Made by a program: the position numbers and the translations under genes. Source: Bacteroidales bacterium (GTDB lineage Bacteria; Bacteroidota; Bacteroidia; Bacteroidales; UBA12077). Taken from it: a stretch of DNA of 64,000 nt. The DNA lies in contig JAGXLL010000002.1 in the NCBI GenBank assembly GCA_018334675.1, forward strand, positions 29,205 through 93,204, in the 5' to 3' direction. This document shows, in pieces, positions 1 to 64,000 of this stretch. Positions within the stretch are counted from its first letter, which is position 1. Every line of letters begins with the position of its first letter. The notes below the pieces were generated by a model. It was not told the DNA's origin. It was given only the letters and a program-made list of their open reading frames with translations, and did no database searches.

Positions 1-1293
1 AAACTGTACCGCGATCCCGACCAGGCTATATTGGGCGGGGTAGCCTCCGGCATCGGGGCCTATCTGAATGTAGACCCGGTATGGATACGCCTGCTTCTCG
101 TGGTGCTGATGCTGGGATACGGTTTCATCGCAGTGGTTTATCTGCTGCTGTGGCTTTTCCTACCCAAAGCCACCACCTACGACCAGAAGCTTGAGATGCG
201 CGGGGAGCAGGTGAACATCTCAAACATCGAAAAAAAGGTGAAGGATGAATACGAACAGGTAAGGGGCAACTTTAAAAAGTACAGGCAATCCGGTTCCTAT
301 CAAAACATCACCCGGGGCCTGAACGAAATTTTCGTGGTGCTCGGGCGCATCCTGAAAGCACTGATGCAAGTGGTGCTGGTGCTGATCGGTGTAGCATTGG
401 TTGTGGGCGGCATCGGACTCATCCTGGGATTGATCGGTATACCCTTTATCGCCTGGCCCTTCGATATGTTTGATCTTTTCGACCATCATGGTACGGCTGC
501 ACTCTTCCTTTTTCAGTCGTTGCTGAGCCCACCAGCATTCATCATTCTGGCAGCCAGCGCAGCCCTGCTGGTGGTGATACCCGTCCTGGTTATTTTTTAT
601 ACAGGTCTCAAAATGCTTTCCGGCTTCAAAGCCAAAGACCAGAGCGTGTTGCTTTCCGCCCTGATCATTTGGGTGGCAGCCCTTCTTGCCACGGCAGGCA
701 CGGCAGCGTGGCAGATGCATGAATTCTCGGTAAGATCTCACAACAAAGAAGAAATCCAACTCAATCCGCAGGGTTCATCCACGCTTTTTCTCCAGATGAA
801 TTCCCCACATGTTCATCTATATGAAACGGATGACCTCCCTTTCGGAGACAATACGGGTGTGATCCGGGGCAAAGATATTGTGGGTGCCATCAGAGGCACG
901 GACCCCGAGGGCAACCTGTATTTCAACACCGAAATAGATATCCTGAAAAGCCCCGATGATTCCTATCACCTGCAGATTAAAAAGTCATCACGGGGTTCAT
1001 CGATCAGGAATGCCGCCGGGTTTGCCGAAAAAATCCGGTTTAACTGGGAGCTGGCAGACTCCACCCTCATTTTGGACAATACCTTCCGAATCGCAAGCGA
1101 CACGCCCTACCGGCTTCAACAGATGACCCTGGCGATCCGGGTGCCCGGGGGCCATCGGATTGCCATATCTGAAGAAGCAGAGGAATACCTGGATGATGCG
1201 GACAACAGGCAAAACATGTGGCCATTCGAGATGGGCGGCAAGGTTTGGGAGATGCGGGGCGATGAGCTCAGCCTGCATCGTAAATCAGACTAA
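1..1293 (+). CDS. PspC domain-containing membrane protein (5' partial)
   Basis: Frame is open from base 1: KLYRDPDQAILGGVASGIGAYLNVDPVWIR...YLLLW is the PspC motif, followed by several TM helices and a periplasmic domain. Confidence 0.85.
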   Translation, partial: KLYRDPDQAILGGVASGIGAYLNVDPVWIRLLLVVLMLGYGFIAVVYLLLWLFLPKATTYDQKLEMRGEQVNISNIEKKVKDEYEQVRGNFKKYRQSGSYQNITRGLNEIFVVLGRILKALMQVVLVLIGVALVVGGIGLILGLIGIPFIAWPFDMFDLFDHHGTAALFLFQSLLSPPAFIILAASAALLVVIPVLVIFYTGLKMLSGFKAKDQSVLLSALIIWVAALLATAGTAAWQMHEFSVRSHNKEEIQLNPQGSSTLFLQMNSPHVHLYETDDLPFGDNTGVIRGKDIVGAIRGTDPEGNLYFNTEIDILKSPDDSYHLQIKKSSRGSSIRNAAGFAEKIRFNWELADSTLILDNTFRIASDTPYRLQQMTLAIRVPGGHRIAISEEAEEYLDDADNRQNMWPFEMGGKVWEMRGDELSLHRKSD

Positions 1294-1352
1294 AGTCAGC
1301 AGGGTACGGTGCCCCCGGGACACAATTTTTTTCACAATCGAGCGTAAATATA

Positions 1353-1382
1353 TTTGGCGAAAAAATATTTTTTATATATTTG
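1353..1382 (+). promoter_or_regulatory. Bacteroidota housekeeping promoter (-33 TTTG / -7 TATATTTG) for tRNA-Gln
   Basis: TTTG at 1353-1356, 18-nt spacer, TAnnTTTG at 1375-1382, about 30 nt before the tRNA. Confidence 0.65.
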
Positions 1383-1410
1383 CAAAGCCTAAGAAAGCAA
1401 AACCAAGCAT

Positions 1411-1486
1411 TGACCCATGGTGTAACTGGCAACACGTCAGGTTTTGGTCCTGAAGAGTCCAGGTTCGAGCCCTGGTGGGTCAGCCA
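1411..1486 (+). tRNA. tRNA-Gln(TTG)
   Basis: Acceptor stem TGACCCA/TGGGTCA, anticodon arm TCAGG-TTTTGGT-CCTGA, T-loop GGTTCGAGCC, encoded CCA at 1484-1486. Confidence 0.95.
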
Positions 1487-1489
1487 AAT

Positions 1490-1525
1490 CGCCGTCCCGC
1501 GTACTTACGGGACGGCGTTTTTTTT
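1490..1525 (+). terminator. Intrinsic terminator after tRNA-Gln
   Basis: CGCCGTCCCG-8nt-CGGGACGGCG hairpin followed by a T run. Confidence 0.85.
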
Positions 1526-2768
1526 AGGGATAAAACTCGATGCCGATCATGGAGATATCGTCGAAGATGGTGCTGTTTTCGTCTTCCAGGATATTCTGCT
1601 CCCGGATGATGGTGGCCATGTTCTTGTCGATGTGATCGGAATTGCTGAGGCGGTTCTTGATCTGATCTGTCTCGTAATGGACTTTCGTCTCGTCCATCAC
1701 CTCCACCAAACCGTCGGTATAACAAAGCAGCTTGGTCCTTTCGGTAATCGTCTCCTCTCCTTTCTCGATGGTGGGTATCTCATCGAGCATACCCAGGCCC
1801 AGGCACCCTTTCTTCAGGAACTTCAGCTCCCTGCTCTGCGTTTTGTACATGATGGGCGGGTTATGAGCTGCCGTGATATATTCGAGTTTCCGCGTGGTAT
1901 AGTTGTATTTGGCCAGGAACAGGGTGATGAATTTCTCGCCTTTGGCGCTCGACATCACCCGCTCGTTGAGCCTGGGCATGATCTGTTCCAGGTTGCTGTT
2001 GGCGCTGACCAACGCCCGTAGGTTGGCCTGAAAGTTCGACATCAGCAAAGCCGCAGAGATCCCTTTTCCCGAAACATCTGCTATGCAGATAACCCCTTCC
2101 TCCTTGTTGAGGCGTATATAATCATAATAATCGCCCCCCACTTCATGGTGCGGTTTGTAGAAAGAGGTGGCAAAAATATGCTCATCATTGGGCAGGGTAG
2201 ATTTGTCGGGTATCAGCATCGACTGCATCCGCGAGGCCAGCTCCAGCTCCTTCTTCAATGCTTCCTGCTGCAGGCTTTCATTGTACAGCCGTATATTCTC
2301 AATAGCAACAATGATGATGTTCGAGAGGGTCTGGATGAAATGCAAGTGTTTGATGGTGGGACTGACCCCTTTGGTTTCCTCGTCGATATCGCCGATCAGC
2401 ACATAAGCAATGGGCTGGTTGTTATGAAAAACGGGAATAATGTTGTCGAACGTCCTCAGGGAAGGGTTGGGGGAAGCCGTAACAAAAGCGATCTCCTCAT
2501 GACCCAGGATGTCGCTCTCCATGTCAATCTCATCCACCTCGTCGCCGCATCCTGCTTTAAGGATGACCTCCCAGTCTTCCTTGTTGTAATTGTATTTATA
2601 AATAAGCACCCGGCCGATGTTCAGCTCTTCGCGCAATATCTTCTCATAACGCTCCAGCAGATCCTCGGTGGATAAATTGGCATTAATGGCTTTCGTGATG
2701 GAAAGCAGGGAGTTGAGCTTAAAAGAAAACAACTTCAACCTTTTAATCTTGGACTGACTTGTTTTCAT
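1524..2768 (-). CDS. PP2C/SpoIIE-family (RsbU-like) serine phosphatase with N-terminal GAF-like domain
   Basis: ELELASRMQ coiled coil, VGGDYYD, IADVSGKG, YTDGL and DDIS motifs. Confidence 0.9.
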   Translation of the reverse strand: MKTSQSKIKRLKLFSFKLNSLLSITKAINANLSTEDLLERYEKILREELNIGRVLIYKYNYNKEDWEVILKAGCGDEVDEIDMESDILGHEEIAFVTASPNPSLRTFDNIIPVFHNNQPIAYVLIGDIDEETKGVSPTIKHLHFIQTLSNIIIVAIENIRLYNESLQQEALKKELELASRMQSMLIPDKSTLPNDEHIFATSFYKPHHEVGGDYYDYIRLNKEEGVICIADVSGKGISAALLMSNFQANLRALVSANSNLEQIMPRLNERVMSSAKGEKFITLFLAKYNYTTRKLEYITAAHNPPIMYKTQSRELKFLKKGCLGLGMLDEIPTIEKGEETITERTKLLCYTDGLVEVMDETKVHYETDQIKNRLSNSDHIDKNMATIIREQNILEDENSTIFDDISMIGIEFYP

Positions 2769-2814
2769 AATCGAACCGGTCCTATCAGTAAATTTGTTCA
2801 GGCCTTCGGCCAGC

Positions 2815-3384
2815 CTATTTCTTTATTCGTTCCACATAAGAACCATCGCGCGTATCGATCTTGATCTTTTCATGGTTGTTGATGAAAAGCGGCACTTTCA
2901 CCTCTGCGCCCGTTTCCAGTGTAGCAGGTTTCAGGGCGGTGGTAGAAGTGGTATCTCCCTTCACGCCGGGTTCCGTATAGGTTATCTCCAGCACCACAAA
3001 CTGGGGCAGTTCACAACGCAGGGGCTCCTCGGTCTCGTCATGAAAAAGGATCTCAACCTGCTCGCTCTCCTTCAACAGCTTGGGGGCATGGATCAGCTCT
3101 TCGGGCAGGGAGATCTGCTCAAAAGTCTCGGTATGCATAAAATGATATCCCATGTCATCATTATAAAGGAACTGATAAGGGCGCCGCTCGATCCTGGCCG
3201 TCTCCACTTTGGCTCCGGAAGGGAACGTATTTTCAATGACCTTACCCGTGGTGACGCTTTTCAGCTTTGTACGTACAAAGGCCGCGCCTTTGCCGGGCTT
3301 AACATGCTGAAACTCAACAATGCTGAACAGGTCATTATTGTATTTGATGGTCATTCCGTTTTTGAAGTCTGCTGTACTGGCCAT
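2815..3384 (-). CDS. efp: Elongation factor P
   Basis: [38 protein letters not shown] motifs. Confidence 0.97.
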
Positions 3385-3464
3385 ATGCTCTTGTTATTTT
3401 TGTCCCAAATTTAAAGTAAATAGTTGGAAATTCTATTCATTTTAGAAGAGAATAGCCTGTTGGT

Positions 3465-4199
3465 TTATTCTCCGGGTTTCTTCCGGGAAATGATGTTTTT
3501 GCGGGGTCGGGTAGCAATAAAATCTTTCAGATAGAAGGGTTCAAAATAGGCCACATCTTCAAATTCCCCGGCCTGGTATTTCTTTTCTGAGAGGTTGGCC
3601 ATATGTTGTGCAGAAGGTTCAATCCCTTCCACAAAATAGGCATGGGGGTGGGCGATCACCTGTCGGCATTTGGAGGCTCCATTGCCAAAGAAAACCATGT
3701 TATGATCCCTGAGCCAATCCTGGTAACTGGTTTCATCCAGAACCTCAGCCTTTATCTCGCGCATAAATTCCAGGTTTCGGTTGAGAAAAGCCGAATATAC
3801 TTCCATCCTCCGGGCATCCAGCATGGGCACCAGGATGGTCTGGTCATCTACCGGCGGGGGCTCGGTGGAAGCCTTTAGCGTATCCAGCAGTCCCTGTGTC
3901 AATGCCTTGAGGGTATAAACAGCAACAAGGGGTTTATCAGCTCCATAGCACAATCCCTTTGCGGTGGACACGCCGATACGCAATCCGGTATAAGAGCCAG
4001 GGCCTCTGCTGATGCTCACCGCATCGAGGTCCTTCACCCTCAGTCCCTCCTCTTTGAGGATCTCTTCAATGAAATGGGCGAGCAGCGCGGCGTGTGACCT
4101 GCCTTCATGGTCCTCCCTTAAGTGGATCAACTGACCGTCTTTCACGAGGGCAGCGGAGCATACATGCGTAGTTGTTTCGATATTAAGAATCCATGCCAT
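3465..4199 (-). CDS. tsaB: tRNA t6A biosynthesis protein TsaB
   Basis: ILNIETTT, GPGSYTGLRIG, DARRMEVY, FEPFYLK motifs. Confidence 0.95.
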   Translation of the reverse strand: MAWILNIETTTHVCSAALVKDGQLIHLREDHEGRSHAALLAHFIEEILKEEGLRVKDLDAVSISRGPGSYTGLRIGVSTAKGLCYGADKPLVAVYTLKALTQGLLDTLKASTEPPPVDDQTILVPMLDARRMEVYSAFLNRNLEFMREIKAEVLDETSYQDWLRDHNMVFFGNGASKCRQVIAHPHAYFVEGIEPSAQHMANLSEKKYQAGEFEDVAYFEPFYLKDFIATRPRKNIISRKKPGE

Positions 4200-4202
4200 C
4201 AC

Positions 4203-5621
4203 TTAAATGGTTAAGGGTTTGCCCTGGTAAAAATCCAGTATCCGGGTCTTAAAAATGTATTCATATTTGGCCTGCAACAATTCGGACTGAGCCCGGATCA
4301 GATTGTTTTTAGCCGTGTTGAACTCGATGGAAGTGACCAGGCCCACTTCAAACTTCTTGCTGGTATACTTGAAGGATTCCTGCCTCGATTCGACGGTTTT
4401 GCTGGCTGCCTGGTATTTTTTCCAGGCAGCCAGGGCATCGGCATGTGCCGTTTGTATGTCCTTATAAAGCTGACTCTCCTGTAGCTGAAGCTCATACTGG
4501 GCGTTCAGAACACCCACCCGGGCATTGCTGATGGAGTGGCGCACCTGCCATCCGTTAAAAACAGGTATGGAAAGGTTGAACATCACCGAAGTGCTGGCAT
4601 TGTCCTGGAGCTGGTCCCAGAAAGGATAGCCGGAATAACTGGGTGCCGGCTGGGTGGCATAGACGGGCACATCGTTCTGAGTACGGCCAATGGGAACCGT
4701 TACGCTGTCCATGCCGGTAAGCCGCTCGCGGATGTTGGAATACCTGGACCCGTAATTCAGGTTCAGCGATAACCGGGGGCTCAGCTGCCCACGGGCAATG
4801 TCAAGTGCCTCTTCCTGTGACCGCAGCTTGTATTCCGCGCCCTTAATGCGGGGCAGCTGTTTTTGGGCCACCTGGTAGATGCTGTCGACCGGGGGTAATG
4901 GTTCACGGTCGAGCAACCGGCCGAGGGCAGGCTGTTCAACCTCAAAGCCGCCGGCCGAGTCCAGTTCCAGAAGCTGGATCAGTGAAATGTAGGAGGAACG
5001 AAGCTGATTCTGAAAACTCACCAGGTTGAGCTCTTCATTGGCCGCCTGGGCCTGTATCTCGAGCAGGTCGCCGCGGGCCAGGCTCCCTGCCTCAACCAGC
5101 TTCCGGGTCCTGTTGGCCTGCTGATTGATCAACTCAAGCTGATCGCGGGCCACTTGAACCAGTTCATGATTAAAAAGGATCTGCAGATACGCGGATGCTA
5201 CATTCAGCGATATATCATTCTTCAGGCGCTCCAATGCCTGCAGGCTGGCCTTCAGTGAGAAACGGTCGCGCTGGATGGAATTCCATTTCTGAAAACCATT
5301 AAACAGGGTGATCGAACTGCTCAGGTTGAAGTTGCTGGACTGAACCTGCTGATCCTGGGTAAATTCATAGGTTGTCTCATCCAGTGCCCGCCCGAACGAA
5401 AAGTTGTGAGTGGCCCCGGCATTCAGGGAAGGCAATGCGCTGAGCCGGGTCTGTTGCAAGTTTTTTTCATTGACCTGTGTGTTCAGATTCTGTTGCTTGA
5501 TCCGTATGTTGTGATCAAAGGCATATTGAATACACTCCTGGAGATTCCAGGTATCCTGGCCGGATAGCTGAGATGGCAGGAAAAACACCATCAAAACCAG
5601 CGCAAAAAAGTATCTGGGCAT
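4203..5621 (-). CDS. TolC-family outer membrane efflux protein
   Basis: Signal peptide, WNLQECIQYA, two OEP repeats (SITLFNGF, SIPVFNGW), C-terminal YEYIFK. Confidence 0.9.
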   Translation of the reverse strand: MPRYFFALVLMVFFLPSQLSGQDTWNLQECIQYAFDHNIRIKQQNLNTQVNEKNLQQTRLSALPSLNAGATHNFSFGRALDETTYEFTQDQQVQSSNFNLSSSITLFNGFQKWNSIQRDRFSLKASLQALERLKNDISLNVASAYLQILFNHELVQVARDQLELINQQANRTRKLVEAGSLARGDLLEIQAQAANEELNLVSFQNQLRSSYISLIQLLELDSAGGFEVEQPALGRLLDREPLPPVDSIYQVAQKQLPRIKGAEYKLRSQEEALDIARGQLSPRLSLNLNYGSRYSNIRERLTGMDSVTVPIGRTQNDVPVYATQPAPSYSGYPFWDQLQDNASTSVMFNLSIPVFNGWQVRHSISNARVGVLNAQYELQLQESQLYKDIQTAHADALAAWKKYQAASKTVESRQESFKYTSKKFEVGLVTSIEFNTAKNNLIRAQSELLQAKYEYIFKTRILDFYQGKPLTI

Positions 5622-5775
5622 AAGTGTTAAATGTAACAGTGGTATGTATCAATCAAAATTAATAAACTTTTCGCCTATTAGATTTATTTCCGCATAAAAT
5701 GATTCACTAAATTTGTAAGTGAGCAGGAGAAAAATAACCGGCACTCCGGCGGTATGATCATAAACAGTTTTTCCC

Positions 5776-6480
5776 GTGAAAAAGATCTACGATCCAGACC
5801 TAGGGCGCATACAGTTTACCAAAAGAAAGCACTCAAAACGCATCACTGTTCGTTATGACCCGGAGGGCCGGCTCAAAGTAAGTCTGCCCCAGAGCGTTAG
5901 TTATCAGGCAGGCATTCAGTATTTACAATCCCATAAGAAGGTCATCAGGGAAAAAGTTGTGGATCTGCAGGCCGAGCAATACAGCCACGACCTCTCCAAT
6001 TTTCAGACCCGCTGGCATGAAGTGGAGATCCGGCGGGAAAACCGCAAAACCATTGCCTATCAGATCCGGCAGGGGAAGATCGGGGTTAGCATACCCAGGG
6101 ATATGGAGCCGAAAGACCATACCGTTCAAAAAACCATCCGCCAGGCCCTGGAAGAAGCCCTTCGCATGGAAGCCAGGATTTATCTTCCCCAGCGGCTCAA
6201 TGAACTGGCCAGCCGATACAACCTCACCTACAACAACCTTTACATCAAAAAGGTGCAGTCCCTCTGGGGCAGCTGCTCTTCTAAAAACAACATCAACCTG
6301 AATATCCACCTGATGCGCCTGCCCGATCACCTGATCGATTATGTTCTTTCACATGAACTGTGTCATACCCTCCATAAAAACCACAGCCATCTTTTCTGGA
6401 ATCACCTCCAGCACCTTATGAATGATGATGTCATCCAACTCAGAAACGAACTCAACCAATATTCGCCCAAGCTATATTAG
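5776..6480 (+). CDS. YgjP/DUF45-like zinc metallopeptidase
   Basis: WGSCS, INLN, DYVLSHELCH (HExxH), NHS..FW motifs. Confidence 0.9.
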   Translation: MKKIYDPDLGRIQFTKRKHSKRITVRYDPEGRLKVSLPQSVSYQAGIQYLQSHKKVIREKVVDLQAEQYSHDLSNFQTRWHEVEIRRENRKTIAYQIRQGKIGVSIPRDMEPKDHTVQKTIRQALEEALRMEARIYLPQRLNELASRYNLTYNNLYIKKVQSLWGSCSSKNNINLNIHLMRLPDHLIDYVLSHELCHTLHKNHSHLFWNHLQHLMNDDVIQLRNELNQYSPKLY

Positions 6481-6813
6481 GACCATCTTTTTCAAATTCA
6501 CGAAAAAATAGCTATATTGCTCCCCCAAAACAAACCCATGCAAAGGCCCTTCAAGCATCCCTCAACCCATGTATCTCGTTCCCGGGAAAAAAAAGACCCT
6601 TTCCTCCACAGCCCGGCCAGAAATTCATGTATCTTATCCCTGCAAGCTTCGTAAAAAAAAGATGCATGAAGATGGAAAAATGCATGAAGGCCTGAAGCCA
6701 TCAAAACACCATGAAACAGATCACGCAAGCCATAAAACCAGAAGCAGGATCCTGTACCCATGTTTCCATTCTATCCGGCGAACCCTTCTTACCCAAACTA
6801 AATACAGAGAACC

Positions 6814-9171
6814 ATGAACTTGAATTTAAAACTCAGGCACAAAATTCAGCTGATCATTATCTCCCTGTCGGTAGTCATTTTTCTGGGGGCTATCGGCTAC
6901 ATCAGCATCAAGGCCCGTAAAGCGGCCTACAGGGATGCCTCCCGGCTGGTGGACTTTCAGTCACAAAAATATGCCAACCGGATCCAGGGCCTGATGAACA
7001 GTGACTTCACAGTTGTCCGCACCCTCTCCCAGGCTTTCAAAACTTATGACTACCTGCCCAGGGAACGCTGGCAGGAGATGATCAACAAGATGTACATTGA
7101 TGTCTTTCAGGCCAACCCTTCGTTCTACAATCTGTGGGACAGCTGGGAACTTCAGTATATCGACACCTCCTGGACCCGCTCCTATGGGCGCATCTCCAAT
7201 CAGAATTTCAGGGAAAACGGGGAATTCAAAACCAGCACCGATCGGCGAAGCCTGGAAGGGGATCCGGACCTTTACGCCAGTTGGAAGTCGCGTAAAGAAG
7301 AATTGGTGGCCGATCTCTATGCCGACGTGTTTGTAGAGAACAAATCCGAAAGGAGGCTGATGACCACCCTGGCTTCCCCCATACTGGAATCGGGTAATTT
7401 CATCGGGCTGGTAGGGGTGGATCTCACGCTCGACCGTTTTCAGCAGATCATACAAGAGATCGACATTGAGAAACTGGAGGGCTGTTCTTCCTTTCTTCTC
7501 ACCCATAATGGCAAGTATGCCGGCCATCCCGACCAGGAGCTGCTCAACACCCGGGCCCCGGCCAACCCTACCGCAGAACAGGGGTTCAACCTGTATGACA
7601 AGATGGAGCAAGGCAAGGCCTTTTCTATCCTTCATCAACCCGCTGAGGAGCGGGACAAGCAGGAAAGTTATGTATCCTATGCGCCCATCCAAATCGGCAA
7701 CACCGAAACGCAATGGTACCTGGGTCTTTCCGCACCTGTCAGCTCAATTAAAGCCCAGGCCAACAAGAACTTCACCATCTCACTCATCGTGGGTCTGGTG
7801 GGCCTGCTGATCCTTAGCCTGGTGATCTACCTGGTAAGCCGAAACATCACCCATCCCGTTGAACAAGTCACCGACCGGCTCAACCGGCTGTCCAGGGGTC
7901 ACATCGACCCCAACATGAAGCTGCAGCTGAGCACCGGCGACGAGATACAGGAGATGGCCACCGCCCTGAATACCTCCATCGACGAGCTCAACAAGAAAAA
8001 TGAGTTCGCTCAGAAAATAGGAAACGGCGAGCTGGAAGCCGACTACCAGATGCTCAGCGATGATGACCAGCTGGGCCAGTCCCTGATAGACATGCGCAAC
8101 AGCCTCAAGCAAGCCCGCCGGGAGGAGGAGAAAAGAAAAATAGAAGACGAGAAGAGAAGATGGGTCAACGAAGGACTGGCCAGGTTTGCCGATATCCTGC
8201 GCCAAAACAACGACAACCTGGAACAACTCAGCTACCAGATCATCAGCAACCTGGTGGGTTACCTGGGCGCCAACCAGGGCGGTCTCTTCCTTTTGAATGA
8301 CGAGGATGAGCAGAACATTTTCTATGAACTCAAAGCCGCCCACGCCTTCAACCGGAAAAAATACATGGAGAAAGAGATCAAACCCGGTGAAGGCCTGGTG
8401 GGTTCCTGCGCCATCGAGAAACAAACCATCTATATGACCGATATCCCCCAGGATTATATTCAGATCACTTCCGGACTGGGGGACGCCAATCCCGACAGCC
8501 TGCTGATCGTTCCCCTGAAGGTGGAAGAGGAAGTACTGGGGGTTATCGAGATTGCCTCATTCAAGGAATTTGAAAAACATCAGATTGAGTTCGTCGAAAA
8601 AGTGGCCGAAAGCATTGCCTCCACCATCTCATCGGTGCGGGTCAACCTGCGAACCTCTCAGCTGCTTGAAAAATCCCAGCAACAAGCCGAAGAGATGTCT
8701 GCCCAGGAGGAAGAGATGCGGCAAAACATGGAAGAGCTGAAAGCCACCCAGGAAGAAGCAGCCCGGAGGGAGAACGAGCTCTCCGGTATCATGGAAGCGA
8801 TTGATCAGTTCCTGATCAAGGCCGAGCTCGACCTGAGCGGCAAACTGATCAATGCCAATCCTTTATTCCTGGAGACTTTTGGATACGACGATCAAAAAAT
8901 CCAGGAGATACCCATGGAAAAGTTCATTGATGACAATGATCTGGCTACCTTCCATCATACATGGGAGGAAGCTAAGAAGGGACGCGACATCCGCCAAAAA
9001 ATCCGTTATATAAACAAACACGGCACCACCCTGTGGCTGATCACTTCTTTCTCGGCGGTTAAGGATAAAGAAGGCAACATCAACAAAATCATCTTCATAG
9101 CCCTGGATCATACCGAGTCGGAAAATGAGAAGCAACAGCTGAAGGACAAACTCAATCAAAGAGAAAACTAA
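6814..9171 (+). CDS. Membrane sensor: TM-Cache-TM-HAMP-GAF-coiled coil-PAS (paralog 1)
   Basis: Two TM helices flanking a Cache-like domain (GLVGVDL, YAGHPD), HAMP (TGDEIQEM), GAF (GEGLVG, LLIVPL, GVIEIAS), C-terminal PAS. Confidence 0.8.
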   Translation: MNLNLKLRHKIQLIIISLSVVIFLGAIGYISIKARKAAYRDASRLVDFQSQKYANRIQGLMNSDFTVVRTLSQAFKTYDYLPRERWQEMINKMYIDVFQANPSFYNLWDSWELQYIDTSWTRSYGRISNQNFRENGEFKTSTDRRSLEGDPDLYASWKSRKEELVADLYADVFVENKSERRLMTTLASPILESGNFIGLVGVDLTLDRFQQIIQEIDIEKLEGCSSFLLTHNGKYAGHPDQELLNTRAPANPTAEQGFNLYDKMEQGKAFSILHQPAEERDKQESYVSYAPIQIGNTETQWYLGLSAPVSSIKAQANKNFTISLIVGLVGLLILSLVIYLVSRNITHPVEQVTDRLNRLSRGHIDPNMKLQLSTGDEIQEMATALNTSIDELNKKNEFAQKIGNGELEADYQMLSDDDQLGQSLIDMRNSLKQARREEEKRKIEDEKRRWVNEGLARFADILRQNNDNLEQLSYQIISNLVGYLGANQGGLFLLNDEDEQNIFYELKAAHAFNRKKYMEKEIKPGEGLVGSCAIEKQTIYMTDIPQDYIQITSGLGDANPDSLLIVPLKVEEEVLGVIEIASFKEFEKHQIEFVEKVAESIASTISSVRVNLRTSQLLEKSQQQAEEMSAQEEEMRQNMEELKATQEEAARRENELSGIMEAIDQFLIKAELDLSGKLINANPLFLETFGYDDQKIQEIPMEKFIDDNDLATFHHTWEEAKKGRDIRQKIRYINKHGTTLWLITSFSAVKDKEGNINKIIFIALDHTESENEKQQLKDKLNQREN

Positions 9172-9188
9172 AAAAACAGACAACGACC

Positions 9189-11516
9189 ATGCACATCCAA
9201 ATGAAACTGAAACAGAAAATTCAGATCCTTCTGATTTTCATATCTGCCGTCATCTACCTGGTGGCAATAGGTTACATCAGCATCAATGCCCGCCAAAGCT
9301 CCTATGAGGACACCAAAAAGCTGGTGGATTCGAAGGTCAAGAGTTTTGCCAGTCAAATAGAGGGGCAGATGAACCGGAACATGGCGGTTGGAAGAACCCT
9401 GGCGCTGAGCTTCTCCAATTATAACTATATGCCCAAAGACCGGTGGCTTACCTTTGCCAATCGCGTTTATGAGGATGTGTTCCCTGAATACGCGGATTTT
9501 TATAACCTGTGGGACAGCTGGGAGCTGAGCGTGATCGATTCCAGCTGGAGCAAACCCTACGGTCGCATCTCCAATGAACATTTCCGGGACCAGGGCATCA
9601 TCAAATCCAGTCAGTCCAAGAGAAGCCTGGAAGGCGACAATGAACTCTACGCAGGCATTAAAGAGGCCAACAAGGAGCTGGTGTTCCCGTTGTATTTCGA
9701 TCTGTTCGCCGAAGGCAAGTCAGAGCGCAAGCTGATGACCAGCCTGCTGGTTCCCATCCGCCAGGAAGACGGAAGCTATGCAGGTGTTGTAGGCATCGAC
9801 ATCACCATGGACCGCTTCCAGGAGATCCTGAGCAACGTCAACATCCGGGGACTGGAGGGGAGCGAAGCCTTTCTGCTGAGCCACCAATGGAAATATGCGG
9901 CCCATCCGGATACTTCCAACCTGAATGAGAAGATCACAACCAACCCCACTGCCCGGGGAGCATTCAACCTGCATGAGAAGCTGGGGCAGGGCAAAGCTTT
10001 TTCCATCATCCATAACAAAGAGGATCTCGACAAAAAATATGTGAGCTATGTCCCCATTCACATCGGCAAGACGGGCACCCCCTGGTTTCTGGGTATTTCA
10101 GTGCCTTTTGACAGCATCATGCAGGAAGCCGACCGAAGCTTTATCATCTCTCTTATTGTAGGCCTTGTAGGTCTGCTCATCCTCTCCGGGGTGATCTACT
10201 CCATCACCCGGGGCATCACCAACCCCATCGAAAAGATCACCGAAGTGCTCAAACAGCTGGCCCGCGGACGAATCAGCAACAGCATGAAGCTGAACATTAG
10301 AACCGGTGATGAGATTGAAGAAATGGCCCATGCCCTGAACACTTCCATCGACGGATTGAACAAAAAGAATGCGTTCGCCAGCCACCTGGGGCATGGTGAA
10401 CTGGATTACAACTATCAAATGCTGAGCCAGGACGATGAGCTGGGTCAGTCCTTGCTGGAGATGCGCGACAGCCTGAAGAAAGCCCGGGAAGAGGAAGAAA
10501 AAAGGCGGGAAGAAGAGAAGAAAAGGCAGTGGACCAATGAAGGCCTCACACAATTTGCCGACATCCTGCGCCAAAATAACGATGACCTCCACCAACTCAC
10601 CGATGAGTTGATCAAGAAGATGGTGCATTATCTGGAGGCCAATCAGGGTGGCATCTTCCTGATCAACGACCAGGATGAGAACAACCGGCACCTGGAGCTT
10701 TATTCCGCCTTCGCATACGACCGCAAGAAGCATCATGAAAAACGCATCGAAATAGGCGACGGCCTGGTAGGTACCTGTGCCATAGAGGGCCAAACCATCT
10801 ACATGGAGAAGATCCCGCAGGATTACATTGAGATCACCTCCGGCCTGGGCGAGGCCCGCCCCGACAGCCTGATCATCGTGCCCATCAAACTGGAAGAGAC
10901 GGTTTACGGAGTTGTTGAGATTGCCTCATTCCAAACCTTCCAGCAGTACCAGATCGACTTTCTCGAGCGCGTGGCCGAAAGCATTGCCTCCACCATCTCC
11001 TCGGTGAAGGTGAACATGCGGACCCAACAATTGCTAGAGCAATCCGAGCAACAGGCCCAGGAACTCTCTGCCCAGGAAGAGGAGATGCGGCAAAACATGG
11101 AAGAGCTGAAGGCTACACAGGAAGAGGCCGGCCGGCAAAAAACAGAGATGGAAGGACTGGTCAAGGCTTTCCACCGGGCCAATTACGTAGTGGAATACGA
11201 CACCAACGAAAAGATCATGGACATCAATGACCGGTATCTGAACCTGCTGGGTCTGAAACGCCAGGATGTCATCGGCACCCACCATTCATACAAAATGAAA
11301 CTTTCAGACGAACAGAAAAAAGCCTATCAACAGTTCTGGGATGACCTGCGGGCAGGCAAGGTGAAGCAGCAGACCCATGTTGTCGAACACAACGGTCATT
11401 CTTATGTCTTTGCCGAAACCTACACGCCCATCTTAAACGGGGAAGGGCAAGTGGAAAAGATCCTGAAGATCGCCATCGAAGCCAACGAATTCGACCTGAA
11501 ACAACACCTGTGTTGA
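9189..11516 (+). CDS. Membrane sensor: TM-Cache-TM-HAMP-GAF-coiled coil-PAS (paralog 2)
   Basis: Collinear with 6814-9171 (YNLWDSWEL, NEGL.xFADILRQNND, AQEEEMRQNMEELKATQEE). Confidence 0.8.
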   Translation: MHIQMKLKQKIQILLIFISAVIYLVAIGYISINARQSSYEDTKKLVDSKVKSFASQIEGQMNRNMAVGRTLALSFSNYNYMPKDRWLTFANRVYEDVFPEYADFYNLWDSWELSVIDSSWSKPYGRISNEHFRDQGIIKSSQSKRSLEGDNELYAGIKEANKELVFPLYFDLFAEGKSERKLMTSLLVPIRQEDGSYAGVVGIDITMDRFQEILSNVNIRGLEGSEAFLLSHQWKYAAHPDTSNLNEKITTNPTARGAFNLHEKLGQGKAFSIIHNKEDLDKKYVSYVPIHIGKTGTPWFLGISVPFDSIMQEADRSFIISLIVGLVGLLILSGVIYSITRGITNPIEKITEVLKQLARGRISNSMKLNIRTGDEIEEMAHALNTSIDGLNKKNAFASHLGHGELDYNYQMLSQDDELGQSLLEMRDSLKKAREEEEKRREEEKKRQWTNEGLTQFADILRQNNDDLHQLTDELIKKMVHYLEANQGGIFLINDQDENNRHLELYSAFAYDRKKHHEKRIEIGDGLVGTCAIEGQTIYMEKIPQDYIEITSGLGEARPDSLIIVPIKLEETVYGVVEIASFQTFQQYQIDFLERVAESIASTISSVKVNMRTQQLLEQSEQQAQELSAQEEEMRQNMEELKATQEEAGRQKTEMEGLVKAFHRANYVVEYDTNEKIMDINDRYLNLLGLKRQDVIGTHHSYKMKLSDEQKKAYQQFWDDLRAGKVKQQTHVVEHNGHSYVFAETYTPILNGEGQVEKILKIAIEANEFDLKQHLC

Positions 11517-11650
11517 ACTAAGGCTAAGGATGAGGCTAAGGAAGAAGTATTAACTCAGGCTAAGGCGGAGGAAGAAGTGTTGAATTGACAAATTGACAAA
11601 TTGTTGAACGTTGAATGTTGTAACGTTGAACATTCAACGTTCAACATTCT
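11517..11650. repeat. Patch of short tandem repeats with a perfect 18-bp inverted repeat
   Basis: CTAAGG-type hexamers, (AATTGACA)x2, then TGTTGAACGTTGAATGTT (11602-11619) / AACATTCAACGTTCAACA (11629-11646); lies between convergent genes. Confidence 0.8.
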
Positions 11651-11663
11651 AACTGTTTCGGCT

Positions 11664-12875
11664 CTAGCGCTTTTTCTTTCTTCCCTTGGATCTAAAGTTT
11701 CCTTTGCTCCGGGTCTTGCCACTGCCCGGGTTCCAGGCAGGTCCTTCTCCCAGGTCGGGAGGCGGGGGCAGCTTGGTCACTTCCCGGTCGATCAGCCTTT
11801 CAATGCGCAGGAATTTGTCCATGTCGTCCGGGCTGATCATTGTCAGGGCCACACCAGTCGTATCGGCCCGGGCGGTTCGCCCGACCCGGTGTACATAATC
11901 CTCGGCATCTCCGGGAACATCGTAGTTGACCACCAGGTTGATGTCCTTAATATCAATGCCCCGGCTCAACACATCGGTGGCTACCAGAACCCGCGTGTTC
12001 CTGGCCTTGAAGCGATTCATCACCTGGTTGCGCTCGCTCTGTTCCAGGTCGGAGGACATGGCTTCCACTTGATACTTCTCCTTTTTCAGCGCCCTGGAGA
12101 GTTCAGCGACCTTCTTTTTGGTGGAACAGAAAACCAGGATGCTGTGGTATTCAGGTTTGTCCTTGAGGAGATGATGGATCAGCGGGGTCTTTTGGGTTTC
12201 ATAGACCAGGTAGGCTGCCTGCAGCACGCCCTCGGCCGGCTTGGAGACCTCTATGTTCACCTCGGCCGGTTGATTCAATATTTTGTTGGCAAACGAACGT
12301 ATGTTGCCTGGCATCGTCGCGCTGAACATCAGGGTTTGTCGTTTTTCAGGCACGAAAGACACAATCTTCAACAAATCATCCTGAAAGCCGATGTCCAGCA
12401 TCCGGTCGGCTTCATCGAGCACCAAATGCCTGATGTTATTGAAGTTGACATACCCCATCTTCATATGCGAGAGCAGCTTACCCGGGGTAGCCACCACAAC
12501 GGCGGCGCCACTCCTCAGTGCCTGCTTCTGCTGCTCCCAGTCGGAGCCGTCGCCCCCTCCATAAATAACTGCAGGGGTGATGTTGGCCGCGTAACCGACA
12601 CCCATGATCTGTTGTCCAATCTGTATCGCCAGCTCCCGGGTGGGCACGATAATTAAAACCCTTATGCCCTCGCCTTTCTGATTGATCAGGTCATTCAATA
12701 CCGGCAACAAATAGGCAGCTGTCTTCCCCGTTCCTGTCTGGGCACATGCAATCAGATCCCTGCCATCGAGTATCTCCGGAATGGATTGTTCCTGTATGGG
12801 GGTGGTTTCATTAAATCCCAGATACGAGATCGAGTCAAGCAGCTGATCACTCAGCGCAAAATCACTAAATTTCAT
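11664..12875 (-). CDS. DEAD-box RNA helicase
   Basis: TPIQ, AQTGTGKT, PTRELA, DEAD, SAT, HRVGRTAR motifs. Confidence 0.96.
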   Translation of the reverse strand: MKFSDFALSDQLLDSISYLGFNETTPIQEQSIPEILDGRDLIACAQTGTGKTAAYLLPVLNDLINQKGEGIRVLIIVPTRELAIQIGQQIMGVGYAANITPAVIYGGGDGSDWEQQKQALRSGAAVVVATPGKLLSHMKMGYVNFNNIRHLVLDEADRMLDIGFQDDLLKIVSFVPEKRQTLMFSATMPGNIRSFANKILNQPAEVNIEVSKPAEGVLQAAYLVYETQKTPLIHHLLKDKPEYHSILVFCSTKKKVAELSRALKKEKYQVEAMSSDLEQSERNQVMNRFKARNTRVLVATDVLSRGIDIKDINLVVNYDVPGDAEDYVHRVGRTARADTTGVALTMISPDDMDKFLRIERLIDREVTKLPPPPDLGEGPAWNPGSGKTRSKGNFRSKGRKKKR

Positions 12876-12982
12876 AGGATGATCTTCCTTTATTTATATC
12901 AATGAACGGCAAAGATAGAAATTGTTAAGTTTTTATCCCCCATGCCCGGCGATAATTTTTTCAAGATTGGGCTGATGTTCTT

Positions 12983-13594
12983 CTATTTGCGGGCGAGGCG
13001 GTCGAAAATTTCCCTGACACTTTCTGACTGCCAGTTTACCGCTCCCTCTTTTCGAAGGATGATGCGGTTATCGCGGTTTATGATCAGGGAAGTGGGCAGA
13101 GCCGAATAGGCGAAGCTACCGCCTGGCCGCGAGGCAAGCTGATAAACGGGCATGTCGTAGTCATATTGCTTCAGAAAATCCTGCTGTTTACCCATGGGCT
13201 GACTGGATATAAAAAGAAAGTGTATGTCCTGGCCGTATTGCTGATAGAGCTTCTCCAGGGTGGGCATCTCTGCCCGGCATGGAGGACACCACGTGGCCCA
13301 GTAGTTGATGAACAGAGGCTTATCCAGATATTCGCCTATGCGATGCTGTTTCCCCGCTGCATCCTGAAAAAGCACGGTGCTTTTACCCTTCAACTCCTGT
13401 TTCTGCTCGTTCTCCTCCACCGGTGTCAGGTACATCCTTACCCTGGAAGCATAGGTCATCACTTCCTGTCGGGTGGAAGGGATGATCAACATGATCAGCA
13501 AAACCACGAACAGAAGATCAAGCAGTTGGCTGTACCAGCGCTTCTTTTTGAATTTACCATATTCCTTCCGGAACCATCCTTCTATGCGACTCAT
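12983..13594 (-). CDS. TlpA-family membrane-anchored thiol-disulfide oxidoreductase
   Basis: N-terminal TM, NYWATWCPPCRAEMP, LPTS motif. Confidence 0.9.
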   Translation of the reverse strand: MSRIEGWFRKEYGKFKKKRWYSQLLDLLFVVLLIMLIIPSTRQEVMTYASRVRMYLTPVEENEQKQELKGKSTVLFQDAAGKQHRIGEYLDKPLFINYWATWCPPCRAEMPTLEKLYQQYGQDIHFLFISSQPMGKQQDFLKQYDYDMPVYQLASRPGGSFAYSALPTSLIINRDNRIILRKEGAVNWQSESVREIFDRLARK

Positions 13595-13725
13595 ATTTGT
13601 TCTCCTTTACCATGCTGTTATTTGACAATTTTGCTGCTTCATCTGCAAGGAACAGCAAATATTCCCTTTAGGACAATAGGGGTTTGGATTTGTTCAACAT
13701 GGTCCCACCCCGCTTAGCGCAGCCC

Positions 13726-13797
13726 TAAGCGGGCATAAGGGTGGGCATAAAAGCTAAGCGAACATAAGGGGCATAAGGCGGGCATAAGGGGCATCAC
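13726..13797. repeat. Degenerate GGGCATAAG short-repeat cluster
   Basis: About 5 copies of GGGCATAA(G) or variants, plus CTAAGCG x2, in the frr-tlpA intergenic region. Confidence 0.65.
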
Positions 13798-13828
13798 AAA
13801 GCGGGGTTTCATAGCGGGGCCTATCCAC

Positions 13829-13852
13829 AAAAAAAAGGCGGGGATGTCCCGC
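13829..13852 (-). terminator. Probable intrinsic terminator downstream of frr
   Basis: Minus strand reads GGCGGGACATCCCGCC followed by a T run. Confidence 0.65.
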
Positions 13853-13935
13853 CATATAATAAACCCATTCCTCTGATTGACAGGCATCCGATGGCAAGCA
13901 CCGGTGTACCGGGTGCCACCGCACACCAGAAGGGA

Positions 13936-14499
13936 TCAAACCGTCATGATCTCTTCCTCTTTCTGCTTCATCACCTCATCCACCTTTTTGCCGTATTCAT
14001 CGGTGAGCTTCTGCACCTCGTCCTCTGCACGGTCGGTTTCATCTTCAGGTGTGCCCTCATTCTTGAGTTTCTTCAAACTCTCCTTGGCATCACGACGTGC
14101 ATTGCGGATGCTGACCTTGGCATTCTCTCCCTCGCCATGAATCTGCTTCACCAGCTCTTTTCGGCGTTCTTCGGTGAGCGGGGGGATATTGATGCGGAGC
14201 ATATCGCCATGGTTGGAGGGATTCAAACCCAGATTGGAATCCATGATGGCTTTCTCCACTTTGTTGATCACATTTTTATCCCAGGGTTGGATGGTAATGG
14301 TTTTGGCGTCGGGCGTCCCGATGTTGGCCACTTGATAGAGGGGTGTCTGAACCCCGTAATAGTCGACCATCACACCATCAAGGATTCGGGGATTGGCCTT
14401 GCCTGCTCTCACCCGGGCCAGCTCATCGGCAAGGTGCTCGACGGCTTTTTTCATTTTCGATTTGGCTTCTTTGATGACCTTTTCCACTTCTGGATCCAT
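13936..14499 (-). CDS. frr: Ribosome recycling factor
   Basis: RAGKANP, VDYYG, QPWD, PPLTEERRKEL, RNARRD; start placed at ATG 14499. Confidence 0.96.
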   Translation of the reverse strand: MDPEVEKVIKEAKSKMKKAVEHLADELARVRAGKANPRILDGVMVDYYGVQTPLYQVANIGTPDAKTITIQPWDKNVINKVEKAIMDSNLGLNPSNHGDMLRINIPPLTEERRKELVKQIHGEGENAKVSIRNARRDAKESLKKLKNEGTPEDETDRAEDEVQKLTDEYGKKVDEVMKQKEEEIMTV

Positions 14500-14563
14500 A
14501 ATTGGTTGGTTTTGGTTTCTCTGTAGCAAATTTAATAAAAAAATCCATGCCACCCCAACATAT

Positions 14564-15271
14564 TCACTTTACAAGCGTACCAATGTGATCTTCGTGGATG
14601 GCTTTTTTCATTTGCCCCGGCAGGTTGATGTTGAAAACGATAATGGGCAGTTTATTGTCCCGGCACAGGGCAAAAGCTGTCATATCCATCACATTCAGCT
14701 GTTTCTCTATGGCCTCGTTGTAGGTGATGGTATCATAGCGTTCCGCCCCGGCATCTTTTTCCGGATCTGCGGTATATACACCATCCACGCGTGTACCCTT
14801 AAGCAGAACATCGGCATTCAGCTCCAGGGCCCTCAGGGCGGCAGCCGTATCGGTGGTAAAGTAAGGGTTGCCGGTTCCGGCAGCGACAATGTTGACATAA
14901 CCCTGCTCCAGCGATTCAATGGCCTGTTCTTTTACATAATATTCGGCAAAGGGTTCCATCCTGATGGCTGTATACACCCTGGCACGCAATCCAAGCCGCT
15001 CCAGGGCCGATTGCAGGGCCAGGGAATTGATCACCGTGGCGAGCATACCCATCTGATCGCCCTTGACCCGGTCGTAACCGCTGCCAACACCTTCCAGCCC
15101 CCGGAAAATATTCCCACCACCTACCACGATGCCGGGCTGTATGCCATCTTTTACCAAATCACCGATCTCAGAAGCATATCCTTCAATACTGGCATGGTCC
15201 AGGCCGAAAGCCTTCTGCCCCATCAAAGCTTCTCCGCTTAATTTTATTAAAACCCTTTTATACCTTCTCAT
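14564..15271 (-). CDS. pyrH: UMP kinase
   Basis: KLSGEAL, GGGNIFRG, GTGNPYFTTD, DGVYTADP motifs. Confidence 0.97.
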   Translation of the reverse strand: MRRYKRVLIKLSGEALMGQKAFGLDHASIEGYASEIGDLVKDGIQPGIVVGGGNIFRGLEGVGSGYDRVKGDQMGMLATVINSLALQSALERLGLRARVYTAIRMEPFAEYYVKEQAIESLEQGYVNIVAAGTGNPYFTTDTAAALRALELNADVLLKGTRVDGVYTADPEKDAGAERYDTITYNEAIEKQLNVMDMTAFALCRDNKLPIIVFNINLPGQMKKAIHEDHIGTLVK

Positions 15272-15441
15272 ATCTTCTGTTTTTGGCGGTTATATGACTC
15301 AAAAATAAAACATTTTATCCTTTCTGCTCGTATCGGTAATTGATAAATTGAGCAATGCCCTCCATTTTTAACGAATAAATTTGGTTCGACTCTGTAAATT
15401 GATATATTGCGACCGTTTGGGCATCAAAAAAACCCATAAAA

Positions 15442-17169
15442 ATGCACTTCAGACCCGTTCTCATTTTGCTTTTTCTTCTGCTCACCAATCTTTTGTTGGC
15501 ACAGGAGCCTCCCGCGCATCCTCATAAAATGTATCAATCGCCGGAAGGCAAGCTATATGTTAACCGGCACGACCCCATCTATCTTCGCATAGCCGCCTCA
15601 CCCGAAGAGGATACTGCCAGCCACCTGTTGCGAAGCAAGGCCACCGCAAAATATACCAATCCAATGTATTTTGATGCGGAAGGTTATAACACCGTTCGCA
15701 GTCCCTGGAAGGTAGATCCGGAAACGGGAGAATATGCGGAACCCAAGGAAGACGTGATGTTTGTGGTTTACGCCGACAGCAAACCTCCACAAAGCCGGAT
15801 AAAATGGCAATCGGAAGACCTGCTTCGAAAGGAGGGCATCGTATACCTGGGTGAACCCCTTCACCTGAACTTTCAAACCCAGGATGCTCTTTCAGGCACG
15901 GCTTCCATATACTATTCCCTTAACGCAAACCCCTATCAGCCATTTGAGCCTCCGCTGCAGCTTGATCAGGAACAGACTTACCGGTTGAAATATTATGGGG
16001 TGGACCATGTAGGCAATGCCGAAAAGCCCAAGCAGGTCGAAATCATCGTTGACCTGGGGCCCCCTTCCACGGCCATGGAAATTGAAGGTGACCGCTACGA
16101 GAATGTGATCAGTGGGCGCTCCGAAATCGTTCTTCAGGCAAAGGATCAGATCACGGGTGTTGAGCAAACCTGGTATTCCCTGGATGAGGGACAAAGGGAA
16201 CCCTACCGTGTGCCTTTGAAAGCTTCGCAGCTCGGTGAAGGCGAACATACCCTCACATACCATTCGATGGACCGGGTTCACAACAAGGAAAAAAAGAAGG
16301 AATTTCAATTTTACGTCGATAAAACAGCTCCCCGGGTCATGGAGGAGATCACCGGCAACAGCTTTACCGCGGACGGGAAGGAATACTTCTCCGGAAGAAA
16401 CAGACTCAAGTTCATCTCCATGGACAACAAGGCAGGGGTTCAGGAGATCCGTTATTCCATCAATAACGGTGCGTTCAAGGTCTACGATAAACCCGTTGCG
16501 CTGACCGAGTCTGGTAACCTGTCGATTGAAACGGTGGCCATTGACCGGGTCAACAACAAAAAACGATCCCGAAAATTTACCAACCGCTCGCATGTTTCTT
16601 ATGTGGATCTGACCGGACCCGAGTTAAGCCATGAATTTGACGGACCGGTTTTTCGGCACCAGGATTCCACCTTCATCACTCCGGATACCGAAGTCATCCT
16701 GCATGGGAAGGACGGGGAGTCGGGATTCAATAAAATGGAATATGCTGCGGACAGGAGCGAACAGCCCGGTCCTTACAAAGAACCCTTTTCTTTAAAGCAG
16801 GAAGGTGTACACCCTATCCGGTACAGCGGTTATGACAACCTGGATAACCGTTCTACCCGGCAGTTCTCCTGCACGGTGGATGACCAGGGTCCGGAAATAT
16901 ACCACCGGTTCAGCTCGCCTTCCCTCCGAAAGCGTGAGACAGAAGGCAAACGTTATCCGGTTTATCCCTCACATGTTGGGCTTTTCCTCTCTGCCACCGA
17001 TGCCGCCGCAGGACTCGACAGGATCTCTTACACCCTAAATGGCAGCAGCCATACATATAAAAGCATGATAAAAAACCTGACCCCGGGCAGGCTGTATCGT
17101 CTGGAAGTGAAGGCCATTGATAATCTGGGTAATACGCAAACGGAAAGCCTGGATTTCTATATCGATTGA
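15442..17169 (+). CDS. Secreted protein with tandem Ig-like (OmpL47-type) repeats
   Basis: Signal peptide; repeated D..SG...IYYSL / Y..P..L / Y.svD.vgN.E / VD..pP units. Confidence 0.65.
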   Translation: MHFRPVLILLFLLLTNLLLAQEPPAHPHKMYQSPEGKLYVNRHDPIYLRIAASPEEDTASHLLRSKATAKYTNPMYFDAEGYNTVRSPWKVDPETGEYAEPKEDVMFVVYADSKPPQSRIKWQSEDLLRKEGIVYLGEPLHLNFQTQDALSGTASIYYSLNANPYQPFEPPLQLDQEQTYRLKYYGVDHVGNAEKPKQVEIIVDLGPPSTAMEIEGDRYENVISGRSEIVLQAKDQITGVEQTWYSLDEGQREPYRVPLKASQLGEGEHTLTYHSMDRVHNKEKKKEFQFYVDKTAPRVMEEITGNSFTADGKEYFSGRNRLKFISMDNKAGVQEIRYSINNGAFKVYDKPVALTESGNLSIETVAIDRVNNKKRSRKFTNRSHVSYVDLTGPELSHEFDGPVFRHQDSTFITPDTEVILHGKDGESGFNKMEYAADRSEQPGPYKEPFSLKQEGVHPIRYSGYDNLDNRSTRQFSCTVDDQGPEIYHRFSSPSLRKRETEGKRYPVYPSHVGLFLSATDAAAGLDRISYTLNGSSHTYKSMIKNLTPGRLYRLEVKAIDNLGNTQTESLDFYID

Positions 17170-17217
17170 TATCCAGGCTGAAGATTGCCGGAACAAGCAA
17201 ATCACCGCTCTTGTGAA

Positions 17218-18165
17218 CTACCCGGACTGATCGGTATTTTCGCCGGTATCCCTCTTTTGCATCAATGGCAGTTCTTCTCCCCCCAGGTTGTAGGAATGGG
17301 TCTTTATGCCCTTTTTCTTGAATTCCTGTATCAGCCGGGTGCGGATGTCGATCTTGATGTACCAGGCGTCGGTGGGCGATTTGGTCCAGGCGGCCACCCA
17401 GCATTTGATCCCTTCCCTGGCCATCTCCATGATCCAGAACCTGGGCACCCCTTCCCGGGCAAAATGCAGGCTTTTCTGAGCCGCTTCCAGGGCCGCTTCC
17501 TCTACCTGCAATAAATCGGCATCATAGGAAACCCAAAACTCCACATAAGCCCATAAATAACTGTCCTTGAGAGTAAGACTAACGAGCTCCCGGTTCAGCA
17601 TCTGGTTGTTGGGGATGATCAGCCTCTTCCAGTCCCACAATTTGATGATGGTATGGGTGATGGTGATGTCCTCGACCGTTCCGTAGTCTTTATCAAGGTT
17701 TACAGTATCGCCAACCCGGAACTGACGGCTGAAAGTGATGACTACGCCTGCGATCAGATTCTCAAGAAAAGGCCTTGCAGCTATACCGATCACCGCCGCT
17801 ACCGCAGCGGCAAACAGGGATATAAATGTGGCAGAGATGGCTCCAAACAAAGGAATTAAAAGGATCAGCATCCAGATCAACACATATACGATCAGGATGA
17901 TCCGGCGAATGATGGAGAAACGCAGGGAGTAACCTTCCAGGGCTTTCTCTTTCTGCCTTTTGGCATTCTTTATATGTGCCTTTGACTTCACCGCTTCAAA
18001 AAATTTCAGCCGGTCGATGAAACCGGTTCCTCTTTTCTCAAAACTCTTGAGCGTTCGGCGAATAACCTGCAAGAGAATAAACCCGATCACCAGGGTCAGT
18101 ATGAAATGAATGGTCAGATGCGGTGGAAGGCCTATGTTGGAGATGAATCGATCCAGATTTTCCAT
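17218..18165 (-). CDS. MscS-family mechanosensitive channel
   Basis: TM helices, IGIAARPFLENLIAG, FRVGDTV, GTVEDI, IIPN. Confidence 0.9.
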   Translation of the reverse strand: MENLDRFISNIGLPPHLTIHFILTLVIGFILLQVIRRTLKSFEKRGTGFIDRLKFFEAVKSKAHIKNAKRQKEKALEGYSLRFSIIRRIILIVYVLIWMLILLIPLFGAISATFISLFAAAVAAVIGIAARPFLENLIAGVVITFSRQFRVGDTVNLDKDYGTVEDITITHTIIKLWDWKRLIIPNNQMLNRELVSLTLKDSYLWAYVEFWVSYDADLLQVEEAALEAAQKSLHFAREGVPRFWIMEMAREGIKCWVAAWTKSPTDAWYIKIDIRTRLIQEFKKKGIKTHSYNLGGEELPLMQKRDTGENTDQSG

Positions 18166-18166
18166 A

Positions 18167-21052
18167 TTAAAACAGTTTGCTGTATATACGGTAAAAATCA
18201 ACATTGAATATCAATTCAAGCCTGTAATCCGAGAACTGAGGCAGATAGGCATACCGGACACCGGCGGTAAAGGGGAACATGATCCTTGCCAGGTGAAAAT
18301 CGGCTGTCCATTCAACCCCTGCTGAATAAAGCGGCTCTTTCTCCCATACGATCCGATTGTTTTCACTGCGTCGATACTCGTTCCAGGCATAATCAAAAAA
18401 TATAGTCCCTTTCAGGCGCTTTACGTATAATACCGAAGGGATGTTCAAGTCGGGGTATGCCAGTGGAAAAGCATACCCGGATTCAAAGGTATACAGTTTC
18501 TCGGTGGTGCGGGCCTCTATCCCCCTTGGAAACGACAGATAAGAAGAATAGAGATACGCCTCAGGCTCCTGCTTCTGGTATCCTGCCGCCAGGCTTATAC
18601 CATGATCCTCGATCAGGCCCGGCATAAACACACGGGCTTTCAGGGAAGTCATATTGCCCAGTATATCCTCAGAAAACGGGGAGGTACGTACGTTCATGCT
18701 GAAAGTCAACCCCCAGCGGGGAAGGATATCCCTGTAGGCCATGCGGTGGTATGAATAAAACCACAGACTATAATTCAGTTTTTTCAGGCCCCGGATATAA
18801 TAATCCCGGTCGTAATGGTGGTAATAATTGCGGTCGTATTCATACTTCACCGAAGGCGTAAGACCGGTAACATTTTTTCCCCTGGAAAAATCCATGGGCA
18901 GGGACACCGAAGCATTCCACCTCACAAAATCATTGTTCAGCTGGGGCGCCCAGTTCACCGAGGAATGACGGAATACATCGGGTTTGCCCCCGTAATCGGA
19001 AGAAACTTGAAAAACAGGATACCAGCCTTTATAGGTGAATTGGGAATGGAGATGATGGGCCTCGTTCCGGTATGAATAGCCGAGCGTAGTGATGGCCGTG
19101 CTCAGCAGGTTCTGCGAGAGCAGGGTGATGCCCGGGGAAATATCGGTTATGGACGGGTTGTTCATGTTGTAATCCATGTAGAAAGGCGTCCAGCTATGAA
19201 AATGAAAAAGGTTTTGCAACCTGCTGTAGGATTGCACTTCGTATTGTTTTTGGGGCACCTGCCTGGAAAGAAACGGTTGCTCTTCCTGGCTTCTCAGCTT
19301 CCCCGCCACGCTGTCCGGGCGTTCGGATTCAAAGCTTACCGGCTTAAATGACGAGGGCTCCAGGGGCATCTGATGGATGTCATACCCGTTGGCCTGATAG
19401 CTGGCATAAAGCAAAGCATCTTTTTCATCAGAGTAAGACACATCGCTGGCATTGACCGGAGCATGGGTGATTTGATAGGTGTCGCCGTTTTCCGGATCCA
19501 GGGCGAAGATCTGCTCGCGACTGCCGGCAGCTGCTCTAAAGTACAGGTATTGCGGTCCGGCCGAGAGGTGGTTGATCTCCCTGTAAACCGGCTTCGTCAA
19601 AGTGGTCCATGAACGGGTTGCCGGATCCAGACGATAAAGACCCTTGCCCCTAGCAGTCAGCCCTATGGCATAAATATATCGGCCATTGTTGGACCAGACA
19701 GGCTGTTGGAGAAAGATGCCATCGGGGTGGGGGAAGCGCTGCTGATTGCCCCCGTCCTCCACTTCACAGGTGACCAGGGCATAGCTGTTGTTACGGGTCA
19801 CCTCTGCCACCACTACCCGCCGGCCCCGGGGCGATAAATCGGGGGCAAACCAACGGGTTTTACGCTGAAGGGTTCGCACGGCATCCTCTTCCATATCATA
19901 GATCTTCACCACCGAATAGCTCCGGTTGCCCCATCTCACATCCGGCACCCGCTCCGACCATGCTACAAGCCCGCCGCCATAGGATATGCGATCGAAAGTC
20001 ATGCGACCCGGTTTATGGATCGTCTTTTCCTCTTCCCCGGTTATATGCACGATGCGCGGAAGATGACTAAAATCTTTTCTCAGGGCCAGATATTCGTCGT
20101 CGCCAATATCCAGGGGGAAGCGATAGGTGCGATAATCCTCGTGGCCTTTACCTGATATAATGCGTACAGAGCGGGCGGTAGTGTCAGCGGGCATGTCATA
20201 TATACCACTGAAATAAGTCATGGCCGAATCATACAGGCTCGCAGGGGTTAATCCTGAAAAACGATCAAGGCCCAGGTTAAACGGGATCAACTGATACGGG
20301 CGCTGCCCTACATGATCCTGTACCTGCTGCCACAGTTCCGTTCCGTATTTCACCCGCCCAAAGGAGGTCATGTGATAGCCCAGCTCATAATGGTTGGGGG
20401 TTTGGTCGCGGTAGGAGCCCATCAGCATCTTGTCGAAGGAAAACAGGCTGGCGGAATCCCCCAGGCGGGCCCGTATGTTCCTGGTAAAGGCCGGCAGGCG
20501 GCCCCGCCCGTTGGGGGTAAGGGCTGTCTCGGCAATCACCGCATCCCCCTCCAGATACCACATGGGCATCAATCCGGCCACTGCAGCATTGGCCTGCTCT
20601 CCAAAAAGAAACCCCAGCAGCCGGGTCAACCCCTGGTTCAGCTTATCGATCTGAACCACATGGCGAAACTCATGAATAGCCAGGTGTTCCAGCCAGGGCA
20701 TATCCAGGTTGTCCTGGGGCGGCATCGAATATAGCTCCATGCGTTGCGGGGCGGGAGCCACAAACCCGTTGGAGGTAACGGAGCGGTTGTGGATGATCAC
20801 CGAGATCTTCCGGGGCTGATGGTCCAGGGTGTTGCTTCCCCGCTCATAGGCATATTCAAGGATATTGGCCACATACATCGCCTTATCCCTAAAATCGGAG
20901 GGAAAGATCACCTGAAAATTGGGCGTTTGCATCTGCTTCCACTCCACGGAGGCTGGATCCTCACCGACGGTAAAGAATTGGGCCCTTGCCTCTGATGAAA
21001 CCAGGCCAACAGTTATAAACAAAAGGATAAGATATATATAAAATTTGCGCAT
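18167..21052 (-). CDS. Outer membrane protein: zinc-peptidase-like domain + TolB/PD40-like propeller + C-terminal beta-barrel (Omp85-like)
   Basis: Signal peptide, HEFRH...WYLEG, PDLSPRG/PVWSNNG propeller repeats, aromatic alternating strands and FPRG in the C-terminal third. Confidence 0.65.
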   Translation of the reverse strand: MRKFYIYLILLFITVGLVSSEARAQFFTVGEDPASVEWKQMQTPNFQVIFPSDFRDKAMYVANILEYAYERGSNTLDHQPRKISVIIHNRSVTSNGFVAPAPQRMELYSMPPQDNLDMPWLEHLAIHEFRHVVQIDKLNQGLTRLLGFLFGEQANAAVAGLMPMWYLEGDAVIAETALTPNGRGRLPAFTRNIRARLGDSASLFSFDKMLMGSYRDQTPNHYELGYHMTSFGRVKYGTELWQQVQDHVGQRPYQLIPFNLGLDRFSGLTPASLYDSAMTYFSGIYDMPADTTARSVRIISGKGHEDYRTYRFPLDIGDDEYLALRKDFSHLPRIVHITGEEEKTIHKPGRMTFDRISYGGGLVAWSERVPDVRWGNRSYSVVKIYDMEEDAVRTLQRKTRWFAPDLSPRGRRVVVAEVTRNNSYALVTCEVEDGGNQQRFPHPDGIFLQQPVWSNNGRYIYAIGLTARGKGLYRLDPATRSWTTLTKPVYREINHLSAGPQYLYFRAAAGSREQIFALDPENGDTYQITHAPVNASDVSYSDEKDALLYASYQANGYDIHQMPLEPSSFKPVSFESERPDSVAGKLRSQEEQPFLSRQVPQKQYEVQSYSRLQNLFHFHSWTPFYMDYNMNNPSITDISPGITLLSQNLLSTAITTLGYSYRNEAHHLHSQFTYKGWYPVFQVSSDYGGKPDVFRHSSVNWAPQLNNDFVRWNASVSLPMDFSRGKNVTGLTPSVKYEYDRNYYHHYDRDYYIRGLKKLNYSLWFYSYHRMAYRDILPRWGLTFSMNVRTSPFSEDILGNMTSLKARVFMPGLIEDHGISLAAGYQKQEPEAYLYSSYLSFPRGIEARTTEKLYTFESGYAFPLAYPDLNIPSVLYVKRLKGTIFFDYAWNEYRRSENNRIVWEKEPLYSAGVEWTADFHLARIMFPFTAGVRYAYLPQFSDYRLELIFNVDFYRIYSKLF

Positions 21053-21054
21053 GA

Positions 21055-22674
21055 TCAGTTCTTTATGAATTTTTCCACACTCCAGGTCCGGCCATCATAG
21101 ATGCGTACCCAATAGATGCCCGGATCCAGCGATCCCACAGGAAGGGTGATCCGATCTGTTCCGTACAGGTTCAACGATTCACTGATCAGCGTTCTTCCGG
21201 TGATATCTCCAATTTCAACAAGCCATTCCCCTCTCATGTTTGCATCCAGGCGGATGATCAGCTGCCGGCCGACGGGATGCACCACCTCGAATCCGCGGGA
21301 AGATCCTCCCGGATAAGGCCCGGCTGCATCTGCTTCATCCACTGTATAACTATATTCGCGGGAGGAGAGGATCACCTGGTCCTGGCTGTCATATCCCTTT
21401 ACGCGGAAATAAACGGCTTGTCCGGGATCATGAGGTGGCAGCATGGTATGGTAGTAATTGCCATCCAGCAACATGGAAGTGTCGCGCGGATAGTGGCCGG
21501 TCTGCGCTCCCCACAAGGCACGGATGCGGGATACCTCACCTTCGGTATCGCTCACCTGGGCCAACACTTCTACGCTATCCTCCATGTTGGGAATTTGAGG
21601 TTCATGGTAAACCGTGTCGAAAGCCAGCTCCACAGCCGGATCGCCGCTTACCCGCAGCTGAAGGCTCACGGGCAGATGATCGGAAAAGGAATAGAGCGCA
21701 CGGGCGATATCGGAAGAGACACTGGCATTGGATTCGATGTTGAGCGCCCGTTCAAAATAGCTGCCGTCCTGGCCTATTGCCTGGTAGGAGTCCAGTATAT
21801 AACTCATGGACTGGCTGCCGCTCATAAGGGCATCGGAAAGCAGGATGAAGTCGAACCGGTCGTCCATCCCGCCCCTGGAATGACAATCGCCGGAGGAATG
21901 GGTCGACTGGGTATGGTAACGGGCATAATCGCTGTTTTCGTGCCATTCTCCCGGCTGGTCAACGGGATCATAAAAACGGTACGTCTCATCCGTTGGATGG
22001 GTCAATGCCTGATAAGCATCCTCCTGCGAACCATACACATTGAGGTCACCCGCCAAAATGTAATTGCCTCTGCCGGGTTCCTCCCGCTCAATGTAGTCCA
22101 TCAACTCTCCCACCTCCTGGTCGCGTTCCTGCTGATCTTCAAAGTCGCTTCCCGCCTTCAGATGTACCACGAACACGGTAAAAAACGTTGTGTCATTGGA
22201 GGAGGCCAGATCACTGGCATTATAGTAGAAGGTATAACCATTGAAGATCTTGGAATTGCTGATACTAAAGGCCACCGGGTGATGCTCGTAAAGAGTCAGC
22301 TTGTTGGAATTGTAGAAAAGGGCGTTGGCCGTATATACCTCATCAAAGGGTGCCATCCTGTAGTGGGTGGTACCCTCCACGTTCAGTGCGTTGTTCAGCA
22401 AATACAGGCCGTCCCCTTCGGGACCTTCCTCTATGGGATAGGCTCCCTCGCCATCGAGCTCATTGACGGTCAGCACATCGGGTTGCGTATGATCCAGGAT
22501 CCTTTTCAATGCGGCTGTCTTATCCTCATAATCGTTGTTGGACTGATAACAATCATAGACATACTTACCGAACCACAACAAATTGTAATGCATAAACTTC
22601 AGGTTGTCCTGTGAAACGGCCGGTTGAATCGACAAAACAACCAGTATAAAAAGCAGGGAAAGGTTGCGCCACAT
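21055..22674 (-). CDS. Endonuclease/exonuclease/phosphatase-family protein with T9SS type A sorting domain
   Basis: YNL, NE, HLKAG, GDLN, RFDFI, SDHLPV motifs; C-terminal DITGR...PGIYWVRI...KFIK. Confidence 0.85.
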   Translation of the reverse strand: MWRNLSLLFILVVLSIQPAVSQDNLKFMHYNLLWFGKYVYDCYQSNNDYEDKTAALKRILDHTQPDVLTVNELDGEGAYPIEEGPEGDGLYLLNNALNVEGTTHYRMAPFDEVYTANALFYNSNKLTLYEHHPVAFSISNSKIFNGYTFYYNASDLASSNDTTFFTVFVVHLKAGSDFEDQQERDQEVGELMDYIEREEPGRGNYILAGDLNVYGSQEDAYQALTHPTDETYRFYDPVDQPGEWHENSDYARYHTQSTHSSGDCHSRGGMDDRFDFILLSDALMSGSQSMSYILDSYQAIGQDGSYFERALNIESNASVSSDIARALYSFSDHLPVSLQLRVSGDPAVELAFDTVYHEPQIPNMEDSVEVLAQVSDTEGEVSRIRALWGAQTGHYPRDTSMLLDGNYYHTMLPPHDPGQAVYFRVKGYDSQDQVILSSREYSYTVDEADAAGPYPGGSSRGFEVVHPVGRQLIIRLDANMRGEWLVEIGDITGRTLISESLNLYGTDRITLPVGSLDPGIYWVRIYDGRTWSVEKFIKN

Positions 22675-22828
22675 AGATCAGATTCCTTTTACGACAGGCA
22701 TCCAGCTGCCATGGTTATAGGGCAAAAATAACATTTTCCTTTAATAATTACACGAAAAAGACCGGTCGTGGATGGGGGGTTCTACAAAATATTGAAATCA
22801 TTTCTTTTTTTATTCAAAGATTAATTTC

Positions 22829-22836
22829 TATTTTTG
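22829..22836 (+). promoter_or_regulatory. Bacteroidota -7 promoter element for yceD-rpmF-plsX-fabH
   Basis: TATTTTTG matches TAnnTTTG, 24 nt upstream of the start codon. Confidence 0.55.
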
Positions 22837-22859
22837 CACGAATATTTTGGAGGTGAACC

Positions 22860-23396
22860 GTGGGGTACTTAAAGAAATACAGGGTTAATTTCAGGGAGCT
22901 GGATCTGGGCCATCACCGCTTCAGCTTTGAAATAGACGACCGGTTTTTCTCCTGGTTTGAGAAATCAGAAATCCAGCAAGGCAGCTTAACGGCAGCGGTT
23001 GAATTGATCAAGGAAGAAAGGCTGACCACCCTGCATGTCAAGCTCCTGGGAGAAGTGAGTGTGAGGTGCGACCGGTGCCTCGATTACTTTATGCACCCGG
23101 TAGAGTTTACGGGCACGCTTTATGTAAAGCCTGAGGAGGATGAATGGGAAGAGAAGGGTAAGGAAGAGGTGATTTTGGTATCACCGGATCAATCGGAGGT
23201 GGATCTGGCCCAGTATTTTTATGAGAGCATCCATCTTTCCCTGCCTCTGAAAAGGGTTCACCCCGATGACGAGAACGGCAACAGCACTTGTGATCAGGAT
23301 ATGCTCAAGTTGTTAGAGGCCCATCAGCGCGAAGAACAAAATGAAACGGATCCCCGATGGGATAAACTGAAAAATTTATTTGTGAAACGAAACTAA
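22860..23396 (+). CDS. yceD: YceD/DUF177 family protein
   Basis: CDRCL, DPRWDKLK; canonical position upstream of rpmF. Confidence 0.9.
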   Translation: MGYLKKYRVNFRELDLGHHRFSFEIDDRFFSWFEKSEIQQGSLTAAVELIKEERLTTLHVKLLGEVSVRCDRCLDYFMHPVEFTGTLYVKPEEDEWEEKGKEEVILVSPDQSEVDLAQYFYESIHLSLPLKRVHPDDENGNSTCDQDMLKLLEAHQREEQNETDPRWDKLKNLFVKRN

Positions 23397-23407
23397 TAGA
23401 ATAGAAA

Positions 23408-23593
23408 ATGGCACATCCAAAGAGAAAAACGTCCAGGCAACGCAGGGATAAGAGAAGAACGCATGTTAAGGCAACTTCTGCTAAGACTGCCACGTGCCCC
23501 AACTGTGGTGCAACGCATGAGTTTCACCGCGTATGTCCGGAATGTGGATTTTATAGAGGTCAAATGGCCGTCGAAAAAGACATTGAGGGTTAA
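23408..23593 (+). CDS. rpmF: 50S ribosomal protein L32
   Basis: MAHPKRKTS...CPNCG...HRVCPECGFYRG. Confidence 0.97.
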   Translation: MAHPKRKTSRQRRDKRRTHVKATSAKTATCPNCGATHEFHRVCPECGFYRGQMAVEKDIEG

Positions 23594-23611
23594 TCATTGA
23601 ATACCACTACC

Positions 23612-24550
23612 ATGAGGATTGGCGTGGATATGATGGGCGGCGATTATGCGCCTGATGCAACGGTAAAGGGAGCCATCTTAGCGCAAAAAGTCATTGATTC
23701 CGAGGCAGAGCTCATCTTAATCGGAGACAGCAATAAGATCAAAGGTATCCTGCGCAATAAGGGATATCCCGATGATCATTTCCAGATCATCCATGCCGAT
23801 CAGATCATCCAGAATGGTGAAAATCCGGCAAAAGCTTTCAGCAAGAAACCCTGGTCGAGCATCAAACTGGGGTTTTCCCTTTTGGAGGAAGGCAAGCTTG
23901 ATGGCTTTGCCAGTGCCGGCAACACCGGCGCCATGATGGTTGGAGCCATGTATACCGTTAAATCTCTGCCTGGCATCATCCGGCCGGTGATCACAGCCTC
24001 CGTGCCCCAATACGACGGTGGTTTTGCTATATTGCTGGACGTGGGCATCAATCCCGACAGCAAGCCCGACGTGCTGTTTCAATATGGGCTGATCGGATCC
24101 ATATATGCCCAACATGTATACAAAATAGCCAACCCAAGAGTAGGACTCATCAACATCGGAGAGGAAGAGGAAAAGGGCAACCTGGTAGCCCGTTCGGCAT
24201 ATGAGTTGATGAAGGGAACCCAGCGCTTTAATTTTATTGGCAACATAGAGGGTAACGAATTGTTCGACAGCAAGGCGGATGTTTTTGTTTGCGACGGTTT
24301 TGTCGGCAACATCATCCTCAAACAAGCCGAAGCCACTTATAAGCTGATCCGCAAAAAAGGCATCCGCGACGAATATTTCGAGCGTTTCAACTTTGAAAAC
24401 ATTGGAGGTACGCCTCTGCTGGGTGTCAACGGGAACATCATCATCGGCCACGGCATATCCAACGAGGTGGCTATAAAAAATATGATCATTCATACCAAAT
24501 ATGTGATAGATGCCAATCTGTCTGAGAAAATCAAAATAGCTTTTCAATGA
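23612..24550 (+). CDS. plsX: Phosphate acyltransferase PlsX
   Basis: [33 protein letters not shown] motifs. Confidence 0.95.
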
Positions 24551-25560
24551 GCAAGCTGCGTGCAACCATCACTGGAGTAGGGGGTTATGTCCCCGAATAC
24601 AGGCTTACCAATGATGAGCTGAGCCAAATGGTTGATACGACGGATGAATGGATCATGACCCGTATAGGCATCAAGGAAAGAAGGATCCTGAAAGAAAAAG
24701 GAAAAGGTGCCTCCGATCTGGGCGTCGAAGCCGTTCGCGAGCTATTAAGAAAAACAAATACCGATCCCGGCGAGGTCGATCTGCTCATCTGCCCCACAGT
24801 GACCCCCGACATGCAATTCCCGGCCACAGCCAATGTGATCAGCGACAAAGCCGGTATCAGGAATGCCTTCAGCTTTGATCTGAACGCGGGATGCTCCGGC
24901 TTCCTCTATGGCATGTCCACAGCCTCCAGGTTCGTGGAGTCGGGCAGGTATAAGAAAGTAGTGGTGGTTGGGGCAGAGAAGATGTCCGCCATCGTCGATT
25001 ACCTGGATCGTGCCACTTGCCCCATCTTTGGCGACGGGTCAGGGGCGGTGCTGATGGAGCCCACCACCGAAGCATTCGGCGTGATGGACGAGATCCTCCA
25101 GGTAGATGGCTCCGGCAGAAGACACCTGTATCAGAAGGCCGGAGGATCGGTCAAACCCGCCACACATGAAACGGTCGATGCCCGGGAGCACTTCATATAC
25201 CAGGAAGGGCAACAGGTATTCAAGGCAGCCGTGGCCAGGATGGCCGACGCGTCGGTGGAAATCATGAAGCGCAACCACATCGCCCCCGACGACCTGAACT
25301 GGCTGGTACCTCACCAGGCCAACATGCGCATCATCGAAGCGACTGCCCGCCGCATGGGCATCAAAAGAGAACAGGTGATGATCAATATCCAACGCTATGG
25401 CAATACCACCGCAGCAACATTGCCCCTGTGTCTGTGGGAATGGGAAGAAAAACTCAACAAAGGCGACAACCTGATATTCGCCACCTTTGGGGCCGGATTC
25501 ACCTGGGGCTCCATTTACGTGAAATGGGGCTACGAAGGAAAAAATCACCAGCAAACCTGA
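24547..25560 (+). CDS. fabH: Beta-ketoacyl-ACP synthase III
   Basis: AGCSGF (Cys), PHQANMRII (His), GNTTAA (Asn), GAGFTWG. Confidence 0.97.
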
Positions 25561-25707
25561 AAAATCCTTCAAACCATCCGTCCATCAACAATAGAAGCCC
25601 GGCACGCCCGGCTTTTTTATTGGCTTGCATCGATTTCCTTCAAGTTTGACATTCTCCTCCATTTTTATTACATTCCATAGAATTTGAATTTTAATGAGCA
25701 ATGAATT

Positions 25708-26451
25708 ATGCAATGGTATATCGGAACATCAGGATGGAGCTATAACGACTGGAAAGGTCGCTTCTATCCGGATAACCTGAGCGATCCGGCCAAAAGGCTC
25801 GAATACTACACCACCTTCTTCAACACCACCGAAGTAAACAGCACCTTCTACAACATTCCGTCAAAAGAAACGATCGAACAATGGCTGCAAAACAGCCCGG
25901 ATGATTTTCGCTTCATCATCAAACTGAACCGCTATTTCACCCATATGAAAAGACTGAAAAGCGACGAGGCAGCCGGCAGCAAATATCAATCGTTTCAGCA
26001 TGTTCCCGGGACGCTGGGCAACAAGCTGGGGCCGGTCCTCGTGCAGCTGCCCGGACAAATGAAAAAAAACACCGAAAGGTTGGAAGAATGGCTCGACTTC
26101 ATGCCTCCCCTGAGCTATGCCTTCGAATTCCGCAACAATACCTGGTTCGACTCCGATGTCTACAACACCCTCAAAAAATACCATGCGGCCCTGGTCTATT
26201 CCCACAACCGGGATTTTCCCACCGAACTGAAATGTACTGCCGACTTCATGTATCTGCGCTTTCACGGACCCGAGAAACCATACTATTCCAAATATTCAGA
26301 AAATGAACTGGACGCTGAATTCGAGAAGATCAGCCTTTTCCTGCAGGAATGCCGGGAGATCTATGTGTTTTTCAATAACACCCACCAGGCTTACGCAGCC
26401 GACAATGCGAAACGATGGAAAGAGCTCACACAACAAAATTCAAACATTTAA
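25708..26451 (+). CDS. DUF72 domain protein
   Basis: IGTSGWSY..WKG.FYP, EVNSTFY, EFRNNTW, YLRFHG, FFNN. Confidence 0.92.
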   Translation: MQWYIGTSGWSYNDWKGRFYPDNLSDPAKRLEYYTTFFNTTEVNSTFYNIPSKETIEQWLQNSPDDFRFIIKLNRYFTHMKRLKSDEAAGSKYQSFQHVPGTLGNKLGPVLVQLPGQMKKNTERLEEWLDFMPPLSYAFEFRNNTWFDSDVYNTLKKYHAALVYSHNRDFPTELKCTADFMYLRFHGPEKPYYSKYSENELDAEFEKISLFLQECREIYVFFNNTHQAYAADNAKRWKELTQQNSNI

Positions 26452-26461
26452 ACCATTTGTC

Positions 26462-26785
26462 ATGAACATCATTTTTTCCGCCAAAGGCAAGGATTGGGAT
26501 TCTGAGCTGGACCCCAGGTTCGGAAGGGCCCAGGGATTCCTTCTCTACAATACCGATAACGACCAGCTGAGCTGGCACTCCAACGAAGAAAACAAAAATG
26601 CCGGTCACGGAGCAGGCATCCAGGCGGCTCAAAAAGCGGCCAACCTGAAAGCCGAATGGGCGATCACAGGGCATGTGGGTCCCAAGGCAGACAGCACCCT
26701 TAAAAGCTCGGGCATTAAGGTTTTTACTGCCGAGACCCCCTGCAAGGTCCGTGAAGCCTATCAAAAATACCTGGATGCACAATAA
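26462..26785 (+). CDS. NifB/NifX-like (dinitrogenase FeMo-cofactor domain) protein
   Basis: DPRFGRA, HGAGIQAAQ, ITGHVGPKA; start at ATG 26462. Confidence 0.85.
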   Translation: MNIIFSAKGKDWDSELDPRFGRAQGFLLYNTDNDQLSWHSNEENKNAGHGAGIQAAQKAANLKAEWAITGHVGPKADSTLKSSGIKVFTAETPCKVREAYQKYLDAQ

Positions 26786-26875
26786 AGAAATTCACCCTGC
26801 CAGCGCTCCCGCGATTCTTATGGAACGGTAAGCCGTAGAAGGGAGAACCCAGGCAGGAAAATCAGCCCTCTGTCA

Positions 26876-27196
26876 CTAGTCCATAAGCGGCTTAAGCTTC
26901 TCGAGCAGGGTATTCTTGGGAACGGCTCCTACCTGCTTGTCTTTTAGCTCTCCATCCTTGAAAAACAAGATGGTCGGGATGTTTCTTACCCTGTACTTGG
27001 TAGGGGTCTGTGGATTGCTGTCTACATCCAGCTTGGCGCAAACAACCTGATCTTCATACTCTTTGCCGATCTCCTCAATGATGGGACCGATCATTTTGCA
27101 GGGGCCACACCATTCGGCCCACAGATCAACAATAACAGGCTTATCGGACTGGAGCACTTTTTCTTCAAAATTCGTGTCGGTTACTTCAATATTCAT
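26876..27196 (-). CDS. trxA: Thioredoxin
   Basis: WAEWCGPCK, IPTIL. Confidence 0.96.
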   Translation of the reverse strand: MNIEVTDTNFEEKVLQSDKPVIVDLWAEWCGPCKMIGPIIEEIGKEYEDQVVCAKLDVDSNPQTPTKYRVRNIPTILFFKDGELKDKQVGAVPKNTLLEKLKPLMD

Positions 27197-27253
27197 AATC
27201 TGGCGGTTTATTGTTTATAAAGGATATGTTTACAAAAATAGGGCAAAAAATGT

Positions 27254-30200
27254 TTAACTCAATGTATATTGAATCGCCGAGTTCTGATCCAGAAAATCGA
27301 TCAGGTCGTTGGTCACGTTGATGCGTCGGGAGCGTGAAAACATCTCCAGCGAGATGTTATCGGCCGGGTCAATGATCTGAAAACGCATGAGCACCCTGCC
27401 TTTTTCCGCGGTAAATTCATTGAGCTGGCTGATCAGGTCGGGATTGATCTCCGAAAGGGGCAACTTCAGTGTGATGGTACGGATCATATCTTCCCTGACT
27501 TCACTCAGCAGATGCATGTCCTTCACCTTGAACTCATACTGGTTGGGGTCGTTGAACCGGGGCTGAATGCGCCCTTTTATCATCAGGGGATAATCCTTGT
27601 AGAAAAACTTGCGAAATTCCTGGTAGTCCTTACCGAACATGATGAACTCGTAGGAATCGGTATAATCCTGGAGGGTCAGGCGGCCATAGGGTTTGTTGTT
27701 CTTGCTCACGGCGTGCTGGACCTTGACGGCGATGCCTCCTACCGTAAGATCCTTGTTGCGGTAGGTGTCGAACTCGTCGTTGAGCTGCTTAAGAGTCAGT
27801 GTGGTGAAGTGACGCAGCTCCGTCTTAAAATCATCCAGCGGATGGGCTGAAAGGTAGATGCCTACCAGTTCCTTCTCCCAATTCAGCTTCTCCAGCTTGC
27901 GCCATTCATCTGCCTCCGGCATCCTGGGACGGGCTACCTCTACCCCGCCGGCCGCTCCAAAAAGCGACTGCTGTTGCGACTGTTTATCGCTCTGGTATTT
28001 GGTGCCATACTTGATCAGGCTCTCAATAAAGACGGTTTCTTTGCCGTTTTCGGCAAAAAACTGTGACCGGTTGTGCTGTCCCAGGTTATCGAAGGCCCCG
28101 GCAGTGGCAAGCGACTCTATACTTTTCTTATTCACCGCATGCAGGTTGACGCGTTCCACAAAATCAAATACATCCTTATAGTGCCCGTTGGCCTCCCTTT
28201 CTTCGATAATCTTACGTGCCGCAGTTTCTCCCACTCCCTTGATGGCACTCAGGCCAAAGCGGATGTTTCCCTCCTGGTTGACATTGAAACGCAGCTTACT
28301 CTCATTGACATCGGGTCCCAACACCGAGATGCCCATCCTCCGGCATTCATCCATAAAAGTGGTGACCTTGTCGATGTTGGTAGACCACCGGCTGAGCACG
28401 GCCGACATGTATTCGGCAGGATAGTGGGCTTTCAGGTAGGCTGTTTGATAGGACACTAAAGCGTAACAGGTGGAATGCGACTTGTTGAACGCATATTGGG
28501 CAAAGGCTTCCCAGTCATTCCAGATCTTACTGACGGTCTTCTCCTCAAAGCCATTGTTCTTACATCCCTCAAAAAATTTCTCTTTTAGCTGCTCCATCAG
28601 CTTTTTCTTCTTCTTTCCCATGGCCTTGCGCAGGGAGTCGGCCTGCCCCTTGGTGAAACCCGCCAGCTTCTGTGAAAGGAGCATCACCTGCTCCTGGTAA
28701 ACGGTGATCCCATAGGTTTCCTCCAGGTACTCCTCCATCTCCGGCAGGGTATAATGGATCTCTTCCTGCCCGTGCTTACGCTTGATGTAGCTGGGTATGT
28801 TATCCATGGGACCCGGCCGGTACAACGCGTTCATGGCGATCAGGTCCTCGAAGCGGTTGGGTTTGAGCTGACGCAGGTTTTTCTTCATCCCGGGCGATTC
28901 AAACTGGAAAAGGGCGGTCGTCTCTCCCCGGCTGTACAACTCATACGTTTGGGGATCCTCCAGCGACACATTTTCGATGTCCACCTCGATACCCCGTGAA
29001 TCATTGACGTTCTGCACAGCATCCTTGATGATCGATAGGGTTTTGAGTCCCAGAAAATCCATCTTCAGCATGCCCACCGATTCTACATGATCACCGTCGT
29101 ATTGGGTTACCCGCAGGTTGGTATCCTTGGAAGTACAGATCGGGATATGCTCGATGAGATCGTCCTTTCCGATGATCACACCGCAGGCATGCAACCCTGT
29201 CTGCCGCAGGGAGCCTTCCAGGGTCTCGGCATACTTCAGGGTTCTTTTTACCAGGTCCTCACCGTTATCCCGCTCTTTCCTGAGCCCCGGAACTTCCTGG
29301 TAGGCTCTCTTCATCGTCATGCCGGGGTTTTCTGGTACCAGCTTGGCCAGCATGTCGGCCTTGGCCAGGGGCAGCTTCTCCACCCGGGCAATGTCACGGA
29401 TGGCCAAACGGGCTTTCATGGTACCAAAGGTGATGATGTGGGCCACCTTCTCAATGCCATATTTTTCCACCACCCAGTTAAGCACCTGATCCCTGCCGTC
29501 CTCGTCGAAGTCGATGTCGATATCGGGCATAGAGATGCGGTCGGGGTTGAGAAAACGCTCAAACAGCAGATTGTACTTGATGGGGTCCACGTCGGTGATG
29601 TTGATGCAATAGGCCACTGCCGAGCCGGCGGCAGAACCTCTGCCCGGACCTACTGATACATCCAGTTCCCTGGCAGCATTGATGAAATCCTGCACGATCA
29701 AGAAATAGCCGGGGAACCCCATCCCCTTGATCACATTAAGTTCAAAATCAATCCGTTCCCGAACTTCATCGGTGATCTCTCCATAACGTCTTTTGGCCCC
29801 TTCAAAGGTGATGTGCCGCAGATAATCATCTTCATTCTCAAAGCCTTCCGGCAAAGGAAAATCCGGCATGAGGGGCTCGGAATCCAGCTCGTATTCTTCA
29901 ATCTTATCCGCCAGCTCATGGGTATTCTCAATGGCCTCCGGCACATCGGCAAAGAGCTCAGACATCTCCCCGCTGGTCTTGAAATATTCCTGCTTGGTAT
30001 AGGTCATCCGGTCGGGATCATCCAGATCCTTGCCGGTATTGAGGCATATCAGCCGGTCGTGGGCTTCCGCATCTTCGGCATTGATAAAGTGCACATCGTT
30101 GGTGGCGATCACCCTGACCCCATGCTTGCTGGCCAGCTCCAGCAGGATGGCATTGCTCCGCTCCTCCTGCTCATATACATCGCGGTCCTTGGCAGGATTG

Positions 30201-30739
30201 CCGGAGGGATGGCGCTGCAATTCCAAATAGAAATCCTCGCCAAAAATCTCACGATACTCCAGCATCACTCTCTCAGCCTGTTCCTTGCCCTGACGCAAGG
30301 CAGCCTTGGGTACCTCACCCCCTATACAGGCTGAAGAAACGATCAGCCCCTCTGAATACTCCCTTAAAAGCTCCTTGTCAATGCGCGAGGTATAGTAAAA
30401 ACCTTCCGTCCAGCCATACGAGACCAGCTTGATCAGATTCTTATAACCGGTATGGTTCTTCGCCAAAACGATCAGGTGGTAACCGCTGCGGTCCTTCTGC
30501 CCCGATTTATCATGGCGGCTTCCTTCTGCCATATACATCTCACAACCGATGATGGGCTTGATTCCCTGGTTGCGGGCTTCATTATAAAAAGCCTTCACCC
30601 CGAACATATTGCCATGATCGGTGATGGCCACCGCCTGCATGCCATCATCTTTGGCTTTGGCGATCAGATCCGGGACATTGGAAGCCCCATCCAGTATCGA
30701 ATACTGGGTGTGCACGTGCAGATGCGTGAATCTCCCCAT
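27254..30739 (-). CDS. dnaE: DNA polymerase III alpha subunit
   Basis: PHP domain HLHVHTQYS/TDHG, GPGRGSAAGS, MPDIDIDF, YAFNKSH, OB fold. Confidence 0.98.
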   Translation of the reverse strand: MGRFTHLHVHTQYSILDGASNVPDLIAKAKDDGMQAVAITDHGNMFGVKAFYNEARNQGIKPIIGCEMYMAEGSRHDKSGQKDRSGYHLIVLAKNHTGYKNLIKLVSYGWTEGFYYTSRIDKELLREYSEGLIVSSACIGGEVPKAALRQGKEQAERVMLEYREIFGEDFYLELQRHPSGNPAKDRDVYEQEERSNAILLELASKHGVRVIATNDVHFINAEDAEAHDRLICLNTGKDLDDPDRMTYTKQEYFKTSGEMSELFADVPEAIENTHELADKIEEYELDSEPLMPDFPLPEGFENEDDYLRHITFEGAKRRYGEITDEVRERIDFELNVIKGMGFPGYFLIVQDFINAARELDVSVGPGRGSAAGSAVAYCINITDVDPIKYNLLFERFLNPDRISMPDIDIDFDEDGRDQVLNWVVEKYGIEKVAHIITFGTMKARLAIRDIARVEKLPLAKADMLAKLVPENPGMTMKRAYQEVPGLRKERDNGEDLVKRTLKYAETLEGSLRQTGLHACGVIIGKDDLIEHIPICTSKDTNLRVTQYDGDHVESVGMLKMDFLGLKTLSIIKDAVQNVNDSRGIEVDIENVSLEDPQTYELYSRGETTALFQFESPGMKKNLRQLKPNRFEDLIAMNALYRPGPMDNIPSYIKRKHGQEEIHYTLPEMEEYLEETYGITVYQEQVMLLSQKLAGFTKGQADSLRKAMGKKKKKLMEQLKEKFFEGCKNNGFEEKTVSKIWNDWEAFAQYAFNKSHSTCYALVSYQTAYLKAHYPAEYMSAVLSRWSTNIDKVTTFMDECRRMGISVLGPDVNESKLRFNVNQEGNIRFGLSAIKGVGETAARKIIEEREANGHYKDVFDFVERVNLHAVNKKSIESLATAGAFDNLGQHNRSQFFAENGKETVFIESLIKYGTKYQSDKQSQQQSLFGAAGGVEVARPRMPEADEWRKLEKLNWEKELVGIYLSAHPLDDFKTELRHFTTLTLKQLNDEFDTYRNKDLTVGGIAVKVQHAVSKNNKPYGRLTLQDYTDSYEFIMFGKDYQEFRKFFYKDYPLMIKGRIQPRFNDPNQYEFKVKDMHLLSEVREDMIRTITLKLPLSEINPDLISQLNEFTAEKGRVLMRFQIIDPADNISLEMFSRSRRINVTNDLIDFLDQNSAIQYTLS

Positions 30740-30943
30740 AAATTTCAGATTCTTTAATGTTTAAGCGATAAAAACCGCTGCGGGATTGGGTCATTAAAAT
30801 TAGTAAATTAACAGGGGTCCATGGCAAGGCCAGAGATAAAAATTATCAAAACTTGCTCCTCAAAGCAATGGAAAAGCCTGGAAATTATAAGCACCTGTTG
30901 TTAATAAATTGGTAAAATTCCTTTCGTAATAGAAATATTGTTA

Positions 30944-30951
30944 TATCTTTG
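30944..30951 (+). promoter_or_regulatory. Bacteroidota -7 promoter element for rpsP-rimM
   Basis: TATCTTTG (TAnnTTTG) about 60 nt upstream of rpsP. Confidence 0.6.
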
Positions 30952-31009
30952 CGGGACAAATTTTGAAAATAGCTTTGAAAATCACTTAAAAGCAAAATCA
31001 AGGAAGAAT

Positions 31010-31750
31010 ATGCCTGTAAAAATCAGATTAACAAGAAGAGGAAGGAAGAAGCAACCGTTTTATCACATTGTCGTTGCTGATAGTAGGGCGCCACGGGATG
31101 GTAAGTACATCGAGAAGCTCGGTATGTACGATCCTACTACGAAGCCAGCCACCATTGACTTGGATTTTGACAAAGCCTTGGACTGGGTTCAAAAAGGGGC
31201 ACAACCTACTGATACTTGTAAAGCTATTCTCTCCTACAAAGGGGTGATGATGAAGAAACACCTGCAGGAGGGAGTAAGAAAAAATGCACTTACCCAGGAG
31301 GAAGCCGACAAGAAGTTCAATGAGTGGCTGACCGACAAAGAACAGAAGATTCGGGCAGCAAGAGAGTCAGAAATCAGTAAGTTGCAAAAAGAAGAGGAAC
31401 AGCGCATAGAAGCTGAGAAGAAGATCAACCAGGAACGCGCTGAAGAGTTGGCTAAGAGAAACGCAGAGCAGGCCGAGGAAGAAAAGACTGAAGAACAGAA
31501 AGCTGAACCTGCCGAAGCAAGCGAAGAACAAGCTGAGGAGCAACCCAAAGAAGCTCAGGAACCCGCAGCGGAAGAGAAGCCTGAAGAAGAAGCCAAGGCT
31601 GAAGAAAAGGAAGAACCCGAAGCCCAGGAGGAAGAGAAAAAAGCCGAAGAGCCCAAGGAAGAGCCTGAAGCCAAAGCAGAAGAGCAAGCCGACGAAAAGA
31701 AGGAAGAAGATACCAATCAGCAGGAAGAATCTGACAAAAAAGAAGAATAA
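31010..31750 (+). CDS. rpsP: 30S ribosomal protein S16 with long acidic C-terminal extension
   Basis: [38 protein letters not shown]; E/K/A/P-rich tail. Confidence 0.96.
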
Positions 31751-31764
31751 ACCCTCAGTGGTTG

Positions 31765-32286
31765 ATGGAATTCAACGTCAGCAAGCCTCTTGGCAAGGTA
31801 CTCAAGACCCATGGCAAACAAGGGGAGCTGATCATAAGTTTTGAAGAGCATTTTCCTGAAGATTTTCAAAAGATGGAATCACTTTTCATTGAGATCAATG
31901 AGCAAGTGGTTCCATTTTTTTTGAATCGGGTTATCACCAAAACACCTACCACTGCAGTCATCAAGCTGGAAGACGTGGATACCATTGAAGAGGCCCGTGA
32001 ACTGACCGGCCTGACCTGGTATCTGCCCGGGGCCTCAACCCGGCACGAGCCTTCTCCGCAGATGCCGGAGCTTGAAGAGTTAACCGGCTTTACCCTGATC
32101 GATCAGCATGAACAGGTGATCGGGGTTATCGAAGGTTATAAGGACATCCCTTCCAACACCCTTGTGGAAGTACGACACGGGGAAAACCTGACCGCTATCC
32201 CGCTGAACGAAGAAACCCTCCACTACATCGACCCGGAGAAAAAAATCCTCAAAACCGAGGTCGCCGAAGGATTATTGGATTTATAA
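31765..32286 (+). CDS. rimM: Ribosome maturation factor RimM
   Basis: GKVLKTHGKQGEL, VPFF, EGLLDL; follows rpsP. Confidence 0.9.
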   Translation: MEFNVSKPLGKVLKTHGKQGELIISFEEHFPEDFQKMESLFIEINEQVVPFFLNRVITKTPTTAVIKLEDVDTIEEARELTGLTWYLPGASTRHEPSPQMPELEELTGFTLIDQHEQVIGVIEGYKDIPSNTLVEVRHGENLTAIPLNEETLHYIDPEKKILKTEVAEGLLDL

Positions 32287-32306
32287 GGGTTGGCAGGCAA
32301 AAGCGA

Positions 32307-32747
32307 TCATCCCTGCTCAAAATCCAGGTCCTTCTCATAATCCCTGATGCTTGCCCGCCAGATGTCCGGCAGCTCCAGCGACTGCCCCTGTGGGTAACTG
32401 AATCCCGACAGCACGGCCCGGTTCATGCATCGAACATCATCGGGTTGCTCGCCCACCAGCCTCTGGTCCATCCGCAGGCTCTTATTACCCAATTGATATA
32501 CCTTGGTCAGCACCTTTACCGGATCGTACATCATCACCGGACGTACATATTCAATCTCAATCTTCACCAATACCAGGACTTTGTCGTACCAATCCAACCG
32601 GTAACCAAATACCTCCTCAAAATATTGCAAACGGGCATAATCAAAATAATTCTGATAGACGGAGTTGTTCACATGACCCATGATATCCACATCATTGAAC
32701 CGGATCTGAATAGGGGTCTGGTGGTAAAAGGTGTAATTTTTCTCCAT
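32307..32747 (-). CDS. Acyl-CoA thioesterase (4HBT/YbgC family)
   Basis: IRFNDVDIMGHVNNSVYQNYFDYAR. Confidence 0.9.
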   Translation of the reverse strand: MEKNYTFYHQTPIQIRFNDVDIMGHVNNSVYQNYFDYARLQYFEEVFGYRLDWYDKVLVLVKIEIEYVRPVMMYDPVKVLTKVYQLGNKSLRMDQRLVGEQPDDVRCMNRAVLSGFSYPQGQSLELPDIWRASIRDYEKDLDFEQG

Positions 32748-32842
32748 GACATCAAGGCTTTGAATGGGAATAAATTTACAAAATAAGATGCAGCAATGTT
32801 CAGGAATTTTCGTCCTTGATGACAAAACCACTACATGATTGA

Positions 32843-33151
32843 ATGATGAAGATAAAGATTTTAACAGGGATCGCCGCTCTGCTATTTTCATCTGTGATAT
32901 GGACGCAGGCAGCAGATGATGCAACCTCCGGTGACAAGAAAGTGACTCGCGAAGTATCTTCTTTCACAGAAATTGAACTTTCCGTCGCAGCCAATCTGTA
33001 CCTGAAACAAGGTAGCGAACATCGTTTGGTACTGGAAGGGGATGAGGATGAGCTGGATGTGTCCATTTCAGGAAGCGGTAAAGTTCGCTATAAAGGAGCA
33101 CCCAGGGTCAATGCCAGCATATCGGGTTCGGGCAGGGCAGAGTCATATTAA
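32843..33151 (+). pseudogene. Internally deleted DUF2807 (head GIN domain) protein
   Basis: Signal peptide + REVSSFTEIELSVAANLYLKQG fused directly to the C-terminal LDVSISGSGKVRYKGAP..ISGSG; only 102 aa. Confidence 0.6.
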
Positions 33152-33157
33152 AGGTTC

Positions 33158-33724
33158 TCACTCCCGGATCACTTTCACCTCCCCGCCGGGTCCTACCTTG
33201 ATGATGGACGAAGGGGAGGCTTTTTTATTTTCATCCTGCCTCCATTGCACCACATAATCGACCGAGCGGATGATGGCCGGGTCAATTTGCTTGAAGTTGG
33301 CAGGTGAAGGCTTGTTGCTCAGGTTGGCGGAGGTCGAAACAATGGGTTTTTTGAAGCGCTTGAGCACTTCCAGGCAAAAGGGATCGCTGGTAACGCGGAT
33401 GCCGATGCTGCCATCGGAAGCCACCAGTTTTTCGGGCAAATTGCGGGCCTGATGGTAGATAAGGGTAAGGGGTTTATCGGTCACTTCCATCAGATCCCAG
33501 GCAATACCGGGCATATCCTCAACATAGCGCTCCACCCGGGCCTCCGAATCCAGCAGGATCAGCATGCTTTTCCCGGGATCCCGCTCTTTTATATTGTAAA
33601 GCCGCTCTATGGCTTGTTCGTTGGTAGCATCGCAACCCAGGCCCCATATGGTATCGGTGGGGTAAAGGATCACCCCGCCGCTGTAAAGCACATCCAGTGC
33701 CTTCTTAATATCTTCCTGCATCAT
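33158..33724 (-). CDS. tsaC: L-threonylcarbamoyladenylate synthase (YrdC/Sua5)
   Basis: YPTDTIWGLGCDA, IGIR, STSANLS motifs. Confidence 0.93.
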   Translation of the reverse strand: MMQEDIKKALDVLYSGGVILYPTDTIWGLGCDATNEQAIERLYNIKERDPGKSMLILLDSEARVERYVEDMPGIAWDLMEVTDKPLTLIYHQARNLPEKLVASDGSIGIRVTSDPFCLEVLKRFKKPIVSTSANLSNKPSPANFKQIDPAIIRSVDYVVQWRQDENKKASPSSIIKVGPGGEVKVIRE

Positions 33725-34830
33725 TGCAATAAAGCTTCCATTTGATCGATGGATTGTTCCACGTTGAATTGTTGCTCCAATCTTCTTCTGGCTTCCTTCC
33801 CCAGGCGCATACGAAGATCCCTGTTACGCAACAAATCCAGCTTTTCTTTCACACCCTGCACATCACCCTTGTTCAGCAAATAACCGGTTTCATTGTTGCG
33901 GATGATCTCCGGGTTGCTTCCTTCGTTGTAAGCAATAACAGGCTTATAACGGGCCATGGCATACATCAGGGGGTGGTTGAATCCGTTGCTGGTATTGCCG
34001 GTGACAAACACATCGATCGAATTCATGAATTCCACCAGGTTGCGGGAGCAGCTGTCCCACACCAGCATCTTCTGCAGCTCGGGGTTTCGCTTGAGCTTAT
34101 GTTTGAGGGAACGGATCAACTGTCCGTTGCCATGGATCAGGAACCTGAAATGGGCAGCATCGTCCTTCCTTTCCCTCCTGATCAGCTCGAAAAGAGTCAA
34201 AAAACGCGAAGGATGAACATCCCCGGTCATGACACCCACCATGAGCTCGCCGTTGTTCCGGTAGTCGTGGTAATTGGATGAAGCAGCCCTTTGACCTGTA
34301 ACACGCAATCCATTGTATATCACCCGGGTGGACTCCGGCCGGTACATATGGCTTTTGCTTCGAAGCATCCATATCCTGTTGGCATCGGAGTTGGTGATCA
34401 CTGTGGTGATATACCGGTTCAGGATCCAGCGGTTAATGATATTCTCCCGGACAGAAGAGACGGTGCCCCGGCGGTACACCACATTTTTTACCCCGGCAAT
34501 ACGGGCAGCCAGAGCTCCGGTTTTCACATCGGGAGGATAATTGACGAAAAGGGTGGTGATTTGATCCCGTTTGAGCCGGCGGGCGAGTTTAAGTATGTCG
34601 GCAGGCATAAAGCCACGCTTTTTGAACTTCTTTACAATCATGCCGTATCGCTTGCCTTTGGCATAAAGCCGGCCGTGAGGATTGGCCAGTATCTCCACGG
34701 TGTGCCCGCGATCAAACAGGGCCCGCCCCATTTCATAAGGCCAACGCTGATGGTTGGTCCATGAAGACGATGATGTGTAAAAGCATACCCTTATATGTGG
34801 ATCGCGTTCGCTCATAGATTGCCTGATCAT
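33721..34830 (-). CDS. GT4-family glycosyltransferase-like protein (degenerate active site)
   Basis: GT-B fold features (NS, VIYNG, IDVFV, AMA..KPVIA...G.NPEII.NNETGYL). Confidence 0.75.
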   Translation of the reverse strand: MIRQSMSERDPHIRVCFYTSSSSWTNHQRWPYEMGRALFDRGHTVEILANPHGRLYAKGKRYGMIVKKFKKRGFMPADILKLARRLKRDQITTLFVNYPPDVKTGALAARIAGVKNVVYRRGTVSSVRENIINRWILNRYITTVITNSDANRIWMLRSKSHMYRPESTRVIYNGLRVTGQRAASSNYHDYRNNGELMVGVMTGDVHPSRFLTLFELIRRERKDDAAHFRFLIHGNGQLIRSLKHKLKRNPELQKMLVWDSCSRNLVEFMNSIDVFVTGNTSNGFNHPLMYAMARYKPVIAYNEGSNPEIIRNNETGYLLNKGDVQGVKEKLDLLRNRDLRMRLGKEARRRLEQQFNVEQSIDQMEALLQ

Positions 34831-35101
34831 ATAAAATTAATACAAAATTATTATGGTTCCATATTCATCCGGGAATAATTGCAAACAAATCCATTCCAAT
34901 TGGGTTCAGTAAAATTTTGAATCCAAAAGGATTGTTCCGCAGTACCATTGAAAATCTTACTCTACGAGTTTGAGCGTTAAAAAGTTGTAACAAAATGATT
35001 GATCGAATAAATGCGTAAATCATTGTTCCATATTCCTTACCATAAATTGCCGAAAGATTTATATTTTAGAGCGAATAAAACCACACAAAAAACCATACGT
35101 T

Positions 35102-36490
35102 ATGTTTAAAAAAGAGGTTTATATAGACCGCCGCAAGAGGTTAAAAGAAAAGGTAAACAACGGCTTGATCTTTATTCCCGGCAACGGGGAGACCCCGATG
35201 AATTATCCGGGCAATGCCTATCTTTTCCGTCAGGACAGTGCTTTCCTTTATTATTTCGGTCTGGACATGCCGGACCTGGTTGGCATCATTGACCTGGACA
35301 ATGACAAGGAATACATCTTCGGAGATGATGTAAACCTGGACGACATCATCTGGATGGGACCGCAGCCCTCCATGAAGGAGCTGAGCAGCGAAGCAGGGGT
35401 GGAAAATTCCATGCCCGTAAAGGAATTGTCCGGTTTTCTGCGGAAAGCCAAAGACAAGGGTCAGAAGATCCACACGCTCCCTTTCTACCGGGCTGAGAAC
35501 ATCATTCGTTTCGCCGACTGGTTAGGCATTCATCACAACCAGGCGGGAGAGTATGTTTCAGAAGAACTGATCCATGCAGTTGTGGAAATGCGCAGCATCA
35601 AGGACAGCCATGAAATCGGGGAGCTGGAGAAGGCTGCCGCCATCGGTTATGAGATGCACGTTACCGCCATGAAGATGTGCAATCCGGGGGTATATGAAAG
35701 GGAGATATCAGGTGTGCTGGAAGGTATTCCCCGCACCTACGACGGTATGATCTCTTTCCCGGTGATCCTTACACAGCATGGAGAAACGCTGCACAACCAT
35801 TATCATGGCAACAAGCTGGAAGAAGGCAAGATGATGCTCACCGATGCAGGGGCGGAAACCAATATGCACTATGCTTCCGACATAACCCGTACCATCCCTG
35901 TTGGCGGCAGGTTCAGCGACCGTCAGAAGAGCATTTACAACATCGTGCTGGAGGCCAACGACCGGGCCAGGGAGATGACCAAGCCGGGCGTACCTTATCT
36001 GGATGTGCATACCGAAGCGGCCCGCACCATCATCAAAGGCCTGAAAGACCTTGGCATCATGAAGGGAGACGTGGAAGAGGCACTCAACAAGGGGGCCCAT
36101 GCCATGTTTATGCCTCACGGGCTGGGTCATCCCATGGGCCTGGATGTGCACGATATGGAAGGCCTGGGTGAGAACCTGGTGGGCTACGACAATGAGATCA
36201 AGCGCTCCAGTGTCTTTGGCTTCTCCGGCCTGCGATTTGGCAAGCGGGTTCAGCCCGGCCATGTCCTGACCAATGAACCGGGATGCTATTTCATTCCCGA
36301 GCTCATCGACAACTGGGAAGGTGAAAAGAAATTCAGCGAACACATCGACTACAAGAAAGTTCGTGAATTCCAGGGCTTCGGCGGAGTACGCCTGGAAGAC
36401 GACATCCTGGTCACCAACGATGGCTGTCGCATCCTGGGCAAACGCATCCCCATCACCGTTGAGGAAGTGGAAAAAACCATGAACACCTAA
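35102..36490 (+). CDS. Xaa-Pro aminopeptidase (M24B)
   Basis: FRQDS.F.Y, DAGAE..YASDITRT, HGLGH.MGLDVHD, EPG, RLEDD. Confidence 0.93.
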   Translation: MFKKEVYIDRRKRLKEKVNNGLIFIPGNGETPMNYPGNAYLFRQDSAFLYYFGLDMPDLVGIIDLDNDKEYIFGDDVNLDDIIWMGPQPSMKELSSEAGVENSMPVKELSGFLRKAKDKGQKIHTLPFYRAENIIRFADWLGIHHNQAGEYVSEELIHAVVEMRSIKDSHEIGELEKAAAIGYEMHVTAMKMCNPGVYEREISGVLEGIPRTYDGMISFPVILTQHGETLHNHYHGNKLEEGKMMLTDAGAETNMHYASDITRTIPVGGRFSDRQKSIYNIVLEANDRAREMTKPGVPYLDVHTEAARTIIKGLKDLGIMKGDVEEALNKGAHAMFMPHGLGHPMGLDVHDMEGLGENLVGYDNEIKRSSVFGFSGLRFGKRVQPGHVLTNEPGCYFIPELIDNWEGEKKFSEHIDYKKVREFQGFGGVRLEDDILVTNDGCRILGKRIPITVEEVEKTMNT

Positions 36491-36548
36491 GGTTACACTT
36501 GAATGAAACCATCGCCTAATAGTCGCTGAGCGCCTGTTAGATGATAAG

Positions 36549-36590
36549 AAAAAAGGGATCTCCGGCAGTCGCCGGACAGATCCCTTTTTT
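36549..36590. terminator. Bidirectional intrinsic terminator
   Basis: AAAAAAGGGATCTCCGGC-AGTC-GCCGGACAGATCCCTTTTTT between convergent pepP and sdhB. Confidence 0.85.
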
Positions 36591-36701
36591 GATGGATATC
36601 ATTTATGGGGGATGATCTCTCTGGTCGTTTTTTCAGGCATCATTTGCGGAGAATGTTCCCCCTTATGCTCCTCCCCGAGATACATGGGTCCTGCCAGGTG
36701 C

Positions 36702-37454
36702 TCAGTCCTTTTCCTCAGAAAAAGAGGCCTTCAGATATTCGCGGTTCATGCGGGCTATGTGATCGAGGGAAATCGACTTGGGACATTCAACCTCGCATGC
36801 TTCGGTGGAAGTACAGCTTCCGAATCCCAGCTCTTCCATCTTAGCCACCATATTGAGGGCCCGTCTTTTGGCCTCCGGTTTGCCCTGGGGAAGCAAGGCC
36901 AGTTGAGATATCTTGGCTGCCACAAAAAGCGTGGCAGAGGAATTTTTGCAGGCCGCCACACAGGCTCCACATCCAATGCATACTCCGGCATCAAAGGCCC
37001 TTTCCGCATGCTGCCTCTTGACAGGCGTAGAGTTGGCCTCCGGCGCCGACCCCGTATCGACCGATACGAACCCTCCCGCATCCATGATCTTCTCAAAAGC
37101 ACTGCGGTCGACGATCAGATCTTTGATCACGGGAAAAGCTTGGGCCCGCCAGGGTTCCACTACGATGGTCTGACCGTCGCGGAAAGAACGCATGTGCAAC
37201 TGGCAGGTGGCTACTTCCTTTTCCGGACCATGGGGCCGGCCATTGATAAACAGACCACACGACCCGCATATGCCTTCGCGGCAATCATGCTCGTATGCCA
37301 CCGGGTCCTCCCCCTTCTCTATGAGTTGTTTGTTCAGGGCATCCAACATCTCCAGAAAGGACATCTCCGGATTGATATCATTCAGCGAATAATCAACGAA
37401 CTGACCCTTCGTCTGGGCATTGGGCTGGCGCCATATTTTGAGTTGTACTTTCAT
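36702..37454 (-). CDS. sdhB: Succinate dehydrogenase/fumarate reductase Fe-S subunit
   Basis: [22 protein letters not shown].....CEVECP. Confidence 0.95.
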
Positions 37455-37490
37455 ATCAGCAGATTTTGAATATTATTGGATTGGGATATA

Positions 37491-39410
37491 CTATTTATAG
37501 GTGCGCGCTTTTACTTCGACAAACTCAAAGTTCAGGGGTTCCTTGTGGAGCCTGGGCATCTGATCCTCCCCCTGATACTCCCAGGTCGCTACGTACATGT
37601 AGTTCTCATCATCCCGCAGGGCTTCGCCCGCTTCGGTCTGATATTCCTGCCGGAAATGGCCCCCGCACGATTCATTGCGGTTCAGGGCATCCTCGATCAG
37701 CAGCTGACTCATCTCTAAGAAGTCGGCCACCCGAACGGCCTTTTCCATTTCCTGGTTGAGCTCGTTCAGGGTACCCGGGACCTGCAGATCCTTCCAAAAC
37801 TCCTGTTTCAGCTCCCGAACCTCTGTGCGGGCTTTGTTCAAACCCTCTTCACTGCGGAGCATACCACAATGGTCCCACATGATCTTGCCCAGCCTTTTGT
37901 GGAAAGAAGAAGCCGTTTGTGTACCGTTGATGTTCAACAGCTTTTCAAGTCGCTCCCGTACCTTCTGCTCGGCCTCTTCAAATTCCTTTTCCTCAGTAGA
38001 TAAGCGGGGCACCTTGATCTTGTCGGCCAGGTAATTGCCGATGGTGTTGGGCAGGATGAAATAGCCATCGCCGGCTCCTTGCATCAGGGAGCTGGCCCCC
38101 AGCCTGTTGGCTCCATGGTCGGAGAAGTTGGCCTCTCCTATGGCATAAAGTCCGGGAATGGTGGTCATCAGTTCATAATCGACCCATAACCCTCCCATGG
38201 TGTAGTGCCCGGCGGGATAGATGCGCATGGGTGTTTCATAGGGGCTCTCGCCGGTGATCTTTTCATAGAGCTCAAAGAGGTTGCCATATTTACCGCCAAT
38301 GGTTTTGGCGCCCTGTTCCCGGATGGCATGTCTGAATTCCAGGTATACGGCCTGGCCGGTGGGTCCAACGCCGTAGCCTGCATCACATCGCTCCTTAGCT
38401 GCCCGGGAAGCCACATCACGTGGCACCAGGTTGCCGAAGGCCGGATAGCGCCGCTCCAGGTAATAATCCCGCTCCTCTTCCGGTATCTCATTGGGATCGC
38501 GTTTGTCGCCTTTTGCCTTGGGCACCCAGATGCGTCCGTCGTTGCGCAGGGATTCGGACATCAGGGTCAGCTTCGACTGGAAATCGCTTAGCTGTGGGAT
38601 GCAGGTAGGATGGATCTGAATAAAGCTGGGATTGCTGAAAAAAGCCCCATTGCGGTAGGCGATCATGGCCGCCGAACCACTGGATGAGACACCCAGGGTG
38701 GAGAGATAGTAGACGGTGCCATACCCGCCGGTAGCCAACACCACGGCATGGGCAGTATGCCGCTCCAGCTCGCCGGTCACCAGGTTGCGGGCGATGATGC
38801 CGCGGGCCTGTCCGTCCTTGATCACCAACTCCAGCATCTGGCGGCGCGAATACATCTGCACCTTACCCCGGGCGATCATCCTTTTCAGGGCAGAATAGGA
38901 TCCCAGCAGCACCTGCTGCCCGGTCTGTCCCTGGGCATAAAAGGTACGGGATACCTGTACCCCGCCAAAAGAGCGGGTGGTAATCTGGCCGCCGTACTCC
39001 CGGGCAAAAGGTACACCCTGTGCCGTGAGCTGGTCTATGATCCCGTTGCTTACTTCCGCCGCCCGGTACACATTGGCCTCACGGGCCCGGTAATCACCCC
39101 CTTTGATCATATCATAAAAATGCCGGTATACCCCGTCACCGTCATTGCGGTAGTTCTTCGAGGCATTGATGCCGCCCTGGGCCGCCACCGAGTGTGCCCG
39201 GCGCGGACTATCCTGGTAACAGAAAACCTTGACATTGTACCCCAGCTGAGCCAGCGTGGCAGCGGCCGGTGATCCGGCAATGCCCGTGCCGACTACGATG
39301 ATGTCCAGCTTCTTCTTGTTGGCCGGACTCACCAGCTTCATGGTATTCAAATAATTGGTCCACTTTTCTTTTAAGGGTCCTTCGGGTATTTTAGCATCTA
39401 ATGTAGCCAT
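37491..39410 (-). CDS. sdhA: Succinate dehydrogenase/fumarate reductase flavoprotein subunit
   Basis: [40 protein letters not shown]. Confidence 0.96.
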
Positions 39411-39455
39411 AATATAGAATGTTACTTTTTACAATTTTGTGTGGTAAAGCAGGTA

Positions 39456-40127
39456 TTAGCCGGAAGTGATCAGGAAGTAGACAGGAATGCTTGCGAACCC
39501 CACCCCCATGATCACAGCAAAGACATAGGCAATGCGCTTCAAACGGATCCGCCACAGGTCATTATCCCATCCCAGACTCTGAAAAGCAGCCCAGAAACCA
39601 TGAGATAGATGGAGGCCGAGGAACAAAGCACCCAGAATATAAATCACGTCATACCACCACCAATTGATGAACAATCCCGATACCAGGCCGTATAAGTTCT
39701 CCATCTCCGTGCCCTCGACCATTACCGTGTCGAGATGCCCAAACCTGACTTTCCAGTAAAAATTGGACAGGTGGATCACCAGGAAAATCAGGATCAGCAC
39801 GCCCAAAATGAACATGTTCCTGGATGGCCATGTCGTGCTGCCCCACCTGTCGACCTTTTTATAGCGGACCGGACGGTAACGCTGGTTCTGCAGGGTGAGG
39901 TAGGCAGAATAGATGATGTGGATGATGAAGCCCAGGGCAAGTATTGGCTCCAAAATCCTGATAAACGGATTGGTCACCATGAAATGAGCAGCCGAGTTAA
40001 AGGCATCGGAACCGACCATCAAAAGGGAATTGACGGACAGGTGAACAATCAGAAACAACATCAGAAAGATCCCGGTGATGCTCATTATGAACTTCTTGCC
40101 GACAGGAGAGGTAAAAAAATGGCTCAT
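39456..40127 (-). CDS. sdhC: Succinate dehydrogenase cytochrome b subunit
   Basis: GKKFIMSITG, five TM helices with heme-ligand His (VHL, IHI, IHL, HLSHGF..FQSLG). Confidence 0.93.
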   Translation of the reverse strand: MSHFFTSPVGKKFIMSITGIFLMLFLIVHLSVNSLLMVGSDAFNSAAHFMVTNPFIRILEPILALGFIIHIIYSAYLTLQNQRYRPVRYKKVDRWGSTTWPSRNMFILGVLILIFLVIHLSNFYWKVRFGHLDTVMVEGTEMENLYGLVSGLFINWWWYDVIYILGALFLGLHLSHGFWAAFQSLGWDNDLWRIRLKRIAYVFAVIMGVGFASIPVYFLITSG

Positions 40128-40261
40128 AGGTATGGTTTTTTGGTAAATTTTATAAACTTGCAGAAAGTGCTCAAGTGGGGTTATATACAAATATATTGGC
40201 CGCAAAGGGTAAATGAAATGTTTCTCAGCAGAAAATTGACAATTTAAACTTATTCTAAGTT

Positions 40262-41527
40262 ATGGAGCCAACATCTCATCAGAATCTCTTTGAGCGAAAC
40301 AGAACAAAACTGACCGTTGAAATGGGAAAGGAGGAACTGGTGGTGATGTTTTCCGGTCAAAGAATGCCACGCAACGGCGACCAGTACTTCCCTTTCCGGC
40401 AGGATTCCGATTTTTTCTACCTCACAGGCATTGAACAACCCGACAGCATACTTGTGCTCAACAAATCCGACGCCTTCCTCTTCATCACAGAACCATCCGG
40501 GCAGGTGGCCCTCTGGGAAGGACAACAGCTGGATGCCGAAAAAGCCCGGGGCATCTCCGGTATTGAAAACATCAGGTGGCTTGGCGAGTTTGAAAAAATA
40601 ACGGAAAAACTCCTGCAGACGCACCATACCATCTGTTTCAACCTCCCGGAGAAGATTCCCTCCGGAAAACCCCCCTCCCGGGATGCCTTGTACCTGGAAG
40701 AATTTACAAAGACCCATCCCTTTCACCGCATTCGTTCGCTCAGGCCCCGGATGAAAAAACTCCGGCTGAAAAAGGAACCCGAAGAACTGGAGCACATACG
40801 CGGGGCCATTGGCATTACCCATCAAGCCTTCAACCGGGTACTGCAAATACTCAAACCCGGGATAAAGGAAAAGACCATCGAGGCTGAGATCACACATCAA
40901 CTCATCATCAGTGGGGCTCAGGGTTTTGCATTCGACCCGATCATGGCGTCGGGGAACAATGCAACTACGCTTCATTACACCGCCAACAGTGCCATCTGCA
41001 AAAACGAGGACTTATTGCTGATGGATTTTGGGGCGGAATACCGGAACTACGCCGCCGACATAACCCGAACCATACCGGTCAGCGGTAAGTACACCCCCCG
41101 ACAGAAAGAATGCTACCAGGCCGTGCTGGAGGTGATGAATGAACTCATGGATGAGATCAAACCGGGCACCACCATCGCACAACTCCAACAACAGGTAGCC
41201 AGGGCGCTCTCCCAAAAACACCAGCAGCTGGGTCTCTACACTACCAGTGATGTCAAGGAGGAGGAAAATCGGTGGAAAAAATATTTCCCCCATGGAGTAT
41301 CGCACTTCATGGGTCTGGACGTCCACGACTACGGCGATAAAAACACCGTGCTGGAAAAAGGAATGGTCATCAGCTGGGAACCCGGTCTGTATATCCCGGA
41401 AGAAGACATCGGCATACGCATTGAAGATGACATCCTGGTGGACGATAAACCGGTCAACCTCTCGGGGGACATCCCCAAAGACCCCGGACAAATAGAATCA
41501 CTGATGCAGGAAAAAGCAACGACATGA
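40262..41527 (+). CDS. Xaa-Pro aminopeptidase (M24B), second paralog
   Basis: FRQDSDFFYLTG, DFGAE...ADITRT, HGVSHFMGLDVHD, EPGLY, RIEDD. Confidence 0.93.
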   Translation: MEPTSHQNLFERNRTKLTVEMGKEELVVMFSGQRMPRNGDQYFPFRQDSDFFYLTGIEQPDSILVLNKSDAFLFITEPSGQVALWEGQQLDAEKARGISGIENIRWLGEFEKITEKLLQTHHTICFNLPEKIPSGKPPSRDALYLEEFTKTHPFHRIRSLRPRMKKLRLKKEPEELEHIRGAIGITHQAFNRVLQILKPGIKEKTIEAEITHQLIISGAQGFAFDPIMASGNNATTLHYTANSAICKNEDLLLMDFGAEYRNYAADITRTIPVSGKYTPRQKECYQAVLEVMNELMDEIKPGTTIAQLQQQVARALSQKHQQLGLYTTSDVKEEENRWKKYFPHGVSHFMGLDVHDYGDKNTVLEKGMVISWEPGLYIPEEDIGIRIEDDILVDDKPVNLSGDIPKDPGQIESLMQEKATT

Positions 41528-42249
41528 TCCATAAAACCCGGGCCCTGGTATTACATCACATCAAATACAGCGATACCAGCATCATCATGCATGCATACAC
41601 CGAAGCATATGGCAGGCTCAGCTTTATGGTCCAGGGAGTAAGAAAAAGAAACAGCCGGATGAAGATCGGCCTTTTTCAACCCCTTTCTATCCTGGACCTG
41701 GAAATACAATACAAGGAAAAAAGACAGCTGCAGAAAATCAGGGAAGCACGCAACGCCCACCCTTTCCAAAGTATCCCCCATGACTACCGCAAAACCAGCA
41801 TGGCCCTCTTCATGGCCGAACTGCTCTACAAAACCCTTCGGGAAGAGCAGCCCGATCCGGATCTGTTCCATTTCCTCATGAACCATCTGCGGGTGTTTGA
41901 TCTGAAAAAAAAGGGACTGGCCAACTTTCACCTCTTTTTCATGACCCAGCTTACCAAATACCTGGGCTTCTTCCCCCACAACAACTTCGATGAGTCCAAC
42001 GTATATTTCGACAGCAACAAAGGCTGCTTTATCCCCTTCAAACCCCACCACAACCACTACCTGGAAAAGCCTGAGAGTGAGTTTTTTCATGCCCTCCTCC
42101 GGCATTCCCCCGACCAACATGAGGAACGGATCATTCCCAAATCAAGCCGCCTGAAATTGCTTCATGCCCTGGTTGACTTCTACTACCTCCATAATCCGGC
42201 AATGGGGCATATCCATTCCTTCGAAATACTCCGGGAAACATTTCGTTGA
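41524..42249 (+). CDS. recO: DNA repair protein RecO
   Basis: KTRALVLHHIKYSDTSII..YTE..G, LFQPL, YLGFFP. Confidence 0.92.
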   Translation: MIHKTRALVLHHIKYSDTSIIMHAYTEAYGRLSFMVQGVRKRNSRMKIGLFQPLSILDLEIQYKEKRQLQKIREARNAHPFQSIPHDYRKTSMALFMAELLYKTLREEQPDPDLFHFLMNHLRVFDLKKKGLANFHLFFMTQLTKYLGFFPHNNFDESNVYFDSNKGCFIPFKPHHNHYLEKPESEFFHALLRHSPDQHEERIIPKSSRLKLLHALVDFYYLHNPAMGHIHSFEILRETFR

Positions 42250-42358
42250 TTTGGTGAATGGATCGATTATTTTGATAAAACATGCTCACTTCTTCATGGC
42301 AGAGATCTTCCATGAAAATTTAATTTGTAAATTTACGCTCATTTTTAAATCAGCGCTG

Positions 42359-43495
42359 ATGTTTGGCAACAAGCTTAAAGACACCACAAAGGATCTGTTT
42401 TCCATTATTACCGACAAGGCCAGTGAGATGGATGCCATCAACCTGGTACAGCCCCGCTATAGCGACTGTCCGAAGAAACTGGCTTCCCTGGCGAATCAAT
42501 ACATTACAGGAGCTTACAACCACTATGCACCCCCCTATGGTGTATATGAGCTCAGAAAACAAATTGCCGCAAAAATTCAAACCGACTATCAACGCCAGGT
42601 GGACCCCATCAGCGAGATCACCATCACGGCAGGGGCTAACCAGGCCGTTTATACGGCCATCAGCACCCTCGTCTCAGAGGAAGATGAAGTAGTGGTTTTT
42701 GAGCCTGCTTACAAGAGCTATGTCCCCTCCATTCAAAATGCAGGAGGACGCCCCATATATGTACCCCTCAAAATGCCCGACTATCACATCGACTGGTCGG
42801 AGCTGCAGAAGGTGATCAACCCCCGGACTAAAATGATCGTCATCAACACGCCGCACAACCCTACCGGAACGCTGCTGTCTCAAAACGACCTGGTACGGCT
42901 GAGAAAAATCGTCAACGGCACCAACATCACCATCCTGAGCGACGAGGTATTCGAACACTTTATTTTCGGGGATCATGAACACCAGAGCATCCTGCAGATC
43001 CCGGAGCTTTACCAAAGAAGCATTGTAGTATCTTCCTTTGGCAAATTATTTAATATACCCGGCTGGAAAATCGGTTACTGCATCGCCCCTGAAAAACTCT
43101 CGCACGAAATACAAAAAACCCACACCTTCCAGATCAATTCGGTGAATACACCCCTGCAGCATGCCCTGGCCGATTATCTGCAGGAAGGTATGGATGTGCA
43201 GGCGATCAAAGACAAGTATGAGGCCAAAAAAGACCTGGTACAACAATACCTGCGGAACTCCAAATTCAAAATGATAGAATCCCGGGGCAGCTATTTCCAA
43301 CTGCTGAAATTCGATGCCATCAGCCAAAAAAAGGATACCGAATTTGTTCCTGAACTGATCAAAGACCATAAGGTGGCACTATTCCCCCTTTCCTTTTATT
43401 ACCATGATTTTGTTGACAATCATGTAGTGGGGCTCAGTTTTGCACAACCCGACGATCACCTGAAAAAAGGTCTTGAAATCCTGAAAGATATCTAA
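42359..43495 (+). CDS. Class I PLP aminotransferase (YbdL/methionine aminotransferase-like, divergent)
   Basis: EPAY, NTPHNPTG, SDEV, SSFGK...GWKIGY; start placed at ATG 42359. Confidence 0.85.
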   Translation: MFGNKLKDTTKDLFSIITDKASEMDAINLVQPRYSDCPKKLASLANQYITGAYNHYAPPYGVYELRKQIAAKIQTDYQRQVDPISEITITAGANQAVYTAISTLVSEEDEVVVFEPAYKSYVPSIQNAGGRPIYVPLKMPDYHIDWSELQKVINPRTKMIVINTPHNPTGTLLSQNDLVRLRKIVNGTNITILSDEVFEHFIFGDHEHQSILQIPELYQRSIVVSSFGKLFNIPGWKIGYCIAPEKLSHEIQKTHTFQINSVNTPLQHALADYLQEGMDVQAIKDKYEAKKDLVQQYLRNSKFKMIESRGSYFQLLKFDAISQKKDTEFVPELIKDHKVALFPLSFYYHDFVDNHVVGLSFAQPDDHLKKGLEILKDI

Positions 43496-43645
43496 AAGAG
43501 AACGCACGTAGAACTTTTCCTGCAGGTTCTTTCCCACTATAGGCGGTTGAAGACAACAGGTTCATGCGGGAATGGACATACAATGGAAATCATTTAACAT
43601 TCAAATTTTATGTATATATTTGAATAATAAGTAAACGAAGCTATT

Positions 43646-45163
43646 ATGCAGATTATTAATTCATTGGTTAATTGGCTTAATATCAAGCGGATGTATCAGA
43701 TCGAGCTGTTCAAAAAACATCCGGTAGATGTTCAGCAGGAGCAGCTCTTCAAGATCGTGGGCAGGGCAGCTAACACGGAATGGGGGCAGAAATACGGATA
43801 CCACTCCGTGAACAGCGTACGCGATTTCCAGGAAAGAGTACCCATCAACCGTTATGAAGAACTCAAACCCTATGTCGACCGGTTGCTGAAGGGAGAAACC
43901 AATGTGCTCTGGCCCGGCAGCATTCGCTGGTTTGCCAAATCCTCCGGCACCACAAGCGACAAGAGCAAATTCATACCGGTGAGCAAGGAAGCACTGGAAA
44001 ACTGTCATTTCAGGGGCGGCAAAGATACCCTGGCCATCTATTTCTCCAATTATCCCGATTCAAAGCTATACTCGGGCAAGGGGCTTACCCTGGGCGGCAG
44101 TCAGCAGATCAACAAGATCAACAACAAATCTTTTTACGGGGATCTCTCAGCCATCCTGATCGACAACATGCCCTTCTGGACGTACTTTGTCAAGACTCCC
44201 CGCCAGGACATTGCCCTGATGGCCGAATGGGAAGAAAAACTCGAGAAGCTCAGCGAGGCCACCATCAAGGAAAATATCACCAACATCAACGGCGTACCCT
44301 CCTGGATGCTGGTGCTTTTGAAACACATCCTTAAGAAAACAGGCAAAGACAACATTCTGGAGGTATGGCCCAACCTGGAGCTTTTTGTGCATGGAGGGGT
44401 CAGCTTCGAGCCTTACAAAGACCATTTCAGAAAGATCATCCCTGCCGACAACATGCGTTATGTGGAAGCCTACAATGCTTCGGAAGGATTCTTCGCCATT
44501 CAGGATTCCCCTTACCGAAAAGATATGCTGCTGATGCTTGACTACGGGGTGTTCTATGAATTCATCCCTATGGACGAGCTGGGCAAAGACCATCCCCGCG
44601 CCCTGACACTCGGGGAAGTAGAGACCGGCACCAACTACGCCATCGTGATATCTACCAACGGAGGATTATGGCGTTATATGATCGGCGATACCATTCAATT
44701 CACCAGCACATTCCCCCATAAAATCAAGATATCAGGCCGAACCAAGCACTTCATCAATGCCTTTGGTGAGGAAGTGATCATCGATAACGCAAAAAATGCG
44801 TTAAAAAAAGCGTGTGACAAAACGGGCGCGATGATCAAAGAGTATACGGCTGCTCCGGTATATATGGGTACGCAATCCAAAGGCAAGCACGAATGGATCG
44901 TAGAATTTGAAAAGCAACCCAAAGATCTGGAGTATTTCAGGCATGTACTGGACAATGCCCTGCAATCGATCAATTCCGATTACGAGGCCAAACGCTATAA
45001 AAACATCACCCTTGATCCCCCGTTGGTGCATCAGGCCCAACCCGGGTTGTTTTATCAATGGATGAAGAAGCGCGGCAAGCTAGGCGGCCAGAACAAAGTG
45101 CCCCGCCTGTCCAACGACCGCAAATACATCGACGACCTGCTTGAAATGAACAGTCAAATGTAA
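43646..45163 (+). CDS. GH3-family (acyl acid-amido synthetase-like) protein
   Basis: AKSSGTTSDKSKFIP, YNASEGFF, GLWRYMIGD, GGQNKVPRL. Confidence 0.92.
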   Translation: MQIINSLVNWLNIKRMYQIELFKKHPVDVQQEQLFKIVGRAANTEWGQKYGYHSVNSVRDFQERVPINRYEELKPYVDRLLKGETNVLWPGSIRWFAKSSGTTSDKSKFIPVSKEALENCHFRGGKDTLAIYFSNYPDSKLYSGKGLTLGGSQQINKINNKSFYGDLSAILIDNMPFWTYFVKTPRQDIALMAEWEEKLEKLSEATIKENITNINGVPSWMLVLLKHILKKTGKDNILEVWPNLELFVHGGVSFEPYKDHFRKIIPADNMRYVEAYNASEGFFAIQDSPYRKDMLLMLDYGVFYEFIPMDELGKDHPRALTLGEVETGTNYAIVISTNGGLWRYMIGDTIQFTSTFPHKIKISGRTKHFINAFGEEVIIDNAKNALKKACDKTGAMIKEYTAAPVYMGTQSKGKHEWIVEFEKQPKDLEYFRHVLDNALQSINSDYEAKRYKNITLDPPLVHQAQPGLFYQWMKKRGKLGGQNKVPRLSNDRKYIDDLLEMNSQM

Positions 45164-45165
45164 AC

Positions 45166-45987
45166 ATGGCCATGGTGAGAACGGTCCTGCTTGGAACGAT
45201 CCTGCTGACGCTCTTCCCTCTGCGGGCAGAGCCTTTTGAACTGATCAAAAAAGTGCCCGTGCCGGCCAAACACTACTCGGTCGACATCATGGGCCACATC
45301 TACTGGTCGCAAGACGCTACCCTGATCCGTCTCGACCCCGCCACCGGTGAAAAAACCGAGTACACCAACACCTTTCTGGGTGACATACACTCCTGGGATG
45401 CCTCCAATCCATTTAAAATAGGGGTTTTTCACAAAGATTTCAATACCCTGGTCTTTCTCGATCAATCCCTCTCCACCATACGCTCTCCGGTCAACCTCGA
45501 TGAGCTTACCGCCAGCCAGGCTACTGCAACCTGCCTGTCCCAACAGGGAGGCTTCTGGTTGGTCAATGCCTCCACAGGCCAGATTCAACAGTATGATCCC
45601 GGGCTGAATCAAATCAACCAGTCAACTGCCATACCCGAACTTTCGACACGCCATCAAAGCAACCCGCTCATCAGAGCACACAACCGGCAGCTCTACTGCC
45701 TGATACCCCATTGCTGTGCCCTGGTTTTCGACCGTTTCGGCAACCTGCAACGACGCCGCCCTTTAAAAAATGTTGATAACATTCAAATCCTCAACCAAAA
45801 TATTTATTATTTTTACAAAGGTGATTTATACAGGCTTGATAAGGACCTGCAAAGCACCGGCAAAATACACCTGCCCACAGGTAAAGGCAAGTGGGATTTT
45901 GCAAGAATGGGACCCCGGAACAGGCTCTACCTGTTGAAGAAAGATCAATTGTACATTTACAAAATCGATAAAACACCGGTTACGTGA
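45166..45987 (+). CDS. Hypothetical secreted protein (beta-propeller-like)
   Basis: Signal peptide; D..GHIY, DASNPFKI..F, LVFLD; operon-like spacing. Confidence 0.7.
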   Translation: MAMVRTVLLGTILLTLFPLRAEPFELIKKVPVPAKHYSVDIMGHIYWSQDATLIRLDPATGEKTEYTNTFLGDIHSWDASNPFKIGVFHKDFNTLVFLDQSLSTIRSPVNLDELTASQATATCLSQQGGFWLVNASTGQIQQYDPGLNQINQSTAIPELSTRHQSNPLIRAHNRQLYCLIPHCCALVFDRFGNLQRRRPLKNVDNIQILNQNIYYFYKGDLYRLDKDLQSTGKIHLPTGKGKWDFARMGPRNRLYLLKKDQLYIYKIDKTPVT

Positions 45988-46226
45988 AAAGGAAGCAAAA
46001 AAAGAAAGAAGAAAACCTCAAACGCATCCATCGCAAATCCATCCTGTTTAACAAACGTGAGCTCAACGCCATCAACCATTATTGCCGCAAATACAAGATA
46101 AAAAACCGGTCAAAATTCATGCGTGAAACCATCATCAGTGCCATCCTCCAAAGATTCGACGAAGATCATCCCTCTCTTTTTGAGGATCAACCCAACTTAT
46201 TCGCCCCCTCTAAAAGAAATTATTAA
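45984..46226 (+). CDS. Small basic conserved hypothetical protein
   Basis: YCRKYKIKNRSKFMRETII...DHPSLF; 4-nt overlap with the upstream gene. Confidence 0.7.
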   Translation: MKRKQKKKEENLKRIHRKSILFNKRELNAINHYCRKYKIKNRSKFMRETIISAILQRFDEDHPSLFEDQPNLFAPSKRNY

Positions 46227-46238
46227 AAACACGATTAT

Positions 46239-46853
46239 ATGCACATAGCCATAGCAGGAAACATAGGCTCCGGGAAAACAACACTCGCCGGTCTTCTGGC
46301 AAAACACTACGGTTGGGAAGCCCATTATGAAAAGGTGGATGACAATCCCTATCTCAATGACTTCTACGAAGACATGCAACGGTGGTCGTTCAATCTTCAG
46401 ATATATTTCCTGAATTCCCGTTTCAGTCAGATCCTGAAGATCAAAAATTTAGATAAAACGGTTATACAAGACCGCACCATATACGAAGACGCACATATCT
46501 TTGCTCCCAACCTGCACTCCATGGGGCTGATGTCAACCCGGGACTTCGAGAATTATTTCTCCCTGTTCAGCCTGATGAGCTCCCTGATCGAGCCGCCCGA
46601 TCTGATCCTCTATCTCAAGGGCAGTGTGCCCACCCTGGTCAAACAGATCCAGAAAAGGGGACGGGAATACGAAAACAATATCCGCCTCGACTACCTGAAG
46701 AAATTGAATGAACGTTACGAAACATGGGTAGACAGCTACAACCTGGGCAAACTGCTTGTGATCAACGTGGACAACCTGAATTTTTCCGAAAACAAGGAAG
46801 ACCTGAGAAAGGTGATCGACCGGATTGATGCCGAAATCCACGGTTTATTCTAA
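46239..46853 (+). CDS. Deoxynucleoside kinase
   Basis: GNIGSGKTT P-loop, LQIYFL, QDRTIYED, RGREYE. Confidence 0.93.
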   Translation: MHIAIAGNIGSGKTTLAGLLAKHYGWEAHYEKVDDNPYLNDFYEDMQRWSFNLQIYFLNSRFSQILKIKNLDKTVIQDRTIYEDAHIFAPNLHSMGLMSTRDFENYFSLFSLMSSLIEPPDLILYLKGSVPTLVKQIQKRGREYENNIRLDYLKKLNERYETWVDSYNLGKLLVINVDNLNFSENKEDLRKVIDRIDAEIHGLF

Positions 46854-46875
46854 AGATTATTTTTTTCGGTTGGGT

Positions 46876-46904
46876 TACAACTAAATCACGGTTTGATTCG
46901 TCTA
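46876..46904 (+). promoter_or_regulatory. Putative ECF-sigma promoter (TACAACT-N16-CGTCTA) for the lipoprotein-sigma-anti-sigma operon
   Basis: AAC/CGT ECF-type boxes; the motif recurs before three more genes of the cluster. Confidence 0.6.
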
Positions 46905-46923
46905 ACAGATAGATTACAATCAA

Positions 46924-47709
46924 ATGATAATCATGAAACGATATCTAATGCTGACTTTCATTGCATTTATCCTGGCAGGGTTATCTTCCTGCACCGAGGA
47001 TGAATTCATTGAACCGGCAACCGTAGATCTAAAGATCACGATGACCCATACCGAGCCCTTCGACGATCCCGGAGGTGGCCCACCCTTTGACGATGAGCTG
47101 GAGTTTTCCACGGGAAAACTGCAGCTGAGCTCCCTGGAGTTTGAGGGGGAAAGGGAAAACAATGACAGCCACTACTTCTCCAGGGACTTCTCCGAAGTAT
47201 TGGTGGCCGATCTGAGCGAAGGGGAGCTGAATCAGTCGGTGAGCTTCGACATACCCCAGGGCAGCTATAACCACATCCGGCTGAAACTGCATACTTGTGC
47301 GACCGACAGTTGTGCCGGCTTGGTTTTCCGGGGCAGATGGGAACAGGACGATGACGATGACGACGAGGATGATGGCACCAGCAAAAAACGGGGTCTTATC
47401 CCCGGTGATCCCGAAGAACTGCCCATTGAGCTTAATTTCTTTCAGCAGGCCGAGACCATCCCCCTGACACTTAAAACCCAGGACAACCAACAACAAATAC
47501 TGATCGAACAGGACAACTGGGATACCCTGGAGATCACCATCGACCTGGCCCATATGTTCCGTTATATCAACCCGGCTAAATTGGGGCAGGCCCAGGTTCA
47601 TGGCATCGGTAATCAAAGAAGAATCATTATTTCAGCCAATCATAACACGGAAATATATTACAGCCTGATGGAAAGGGTGGAAAGATCCATCCAGGCTGTC
47701 ATCAAATAA
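46924..47709 (+). CDS. Hypothetical surface lipoprotein (family A, copy 1)
   Basis: Lipobox LSSC followed by acidic TEDE; paralog of 50888-51610. Confidence 0.8.
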   Translation: MIIMKRYLMLTFIAFILAGLSSCTEDEFIEPATVDLKITMTHTEPFDDPGGGPPFDDELEFSTGKLQLSSLEFEGERENNDSHYFSRDFSEVLVADLSEGELNQSVSFDIPQGSYNHIRLKLHTCATDSCAGLVFRGRWEQDDDDDDEDDGTSKKRGLIPGDPEELPIELNFFQQAETIPLTLKTQDNQQQILIEQDNWDTLEITIDLAHMFRYINPAKLGQAQVHGIGNQRRIIISANHNTEIYYSLMERVERSIQAVIK

Positions 47710-47720
47710 ACCAATCATTC

Positions 47721-48266
47721 ATGGGGGAACGGGAATTGTACAGCGACGCTGAACTGGTTCAGGGTTGTAAAAACAATAATCGCAAATACCAGGAATTGCT
47801 GTACCGCAAATATGCCAAAAAGATGTACGGCATTTGCCTGAGTTACGCCACAGACCGGTCGATGGCCCAGGATATGCTGCAGGATGGTTTCATCAAGGTC
47901 TTCAAAAAGATCGATACCTTCCGCGAGCAGGGATCCCTGGAAGGATGGGTGCGGCGGATCATCACGAACACAGCCCTGGATTACATGAGACAGAAATCAA
48001 GAACCTTCGACTTCATCGATCACAATCAGGAGGTGGAGGAGCAGCAACTGGACAACAGCATCATGGAAAAAATCAACAGCGACGGACTTTTCAGGATCAT
48101 TGAGCAACTGCCCCAGGGCGCACGAATGGTATTCAACCTTTATGCAGTGGAAGGATATACCCATAAAGAGATCGCAGATAAACTGGAGATCACCGAGGGT
48201 ACTTCCAAATCGCAGTTTAAGCGGGCACGGGCTCTGTTAAAAAATTTGATCCAAGATCTGATATAA
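47721..48266 (+). CDS. ECF RNA polymerase sigma factor
   Basis: AQDMLQDGFIKVF, GSLEGWVRRI, EGYTHKEIA..L.ITEGTSKSQ. Confidence 0.95.
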   Translation: MGERELYSDAELVQGCKNNNRKYQELLYRKYAKKMYGICLSYATDRSMAQDMLQDGFIKVFKKIDTFREQGSLEGWVRRIITNTALDYMRQKSRTFDFIDHNQEVEEQQLDNSIMEKINSDGLFRIIEQLPQGARMVFNLYAVEGYTHKEIADKLEITEGTSKSQFKRARALLKNLIQDLI

Positions 48267-48270
48267 TACA

Positions 48271-49725
48271 ATGGACAACCAGGCATTTCATAGATGGTAT
48301 AAGCGGCTGATCGAAGATCCGCCCCAGGCTCCTCCCGAGATCGTTTGGGAGCACATCAGCCTGGAGCTGGACCGGGAGTTCTATGACTGGTACCGCACGA
48401 CATTGGAAGAGGGTGCTCCTGTGCCGCCTGCAGCCGTCTGGGATAACATCGAGGACAACCTGGACAGCGGGCTGCATCAATGGTACCAAACCTCCATCGA
48501 AGAACCCACCGAGGAACCGCCGCAGGAAGTTTGGAGCAACATACAGGACCAACTGGACATCGACGACACCTGGGTCGGTATCTCCCGGGAATTGGACCGC
48601 AAATGGAAAAAACGCACCCGGCAGCTTGTATATGCCCTGGCAGCAGCTGTGCTGTTGCTCTTTGCGCTTCAGATCTTCCTGCCCACCAGCGAGCATTCAC
48701 CCTTCAGAGAATCCACCACCCCGGTGGCACAGGAAGAAAAGCCGCAGCCGGATAAGAAACAGGAAGAACAAGCCACGCAAGAACCCGGAGAGAAACAGCA
48801 GGAACCCATCCCGCAAACTCCTTCAGCTGACCAGAGGGAGAGGAAAGAAAGGCTGGCCATGGGCAAAGATCAATCCGCCACAGCCGATAGCCGGGAATCG
48901 GAAAAGGAAGAAAAAACACAGGAAAGAAAAGAAACGGACCGGAGCGAAGGATTAGAAAGGCTGGCCGACCGCTCATCTATGACATTGGCAAAAGCCGATC
49001 CCACACAAATACAACTGAATGTTCAAACGAATGAACAGTTGGCTTCCATGCCGGAAACCGGTATCTCGGTATCTCAAACACGGGAGGATAAGGAACAGCC
49101 CGGCCAGGTGCGATACTATGCTGGAATAAGCGGGGAAGTAGGCAACTCCTGGTTGCTGAGCAACAAGACCATATACAGCATCCGGAAATCGCCTTACAGC
49201 TCGGCCTCACCCGAGGTGGGCAAATCCTATGGCATCATGGGTGGCGCCTCGCTGAACGATCATTTTGATGTGCAGGCTGAGGCCCTGTTCACCAGCGAGA
49301 CAGGCCAGAAATATCGTGAATACACCAACGGACAGGTTCTCCACAACCAGATCCTTCTGAATTATACCTCCCTGAAGATCACCGGACGCTACAAGATCTT
49401 TGGCTCCAGCTTCCAGCTTCCCGTTTCCCATCACCTGGTGTTGGGCACCTATGGCAGCTATCTGAAAAATGCCCAACAACAAACCGACGGGCAAACCAAA
49501 AACATCAAGGGCGCTTATAAAAACTACAACCTGGGAGTCGTTGTCGGTTACGAACTGGACACCCATATCGCCCCGAATTACAGCCTTTCGGCCGGCCTGC
49601 GCTTCAACCCGGGCTTTATAAATATCTACGAGGGTACTTCCATGCTCCCTGCACAGTTTAACAAGACCTACAGCTCCTCGGTGAACATCAACATCGCCCT
49701 GAAATACAACCTCTCCTCACAATAA
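48271..49725 (+). CDS. Putative dual-membrane-spanning anti-sigma factor (N-terminal repeats, TM, disordered linker, OM beta-barrel)
   Basis: Starts 4 nt after the ECF gene; 3x 31-aa PP..VW.nI...LD repeats, one TM, E/Q/K/P-rich linker, C-terminal barrel ending in NIALKYNL. Confidence 0.75.
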   Translation: MDNQAFHRWYKRLIEDPPQAPPEIVWEHISLELDREFYDWYRTTLEEGAPVPPAAVWDNIEDNLDSGLHQWYQTSIEEPTEEPPQEVWSNIQDQLDIDDTWVGISRELDRKWKKRTRQLVYALAAAVLLLFALQIFLPTSEHSPFRESTTPVAQEEKPQPDKKQEEQATQEPGEKQQEPIPQTPSADQRERKERLAMGKDQSATADSRESEKEEKTQERKETDRSEGLERLADRSSMTLAKADPTQIQLNVQTNEQLASMPETGISVSQTREDKEQPGQVRYYAGISGEVGNSWLLSNKTIYSIRKSPYSSASPEVGKSYGIMGGASLNDHFDVQAEALFTSETGQKYREYTNGQVLHNQILLNYTSLKITGRYKIFGSSFQLPVSHHLVLGTYGSYLKNAQQQTDGQTKNIKGAYKNYNLGVVVGYELDTHIAPNYSLSAGLRFNPGFINIYEGTSMLPAQFNKTYSSSVNINIALKYNLSSQ

Positions 49726-49746
49726 AAAAAATTTTCTCTCCCCCCT

Positions 49747-49776
49747 TTCCCACCTTCTGGTCCCTGGTTTCGTCTT
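49747..49776 (+). promoter_or_regulatory. Putative ECF promoter (TTCCCACC-N16-CGTCTT)
   Basis: Same boxes and spacing as at 51667-51696. Confidence 0.6.
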
Positions 49777-49806
49777 AGAAGCAAACAAACCAAAAAACCG
49801 ATTATC

Positions 49807-50736
49807 ATGAAAACCAAAATCACCTTAATCATTGCTCTTCTCGTATCTCTTGGCGCCTTCATGGGATGCGAAGAAGACGATGCAGGGCAAACCGGAACGC
49901 TGGCCCTTTCCCTTACCGATGCCCCCATCGACGACACCAGTGTAACCGGTGTATGGGTCACGATCACCGGCATTCAATACCATATGCAGGACAGTGCCTG
50001 GAAAACCTTTGAAGGCTTCCAGGGTCCGCAAAAATTCAACCTGCTGGCCCTGACCGACAGCATCAGCGAGGTGCTGGGTGCGGCTCAGATCGAAGCCGGA
50101 CAATACAACCAGCTGCGTTTCATGCTCGACGCCCCTGAAAAAGGCCAGGGTCCGCCAACCAGCCCCGGCTGCTACATAGAATTTGATGGGGGAGAAACCC
50201 AACCCATGTTTGTCCCCAGCGGCGGACAAACGGGTTACAAAGCCGTGGGCGCCTTCCGTGTTCCTTCCAATGGTACCGTTGAAGTGACGGCCGATTTCGA
50301 TGCCCGCAAATCCGTTCGCGAGACAGGCGGCATGCGGGAACATTACATCCTTCAGCCTACCATACGCCTTGTTGTGAATAACCAGGCCGGCAGCATAGCG
50401 GGTGAAGTAACCCCCTTACCCTCCGACGGCAGCAACATCGCCGTCTATGCCTATGAAGACAATGCTTATACTTCTGATGAAGCAGCCGACCCGGCCGAAG
50501 GAGAAACCCGCTTCCCCAATGCCGTAACTTCGGATGTGGTAGGGGATAATGACTGCAACCACTCACAGAAATGTTACCACCTGTACTATCTCGCTCCTAT
50601 AACTTACGACCTGGTGGTGGTAAGAACCCTGGACGGGGAATTCCAGGAAGTACTGGGTATCTCTGAAGATGTTGCGGTAGAAAGCAAAAAAAATACCGGT
50701 CACCCCATTGACCTGAATGATCTTTCCTCCCTGTAA
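49807..50736 (+). CDS. DUF4382-domain lipoprotein (family B, copy 1)
   Basis: Lipobox FMGC-EEDD, LSLTDAP, FNLL.L, G.YNQLRF, VPSG.QTG, DFDARKSV, YILQP. Confidence 0.85.
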   Translation: MKTKITLIIALLVSLGAFMGCEEDDAGQTGTLALSLTDAPIDDTSVTGVWVTITGIQYHMQDSAWKTFEGFQGPQKFNLLALTDSISEVLGAAQIEAGQYNQLRFMLDAPEKGQGPPTSPGCYIEFDGGETQPMFVPSGGQTGYKAVGAFRVPSNGTVEVTADFDARKSVRETGGMREHYILQPTIRLVVNNQAGSIAGEVTPLPSDGSNIAVYAYEDNAYTSDEAADPAEGETRFPNAVTSDVVGDNDCNHSQKCYHLYYLAPITYDLVVVRTLDGEFQEVLGISEDVAVESKKNTGHPIDLNDLSSL

Positions 50737-50751
50737 GAACCCGTATCCTCG

Positions 50752-50787
50752 AAAAGCCCCGGTGCTTAATGGTGCCGGGGTTTTTTT
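50752..50787 (+). terminator. Intrinsic terminator
   Basis: GCCCCGGTGC-TTAATG-GTGCCGGGG followed by a T run. Confidence 0.75.
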
Positions 50788-50826
50788 ATATATCCTTTCC
50801 TATCCCCTGAAAAACAGGGAAAAAAC

Positions 50827-50854
50827 TACAACTTATTGCCTCAAACCCCGTATA
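50827..50854 (+). promoter_or_regulatory. Putative ECF promoter (TACAACT-N15-CGTATA)
   Basis: Shares TACAACT and CGT.TA with 46876-46904. Confidence 0.5.
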
Positions 50855-50887
50855 ATATTCTAACAATGAATTCAACAGCATCATGCC

Positions 50888-51610
50888 ATGTCTCGTTTGA
50901 TCATACTATCCCTGTTGCTGGCGGTGATTACTTACTTCAACCATGCCGGCACCGATAAAACGCCCCTCAGGGAACCTTCCCTGATCAAACTCAGCATGCA
51001 CCTCACCCAAACCCGGGCCAACCCAGCCGCATCATCTCAGGATCTCTCCCGCATCACATTTCAAAACGGCATCTTATCCCTTTCTTCAGTCGAATTTTTA
51101 GGATCGCCCCACAACACCACCGATTTTCATTTTACCTCCTCCCTCCACAGCCAATACCAATTGCAGCCTGAAAAAAGCCCGCTTCCCTTATTGGAATTTG
51201 ACGTACCTGCCGGCAGGTACCGATCGGCGAAGATCATCCTCCATGCCAACAGCCGGGACAGCCTTCCTGCCATGACAGTCCATGCCCGGTGGCAAAAAAA
51301 GGACGGGCCCAAACCGATCGACATCCATATCCGGCTGTTCGATCTGCCCCGGATCCTTTCCCTGGAAGTCAAACCGGAAGGAAAGGAGAGGTCCCTGATG
51401 TTTCCCCGGCAGGGTTTCTCCAATCTACAGATCCGGATCGACCCCATGCAACTCTTCGACCCAGCTGTGATGGATCAGCTGCAGGAGGCAAAAATGCAGG
51501 ATACGCCCACCGGCCGTAAGGTGATCCTTTCACGACATCACAACCCCCACATACACGACCGCCTGACAGAAAATATGCACGAATCCATCCGGGCGGTCCT
51601 GCAGCGGTGA
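50888..51610 (+). CDS. Hypothetical exported protein (family A, copy 2; no lipobox)
   Basis: LSLSSVEF.G, FDVPAGRY, VILSRHHNPHI...SIRAVL align with 46924-47709. Confidence 0.7.
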   Translation: MSRLIILSLLLAVITYFNHAGTDKTPLREPSLIKLSMHLTQTRANPAASSQDLSRITFQNGILSLSSVEFLGSPHNTTDFHFTSSLHSQYQLQPEKSPLPLLEFDVPAGRYRSAKIILHANSRDSLPAMTVHARWQKKDGPKPIDIHIRLFDLPRILSLEVKPEGKERSLMFPRQGFSNLQIRIDPMQLFDPAVMDQLQEAKMQDTPTGRKVILSRHHNPHIHDRLTENMHESIRAVLQR

Positions 51611-51666
51611 ATCCATGCGGATTGAGCTCCCCGGCACCAGATTTTTCGGCAAAACTTTCCTTTTCA

Positions 51667-51696
51667 TTCCCACCCTTTTTGTGAAACCTACGTCTT
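51667..51696 (+). promoter_or_regulatory. Putative ECF promoter (TTCCCACC-N16-CGTCTT)
   Basis: Boxes conserved with 49747-49776 while the spacer is diverged. Confidence 0.6.
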
Positions 51697-51732
51697 TATT
51701 ACAAATACTTCAAACCCCAAAATCATTGGACC

Positions 51733-52629
51733 ATGAAAACACGAATTTTTATTTTAATCGTACTGATGATTCCCTTCGCCCTTTTTACCGGATGCGAGGA
51801 GGAAAAAAGCGAAACAGGCACCCTGGATCTTTCCCTGACCGATGCCCCCATTGATCAACAAGATGTGACAGGAGTATATATCACCATCAACGGCCTGGAA
51901 TATCACAAGCAGAATAACGACTGGGCTACCTTCGAAGAATACGGGGAAGCCAAAAAGTTCAACCTGTTGGAATTGACCGATGGCATGAGCGAAATGCTGG
52001 GATCCTTCGAGATGGAAGCCGGACAGTATAACCAGTTGCGTTTTATGCTGGAGGCTCCGGTAAGAGGTGAATCTACCCCATCCAATGCAGGTTGTTACCT
52101 TGAATTTGAAGGTGGAGAAACCGAGCCTCTTTTCGTACCCAGCGCAGGCAACACAGGCTACAAGGCGGTAGGTGCCTTTACCGTTCCCTCCAATGGAACT
52201 GTTGAGCTGACCGCAGATTTCGATGCCCGCAAGTCTGTCGTTGAAACAGGAACAGCCGGGATGTATATTCTTCAGCCCACCATCCGTCTGATCGTCAACA
52301 ATGAGGCTGGCAGCATCGCCGGCAGCATCAGCAATTTCCCCACCGATGGCAGCAATATCATTGTCTATGCCTACGAAGATGGAGATTATTCCGATACGGA
52401 AGCAGCCGATCCCGAGGCCGAAGAAAGCCGGTTCCCCAATGCCGTCACCAGCGATATAGCAGATGAGCAAAACAGTTATAAACTGCATTACCTGGCCCCG
52501 ATGAACTATGACCTGGTCGTTGTAAGGTCTCTGGACGGGCAGTTCCAGGAAGTATTACAGGTAGTAGAAGATGTTGCGGTGGAAAGCAAAGAGACCACAC
52601 CGCAGCCCATCGATCTTTCCACCCAATAG
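51733..52629 (+). CDS. DUF4382-domain lipoprotein (family B, copy 2)
   Basis: Lipobox FTGC-EEEK; closely collinear with 49807-50736. Confidence 0.85.
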   Translation: MKTRIFILIVLMIPFALFTGCEEEKSETGTLDLSLTDAPIDQQDVTGVYITINGLEYHKQNNDWATFEEYGEAKKFNLLELTDGMSEMLGSFEMEAGQYNQLRFMLEAPVRGESTPSNAGCYLEFEGGETEPLFVPSAGNTGYKAVGAFTVPSNGTVELTADFDARKSVVETGTAGMYILQPTIRLIVNNEAGSIAGSISNFPTDGSNIIVYAYEDGDYSDTEAADPEAEESRFPNAVTSDIADEQNSYKLHYLAPMNYDLVVVRSLDGQFQEVLQVVEDVAVESKETTPQPIDLSTQ

Positions 52630-52649
52630 TCCCCGTAACCTCGATGAAT

Positions 52650-52694
52650 GAAAGGCTGACTCCCGCTCCGAAGCGGGGGAAAGCCTTTTTTTTT
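52650..52694 (+). terminator. Intrinsic terminator
   Basis: AAAGGCT..TCCCGCT-CCGA-AGCGGGG..AGCCTTT followed by a T run. Confidence 0.75.
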
Positions 52695-52833
52695 ATGGAA
52701 CCTGTCCGCTCGAGGCAGGTAGATGAAGAAGGTGAAAAAATTTTATGCAGCTGTTGGAAAATTGACAAAAAGCTTTTACTTTTGCTCCTCGTTCACCGAT
52801 AACGGATCTTTCAAATACCACGGGATAACATAT

Positions 52834-52907
52834 TCCTCAGTAGCTCAGTTGGTTAGAGCACCTGACTGTTAATCAGGGGGTCGTAGGTTCAAGTCCTACC
52901 TGGGGAG
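52834..52907 (+). tRNA. tRNA-Asn(GTT)
   Basis: Acceptor TCCTCAG/CTGGGGA, D-arm AGCTCAGTTGGTTAGAGC, anticodon arm CCTGA-CTGTTAA-TCAGG, GGTTCAAGTCC; CCA not encoded; TACTTTTG promoter at 52777. Confidence 0.96.
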
Positions 52908-52913
52908 CATCAC

Positions 52914-52954
52914 AAAGAAGGAGTTGCAACAGCCGTGTGCAGCTCCTTTTTTTT
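52914..52954 (+). terminator. Intrinsic terminator after tRNA-Asn
   Basis: AAGGAGTTGCA...TGCAGCTCCTT followed by a T run. Confidence 0.8.
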
Positions 52955-53175
52955 GTAATTTTTTCCTACCTCCCTTTTTGTCCAATTTTTACAATACAAC
53001 CATCCGAATTATTCCTATTTTTATATAAATATTTAATATTCAACAAGATGATGTCTGTTAGTGGAATGGATCATTATTTATATCTTTCACAGCATGACGG
53101 GCTAATATAAATCCTCTTTCCATGTCCAACCCCTATCTACCTGTATGAATACCATTTTTAACCATATCATCACTC

Positions 53176-53670
53176 ATGTTTTTCAAAACCCTTGCTGTCA
53201 GTGCCGTTCTCATGCTGGGATGGGCACTGACGGGTCTGCAAGCACAGGAAGCCTTACCTGCCAGTGGCGGAGAGGCTTCAGGCAACGGTGGCTCGGTGAG
53301 CTTTACTGTTGGACAGGTTGCATGCACCTTTCAAACGGGCAACGAATGCTCCGTATCCCAAGGTGTACAGCAACCTTATGAAATATACACTGTGGTAGAA
53401 ACGACAATACCCAAAGGCCTTGACCTTTTCTACACTTGCTATCCCAATCCGGTGACCGACAATCTGATACTCAAAACAGAAACGGATCACCCCAGCCATT
53501 TTATCCGGTTTCAGCTCCACAACATGAACGGAAAACTGCTGAAAAACGGAAAAATCAAAGGCAGCACAACCTCTGTTCACATGGCTGATCTTTCTTCCGG
53601 GACCTATCTGCTGAAGGTGATCGATGGAAATACAGAGATCATCACGTTCAAAATCATCAAAAATCCGTAA
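53176..53670 (+). CDS. Small T9SS type A sorting domain-containing protein
   Basis: Signal peptide, ASGG..G.GGSVSFTVGQ, QGVQQPYEI, YPNP...GTYLLKV...FKIIK. Confidence 0.88.
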   Translation: MFFKTLAVSAVLMLGWALTGLQAQEALPASGGEASGNGGSVSFTVGQVACTFQTGNECSVSQGVQQPYEIYTVVETTIPKGLDLFYTCYPNPVTDNLILKTETDHPSHFIRFQLHNMNGKLLKNGKIKGSTTSVHMADLSSGTYLLKVIDGNTEIITFKIIKNP

Positions 53671-53672
53671 TC

Positions 53673-55400
53673 ATGAAAAAAATCTACATCCTCTTCCTGT
53701 CCTTTCTTTTCACTGCAACCGCCTGGAGCCAGTCACCTGAAAAAATGAGCTATCAGGCTGTCATCAGGGATTCAGATGAAAACCTGGCTACCAATCAAAC
53801 GGTAGGCATCCAGATCAGTATTTTACAAGGCTCTGCCAGCGGCACCGCCGTATATGTCGAAACACAACAGCCTGCTACCAATGACAACGGACTGGTAACG
53901 CTGGAAATCGGAACCGGCACAGTCGTCTCAGGAGATTTCGCATCCATTGACTGGGCTGACGGACCCTATTTCCTGAAAACCGAAACCGATCCTGCAGGGG
54001 GAAGCAGCTACAGCACCTCCGGAACCTGCGAGCTGGTGAGCGTGCCCTTTGCCCTGTATGCTCAAAATGCCGGAAATGTTTTTTCCGGCGAACACAATGA
54101 CCTGACTTTCAATGGAACGGGACAATCTGTGTTCATCGGTAAGGGAGCAGGGACCCATGACGACCTGTCGGACAACCAGAACGTGTTTACCGGCGATTCC
54201 ACAGGGTTCCAAAACACCGACGGACATAAGAATACTGCCCTCGGCTTCGCAGCATTTTTCTCCAATACAGGAGGGTATGGCAATACCGCCACCGGGTATA
54301 GATCACTATACTACAACAGCAACGGCAACTACAACATTGCCAGCGGTTACAACTCCATGTACAGCAATACTTCTGGCAATTACAACATCGCCATTGGTGG
54401 CGAGGCATTATTCTACAATACCGTCCGAAGTGGTCTGGTAGCCGTGGGACACGAAGCTTTGCATAAAAATGCGCAAACCATCTCCGATGCCAATGACGGC
54501 GTCAACAATACTGCGGTAGGCTACCGGGCGCTGCACAATAACACGGTAGGATTCAGCAATACAGGCATCGGTAACCAGTCATTAATCAATAACACGGAAG
54601 GTGGAAGCAACACAGCTGTGGGAAATAAAACCTTATTCTCCAATACTACCGGCAGCATCAACACGGCCGTGGGAAATGATGCCATGTTGTACAATACCTC
54701 TGGATATTCCAACGCGGCCATGGGGCACAATGCTTTATTTGCCAATACCACCGGTACTCATAACACAGCGATCGGTTGCCGGACTCTAAAGAACAATACT
54801 ACCGGAAGCAGAAACACCGCAGTGGGATACTATGCCGGCCCAACCAGCGGCAACGACAACCTGTTCAACACCGGTGCTTTTGGATATAATGCCACAGTAG
54901 CCACCAACAACACCATCCGCATTGGGGACAACAATATTACCTCGATATTCGGAGCCGTGGGATGGGGAAGCCCATCCGACGGCCGCTTCAAAACCAATGT
55001 CACGCCAGATGTACCCGGACTGGAGTTCATAACGAAACTGAAGCCCGTGACCTTCAACTGGGATCTGGATGCACTAAACGAATTCCAGGGTAAGGAGGAG
55101 GGGAATAAAAAAGATCCCAGAATAAAAAAGGCCCGGCGGAAGAAAGAACAAAAGGACTACACCGGCTTTGTGGCCCAGGAAGTGGAAAAAGCTGCAGAGG
55201 CCTGCGGGTATGATTTCAGCGCGGTGAGCAAACCGCCCAACGACAAATCCACTTATCACCTCACTTATTCCGAGTTTGTAGTGCCTCTGGTGAAAGCGGT
55301 TCAGGAACAACAAAAAGAAATAGAAAACCTGGAGAATAAAATGGCGGAACAGGATGAGCGCATAGAATCCCTAATCCGTGAAATAGAAAAGCTTCAATGA
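53673..55400 (+). CDS. Fibre/adhesin-like protein with beta-roll repeats and C-terminal peptidase S74 intramolecular chaperone
   Basis: PEKMSYQAVIR...SVPFALYA N-domain, about 14-aa NTAVG..AL..NT.G repeats, SDGRFKTNV, GFVAQEVE, LVKAVQEQQ coiled coil. Confidence 0.85.
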   Translation: MKKIYILFLSFLFTATAWSQSPEKMSYQAVIRDSDENLATNQTVGIQISILQGSASGTAVYVETQQPATNDNGLVTLEIGTGTVVSGDFASIDWADGPYFLKTETDPAGGSSYSTSGTCELVSVPFALYAQNAGNVFSGEHNDLTFNGTGQSVFIGKGAGTHDDLSDNQNVFTGDSTGFQNTDGHKNTALGFAAFFSNTGGYGNTATGYRSLYYNSNGNYNIASGYNSMYSNTSGNYNIAIGGEALFYNTVRSGLVAVGHEALHKNAQTISDANDGVNNTAVGYRALHNNTVGFSNTGIGNQSLINNTEGGSNTAVGNKTLFSNTTGSINTAVGNDAMLYNTSGYSNAAMGHNALFANTTGTHNTAIGCRTLKNNTTGSRNTAVGYYAGPTSGNDNLFNTGAFGYNATVATNNTIRIGDNNITSIFGAVGWGSPSDGRFKTNVTPDVPGLEFITKLKPVTFNWDLDALNEFQGKEEGNKKDPRIKKARRKKEQKDYTGFVAQEVEKAAEACGYDFSAVSKPPNDKSTYHLTYSEFVVPLVKAVQEQQKEIENLENKMAEQDERIESLIREIEKLQ

Positions 55401-55890
55401 CCGGCCCTGCAACACCCACATATTAGCACCATAAGGGTAACCGACCACACCAAAGCCGGGGGAAGGCAAATACACGACTCAGATCGTCAACGAAAAAAGC
55501 ATCTCCCGGCTTTGTTCCTTCTCTCCAGTATGCTTTGGCTACCCTCAATATGAGCTGGCTGTCAACTTCCATGGTTCGACCTATCCCCGCGGATGGGCCC
55601 GCACCTATCACAAAAGCAACAGCCAATAAAGAAGGATTCATCCCATCGCCGCATTTCAAAAAAAATCACTACCTTTATGGGTTCATTTACTTATATACTC
55701 TTATGCCAAATCCCATAGGAGATGGATTGAAAAGGTTCAGATGCCATCTCCCCCATAGAATAGCAGCCAGGTTTGGGGTAAGGATCTTTTTATTGGTTTA
55801 CCAGCAATAAACCGATTCCAATTACAGTTGAACTATTGACAGGGGCTGTTTGTATATACACATAGCTTCTTGTACCAAATGATCAGAAAA

Positions 55891-56160
55891 ATGAACATTT
55901 ACATTGGAAACCTGAATTACACCGTCGACGAAGCAAAACTCAGAAAAGTATTTGAAAAGTACGGCGAAGTGACTTCCGCCCGGATCATCACCGACAAAGA
56001 AACAGGAGAAAGCAAAGGATACGGCTTTGTGGAAATGAAAGATGATGATGAAGCCAAAAAAGCGATCCAGCATCTCAGCAGTTCTGAGATTGACGGAAGG
56101 CACATTAAAGTAAACATTGCCAAGCCCAGGAAGAACTTCTACGGAGGAAAAAGATCCTAA
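55891..56160 (+). CDS. RRM RNA-binding protein
   Basis: RNP2 IYIGNL, RNP1 KGYGFVEM. Confidence 0.93.
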   Translation: MNIYIGNLNYTVDEAKLRKVFEKYGEVTSARIITDKETGESKGYGFVEMKDDDEAKKAIQHLSSSEIDGRHIKVNIAKPRKNFYGGKRS

Positions 56161-56281
56161 TACCCCGCTCCACACAGGGGGTTTCTATATTGCTTCACAG
56201 CAACCGGAAGGATTTTTTGCGCTGGCATTTTCCAATGGTGTGAATTGATTCAATGAGACAAACATTGTTATCTATGAGAAG

Positions 56282-57148
56282 ATGAGACAGTTAATCATTT
56301 CCAAGCAGGTCACTGACCGGGGTCAGGATTCGATAGACAAATATTTTCATGACATCAGCAAATATGAACTGCTCTCCCCCCAGGAAGAGGTGGAGCTGAC
56401 CCGCCTGATCAAAAAAGGCGACGAAAAAGCCCTGGAAAGACTTACTTTGTCCAACCTGCGGTTTGTCGTATCCGTGGCCAAACAATATCAGAACCGGGGT
56501 TTAAGCCTGCAGGATCTGATCAATGAAGGCAACCTGGGGCTGATCCGGGCAGCCAAACGCTTTGATGAAACAAGGGGATTTAAGTTCATCTCCTACGCGG
56601 TTTGGTGGATCCGGCAAGCCATCATCCAGGCCATTGGCGAGCAGTGTCGCATTGTTCGCCTGCCCCTGAACAAGGTGGCCAACATCAATAAAGTCAACCG
56701 GGCATCAGCCGAACTGGAACAAAAATATGAGCGGGAACCTACCGATCAGGAGATTGCACGCCAGACTGAACTGACCGAGGATATGGTATCTGTGGCACAA
56801 TCGACCAAGAACCGGCACCATTCCCTGGATGCCCCTCTACGAAACAACGATGATGAATCCGGCAACCTCATCGATTTCATCATTCCTGCCAACAACCCAT
56901 CCCCCGACCTGAATCTGTTGAATGAGTCGCTCAAAGAAGAGATCAACTCCGCTATGAAGTACCTCTCACCCAAAGAGATCCTAATACTCGAACATTTCTT
57001 CGGACTGAACGGTAAGATGAAGCTTTCCCTGGGAGAAATCGCAGGCAAACTCAGTTTATCCAAGGAACGGGTGCGGCAAATCAAGAATATTGCCCTGCGC
57101 AAATTGAAAAAAGCCCCCAACAAAGGATTGCTTCAAAAATTCATCTAG
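56282..57148 (+). CDS. RpoD/SigA-family sigma factor (Bacteroidota short type, probably a non-primary paralog)
   Basis: MRQL, NLRFVVSVAKQYQ, DLINEGNLGL, FDETRGFKFISYAVWWIRQ, ERVRQIK. Confidence 0.92.
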   Translation: MRQLIISKQVTDRGQDSIDKYFHDISKYELLSPQEEVELTRLIKKGDEKALERLTLSNLRFVVSVAKQYQNRGLSLQDLINEGNLGLIRAAKRFDETRGFKFISYAVWWIRQAIIQAIGEQCRIVRLPLNKVANINKVNRASAELEQKYEREPTDQEIARQTELTEDMVSVAQSTKNRHHSLDAPLRNNDDESGNLIDFIIPANNPSPDLNLLNESLKEEINSAMKYLSPKEILILEHFFGLNGKMKLSLGEIAGKLSLSKERVRQIKNIALRKLKKAPNKGLLQKFI

Positions 57149-57384
57149 GGATCCCCGACAGGCATCATCGTAAATACTCCCACTCATAAATCGATCTGCT
57201 GCAAAAGATTATAAGCCAGAAACAGCCTTTTCAAAGACGAATTCAGATTAGGCTGAACAAAAACACCCCCGTTTTTGTACCTATAAAGAAGCATGTAAAC
57301 TGGAATTTGTACATACCTTACTTACCCATTGCGGTAGAAAGGGTTAATGAATATTCCGTTTTATGCTCATGCGGGTTTGGAGGT

Positions 57385-57436
57385 GAAGGCTGTATAGGGA
57401 AACAAACCATGTTTCCACTATATAGCCTTCTTTTTT
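57385..57436 (+). terminator. Long terminator-like hairpin in the sigma-metE intergenic region
   Basis: GAAGGCTGTATAG-GGAAAC/loop/GTTTCC-A-CTATATAGCCTTC followed by TTTTTT. Confidence 0.75.
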
Positions 57437-57645
57437 GATTATTGTTCCGGAAAATCTCCCGTTATCCGCCTCCAAAACCAATTTTACAAAATAAAATTCA
57501 ACAAAATGGCCAGAGCGATGTATCTAACATAATGGCTGTTTGAAAAACCCGTCGCTCCGTACTTAAGGATAAGGCAGGGTCTGAGGGGCCTGCGCATCCA
57601 GATCTTAATAATAATACCAAAGTGATATAAAAGCATGAGGAGGAA

Positions 57646-59955
57646 ATGATGAAAACGCATATCTTAGGTTATCCGAGAATAGGAGCAAAAAGGGAAACCA
57701 AAAAGGCCTGTGAGCAATACTGGTCGGGTAAGATCACGCTGGAAGAACTGCTGGAGACAGGTAAACAACAAAGACAATACAACTGGCAGATTCAAAAGGA
57801 CGCCGGCATTGATCTGATCCCCGTCAACGATTTTTCCTTTTACGATCATATTCTGGATATAACATTAACCGTTGGGGCCATACCAGAAAGATTTCAGGCA
57901 TTGAAAGACCTGGACCCCAATGATCTCTATTTCGCCATGGCCAGGGGTTATCAGGAAGGCAACCATGATATCATACCCATGGAGATGACCAAATGGTTTG
58001 ATACCAACTACCATTACATTGTTCCGGAATTCAAAAAGGATCAACAATTCCGGTATTTTTCCGATAAGATCATCAACGAGTTCAGGGAAGGGAAGGCCTA
58101 TGGCATAGATGCCAAGCCCGTGATAACAGGTCCCGTTTCCTTTCTCCTGCTTGGTAAAGAAAAAGAAAAAGGATTCGACCGGTTGGACCTGTTAAACAAC
58201 CTTCTTCCCGTCTATAATAAGATCTTCTCCAAACTCCAGGAGGCCGGTGCTGAGTGGATCCAGTTGGATGAACCCTTCCTGGCCATGGACCTGAGCGATA
58301 AGCAAAAAGAACAATACAGGAGGGTTTATCAGCTGATCCGGGATAAATTTCCCTCCCTCAAGTTCATGCTGGCCACCTATTTCGAGGGTTTGCACGACAA
58401 CACAGACCTGGCGGTTTCTTTGCCGGCCGATGCCCTGCACCTGGACCTGATCAGGGACTCCGGACAGCTGGATGAAGTACTGGACAAAACAAGTGAACAT
58501 CAGCACCTATCCCTGGGTGTGGTGGATGGCAGAAACATATGGAAGAACGATTTCGATCATTCCCTCAAGATCATCAACCAGGCAAAGAAAAAGAAAGATG
58601 CCACCCGGCTGATGATTGCCCCATCCAGTTCATTGCTTCATACGCCCTATGACCTGGATCTGGAGGACGATGAAAAGAACCTGCCGGTGAGGATCAAGAA
58701 CTGGCTGGCCTTTGCCAGACAAAAGCTGGATGAGGTAAAAACACTGGGCCTTTTGGCCAATGAGGAGCCGGACCCGGAGGCTCAACACAAGCTGGGGGAA
58801 AACCGGGAAGCCATCAGGAGCCGCCGTCAGTCGGAGCTGATCCATAAATCCTCCGTCCGGCAAAGACTGAATGGTGTGACCCCCGATATGACCAGTCGTC
58901 AAAGACCTTTCAGCGAACGGCACAAAGAACAGGTTAAAGAGCTGAACCTGCCGGAATATCCCACCACCACCATCGGATCTTTCCCCCAAACAAAGGATGT
59001 ACGGCAGCTGCGGCGCCAGTTCAAACGCGGAGAAATCGACCGGGAGGAATACGAAAGCAGCCTGAGGGATAAAATACGGGAAGCCATCCGCAAGCAGGAA
59101 GAAGCCGGGTTGGATGTGCTGGTTCATGGTGAATTTGAGCGAAACGACATGGTGGAATATTTCGGCGAGCAGCTGGAAGGATTCCTCTTTACCAAAAACG
59201 GATGGGTTCAGAGTTATGGCACCAGGGGTGTCAAACCCCCCATCATTTTTGGGGATGTGGAAAGAAAAGGACCCATGACCGTGAAATGGTCGGCCTATGC
59301 CCAGTCACTCACCGATCGCCCGGTGAAGGGTATGCTCACCGGTCCGGTCACCATTCTGCAATGGTCCTTTGCCCGCGACGATCAGCCACGCAAAGATACG
59401 GCCCATCAGATTGCCCTGGCCATACGCGATGAGGTGAATGACCTGGAGGAATCAGGCATTAAGCTGATACAGATCGATGAACCGGCTTTCCGCGAAGGAC
59501 TGCCTCTGCGAAGAAAAGACTGGCAGGATTACCTGACCTGGGCCGTGCAGGCCTTCAGGATAGCATCATCCGGTGTGCGCGATGATACCCAGATCCACAC
59601 CCATATGTGCTACTCGGAGTTCAACGACATCATACAGGAGATCGCCAACCTCGATGCCGATGTCATCACCATCGAAACATCCAGAAGCCAGATGGAACTG
59701 CTGGAGGCCTTCGGCGACTTTCAATACCCCAATGAGATCGGACCCGGAGTATACGACATCCACTCCCCCCGCATCCCCTCATCCGAAGAAATGCAGGATC
59801 TGCTCAGAAAGGCCGCCGGGGTGATACCCAAACAACAGATCTGGGTGAACCCCGATTGCGGCCTGAAGACCAGAAAATGGGAGGAAACCTGGCCTGCATT
59901 GGAAAACATGGTGAGAGCAGCCAGGAACCTGAGGCATCAGGAGAATGGGCAATAA
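57646..59955 (+). CDS. metE: Cobalamin-independent methionine synthase
   Basis: LGYPRIG, MTKWFDTNYHY, PTTTIGSFPQT, HGEFERNDMVEYF, HTHMCYSEF, NPDCGLKTR. Confidence 0.98.
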   Translation: MMKTHILGYPRIGAKRETKKACEQYWSGKITLEELLETGKQQRQYNWQIQKDAGIDLIPVNDFSFYDHILDITLTVGAIPERFQALKDLDPNDLYFAMARGYQEGNHDIIPMEMTKWFDTNYHYIVPEFKKDQQFRYFSDKIINEFREGKAYGIDAKPVITGPVSFLLLGKEKEKGFDRLDLLNNLLPVYNKIFSKLQEAGAEWIQLDEPFLAMDLSDKQKEQYRRVYQLIRDKFPSLKFMLATYFEGLHDNTDLAVSLPADALHLDLIRDSGQLDEVLDKTSEHQHLSLGVVDGRNIWKNDFDHSLKIINQAKKKKDATRLMIAPSSSLLHTPYDLDLEDDEKNLPVRIKNWLAFARQKLDEVKTLGLLANEEPDPEAQHKLGENREAIRSRRQSELIHKSSVRQRLNGVTPDMTSRQRPFSERHKEQVKELNLPEYPTTTIGSFPQTKDVRQLRRQFKRGEIDREEYESSLRDKIREAIRKQEEAGLDVLVHGEFERNDMVEYFGEQLEGFLFTKNGWVQSYGTRGVKPPIIFGDVERKGPMTVKWSAYAQSLTDRPVKGMLTGPVTILQWSFARDDQPRKDTAHQIALAIRDEVNDLEESGIKLIQIDEPAFREGLPLRRKDWQDYLTWAVQAFRIASSGVRDDTQIHTHMCYSEFNDIIQEIANLDADVITIETSRSQMELLEAFGDFQYPNEIGPGVYDIHSPRIPSSEEMQDLLRKAAGVIPKQQIWVNPDCGLKTRKWEETWPALENMVRAARNLRHQENGQ

Positions 59956-59979
59956 GACCTGTTCCGGCCTCACTGCGGA

Positions 59980-60888
59980 TTATGGAACATCATGTCCCAG
60001 TGAGGCCGCGTATATTCCAAACCACTGCTCCCGGGTGAGGGGTATCTTCAGGGCATCCACAGCCCGGGCCAACCGCCCGGTCTTGCCCGTCCCAACCACC
60101 GGAATAATGCCTGCCGGATGCCGAAGTACCCAGGCATAAATCACCTTGTCCATGTCATCCACACCAAGCTGCCCGGCCACCTCTTCCAGTTTTTGCTTTA
60201 CCCGGAGCCCTCTGGCATCTGCAGGCTGATACAGGTTCCCTCCGGCAAGTGGCGACCAGCCCATGGGCCTGATCCGCTCCTTCATCAGGAAATCCAGGTT
60301 GCCATTCTCCAAATGCTCCAGCTGGTAAGGCGACACTTCAATCTGATTGGTCACCAGATCCCCGGAATAGTAACTGCTTAACATCTGATACTGCAGGGGG
60401 GTGAAGTTGGAAACACCAAAATGCAATACTTTGCCGTCTCTGAAAAGCCTCTCAAAAGCCTTGGCAGTGGAAGCAGGATCCATAAGGGGATCAGGACGGT
60501 GAACCAGCAAAAGATCGATATAATCGGTTTGAAGGTTCTTCAAAGACTGTTCTACACTGGATATGATGTGATCGTATCCCGTATCATAATGCTTCAGCTT
60601 TCTTTGAGGATATTTCGGTGATAAAAGCTTGATACCGCATTTGGTGATCAGCTGCATGCGCTTTCTTAACCCGGGTTTCAGTGTGAAAATCCTGCCGAAA
60701 AGTTGTTCGCAGGTATAATCGCCATAGATGTCGGCATGATCGAATGTGGTCACCCCCATATCAAGGGCCTCTTCCACATACTTAAGCAGTTTCCGGTCCG
60801 ACATATCCCATTGATCCAGACGCCATAATCCCTGGGCAATACCCGAGACAGTAAGATCTTCCGATAACTTTACATTTACCATAGACAT
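59980..60888 (-). CDS. Aldo/keto reductase (YdhF-like)
   Basis: DHADIYG, TKCGI, LLVHRPDP, GVSNF, WSPLAGG. Confidence 0.93.
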   Translation of the reverse strand: MSMVNVKLSEDLTVSGIAQGLWRLDQWDMSDRKLLKYVEEALDMGVTTFDHADIYGDYTCEQLFGRIFTLKPGLRKRMQLITKCGIKLLSPKYPQRKLKHYDTGYDHIISSVEQSLKNLQTDYIDLLLVHRPDPLMDPASTAKAFERLFRDGKVLHFGVSNFTPLQYQMLSSYYSGDLVTNQIEVSPYQLEHLENGNLDFLMKERIRPMGWSPLAGGNLYQPADARGLRVKQKLEEVAGQLGVDDMDKVIYAWVLRHPAGIIPVVGTGKTGRLARAVDALKIPLTREQWFGIYAASLGHDVP

Positions 60889-60900
60889 AGGCTTTTTACT

Positions 60901-61363
60901 TTATTTATTCGAAACTGTATTGGGGGAATCAAAATCCTTTTCTTTTCTTCGTTTTTGAATCTCTTCCACAGCGCGCTGCAGCACTTCATCTGTACCCCCG
61001 GATATACCGGAACGGGTTCTTTTTACATGGATATCAGGAACCACTCGCTGATTGCCGGACGGGTCATTATCGCCAGGCTGAATCTTTTCTCCCGGGAACA
61101 GGACCTTGACGTCTCCGGGCAGACTGATGCGGGTCATTCCGGGGGGCAGAGATGAAGTCGGTTTACCAACCAGAAACACGCCCTCCAGCAGGCTCAACTC
61201 ATGGGCCTGCAGGCAGGTGTTATCCCTAAGGGGGAAGATCATTCATCTCATCCCATCCATAGTGGTAACGGCTCACCACCTCCAAATGCCGTATGGAATC
61301 CTGTGCAGAGAGGTTGGTCAAAAAAAGAAAAAACAGCAGGGTATGTACAGCAACGTGTTTCAT
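60901..61363 (-). pseudogene. Decayed S41-family peptidase remnant
   Basis: 45-aa signal-peptide fragment (ATG 61363) is out of frame with a C-terminal fragment ISLPG...VVPDIHVK.T..GI..GTDEVLQRAVE; catalytic core absent. Confidence 0.55.
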
Positions 61364-61519
61364 AATTCTCCAAATCCCGGCAAAATAAAAGGCATCCGGC
61401 GGCGCCGTCTTTTACTTACCAGCATTGGGGAAACAGCCGCAGAATGCGAGTCTTTCTTTCAATCAAATGTAATACAATTTTTTCGGATGAAGGGAAAATC
61501 AAAAGAAGAAGGGGATCAA

Positions 61520-61572
61520 AAGAAAAAGAGCGTCTGAAGAAGCCGGATGTTGATTCCATGCTTTTCAGACGC
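61520..61572 (-). terminator. Probable terminator downstream of the Bor-like gene
   Basis: GCGTCTGAA...TTCAGACGC stem; minus strand continues with TCTTTTTCTTTT. Confidence 0.6.
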
Positions 61573-61598
61573 CCCGGTAACTTCATTGACCCCTGGCG

Positions 61599-61898
61599 CT
61601 ACTTCTCCACAGTCACCGTCCTGGACACCACCGTAACATAGGTGGTGAAGATATTGATGATCACATCCAGGGGAGCCTGTTCGGTGGTAATGGTGTAATT
61701 CTGTGCATCACCTGCCATCTCGCGGCTATCCACATCATTGAGAGGAACAAGCCCCCATAAAACAAACCATTGTCGTTCTTCCATACTGGTGTTGCCCTGT
61801 GCACCAGAGCCAACAGTGTGTACATGGGTTGCGCATGAGGCGAAAAAGAACATAACGCCCAGCATAAGAGCGGTTAATTTAAGTGCTGTTTTTTTCAT
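61599..61898 (-). CDS. Bor/Iss-like small lipoprotein
   Basis: Lipobox FASC, QWFVLWGLVP, SRTVTV. Confidence 0.75.
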   Translation of the reverse strand: MKKTALKLTALMLGVMFFFASCATHVHTVGSGAQGNTSMEERQWFVLWGLVPLNDVDSREMAGDAQNYTITTEQAPLDVIINIFTTYVTVVSRTVTVEK

Positions 61899-61920
61899 GA
61901 TACAAGTTTTGGTTAAACAA

Positions 61921-62490
61921 TTAAAGGTGACCTATCGAGCCAATAGAAGACTCAATCTTTCTGATTTCATCCTGATAAATATTGCGGGAGATAAAATAGT
62001 CGAAACGTACATTCGGATCGGCCTGACCTACAAAAAGCCTGAAAGAGACCCACCGGGAGCTCTGCAGCAGATACTGGGTAAATGACAAACCCTGATGTTC
62101 AAAATGACCTTCTCTCACATCCTGCCATGGTTCGCTGCCAAAAGGGTCGGAGGACAGGGATTGGGGCCCGGCAAACGGAGCGAGGGTATCTGAAAGGACA
62201 GAAACAACCATAAAGGCGGTAGAAGCGGAATCTTTATACACCTCCAGAATTTTTTTGAATTGAGAAGAATATTTGTTATCGATGCGTTCCTGAAAAACAT
62301 CTTCCTCAACGGAATTCCATCCGGCCGGCGGACAATACTGCAATTCATAATCGGCGATGTGAACCGCCTCCGACAATTGTGCACTGTCCACTCGAAATTG
62401 CATGCCTGAGCCGCCCGATCCCTGGTCCTTTGAATGGCAGGAAATACAGAAAACAAGATAGACCAAAACATACAGAGGTTTAAAATTCAA
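61921..62490 (-). CDS. Hypothetical lipoprotein
   Basis: Lipobox CISC, C-terminal IESSIGSI; TTG start uncertain. Confidence 0.65.
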   Translation of the reverse strand: MNFKPLYVLVYLVFCISCHSKDQGSGGSGMQFRVDSAQLSEAVHIADYELQYCPPAGWNSVEEDVFQERIDNKYSSQFKKILEVYKDSASTAFMVVSVLSDTLAPFAGPQSLSSDPFGSEPWQDVREGHFEHQGLSFTQYLLQSSRWVSFRLFVGQADPNVRFDYFISRNIYQDEIRKIESSIGSIGHL

Positions 62491-62807
62491 AACATTATAA
62501 GCTTAAGGTTTCTCTTAACCAAAAATACAAAAAAAATCCCTGTTATGCCATGGCCCGCTGGACTACAGACAACTACATCATCACCAACCATCTTATACAG
62601 AAGCATCAGCGAAGAAAATCTCCTTTGAAAAAACTTTTCAACATTTCTTTTTCAACATATTTGTAGATAATCCGACCCCCAACCGCCACTCAGCATAGTT
62701 CTTTTATTTTCAATTCAATATTTAACTTAAAATAAATTGCGAATCACTTGATTTTCTCATTCTAAATGCTATATTCGCAATAATTGCAAACAAGTTATTA
62801 ACAGCCT

Positions 62808-63548
62808 ATGCCTTACCGCAGACTTCCCAACACCGACAAAGCAAGAATGAGAGCCCTTAAAACAGCCCATGAACTAGGCAAAGAGATACCTCCCTTCAAA
62901 CTGGCCTTTTCACAGCAAACCCTGCAACGGCTCAGCTCATTTCTGCCCAAATACGAGAAAGCCCTTCAGGAATACAACAATACCTATAAAATACAAACTT
63001 CCAACCAGAAAGAATATCAGAACAGGCTGAAAAAAGCGAGGTTATACATCTCCCATTTCATTCAGGTGGTTAACATGTCGATTACCCGTGGGGAGATGCC
63101 ACCCAAAACCAGGACTTATTACGGCATGCAGGAAGACGAAAAAAAACTCCCCGCTCTCACCACTGAACAGGACCTCAAGAAATGGGGGTCGCGAATCATC
63201 GAGGGGGAAGAGCAACGTAAAAAAACGGGACTGCCACCGGTCACCAATCCCACCATTGCCGTTGTGAAAGTCAATTATGACAATTTCATCGATGCTTACC
63301 AGTTTCAGAAACAATTGCAGGAGAACCATCATCGGGCTGCCGAAAAGATACACGAAATGCGTAAGGAAGCCGATCAGATCATATCCAGCACCTGGGATGA
63401 AGTAGAAAGCACTTTTTCCGACCGGACCGATCAGCAAAGACGTTCCAAAGCAAAGGAATACGGAGTAGTTTATTTTTACCGGAAAAATGAACTGGGGAAA
63501 CTCAACTTTCAATACCTGCAAAACAACAGCGGAGCCTCACTCCTTTAA
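62808..63548 (+). CDS. Conserved Bacteroidota hypothetical helical protein
   Basis: MPYRRLPNTD.AR.RAL, YISHFIQV, II.GE..R, YGVVYFYRKNE. Confidence 0.8.
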   Translation: MPYRRLPNTDKARMRALKTAHELGKEIPPFKLAFSQQTLQRLSSFLPKYEKALQEYNNTYKIQTSNQKEYQNRLKKARLYISHFIQVVNMSITRGEMPPKTRTYYGMQEDEKKLPALTTEQDLKKWGSRIIEGEEQRKKTGLPPVTNPTIAVVKVNYDNFIDAYQFQKQLQENHHRAAEKIHEMRKEADQIISSTWDEVESTFSDRTDQQRRSKAKEYGVVYFYRKNELGKLNFQYLQNNSGASLL

Positions 63549-64000
63549 CCGCTGCCCATCCATATAGACGACCAGACAGCACAAAACGATCAACACCCCG
63601 CTTATCACCACGGTGGAGGGCTCTATCCCCAATGAATCGTAGCGGGATGAATGGAGCGAAGCGTCCTCCTGACTCACATAATAGTATATCACCGCACTGG
63701 CATTATTGATGAAATGCCCGAGGATGGGCAACCAGACAGAGCCGCTCCACAGAAACAAATACCCAAACAACACCCCCAAAAACATACGTGGTATCAGACC
63801 ATAAAACTGTACATGCATGGCGCTGAACAGAAAAGCAGCAATCAAAATGCCCAGGTGGGCATTGCGGGTCCATTGGGTAAGCACCTTCTGGATAATACCC
63901 CGGAAAATAAGTTCCTCTCCAACAGACGGCAGTAAGGCTACCATGAAAAGATTCAATGCCAGCATGGAAAGTGTATCGGCCTGGAGAAACTTGCCGGTGA
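63537..64000 (-). CDS. CPBP (Abi/CAAX) intramembrane protease (5' partial)
   Basis: EELIFRG, FSAMH, HFINN motifs; frame runs off the window end. Confidence 0.9.
   Translation of the reverse strand, partial: TGKFLQADTLSMLALNLFMVALLPSVGEELIFRGIIQKVLTQWTRNAHLGILIAAFLFSAMHVQFYGLIPRMFLGVLFGYLFLWSGSVWLPILGHFINNASAVIYYYVSQEDASLHSSRYDSLGIEPSTVVISGVLIVLCCLVVYMDGQRLKE

Follow-up and report, generated by a model that had tools for sequence, protein, structure and literature searches.

A predicted Das/Dma-type signalling locus with an autoregulated operon and a DUF4382-superfamily lipoprotein regulon in a Bacteroidales bacterium

The six-gene locus described here, part of a 64,000-nucleotide stretch of a Bacteroidales genome (the window), probably belongs, as a paralog, to the Das/Dma signalling systems of Bacteroidota, with an autoregulated operon and a regulon of DUF4382-superfamily lipoproteins. 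In this explanation an ECF sigma factor would be held by an anti-sigma factor that reaches from the cytoplasm to the outer membrane, and the genes for A1, sigma, anti-sigma and B1 would form one operon, read from an ECF-type promoter before A1; with a promoter of the same ECF type in this position, the operon would be autoregulated. By analogy with Dma1, an outer-membrane or cell-surface disturbance may lead to proteolysis of the anti-sigma factor, and the freed sigma factor would amplify its own operon and turn on five strongly acidic lipoproteins with a surface-export signal, together with one basic secreted paralog. The induced proteins, all assigned to one DUF4382-like β-sandwich superfamily, would alter what the cell surface and the outer-membrane vesicles are made of.

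Gene Order and Transcription Units

All six genes, and the other features of the locus given with coordinates below, lie on the + strand. The first, A1 (46924–47709, 261 residues), encodes an acidic lipoprotein with the lipobox LSSC followed by TEDE, and is separated by 11 nt from the gene for the ECF sigma factor (47721–48266, 181 residues, sigma-2 and sigma-4 domains), which in turn lies 4 nt from that for the Dma-type anti-sigma factor (48271–49725, 484 residues). B1 (49807–50736, 309 residues, C-EEDD) and B2 (51733–52629, 298 residues, C-EEEK) are DUF4382 lipoproteins (domain matches at 2.7e-31 and 7.5e-33, respectively), and between them lies A2 (50888–51610, 240 residues), a family-A paralog that lacks the lipobox cysteine. 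The order A1-sigma-anti-sigma-B1-A2-B2, proposed as two interleaved paralog pairs in an earlier sequence-only reading, agrees with the open reading frames, their coordinates and the pairwise identities (A1/A2 24% identical, E=9e-23; B1/B2 63% identical, E=3e-144).

Predicted intrinsic terminators follow both DUF4382 genes: a GC-rich hairpin and U run 3′ of B1 (50751–50787; −25.2 kcal/mol, z = −4.56) and a predicted fold 3′ of B2 (52650–52694; −31.2 kcal/mol, z = −4.14), each with 0/200 shuffles folding equally well. Folding of the A2-B2 spacer revealed no terminator-like structure (z = +0.99), and A2 is probably co-transcribed with B2. The limits that the sequence-only reading gave to the locus coincide with the −35 box of the operon's predicted promoter (46876) and with the B2 terminator (52694).

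The Sigma Factor and Its Anti-Sigma Partner

Profile searches identify Sigma70_r2 (1.6e-18) and r4_2 (5e-15) in the sigma factor. Judged by descriptors (sigma-2/sigma-4 domains, restriction to Bacteroidota, position beside a Dma-type gene), it is a candidate member of group ECF21; the related loci described below all come from Bacteroidota MAGs.

As described, the Dma family is defined by four features: the N-terminal part binds sigma, a TM helix follows, and a disordered tether then leads to an 8-stranded barrel at the C-terminus (PMC10927553). The protein encoded beside the sigma gene, in the same orientation, has three N-terminal sequence repeats (residues 6–96, nt 48286–48558), a single TM helix (residues 118–136, nt 48622–48678), which is an uncharged hydrophobic segment within a long helix (97–136), a long disordered tether rich in E/S/Q/T/P/K (residues 137–277; pLDDT about 26–33 over 136–277) and a C-terminal β-barrel of eight long strands (residues 281–480, nt 49111–49710; AlphaFold pLDDT about 90). 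The barrel strands span 16–23 residues in the AlphaFold model, in which the N-terminal helices are of low confidence, and the barrel matches OMP_b-brl_2 with E=8.5e-6 and 26.4 bits, just below the Pfam cut-off of 27. A conserved, putative sigma-binding unit, PPxxVWxxIxxxL(D), lies at the N-terminus, where it occurs in one to about four copies among orthologs; it is also present in a paralog encoded elsewhere in the genome (C32, see below). As modelled and compared with published descriptions, the sigma factor's partner has a Dma-type four-part architecture with a putative sigma-binding part, in keeping with the Dma/Reo analogy drawn by the sequence-only reading, and it is predicted to cross the inner and the outer membrane.

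A Conserved Core in Related Loci

Thirteen related loci were compared. In all 12 that have downstream sequence (the 13th is cut and was left out of this count), a family-A gene is directly followed by the sigma and barrel anti-sigma genes, down to 22% identity of A. The six-gene order recurs in full in one of them (L007), and a DUF4382 gene lies near the module in 7/10 informative loci. A separate sample of 400 genomes across the phylum yielded 17 loci with distant A-like lipoproteins, one of which (L043) carries the module in the order A-sigma-barrel anti-sigma-DUF4382; 12 of the 17 have no ECF gene within about 6–7 kb, which implies that the link between A and the ECF genes belongs to one clade and not to the whole superfamily. 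As judged from gene order, the conserved core is A-sigma-anti-sigma, to which DUF4382 genes are frequent but variable additions. The co-localisation of ECF, barrel anti-sigma and DUF4382 genes suggested by the sequence-only reading is therefore borne out as to conservation, but the invariant partner is A rather than DUF4382. Because the gene order recurs in other genomes and the shared promoter (see below) is highly non-random, the arrangement is not one of chance.

Family A might instead, or in addition to an effector role, belong to the signalling machinery itself: as a lipoprotein of the outer membrane it would act together with the anti-sigma factor's barrel or tether, either as co-sensor or as feedback inhibitor. 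Such a role would explain why A is never found apart from the sigma and anti-sigma genes (12/12 readable loci and L043), while DUF4382 genes, near the module in only seven of the ten informative loci, come and go; A is also the first gene of the operon, and the long barrel strands could give a binding surface beyond the membrane. We nevertheless consider this rather unlikely: known Dma operons are described as carrying adjacent small regulon proteins (NigD2 for Dma1, DUF4943/DUF4858 for Dma2), and A2 and A3 (a third family member, see below) are unlinked or separately promoted copies that better fit an effector role. A co-sensing family A is compatible with the Das/Dma explanation given above.

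Promoter Motif and Predicted Regulon

A promoter matrix, TTmCAACy-N15-TCGTCT, was built from 10 sites, all from other genomes, and used to scan 6,171,562 positions of the genome, in which only eight sites reach at least 18 bits. The third-ranking site (20.8 bits) is the predicted ECF promoter of the A1-sigma-anti-sigma-B1 operon, TTACAACT-N15-TCGTCTA (46875–46904), which ends 20 nt upstream of the A1 start codon; an equivalent site is found upstream of the A gene in 12/12 related loci that have upstream sequence. Rank 4 (19.0 bits) is a predicted internal promoter 5′ of B1, TTCCCACC-N15-TCGTCTT (49747–49776), kept in L006, L007 and L008 where the spacers are unconserved, and rank 8 (18.1 bits) is a predicted promoter 5′ of B2, TTCCCACC-N15-ACGTCTT (51667–51696), kept upstream of B2 in L007. 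The site 5′ of A2, CTACAACT-N14-CCGTATA (50826–50854), is a weak candidate (rank 468, 12.1 bits), with a similar site, CCCAAC-N16-CGTAT, upstream of the A2 ortholog in L007.

Ranks 1 and 2 belong to B3, an unlinked DUF4382 gene on another contig (G000:C56), and to A3, a third family-A gene 15 kb past the end of the window (G000:C99), both of which had been left out of motif discovery. With strong sequence support, a shared ECF-type promoter hence ties A1, B1, B2, B3 and A3 into one predicted regulon. The sequence-only reading had proposed a self-contained regulon with the four family-A and family-B genes of the locus; the promoter evidence supports A1, B1 and B2 as members and leaves A2 with a weak site, while the regulon is not self-contained, since its two best promoter matches lie outside the locus.

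As a negative control, 20 upstream regions from the 17 phylum-sample loci were scored; high scores come from two alone, both of L043 (23.3 and 22.2 bits, with 0/200 shuffles reaching as much), and the other 18 reach at most 10.4 bits. Within the related loci, DUF4382 genes that neighbour the module in L012 and L015 lack the motif, as do the 110 nt upstream of B2 in L006, and the sites of L017 and L018 have a deviant −35 box, TTCCGTC.

Because the genome encodes a second Dma-type sigma/anti-sigma pair with a similar promoter (C32; CGCAAC-N16-TCGTCTT upstream of the pair), we infer rather than observe which sigma factor serves these promoters. They might be served mainly by the C32 sigma, or by both, so that the locus would be a target of a broader Dma network: the gene of the C32 pair is preceded by an identical −10 box and by a −35 box with a CAAC core, and the two sigma factors are 45% identical. 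On the sigma tree, a branch (88/82; 90% of bootstrap trees) sets the 12 A-linked sigmas apart, with the C32 sigma as their sister. We regard this as improbable. The flanks of the −35 boxes are unlike (TTmCAACy versus ACGCAACG), the matrix places the C32 site only at rank 1664 (9.8 bits), and across genomes the motif and the A-linked sigma occur together, loci without that sigma also lacking the motif. Autoregulation from a promoter ahead of the factor's own operon is, moreover, the usual pattern for ECF sigma factors. These observations favour the A-linked sigma as the factor that would read the predicted promoters.

The Lipoprotein Families

B1, B2 and B3 score 109.1, 114.1 and 104.6 bits against DUF4382 (PF14321), all above the gathering cut-off of 25 bits, whereas family A stays below it (A1 14.5, A3 19.5, A2 no match) and reaches no Pfam or NCBIfam threshold. 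In profile-profile comparison, however, family A matches DUF4382 with a probability of 97.3% (E=2.6e-11); the match covers 102 columns, part of them in the signal peptide. Judged by its profile, family A, which had been taken for a separate unnamed family, belongs to the DUF4382 superfamily as a divergent branch and is a remote relative of DUF4382 itself. A1–A3 have the N-terminal half of the domain in common with DUF4382, and in place of the CarboxypepD_reg-like domain of the latter family A has a helix-containing C-terminal extension; the predicted fold of A1 is a DUF4382-superfamily β-sandwich with a C-terminal helix. The family comprises at least 500 clusters at 50% identity, and no enzyme or ligand signature was seen in the invariant columns. 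NigD_N (PF12667) and NigD_C (PF17415) match neither A1, A2, B1 and B2 at E ≤ 0.1 nor any protein of the genome (94.8% complete), with B. thetaiotaomicron as a positive control. In the literature searched, no function is given for DUF4382, and the sole mention of it concerns an N-glycosylated Haloferax lipobox protein.

The published lipoprotein export signal of Bacteroidota consists, as described, of acidic residues after the lipobox cysteine, and vesicle-enriched lipoproteins are biased towards acidic proteins. A1, B1, B2, B3 and A3 carry two or more acidic residues within positions +2 to +5 (from the cysteine, CTEDE in A1, CEEDD in B1 and CEEEK in B2, with CNEEN and CEDDG in the other two) and have pI values of 4.05–4.33 (A1 mature protein, pI 4.33, net charge −29; B1, pI 4.22, net −27; B2, pI 4.05, net −36). 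The lipobox and acidic residues that the sequence-only reading had noticed in A1, B1 and B2 are thereby confirmed. A2 is basic (pI 9.64, net +5), with a signal-like N-terminus but no cysteine, and so lacks the lipobox and the export signal. The five acidic lipoproteins are, from their sequences, probably surface-exposed.

The long acidic runs in these proteins might alternatively suit metal handling, in a metal-stress response whose lipoproteins are related to the copper-binding protein MbnP. MbnP (7L6G) is the top PDB fold match of the A1 model in Foldseek (probability 0.98–0.99), but with TM-scores of 0.3–0.43 and no PDB match at E ≤ 0.001. The look-alikes in the atlas include an MbnP cluster (score 0.92, rank 24), and relatives show weak Pfam MbnP matches (E 0.004–0.06), although these reach only 13.7–17.4 bits against the 27-bit cut-off of PF20243, which A1 itself does not match at all. 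Cysteines of A1 other than that of the lipobox are unconserved in the family alignment, and there is no MbnH-like partner among the neighbouring genes examined. We give a metal-handling role very little weight.

Discussion

The sequence evidence points to a Das/Dma-type system whose regulon is built from DUF4382-superfamily lipoproteins. More speculatively, and with a low probability in our estimate, the A-sigma-Dma trio could be a self-tuning surface sensor, in which A, exported to the cell surface, would be both the first product and an outer-membrane partner or feedback ligand of the barrel. The one to about four N-terminal repeats of the anti-sigma factor would set how many sigma molecules it holds and thus the sharpness of the switch, and the DUF4382-superfamily proteins would form an inducible, highly acidic coat on the surface and on vesicles, protective against cationic or membrane-damaging agents. 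If true, this would provide a function for DUF4382 and extend the Dma model by a co-sensing lipoprotein.

Dual-membrane anti-sigma factors have been described only since 2024, and little is known of the signals they sense or of their outputs. With this locus the Das/Dma systems gain a third lineage, which is phylogenetically distinct and has a lipoprotein as its fixed partner, and the predicted regulon would be the first regulatory context for DUF4382 and its unnamed sister family. Its sharply defined promoter motif predicts a compact regulon from sequence alone, and its orthologs offer a natural series of anti-sigma factors that differ in how many copies of the putative sigma-binding unit they carry. 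The bacterium itself is uncultured.

The envelope-stress system RpoE/RseA/RseB of E. coli autoregulates its ECF operon and passes on distress at the outer membrane through proteolysis of an anti-sigma factor in the membrane, and the system proposed here would be alike in both respects. RseA ends in the periplasm, whereas the anti-sigma factor here has its own outer-membrane barrel, and the output genes differ. Another likeness, drawn from published descriptions, is to Das1/Dma1 of B. thetaiotaomicron, where an ECF sigma gene is followed in its operon by that for a four-part anti-sigma factor and the regulon (NigD1/NigD2/BT_1287) is a small set of lipoproteins without known function, one encoded beside the pair (PMC10927553). 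The present system, known from sequence alone, differs in that its effectors would be DUF4382-superfamily rather than NigD proteins, a lipoprotein gene leads the operon, and the anti-sigma N-terminus is triplicated. The Das2/Dma2 operon of B. thetaiotaomicron likewise encodes a second Dma paralog restricted to a lineage and is reported to act most strongly on itself and on uncharacterised genes beside it, but its neighbours are DUF4858, DUF4943 and an enoyl-ACP-reductase-like protein, and it also affects polysaccharide-utilisation loci (PMC13088901), of which no counterpart was seen here. A barrel anti-sigma is also paired with an ECF sigma factor in EcfO/Reo of B. fragilis and in M0N98_03761/03760 of Phocaeicola vulgatus. 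According to the published accounts these are orthologs of Dma1, with phenotypes in oxidative stress or in protection from toxins; toxins that damage the envelope induce the P. vulgatus system, which increases the expression of lipoproteins that are NigD orthologs (PMC10927553, PMC9308784). These published descriptions agree with the Dma, Reo and NigD background on which the sequence-only reading had drawn, and place the locus beside them as a Das/Dma-type system with DUF4382-superfamily effectors, as predicted.

Organization of the Locus

Six co-oriented open reading frames occupy positions 46924-52629 of the window, exactly as the sequence-only reading had claimed: A1 (261 aa), the first gene of the locus; an ECF sigma factor (181 aa, Sigma70_r2 and r4_2 domains); a membrane protein of 484 aa, the anti-sigma, whose gene begins 4 nt past the sigma gene; B1 (309 aa); A2 (240 aa, family A); and B2 (298 aa). 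B1 and B2 are clear DUF4382 (PF14321) proteins, and the proposed paralogy within the two pairs was borne out, with 63% identity between B1 and B2 and 24% between A1 and A2 (E = 9e-23). Direct folding gave strong terminator hairpins after B1 (50751-50787, z = -4.56) and after B2 (52650-52694, z = -4.14) and none in the A2-B2 spacer, so that the locus appears to form two units, A1-sigma-anti-sigma-B1 and A2-B2. Folding was carried out directly because a simple sigma-70 and terminator scan, which gave no signal above chance, had missed both hairpins. A tRNA-Asn downstream of the locus is the sole Rfam match in 46000-53600.

The upstream region (43646-46853) encodes a GH3-family protein, two small unnamed ORFs, and a deoxynucleoside kinase; this order is kept in three related loci from other genomes (L006, L007, and L009), so the chromosomal position of the module (A, sigma, and barrel anti-sigma genes) is stable in this lineage. 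Just downstream (53176-55400) lie genes for two further proteins. One, of 164 aa, has a sorting tail for type IX secretion (Por_Secre_tail, 2e-11); the other, of 575 aa, contains many NTAxG-like repeats and an intramolecular chaperone domain (Peptidase_S74, 1.1e-9) such as occurs in tail-fibre and endosialidase-like proteins.

Architecture of the Anti-sigma

An AlphaFold model of the anti-sigma, built with 11 orthologs, comprises N-terminal helices of low confidence, a helix (residues 97-136) containing an uncharged segment (118-136), a stretch with pLDDT near 30 (136-277), and a barrel of eight long strands with pLDDT near 90 (281-480); the Pfam OMP_b-brl_2 match, at 26.4 bits, falls just short of its cut-off (27). 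Dual-membrane anti-sigmas (Dma) are described, in the parts of the literature covered, next to ECF21 sigmas and in Bacteroidota only. The modelled helix, disordered stretch, and eight-strand barrel agree with the analogy to Dma and to its B. fragilis counterpart Reo that had been drawn from the sequence, and by this modelled architecture and its context the 484-aa protein is assigned to the Dma type.

Residues 6-96 (48286-48558) contain three tandem copies of a putative sigma-binding unit, (F/Y)xxWYxxxIExPxxxPPxxVWxxIxxxLD. Three copies are also present in L007, about four in L006, two in L012-L015, and one in L009, L016, and L017/L018, with the copy adjacent to the transmembrane segment kept in every ortholog (L006-L018). 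The copy number might alter how many sigma molecules are held per anti-sigma.

Family A is Predicted to be a Divergent Branch of DUF4382

The description of family A as unnamed holds insofar as A1 and A2 reach no Pfam or NCBIfam threshold; profile comparisons, however, identify the family as a divergent DUF4382 branch. When a family-A profile of 26 rows was compared with a DUF4382 profile of 11 rows, the two matched at 97.3% (E = 2.6e-11). The 102 aligned columns are in part signal peptide and include a shared strand motif around FDIPxGxY / ELxAGxY. Against Pfam DUF4382 itself, A1 is sub-threshold (E = 0.043), and A3, a further paralog 15 kb past the end of the window (G000:C99:108588-109325), gives E = 0.0012; hhalign places A3 in family A (95.8%, E = 8e-9). 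The C-terminal tail of A3 (L019:1589-2326) is a long poly-Asp stretch, the protein having a net charge of -67, and the unlinked B3 (L003:1378-2271, contig C56 of the same genome) combines DUF4382 with a CarboxypepD_reg domain. The family-A loop at A1 residues 143-152 (47350-47380) carries a poly-Asp/Glu insertion of very variable length, missing in some orthologs and exceeding 20 residues in others. Searching 1.84 billion representatives with the family-A profile returned 909 clusters at E <= 1e-3, of which 501 reach E <= 1e-10; almost all of them are full-length (about 225-260 aa).

The confident A1 model (pLDDT 86.7, pTM 0.79) is a beta-sandwich with a C-terminal helix. Its best PDB match, at high probability, is MbnP (7L6G), toward which weak Pfam matches and one atlas match also point, and metal handling via MbnP-like proteins would be a corresponding function. 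TM-scores of only 0.3-0.43 speak against this function, which we regard as highly improbable, the similarity being a distant fold resemblance only. Sequence searches of the PDB with B1 and with the family-A profile as queries gave no matches at E <= 1, and the invariant columns of the family alignments bear no catalytic or ligand-binding signature.

Conservation of the Module

A pattern scan in which each species was represented by one genome identified 13 loci, all in MAGs from uncultured Bacteroidota (labels Bacteroidales, Bacteroidia, or Cytophagales). The co-localisation in other genomes that the sequence-only reading had proposed to check was confirmed when these neighbourhoods were inspected: A is directly followed by the sigma and barrel anti-sigma genes in 12/12 loci that extend downstream (the 13th, L011, stops inside A), an order that holds even at 22% identity of A. 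Several of the loci are close kin, so the independent lineages number perhaps six or seven. The full six-gene order is present in L007; L006 is without A2, and L008 stops inside B1. Seven of the ten informative loci (L006, L007, L008, L012, L015, L017, and L018) have a DUF4382 gene near the module; in L009, L014, and L016 none is found within about 4 kb of it. The analysis demonstrates the gene set, the Dma architecture, and a conserved A-sigma-anti-sigma core. With A so placed, it may also partner the anti-sigma, as a co-sensor or in feedback; such a role is compatible with our main reading, in which the sigma would induce acidic lipoproteins, but we consider it unlikely. Complex prediction for the barrel (residues 275-484) with mature A1 returned a score of 0.00, which is informative in neither direction.

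Two loci show further peculiarities. The 464-bp B1-B2 gap of L006 (12088-12550) holds the near-repeat aaggcagNtcttagataaaaaa twice. In L016, whose order is A-sigma-anti-sigma, the sigma gene (8814-9323) is interrupted close to its 5' end by an in-frame stop; it could be a pseudogene, start further downstream, or contain a sequencing error.

Of 400 further genomes sampled evenly across the phylum, 17 (in about 10 of 180 genera) held a profile-level A relative, and these loci were inspected with flanks of 6-7 kb. One of these 17 loci, L043, has the order of the window, A-sigma-barrel anti-sigma-DUF4382; two have an unrelated ECF sigma and a ~255-aa protein upstream; two have an ECF gene nearby; and in the remaining 12 the A relative has none within about 6-7 kb. 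The proposal of a constant tie between family A and an ECF sigma was rejected for the wider superfamily on these 12 loci and on the unrelated sigmas of the other four. The tight A-sigma-anti-sigma link is therefore a property of one clade and not of the whole superfamily. Within genus g39, loci at the same position beside a distant A-like lipoprotein differ (L041/L044 versus L042/L045): two of the four genomes carry an unrelated ECF sigma with a ~255-aa protein, which has weak TPR matches, and two lack both.

A Candidate Promoter and Regulon

Upstream of A, all 12 loci with upstream sequence carry T(T/C)(A/C)CAAC(C/T), 15 unconserved bases, and (T/A/C)C(G/A)TC(T/A). The -10 box has CGT in eight loci and CAT in four (L012-L015). 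The two conserved boxes look like those of an ECF promoter under autoregulation.

Ten of the sites, all from genomes other than the window's, supplied a weight matrix, with which all 6,171,562 positions of the window's 3.09-Mb genome were scored. The highest score (23.2 bits) fell before B3, followed by the sites before A3 (23.1 bits), A1 (20.8 bits), and B1 (19.0 bits), with the site before B2 at rank 8 (18.1 bits); only eight positions reached 18 bits, and ranks 5-7 have no A or B gene after them. B3 and A3, which had no part in the discovery of the motif, are predicted to be distant members of the regulon. The A2 site is weak (rank 468), and a similar site precedes the A2 ortholog of L007. 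As a negative control, 20 upstream regions of the 17 phylum-sample loci were scored: high values occurred only in the two regions of L043, which alone among these loci has the module (23.3 and 22.2 bits; 0/200 shuffles), and the other 18 regions gave at most 10.4 bits. As exceptions, the motif was not found before the DUF4382 genes of L012 and L015, nor within 110 nt of B2 in L006, and the -35 box of the L017/L018 sites is TTCCGTC. By motif scoring, a specific, conserved predicted promoter fronts six genes of one superfamily, A2's site being weak. The resulting regulon prediction is clean and testable; the organism is uncultured.

The Sigma Factor and a Second Dma Pair

Of 14 ECF-like sigmas encoded in the genome, the one closest to that of the window (45% identical) is on contig C32. 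A tree was built of 26 ECF sigmas, from which L013 and L018 (near-duplicates), L011 (lacking a sigma), and the three weakest paralogs from the window's genome were left out. In it a single branch sets the 12 A-linked sigmas apart (88/82; recovered in 90% of bootstrap trees), with the C32 sigma, the genome's other Dma-associated sigma, as their sister, and ECFs beside distant A-like genes are placed elsewhere. The C32 pair (L058:2928-5870) consists of the sigma and a 445-aa anti-sigma with one PPxxVWxxI unit, a transmembrane segment, and an OMP_b-brl_2 barrel (40.1 bits), and is followed by an SLT lytic transglycosylase gene. Our own barrel HMM found only the window's anti-sigma in the genome, and the C32 paralog was recognised via its sigma and Pfam. 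The presence of this second pair makes that of the window a paralogous Dma system.

Given this kinship, the C32 sigma might serve the A and B promoters, alone or jointly. Its own pair is preceded by CGCAAC-N16-TCGTCTT, a site that reaches 9.8 bits and rank 1664 with the matrix, and we think such service quite unlikely. Adjacency, co-occurrence across genomes, and the differing -35 flanks point to the window's sigma as the probable user of these promoters.

Predicted Export and Comparison with Known Systems

The acidic lipobox signature noted earlier stands, the Cys being followed by TEDE in A1, EEDD in B1, and EEEK in B2. Acidic residues come immediately after the lipid-attachment Cys in A1, B1, B2, B3, and A3, whose mature forms have a pI of 4.05-4.33 and a net charge of -27 to -67; A2 has a signal-like N-terminus without Cys and is basic (pI 9.64). 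As far as the sources covered describe it, the Bacteroidota lipoprotein export signal is a polar or basic residue after the Cys and then two or three D/E, and vesicle-enriched lipoproteins of B. thetaiotaomicron carry this signal and are acidic (mean pI 4.86). From the match to the export signal and the acidity, surface exposure and vesicle packing of the acidic A and B lipoproteins are therefore a reasonable prediction. The sole mention of DUF4382 in the portions of the literature searched concerns an N-glycosylated lipobox protein of Haloferax.

By analogy with Dma1, outer-membrane disturbance would lead to proteolysis of the anti-sigma; the freed sigma would amplify its own operon and induce the acidic lipoproteins, which in turn would alter the cell surface and the vesicle cargo. 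No NigD domains were found in the window's genome, and we had considered that A/B replace NigD where it is missing. This idea was dropped: NigD_C was found in only 10/401 sampled phylum genomes, so its absence is ordinary, and one genome (G243) has both NigD_C and the module. No description of the ECF/Dma/DUF4382 combination was found in the main-text literature searched; conserved neighbours may also be recorded in supplementary tables to the Dma papers and to the ECF re-classification.

To the extent that the published accounts covered describe them, Das1/Dma1 with NigD and Das2/Dma2 with its neighbours in B. thetaiotaomicron (PMC10927553, PMC13088901) are systems that the one in the window would resemble in its working. 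In contrast to both, as they are described there, the window system has another effector family and another sigma lineage, a lipoprotein gene fixed at the operon head, and an anti-sigma whose N-terminal repeat occurs, depending on the ortholog, in 1 to about 4 copies.

Follow-up and report, generated by a model that had tools for sequence, protein, structure and literature searches.

Within the stretch of Bacteroidales bacterium DNA analysed here (64,000 nucleotides, hereafter the window), the gene of a putative Dma-type anti-sigma factor, its reading frame open throughout, begins 4 nt past the stop codon of an ECF sigma factor gene, and lipoprotein genes lie on both sides of this pair (Table 1). 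The sigma factor, which we presume to be the cognate partner, matches Pfam Sigma70_r2 (E 1.6e-18) and Sigma70_r4_2 (E 5e-15) and scores 100 bits against the NCBIfam model sigma70-ECF, above its cut-off, while the Bacteroidota-specific NCBIfam models fall below theirs (TIGR02985, 97.3 vs 126.4; NF058625, 92.2 vs 130). The arrangement is conserved: the sigma gene stands directly 5′ of the anti-sigma gene in all 31 related loci, with sigma identities of 47–88%, and a lipoX homologue precedes the sigma gene in 27 of them, three of the remaining four loci beginning at the sigma gene itself. Downstream, a DUF4382 homologue follows the anti-sigma gene in 17 of the 31 loci; of the 14 loci without one, seven end at the anti-sigma gene or within about 340 bases of it.

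Table 1. Features of the sigma/anti-sigma locus; positions are counted within the window and residues within the anti-sigma protein
Feature	Position	Strand	Basis or remark
ECF-type promoter-like site, ACAAC-N17-CGTCT	46877..46903	+	Read from sequence; 21 nt 5′ of lipoX, at the operon head
lipoX (261 aa)	46924..47709	+	Family-less conserved lipoprotein, directly 5′ of the sigma gene
ECF sigma factor gene (181 aa)	47721..48266	+	Presumed cognate partner of the anti-sigma
Dma-type anti-sigma gene (484 aa)	48271..49725	+	Reading frame open throughout
Repeat 1, residues 4–34	48280..48372	+	Putative sigma-binding module
Repeat 2, residues 35–65	48373..48465	+	Putative sigma-binding module
Repeat 3, residues 66–96	48466..48558	+	Putative sigma-binding module; lines up with the lone module found in most relatives
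Post-module helix (TWVGISRELD) and basic patch, residues 97–117	48559..48621	+	Read from sequence
Transmembrane helix, ~residues 118–137	48622..48681	+	Hydrophobic stretch after the basic patch; AF2 helix 97–136
Disordered E/Q/S/T/P-rich linker, ~residues 138–278 (~140 aa)	48682..49104	+	AF2 pLDDT, composition
C-terminal eight-stranded outer-membrane beta-barrel, residues 279–484	49105..49722	+	Pfam PF13568, AF2, Foldseek
DUF4382 lipoprotein gene	49807..50736	+	Pfam DUF4382, E 2.7e-31
Duplicated pair: lipoX-like (50888–51610) and DUF4382 (51733–52629)	50888..52629	+	

The lipoX product has a lipobox-like N-terminus, which Pfam LPAM_1 matches weakly (E 0.053, no stretch passing alone), and shows a similarly weak Pfam match to DUF4382 (E 0.043). 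Were lipoX a NigD protein, the locus would be linked to nigD2-das1-dma1 of Bacteroides thetaiotaomicron, but this idea was set aside: NigD Pfam models match none of the 27 members of the lipoX family, and the AF2 model of lipoX (pLDDT 86) has no PDB fold match at E ≤ 1e-3, the best being MbnP (3.5e-3, TM 0.37). The duplicated lipoX-like and DUF4382 arrangement seen in the window is also present in one of the related loci, L006. Ahead of the operon, a site of the form AAC-N15-18-CGT[ACT] lies within 180 nt 5′ of orthologous lipoX in 22 of 24 related loci (consensus across related loci AACCTTTT...TCGTC), for which our own estimate, made with no shuffle control, of the chance expectation is about 0.14 per locus. 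A second such site in the window, ACAAC-N16-CGTAT at 50828, stands ahead of the duplicated pair.

An earlier note on this DNA, made from the sequence alone, had described an N-terminal repeat region followed by a basic patch, one transmembrane helix, a long low-complexity linker and a C-terminal barrel-like domain, and this layout holds throughout. The basic patch reads DRKWKKRTRQ and leads into the single transmembrane helix, beyond which AF2 pLDDT stays below 50 over most of residues 138–238; the 149 residues 142–290 comprise 23 E, 18 Q and 11–13 each of S, T, P, R, A and K. The C-terminal part is modelled with confidence as an eight-stranded outer-membrane barrel (AF2 pLDDT above 90 for residues 281–480), and Foldseek places it closest to OmpA (E 1.9e-8, TM by target 0.64), then OmpW, Ail, OprG, NspA and OmpX. 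Against Pfam OMP_b-brl_2 (PF13568) the barrel gives E 8.5e-6 and 26.4 bits, just below the cut-off of 27, but 28.7 bits, above the cut-off, in the scan of the genome, and a search of the ESM Atlas returned ‘Bacteroidota OMP_b-brl_2’ clusters only. We infer that the anti-sigma spans both membranes, with its barrel in the outer membrane, the disordered tether running through the periplasm and one helix in the inner membrane.

The N-terminal region is built of three tandem units of 31 aa (residues 4–96, nt 48280–48558), in the register that the earlier note had given and with the paired tryptophans W9/W40/W71 and W26/W57/W88 exactly where it had put them. Compared with itself under BLOSUM62, the anti-sigma scores 124 at offset 31 and 54 at offset 62; in 2000 shuffles the top score at any offset was 24, and none reached the observed repeat score. 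The repeats are 35–45% identical in pairs (11–14 of 31 aa; 47–53 of 93 nt), and each keeps the family core motif, ..WY....E.....PP...W..I...LD. Tandem Repeats Finder, run over 48100–49900, found two trivial 7–8 nt arrays only and no DNA-level repeat of the module, so that the triplication must be old, visible at the protein level alone, and recent slippage or an assembly artefact is ruled out. The stretch TWVGISRELD (residues 100–109), which had been read as a partial fourth unit, is real, but its equivalent in single-copy relatives is a helix that follows their module and likewise occurs once (consensus ...LD...VW......L). We picture the module as a two-helix unit of 31 aa, three of which would lie in a string within the presumably cytoplasmic N-terminal 117 residues.

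Copy number varies among the relatives, which carry one, two, three or four modules. A single module is the norm, found in 131 of 174 proteins of the family and in 26 of 31 species genomes, and it is repeat 3 of the window protein with which the single-copy proteins align. The expectation that triplication is unusual is therefore upheld as far as the family is concerned, but multiple copies are not peculiar to the window gene, since they are clade-wide and recur elsewhere: two, three or four modules are found in all 25 rows of the window's clade, and well-supported branches force at least four changes between one and multiple copies.

Conservation was compared repeat by repeat. Among six sequences, pN/pS is 0.345, 0.456 and 0.356 for repeats 1, 2 and 3, compared with 0.423 for the transmembrane helix, 0.282 for the barrel and 0.767 for the linker, the least constrained part; although saturation of dS in most pairs makes the measure crude, every repeat is by these values under purifying selection. 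Over 10 orthologues, identity at the same position is 0.65 for repeat 1, 0.52 for repeat 2 and 0.56 for repeat 3, while identity between positions is 0.46 within one protein and 0.44 between proteins, and on this comparison the repeats are positionally orthologous across relatives. They also behave like beads on a string: extra residues between the second and third repeats are tolerated in relatives, amounting to 14 aa in L006, P0011 and P0012 and to about 40 aa in P0013. Copies are not always all kept intact, as seen in the four-copy relatives P0007, P0008 and P0010, where W-Y is gone from the first helix of the third module.

Three copies of the sigma factor were modelled together with residues 1–115 of the anti-sigma, 3:1 being the single stoichiometry run, and the resulting ipSAE was 0.69 (runs 0.63, 0.69 and 0.70) against 0.00 for the best of three controls. 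Of 157 solved complexes, 116 attain the ipSAE mark used, as do 2 of 215 mismatched pairs, a calibration that rests on single-chain pairs, whereas here 3+1 chains were modelled with our own alignments. At least 91% of contacts agree between runs, partner pLDDT is at least 65, and the sigma interface is identical in all three copies (residues 19–62, 110–127 and 139–174). Specifically, repeat 1 (residues 21–29) contacts sigma copy 2, and repeat 2 (residues 52–63) contacts sigma copy 3, the two sets of contacts being in +31 register: residue 28 of sigma meets W26 in copy 2, while in copy 3 it meets W57, which lies exactly one 31-aa period further on. Anti-sigma residues 67–99 also fall within the confident interface, with the post-module helix beyond 99 outside it, and sigma copy 1 presumably sits on repeat 3.

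The suggestion that one anti-sigma molecule could sequester several sigma molecules is strengthened by this model, with two copies placed by named contacts and the third by inference. In silico, and short of proof, the model supports binding of the cognate sigma by the N-terminal region in up to three copies. ipSAE is the model's own confidence and says nothing on affinity or on steric fit near the membrane, and complex models readily place copies onto repeated motifs. A PDB sequence search with the N-terminal 115 aa found no relative (best E 2.5), so it is unlikely that the model passed by memory of a solved anti-sigma structure.

By its architecture we assign the window anti-sigma to the Dma/Reo kind. 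As described for Dma1/Das1 of B. thetaiotaomicron (PMC10927553) and Dma2/Das2 (PMC13088901), the gene adjoins an ECF sigma gene and has a lipoprotein gene beside the pair (in B. thetaiotaomicron, nigD2, BT_4719, and das1, BT_4720, bear consecutive locus tags; PMC10927553), and the protein joins a short N-terminal region (cytoplasmic and sigma-binding in Dma proteins, putatively so here), one transmembrane helix, a long disordered tether and an eight-stranded OMP_b-brl_2 barrel (PMC10927553, PMC13088901). A further likeness is that the Dma family is described in these papers as confined to Bacteroidota (PMC10927553, PMC13088901). For Dma1 the span across both membranes was addressed by fractionation or tagging (PMC10927553). 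The sigma factors with which Dma proteins pair belong to group ECF21. The two systems differ at the N-terminus: the main texts of the Dma papers describe one binding region, residues 1–40 being sufficient (PMC10927553, PMC13088901), as the first 40 aa of Dma1 are enough to pull down Das1 (PMC10927553), whereas the window protein has three modules. The words ‘repeat’ and ‘tandem’ have no occurrence in the main text of PMC10927553. They differ also in the lipoprotein, which is NigD at the B. thetaiotaomicron dma1 locus and, by the Pfam and fold searches above, not NigD in the window. Reo of Bacteroides fragilis and Phocaeicola vulgatus is described as reaching from the cytoplasm to the cell surface and as freeing its ECF sigma factor, EcfO, under envelope or oxidative stress, with the sigma/anti-sigma pair auto-induced (PMC13114119). 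An anti-sigma spanning the envelope and a stress-released ECF sigma would be common to both systems; the reported Reo/EcfO regulon consists of nigD genes (PMC13114119), whereas the conserved neighbours in the window are DUF4382 and lipoX lipoproteins. Among the titles and abstracts listed in literature searches, no anti-sigma factor with tandem sigma-binding modules turned up, which is no proof that none is in print.

A PDB search with the sigma sequence finds sigmaE-RseA (1or7), a class I complex in which the anti-sigma element touches a single ECF sigma molecule at sigma-2 as well as at sigma-4, as the window module does by model (sigma residues 19–62 and 139–174). In contrast to RseA and class I, however, the window module has no sequence or Pfam relation to these proteins and is tandemly repeated, and where a class I domain has some 80–90 aa and four helices, the module has 31 aa and two short helices. 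No anti-sigma Pfam family matches the window protein at E ≤ 0.1, and the NCBIfam ‘antisigma’ model NF052375 reaches E 0.008 and 16 bits against a cut-off of 100; a zinc motif is impossible as residues 1–115 contain no Cys. In CnrY and NepR (‘class II’), a minimal helical peptide suffices to keep an ECF sigma closed, and it is this minimal helical element that the module would resemble. To our knowledge, peptides of the CnrY/NepR type occur in single copy and have no outer-membrane domain.

We see an even chance that the window encodes a dual-membrane anti-sigma of the Dma/Reo type, co-transcribed with an ECF sigma, whose three modules sequester up to three sigma molecules. Less probable, though a contender to be taken seriously, is that one sigma is bound at a time, the modules serving as alternative or cooperative sites that would raise rebinding (avidity) and local concentration and lower leak while leaving stoichiometry unchanged. 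The 4-nt gene spacing suggests roughly equal synthesis of sigma and anti-sigma, and with the products probably present in similar amounts three sites would be mostly empty unless sigma were in excess; moreover, solved ECF sigma/anti-sigma complexes such as sigmaE-RseA are 1:1. Independent binding could also be hindered by the one long helix 54–77 of the AF2 monomer, to which repeat 2 contributes its second helix and repeat 3 its first, and the degenerate third module of P0007, P0008 and P0010 fits one-at-a-time binding as well. Yet the 3:1 model accommodates three sigma molecules through the same interface and with high internal agreement, relatives tolerate inserts of 14 to about 40 aa between repeats, and all three repeats are similarly conserved, which speaks for sites that can be filled together.

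It is unlikely that the extra modules serve different partners, binding paralogous ECF sigma factors, a protease adaptor or an anti-anti-sigma so as to integrate several pathways. The genome does hold 14 ECF-like sigma matches, the cognate one included, and the repeats have diverged to the identities given above with position-specific consensus residues. However, the suggestion in the earlier note that the repeats might bind different ECF sigmas found no support, as each of the three sigma paralogues that come closest (45%, 37% and 36% identity) has its own candidate anti-sigma gene after it, and two of these candidates encode the same barrel-type architecture with a single motif; in addition, core contact positions are retained in all three repeats, and the 3:1 model puts the cognate sigma on repeats 1 and 2 and, presumably, on repeat 3. 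Still more improbable, in our judgement, is a silent expansion, in which only the membrane-proximal module works, the other two being spacer or products of slippage that are tolerated. Such an expansion would fit with repeat 3 being the one that aligns with single-copy proteins, with copy number drifting from two to four within the clade and with the degenerate first helix of the third module in three four-copy relatives, but it sits poorly with pN/pS values for repeats 1 and 2 that resemble the transmembrane helix and not the linker, with repeat 1 being the best conserved over orthologues, with the age of a triplication that has left no DNA-level repeat, and with the retention of at least two copies in every clade row.

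If the three modules do hold three sigma molecules, each module would clamp one sigma between its sigma-2 and sigma-4 domains, and one anti-sigma molecule would keep up to three at the inner membrane. If events run as in the published Dma1 model, outer-membrane stress would lead to proteolysis of the anti-sigma and free the stored sigma, which would act on the AAC...CGTC promoter of lipoX-sigma-anti-sigma and probably on adjoining lipoprotein genes also. Buffering capacity and burst size would then be set by module number (one to four in relatives). Proteolytic release, autoregulation and an effect on the response curve, including the sharper threshold that the earlier note had foreseen, belong to what we propose here. 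More tentatively, at somewhat less than an even chance, this may be the first natural multivalent anti-sigma, with three independent 31-aa clamps that each store one sigma molecule and give it up together with the others upon cleavage, and with clamp number (one to four, with at least four gains or losses in Bacteroidota) acting as an evolvable dial for buffering, threshold and burst size.

Anti-sigma factors are regarded as inhibitors that act in 1:1 stoichiometry, an assumption on which models of ECF signalling and synthetic ECF circuits rest. If the minimal sigma-binding peptide is instead a 31-aa cassette copied one to four times, sequestration capacity per molecule would be tunable in evolution, with consequences, if true, for leakiness, for threshold and for how much sigma each proteolytic event sets free. 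Should the extra copies not bind simultaneously, they would still mark one lineage's own, well-conserved elaboration of a family discovered only recently. Furthermore, the finding would narrow the part of the newly described Dma proteins that binds sigma to some 30 residues bearing a clear motif, so that Dma1 and Reo of gut Bacteroides could be approached by mutagenesis and structural work in a straightforward way.

The protein opens with three tandem repeats of 31 aa, as the earlier note on this DNA had claimed; a BLOSUM62 self-comparison of the N-terminus scores 124 at offset 31 and 54 at offset 62, and shuffling of the N-terminal 110 residues gave a top score of 24 at any offset, with none of 2000 shuffles reaching the observed value. 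The three repeats share 11–14 of 31 residues and 47–53 of 93 nucleotides with one another, and because Tandem Repeats Finder found no DNA-level repeat in the gene, the triplication is old and neither an assembly nor a slippage artefact. The remainder of the protein also matches what had been described: the repeats are followed by the short helix TWVGISRELD, a basic patch and a hydrophobic TM helix (AF2 helix 97–136), then by a low-complexity linker with abundant E, Q, S, T and P (pLDDT <50 across most of 138–238), and finally by a beta domain (281–480; AF2 pLDDT >90) matching Pfam OMP_b-brl_2 and, by Foldseek, 8-stranded outer-membrane barrels of known structure (OmpA, with E 1.9e-8 and TM by target 0.64; also OmpW, Ail, OprG, NspA and OmpX). 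The N-terminal region lacks Cys, matches no Pfam anti-sigma family and resembles no solved structure in sequence (best E 2.5).

Features of the locus and of related loci (window coordinates unless a contig or locus is named; pN/pS computed over the window and five relatives, a crude measure as dS is saturated in most pairs)
Feature	Position	Strand	Details
lipoX promoter-like site	46877-46903		21 nt from motif to ATG
lipoX	46924-47709		lipoprotein gene without Pfam family
ECF sigma factor gene	47721-48266		Sigma70_r2 + Sigma70_r4_2; passes NCBIfam sigma70-ECF model
Anti-sigma factor	48271-49725	+	open ORF, 484 aa
Repeat 1	residues 4-34		31 aa, in register with 2 and 3; QAFHRWYKRLIEDPPQAPPEIVWEHISLELD; pN/pS 0.345
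Repeat 2	residues 35-65		31 aa, in register with 1 and 3; REFYDWYRTTLEEGAPVPPAAVWDNIEDNLD; pN/pS 0.456
Repeat 3	residues 66-96		31 aa, in register with 1 and 2; SGLHQWYQTSIEEPTEEPPQEVWSNIQDQLD; pN/pS 0.356
TM helix			pN/pS 0.423
Linker			pN/pS 0.767
Barrel			pN/pS 0.282
Element upstream of first DUF4382 gene	49726-49806		
DUF4382 lipoprotein gene	49807-50736		downstream of anti-sigma gene
lipoX2 promoter-like site	50828-50853		34 nt from motif to ATG
Second lipoX-like/DUF4382 pair	50888-52629		lipoX2, 50888-51610
Element upstream of second DUF4382 gene	51611-51732		
575-aa ORF	53673-55400		
Second sigma/anti-sigma pair	contig C32, L034 1928-3816		sigma 45% identical to the window's
Third sigma/anti-sigma pair	contig C77, L035 3-1389	minus	sigma 37% identical to the window's
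Related locus L011	4016-5389		second-helix repetition
Related locus L023	4010-5443		second-helix repetition
Related locus L025	3971-5350		second-helix repetition

This architecture, with an adjoining ECF sigma gene, is exactly the one published for the Dma family, in which a single TM helix joins a short N-terminal part in the cytoplasm to a long disordered tether that ends in an 8-stranded OMP_b-brl_2 barrel. According to PMC10927553, the first 40 residues of B. thetaiotaomicron Dma1 pull down Das1, and its C-terminal barrel is found in OMVs; PMC13114119 describes Reo/EcfO as the orthologue in B. fragilis and P. vulgatus. Dma proteins as a kind have been known since 2024, and the window protein is very probably one of them, assigned by architecture and gene context rather than by alignment to Dma1 or Reo. 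It differs in that its putative sigma-binding module is tandemly multiplied, which the main texts of the Dma papers searched do not mention: ‘repeat’ and ‘tandem’ are absent from that of PMC10927553, and that of PMC13088901 lacks ‘motif’ and uses ‘repeat’ a single time, in the methods and on another matter; the supplements of these papers may show N-terminal alignments. No anti-sigma factor with tandem sigma-binding modules appeared among the titles and abstracts listed in our literature search.

The gene context was compared across 32 related loci from species-representative genomes, mostly MAGs, of Bacteroidales, Marinilabiliales and other Bacteroidota. The anti-sigma ORF is present in 31, all with the sigma gene (47–88% identical) directly 5′; in the window a 4 nt gap separates sigma stop codon from anti-sigma start. 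A lipoX homologue lies upstream in 27/31 (three of the other four loci begin at the sigma gene) and a DUF4382 gene downstream in 17/31 (seven of the other 14 stop at or within ~340 bases of the anti-sigma gene). The lipoX family, which includes lipoX2 and has no Pfam family, is nearly always the first gene of this operon; no solved structure significantly matches the AF2 model of lipoX, which is confident and all-beta (pLDDT 86). Within 180 nt 5′ of lipoX, ~45–75 nt before its start, 22 of 24 loci (among L005–L033) carry a site resembling an ECF-type promoter, AAC-N15-18-CGT[ACT] (consensus AACCTTTT...TCGTC), the sole control being a roughly estimated chance rate of ~0.14 per locus. From this conserved site we infer that the lipoX–sigma–anti-sigma operon is probably autoregulated, and the sites before lipoX and lipoX2 suggest autoregulation plus a small lipoprotein regulon. 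Both DUF4382 genes share another upstream element (TTCCCACC, ~17 nt, CGTCT); this could mark another type of promoter that shares the -10-like CGTC. Further downstream, a 164-aa ORF whose C-terminal tail looks like a sorting signal precedes a 575-aa ORF with a signal-like N-terminus and many short N/T/G-rich repeats (…NTA.G…).

That a single motif is the usual state in the family is shown by a repeat profile iterated over all recovered proteins and applied to 174 of them (27 from one search and the best 150 of 821 representatives from another, overlapping): 131 have one module, four have two, 17 three and six four, and 16 have none recognisable (fragments or diverged N-termini). By locus, 26/31 have one module and 5/31 three. 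In a FastTree phylogeny of the C-terminal 215 residues (184 rows; 21 more, fragments or without a repeat match, were left out), the window's clade (25 rows; local support 97) is multi-copy throughout, with two, three or four modules, and six further multi-copy rows are scattered elsewhere. Six changes between one and multiple modules are needed, at least four forced by well-supported branches, versus a mean of 28.9 in label shuffles, none of 500 of which was as low. Given these counts, multi-copy modules are the norm in the window's clade, not in the family, and have arisen repeatedly. In the 3.09 Mb genome of the window (158 contigs) the triplicated protein occurs just once and two more sigma/barrel pairs are present, which makes three Dma-like systems, only one of them triplicated; the other two anti-sigma candidates, each encoded after its sigma gene, have a TM, a disordered linker, a beta-barrel C-terminus and a single degenerate N-terminal motif (PP..VW/AW..I/M...L). 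A different route to multiplying part of the motif is seen in L011, L023, L025, P0133 and P0158, where only the second-helix element (LDI..VW) is repeated 2–3 times.

Among ten three-copy orthologues, repeats at the same position are more alike (identity 0.65, 0.52 and 0.56 for repeats 1, 2 and 3) than repeats at different positions (0.46 within one protein, 0.44 between proteins), and since this is so, the triplication predates the clade, with the copies evolving independently. The family core ..WY....E.....PP...W..I...LD is kept at each of the three positions, and a silent expansion of modules is very improbable; counting against uniform constraint, the W-Y of the first helix is gone from the third module of the 4-copy P0007, P0008 and P0010. 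Inserts between repeats 2 and 3 are tolerated (14 aa in P0011, P0012 and L006; ~40 aa, Q-rich, in P0013), which fits modules on flexible connectors. Such low-complexity inserts leave module spacing unfixed in some orthologues.

The proposal that one molecule sequesters several sigma molecules was put to a model of three sigma copies (alignment A3) with anti-sigma residues 1–115 (alignment A2), whose ipSAE was 0.69 (runs 0.63, 0.69, 0.70) versus 0.00 for the best control, with ≥91% contact agreement between runs and partner pLDDT ≥65. This mark is reached by 116/157 solved complexes and 2/215 mismatched pairs, counts that are approximate here as they were made on single-chain pairs rather than a 3+1 job. 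The model supports binding, but does not show it. In the best run all three copies use identical sigma residues, 19–62 (sigma-2), 110–127 and 139–174 (sigma-4), and it is improbable that the additional modules bind partners other than the cognate sigma. Copy 2 contacts anti-sigma residues 21–29 and copy 3 residues 52–63, with sigma residue 28 meeting W26 in the former and, precisely one repeat period further on, W57 in the latter; copy 1 is placed on repeat 3 by inference. The confident interface spans residues 3 to 99, outside the post-repeat helix (100–109). The arrangement is what independent sigma clamps, each lodged between sigma-2 and sigma-4, would resemble. Models of this type readily decorate repeated motifs, and 3:1 was the sole stoichiometry modelled; that one sigma is bound at a time, with several modules giving avidity or rebinding, is unlikely, though a more serious contender than the alternatives already named.

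The most likely reading, to which we give about an even chance, is a Dma-type anti-sigma factor that would bind up to three cognate sigma molecules at its cytoplasmic end, to be freed together when outer-membrane stress leads to its cleavage, the number of modules setting buffering and burst size. The triplicated module calls into question the standard 1:1 view of anti-sigma factors.
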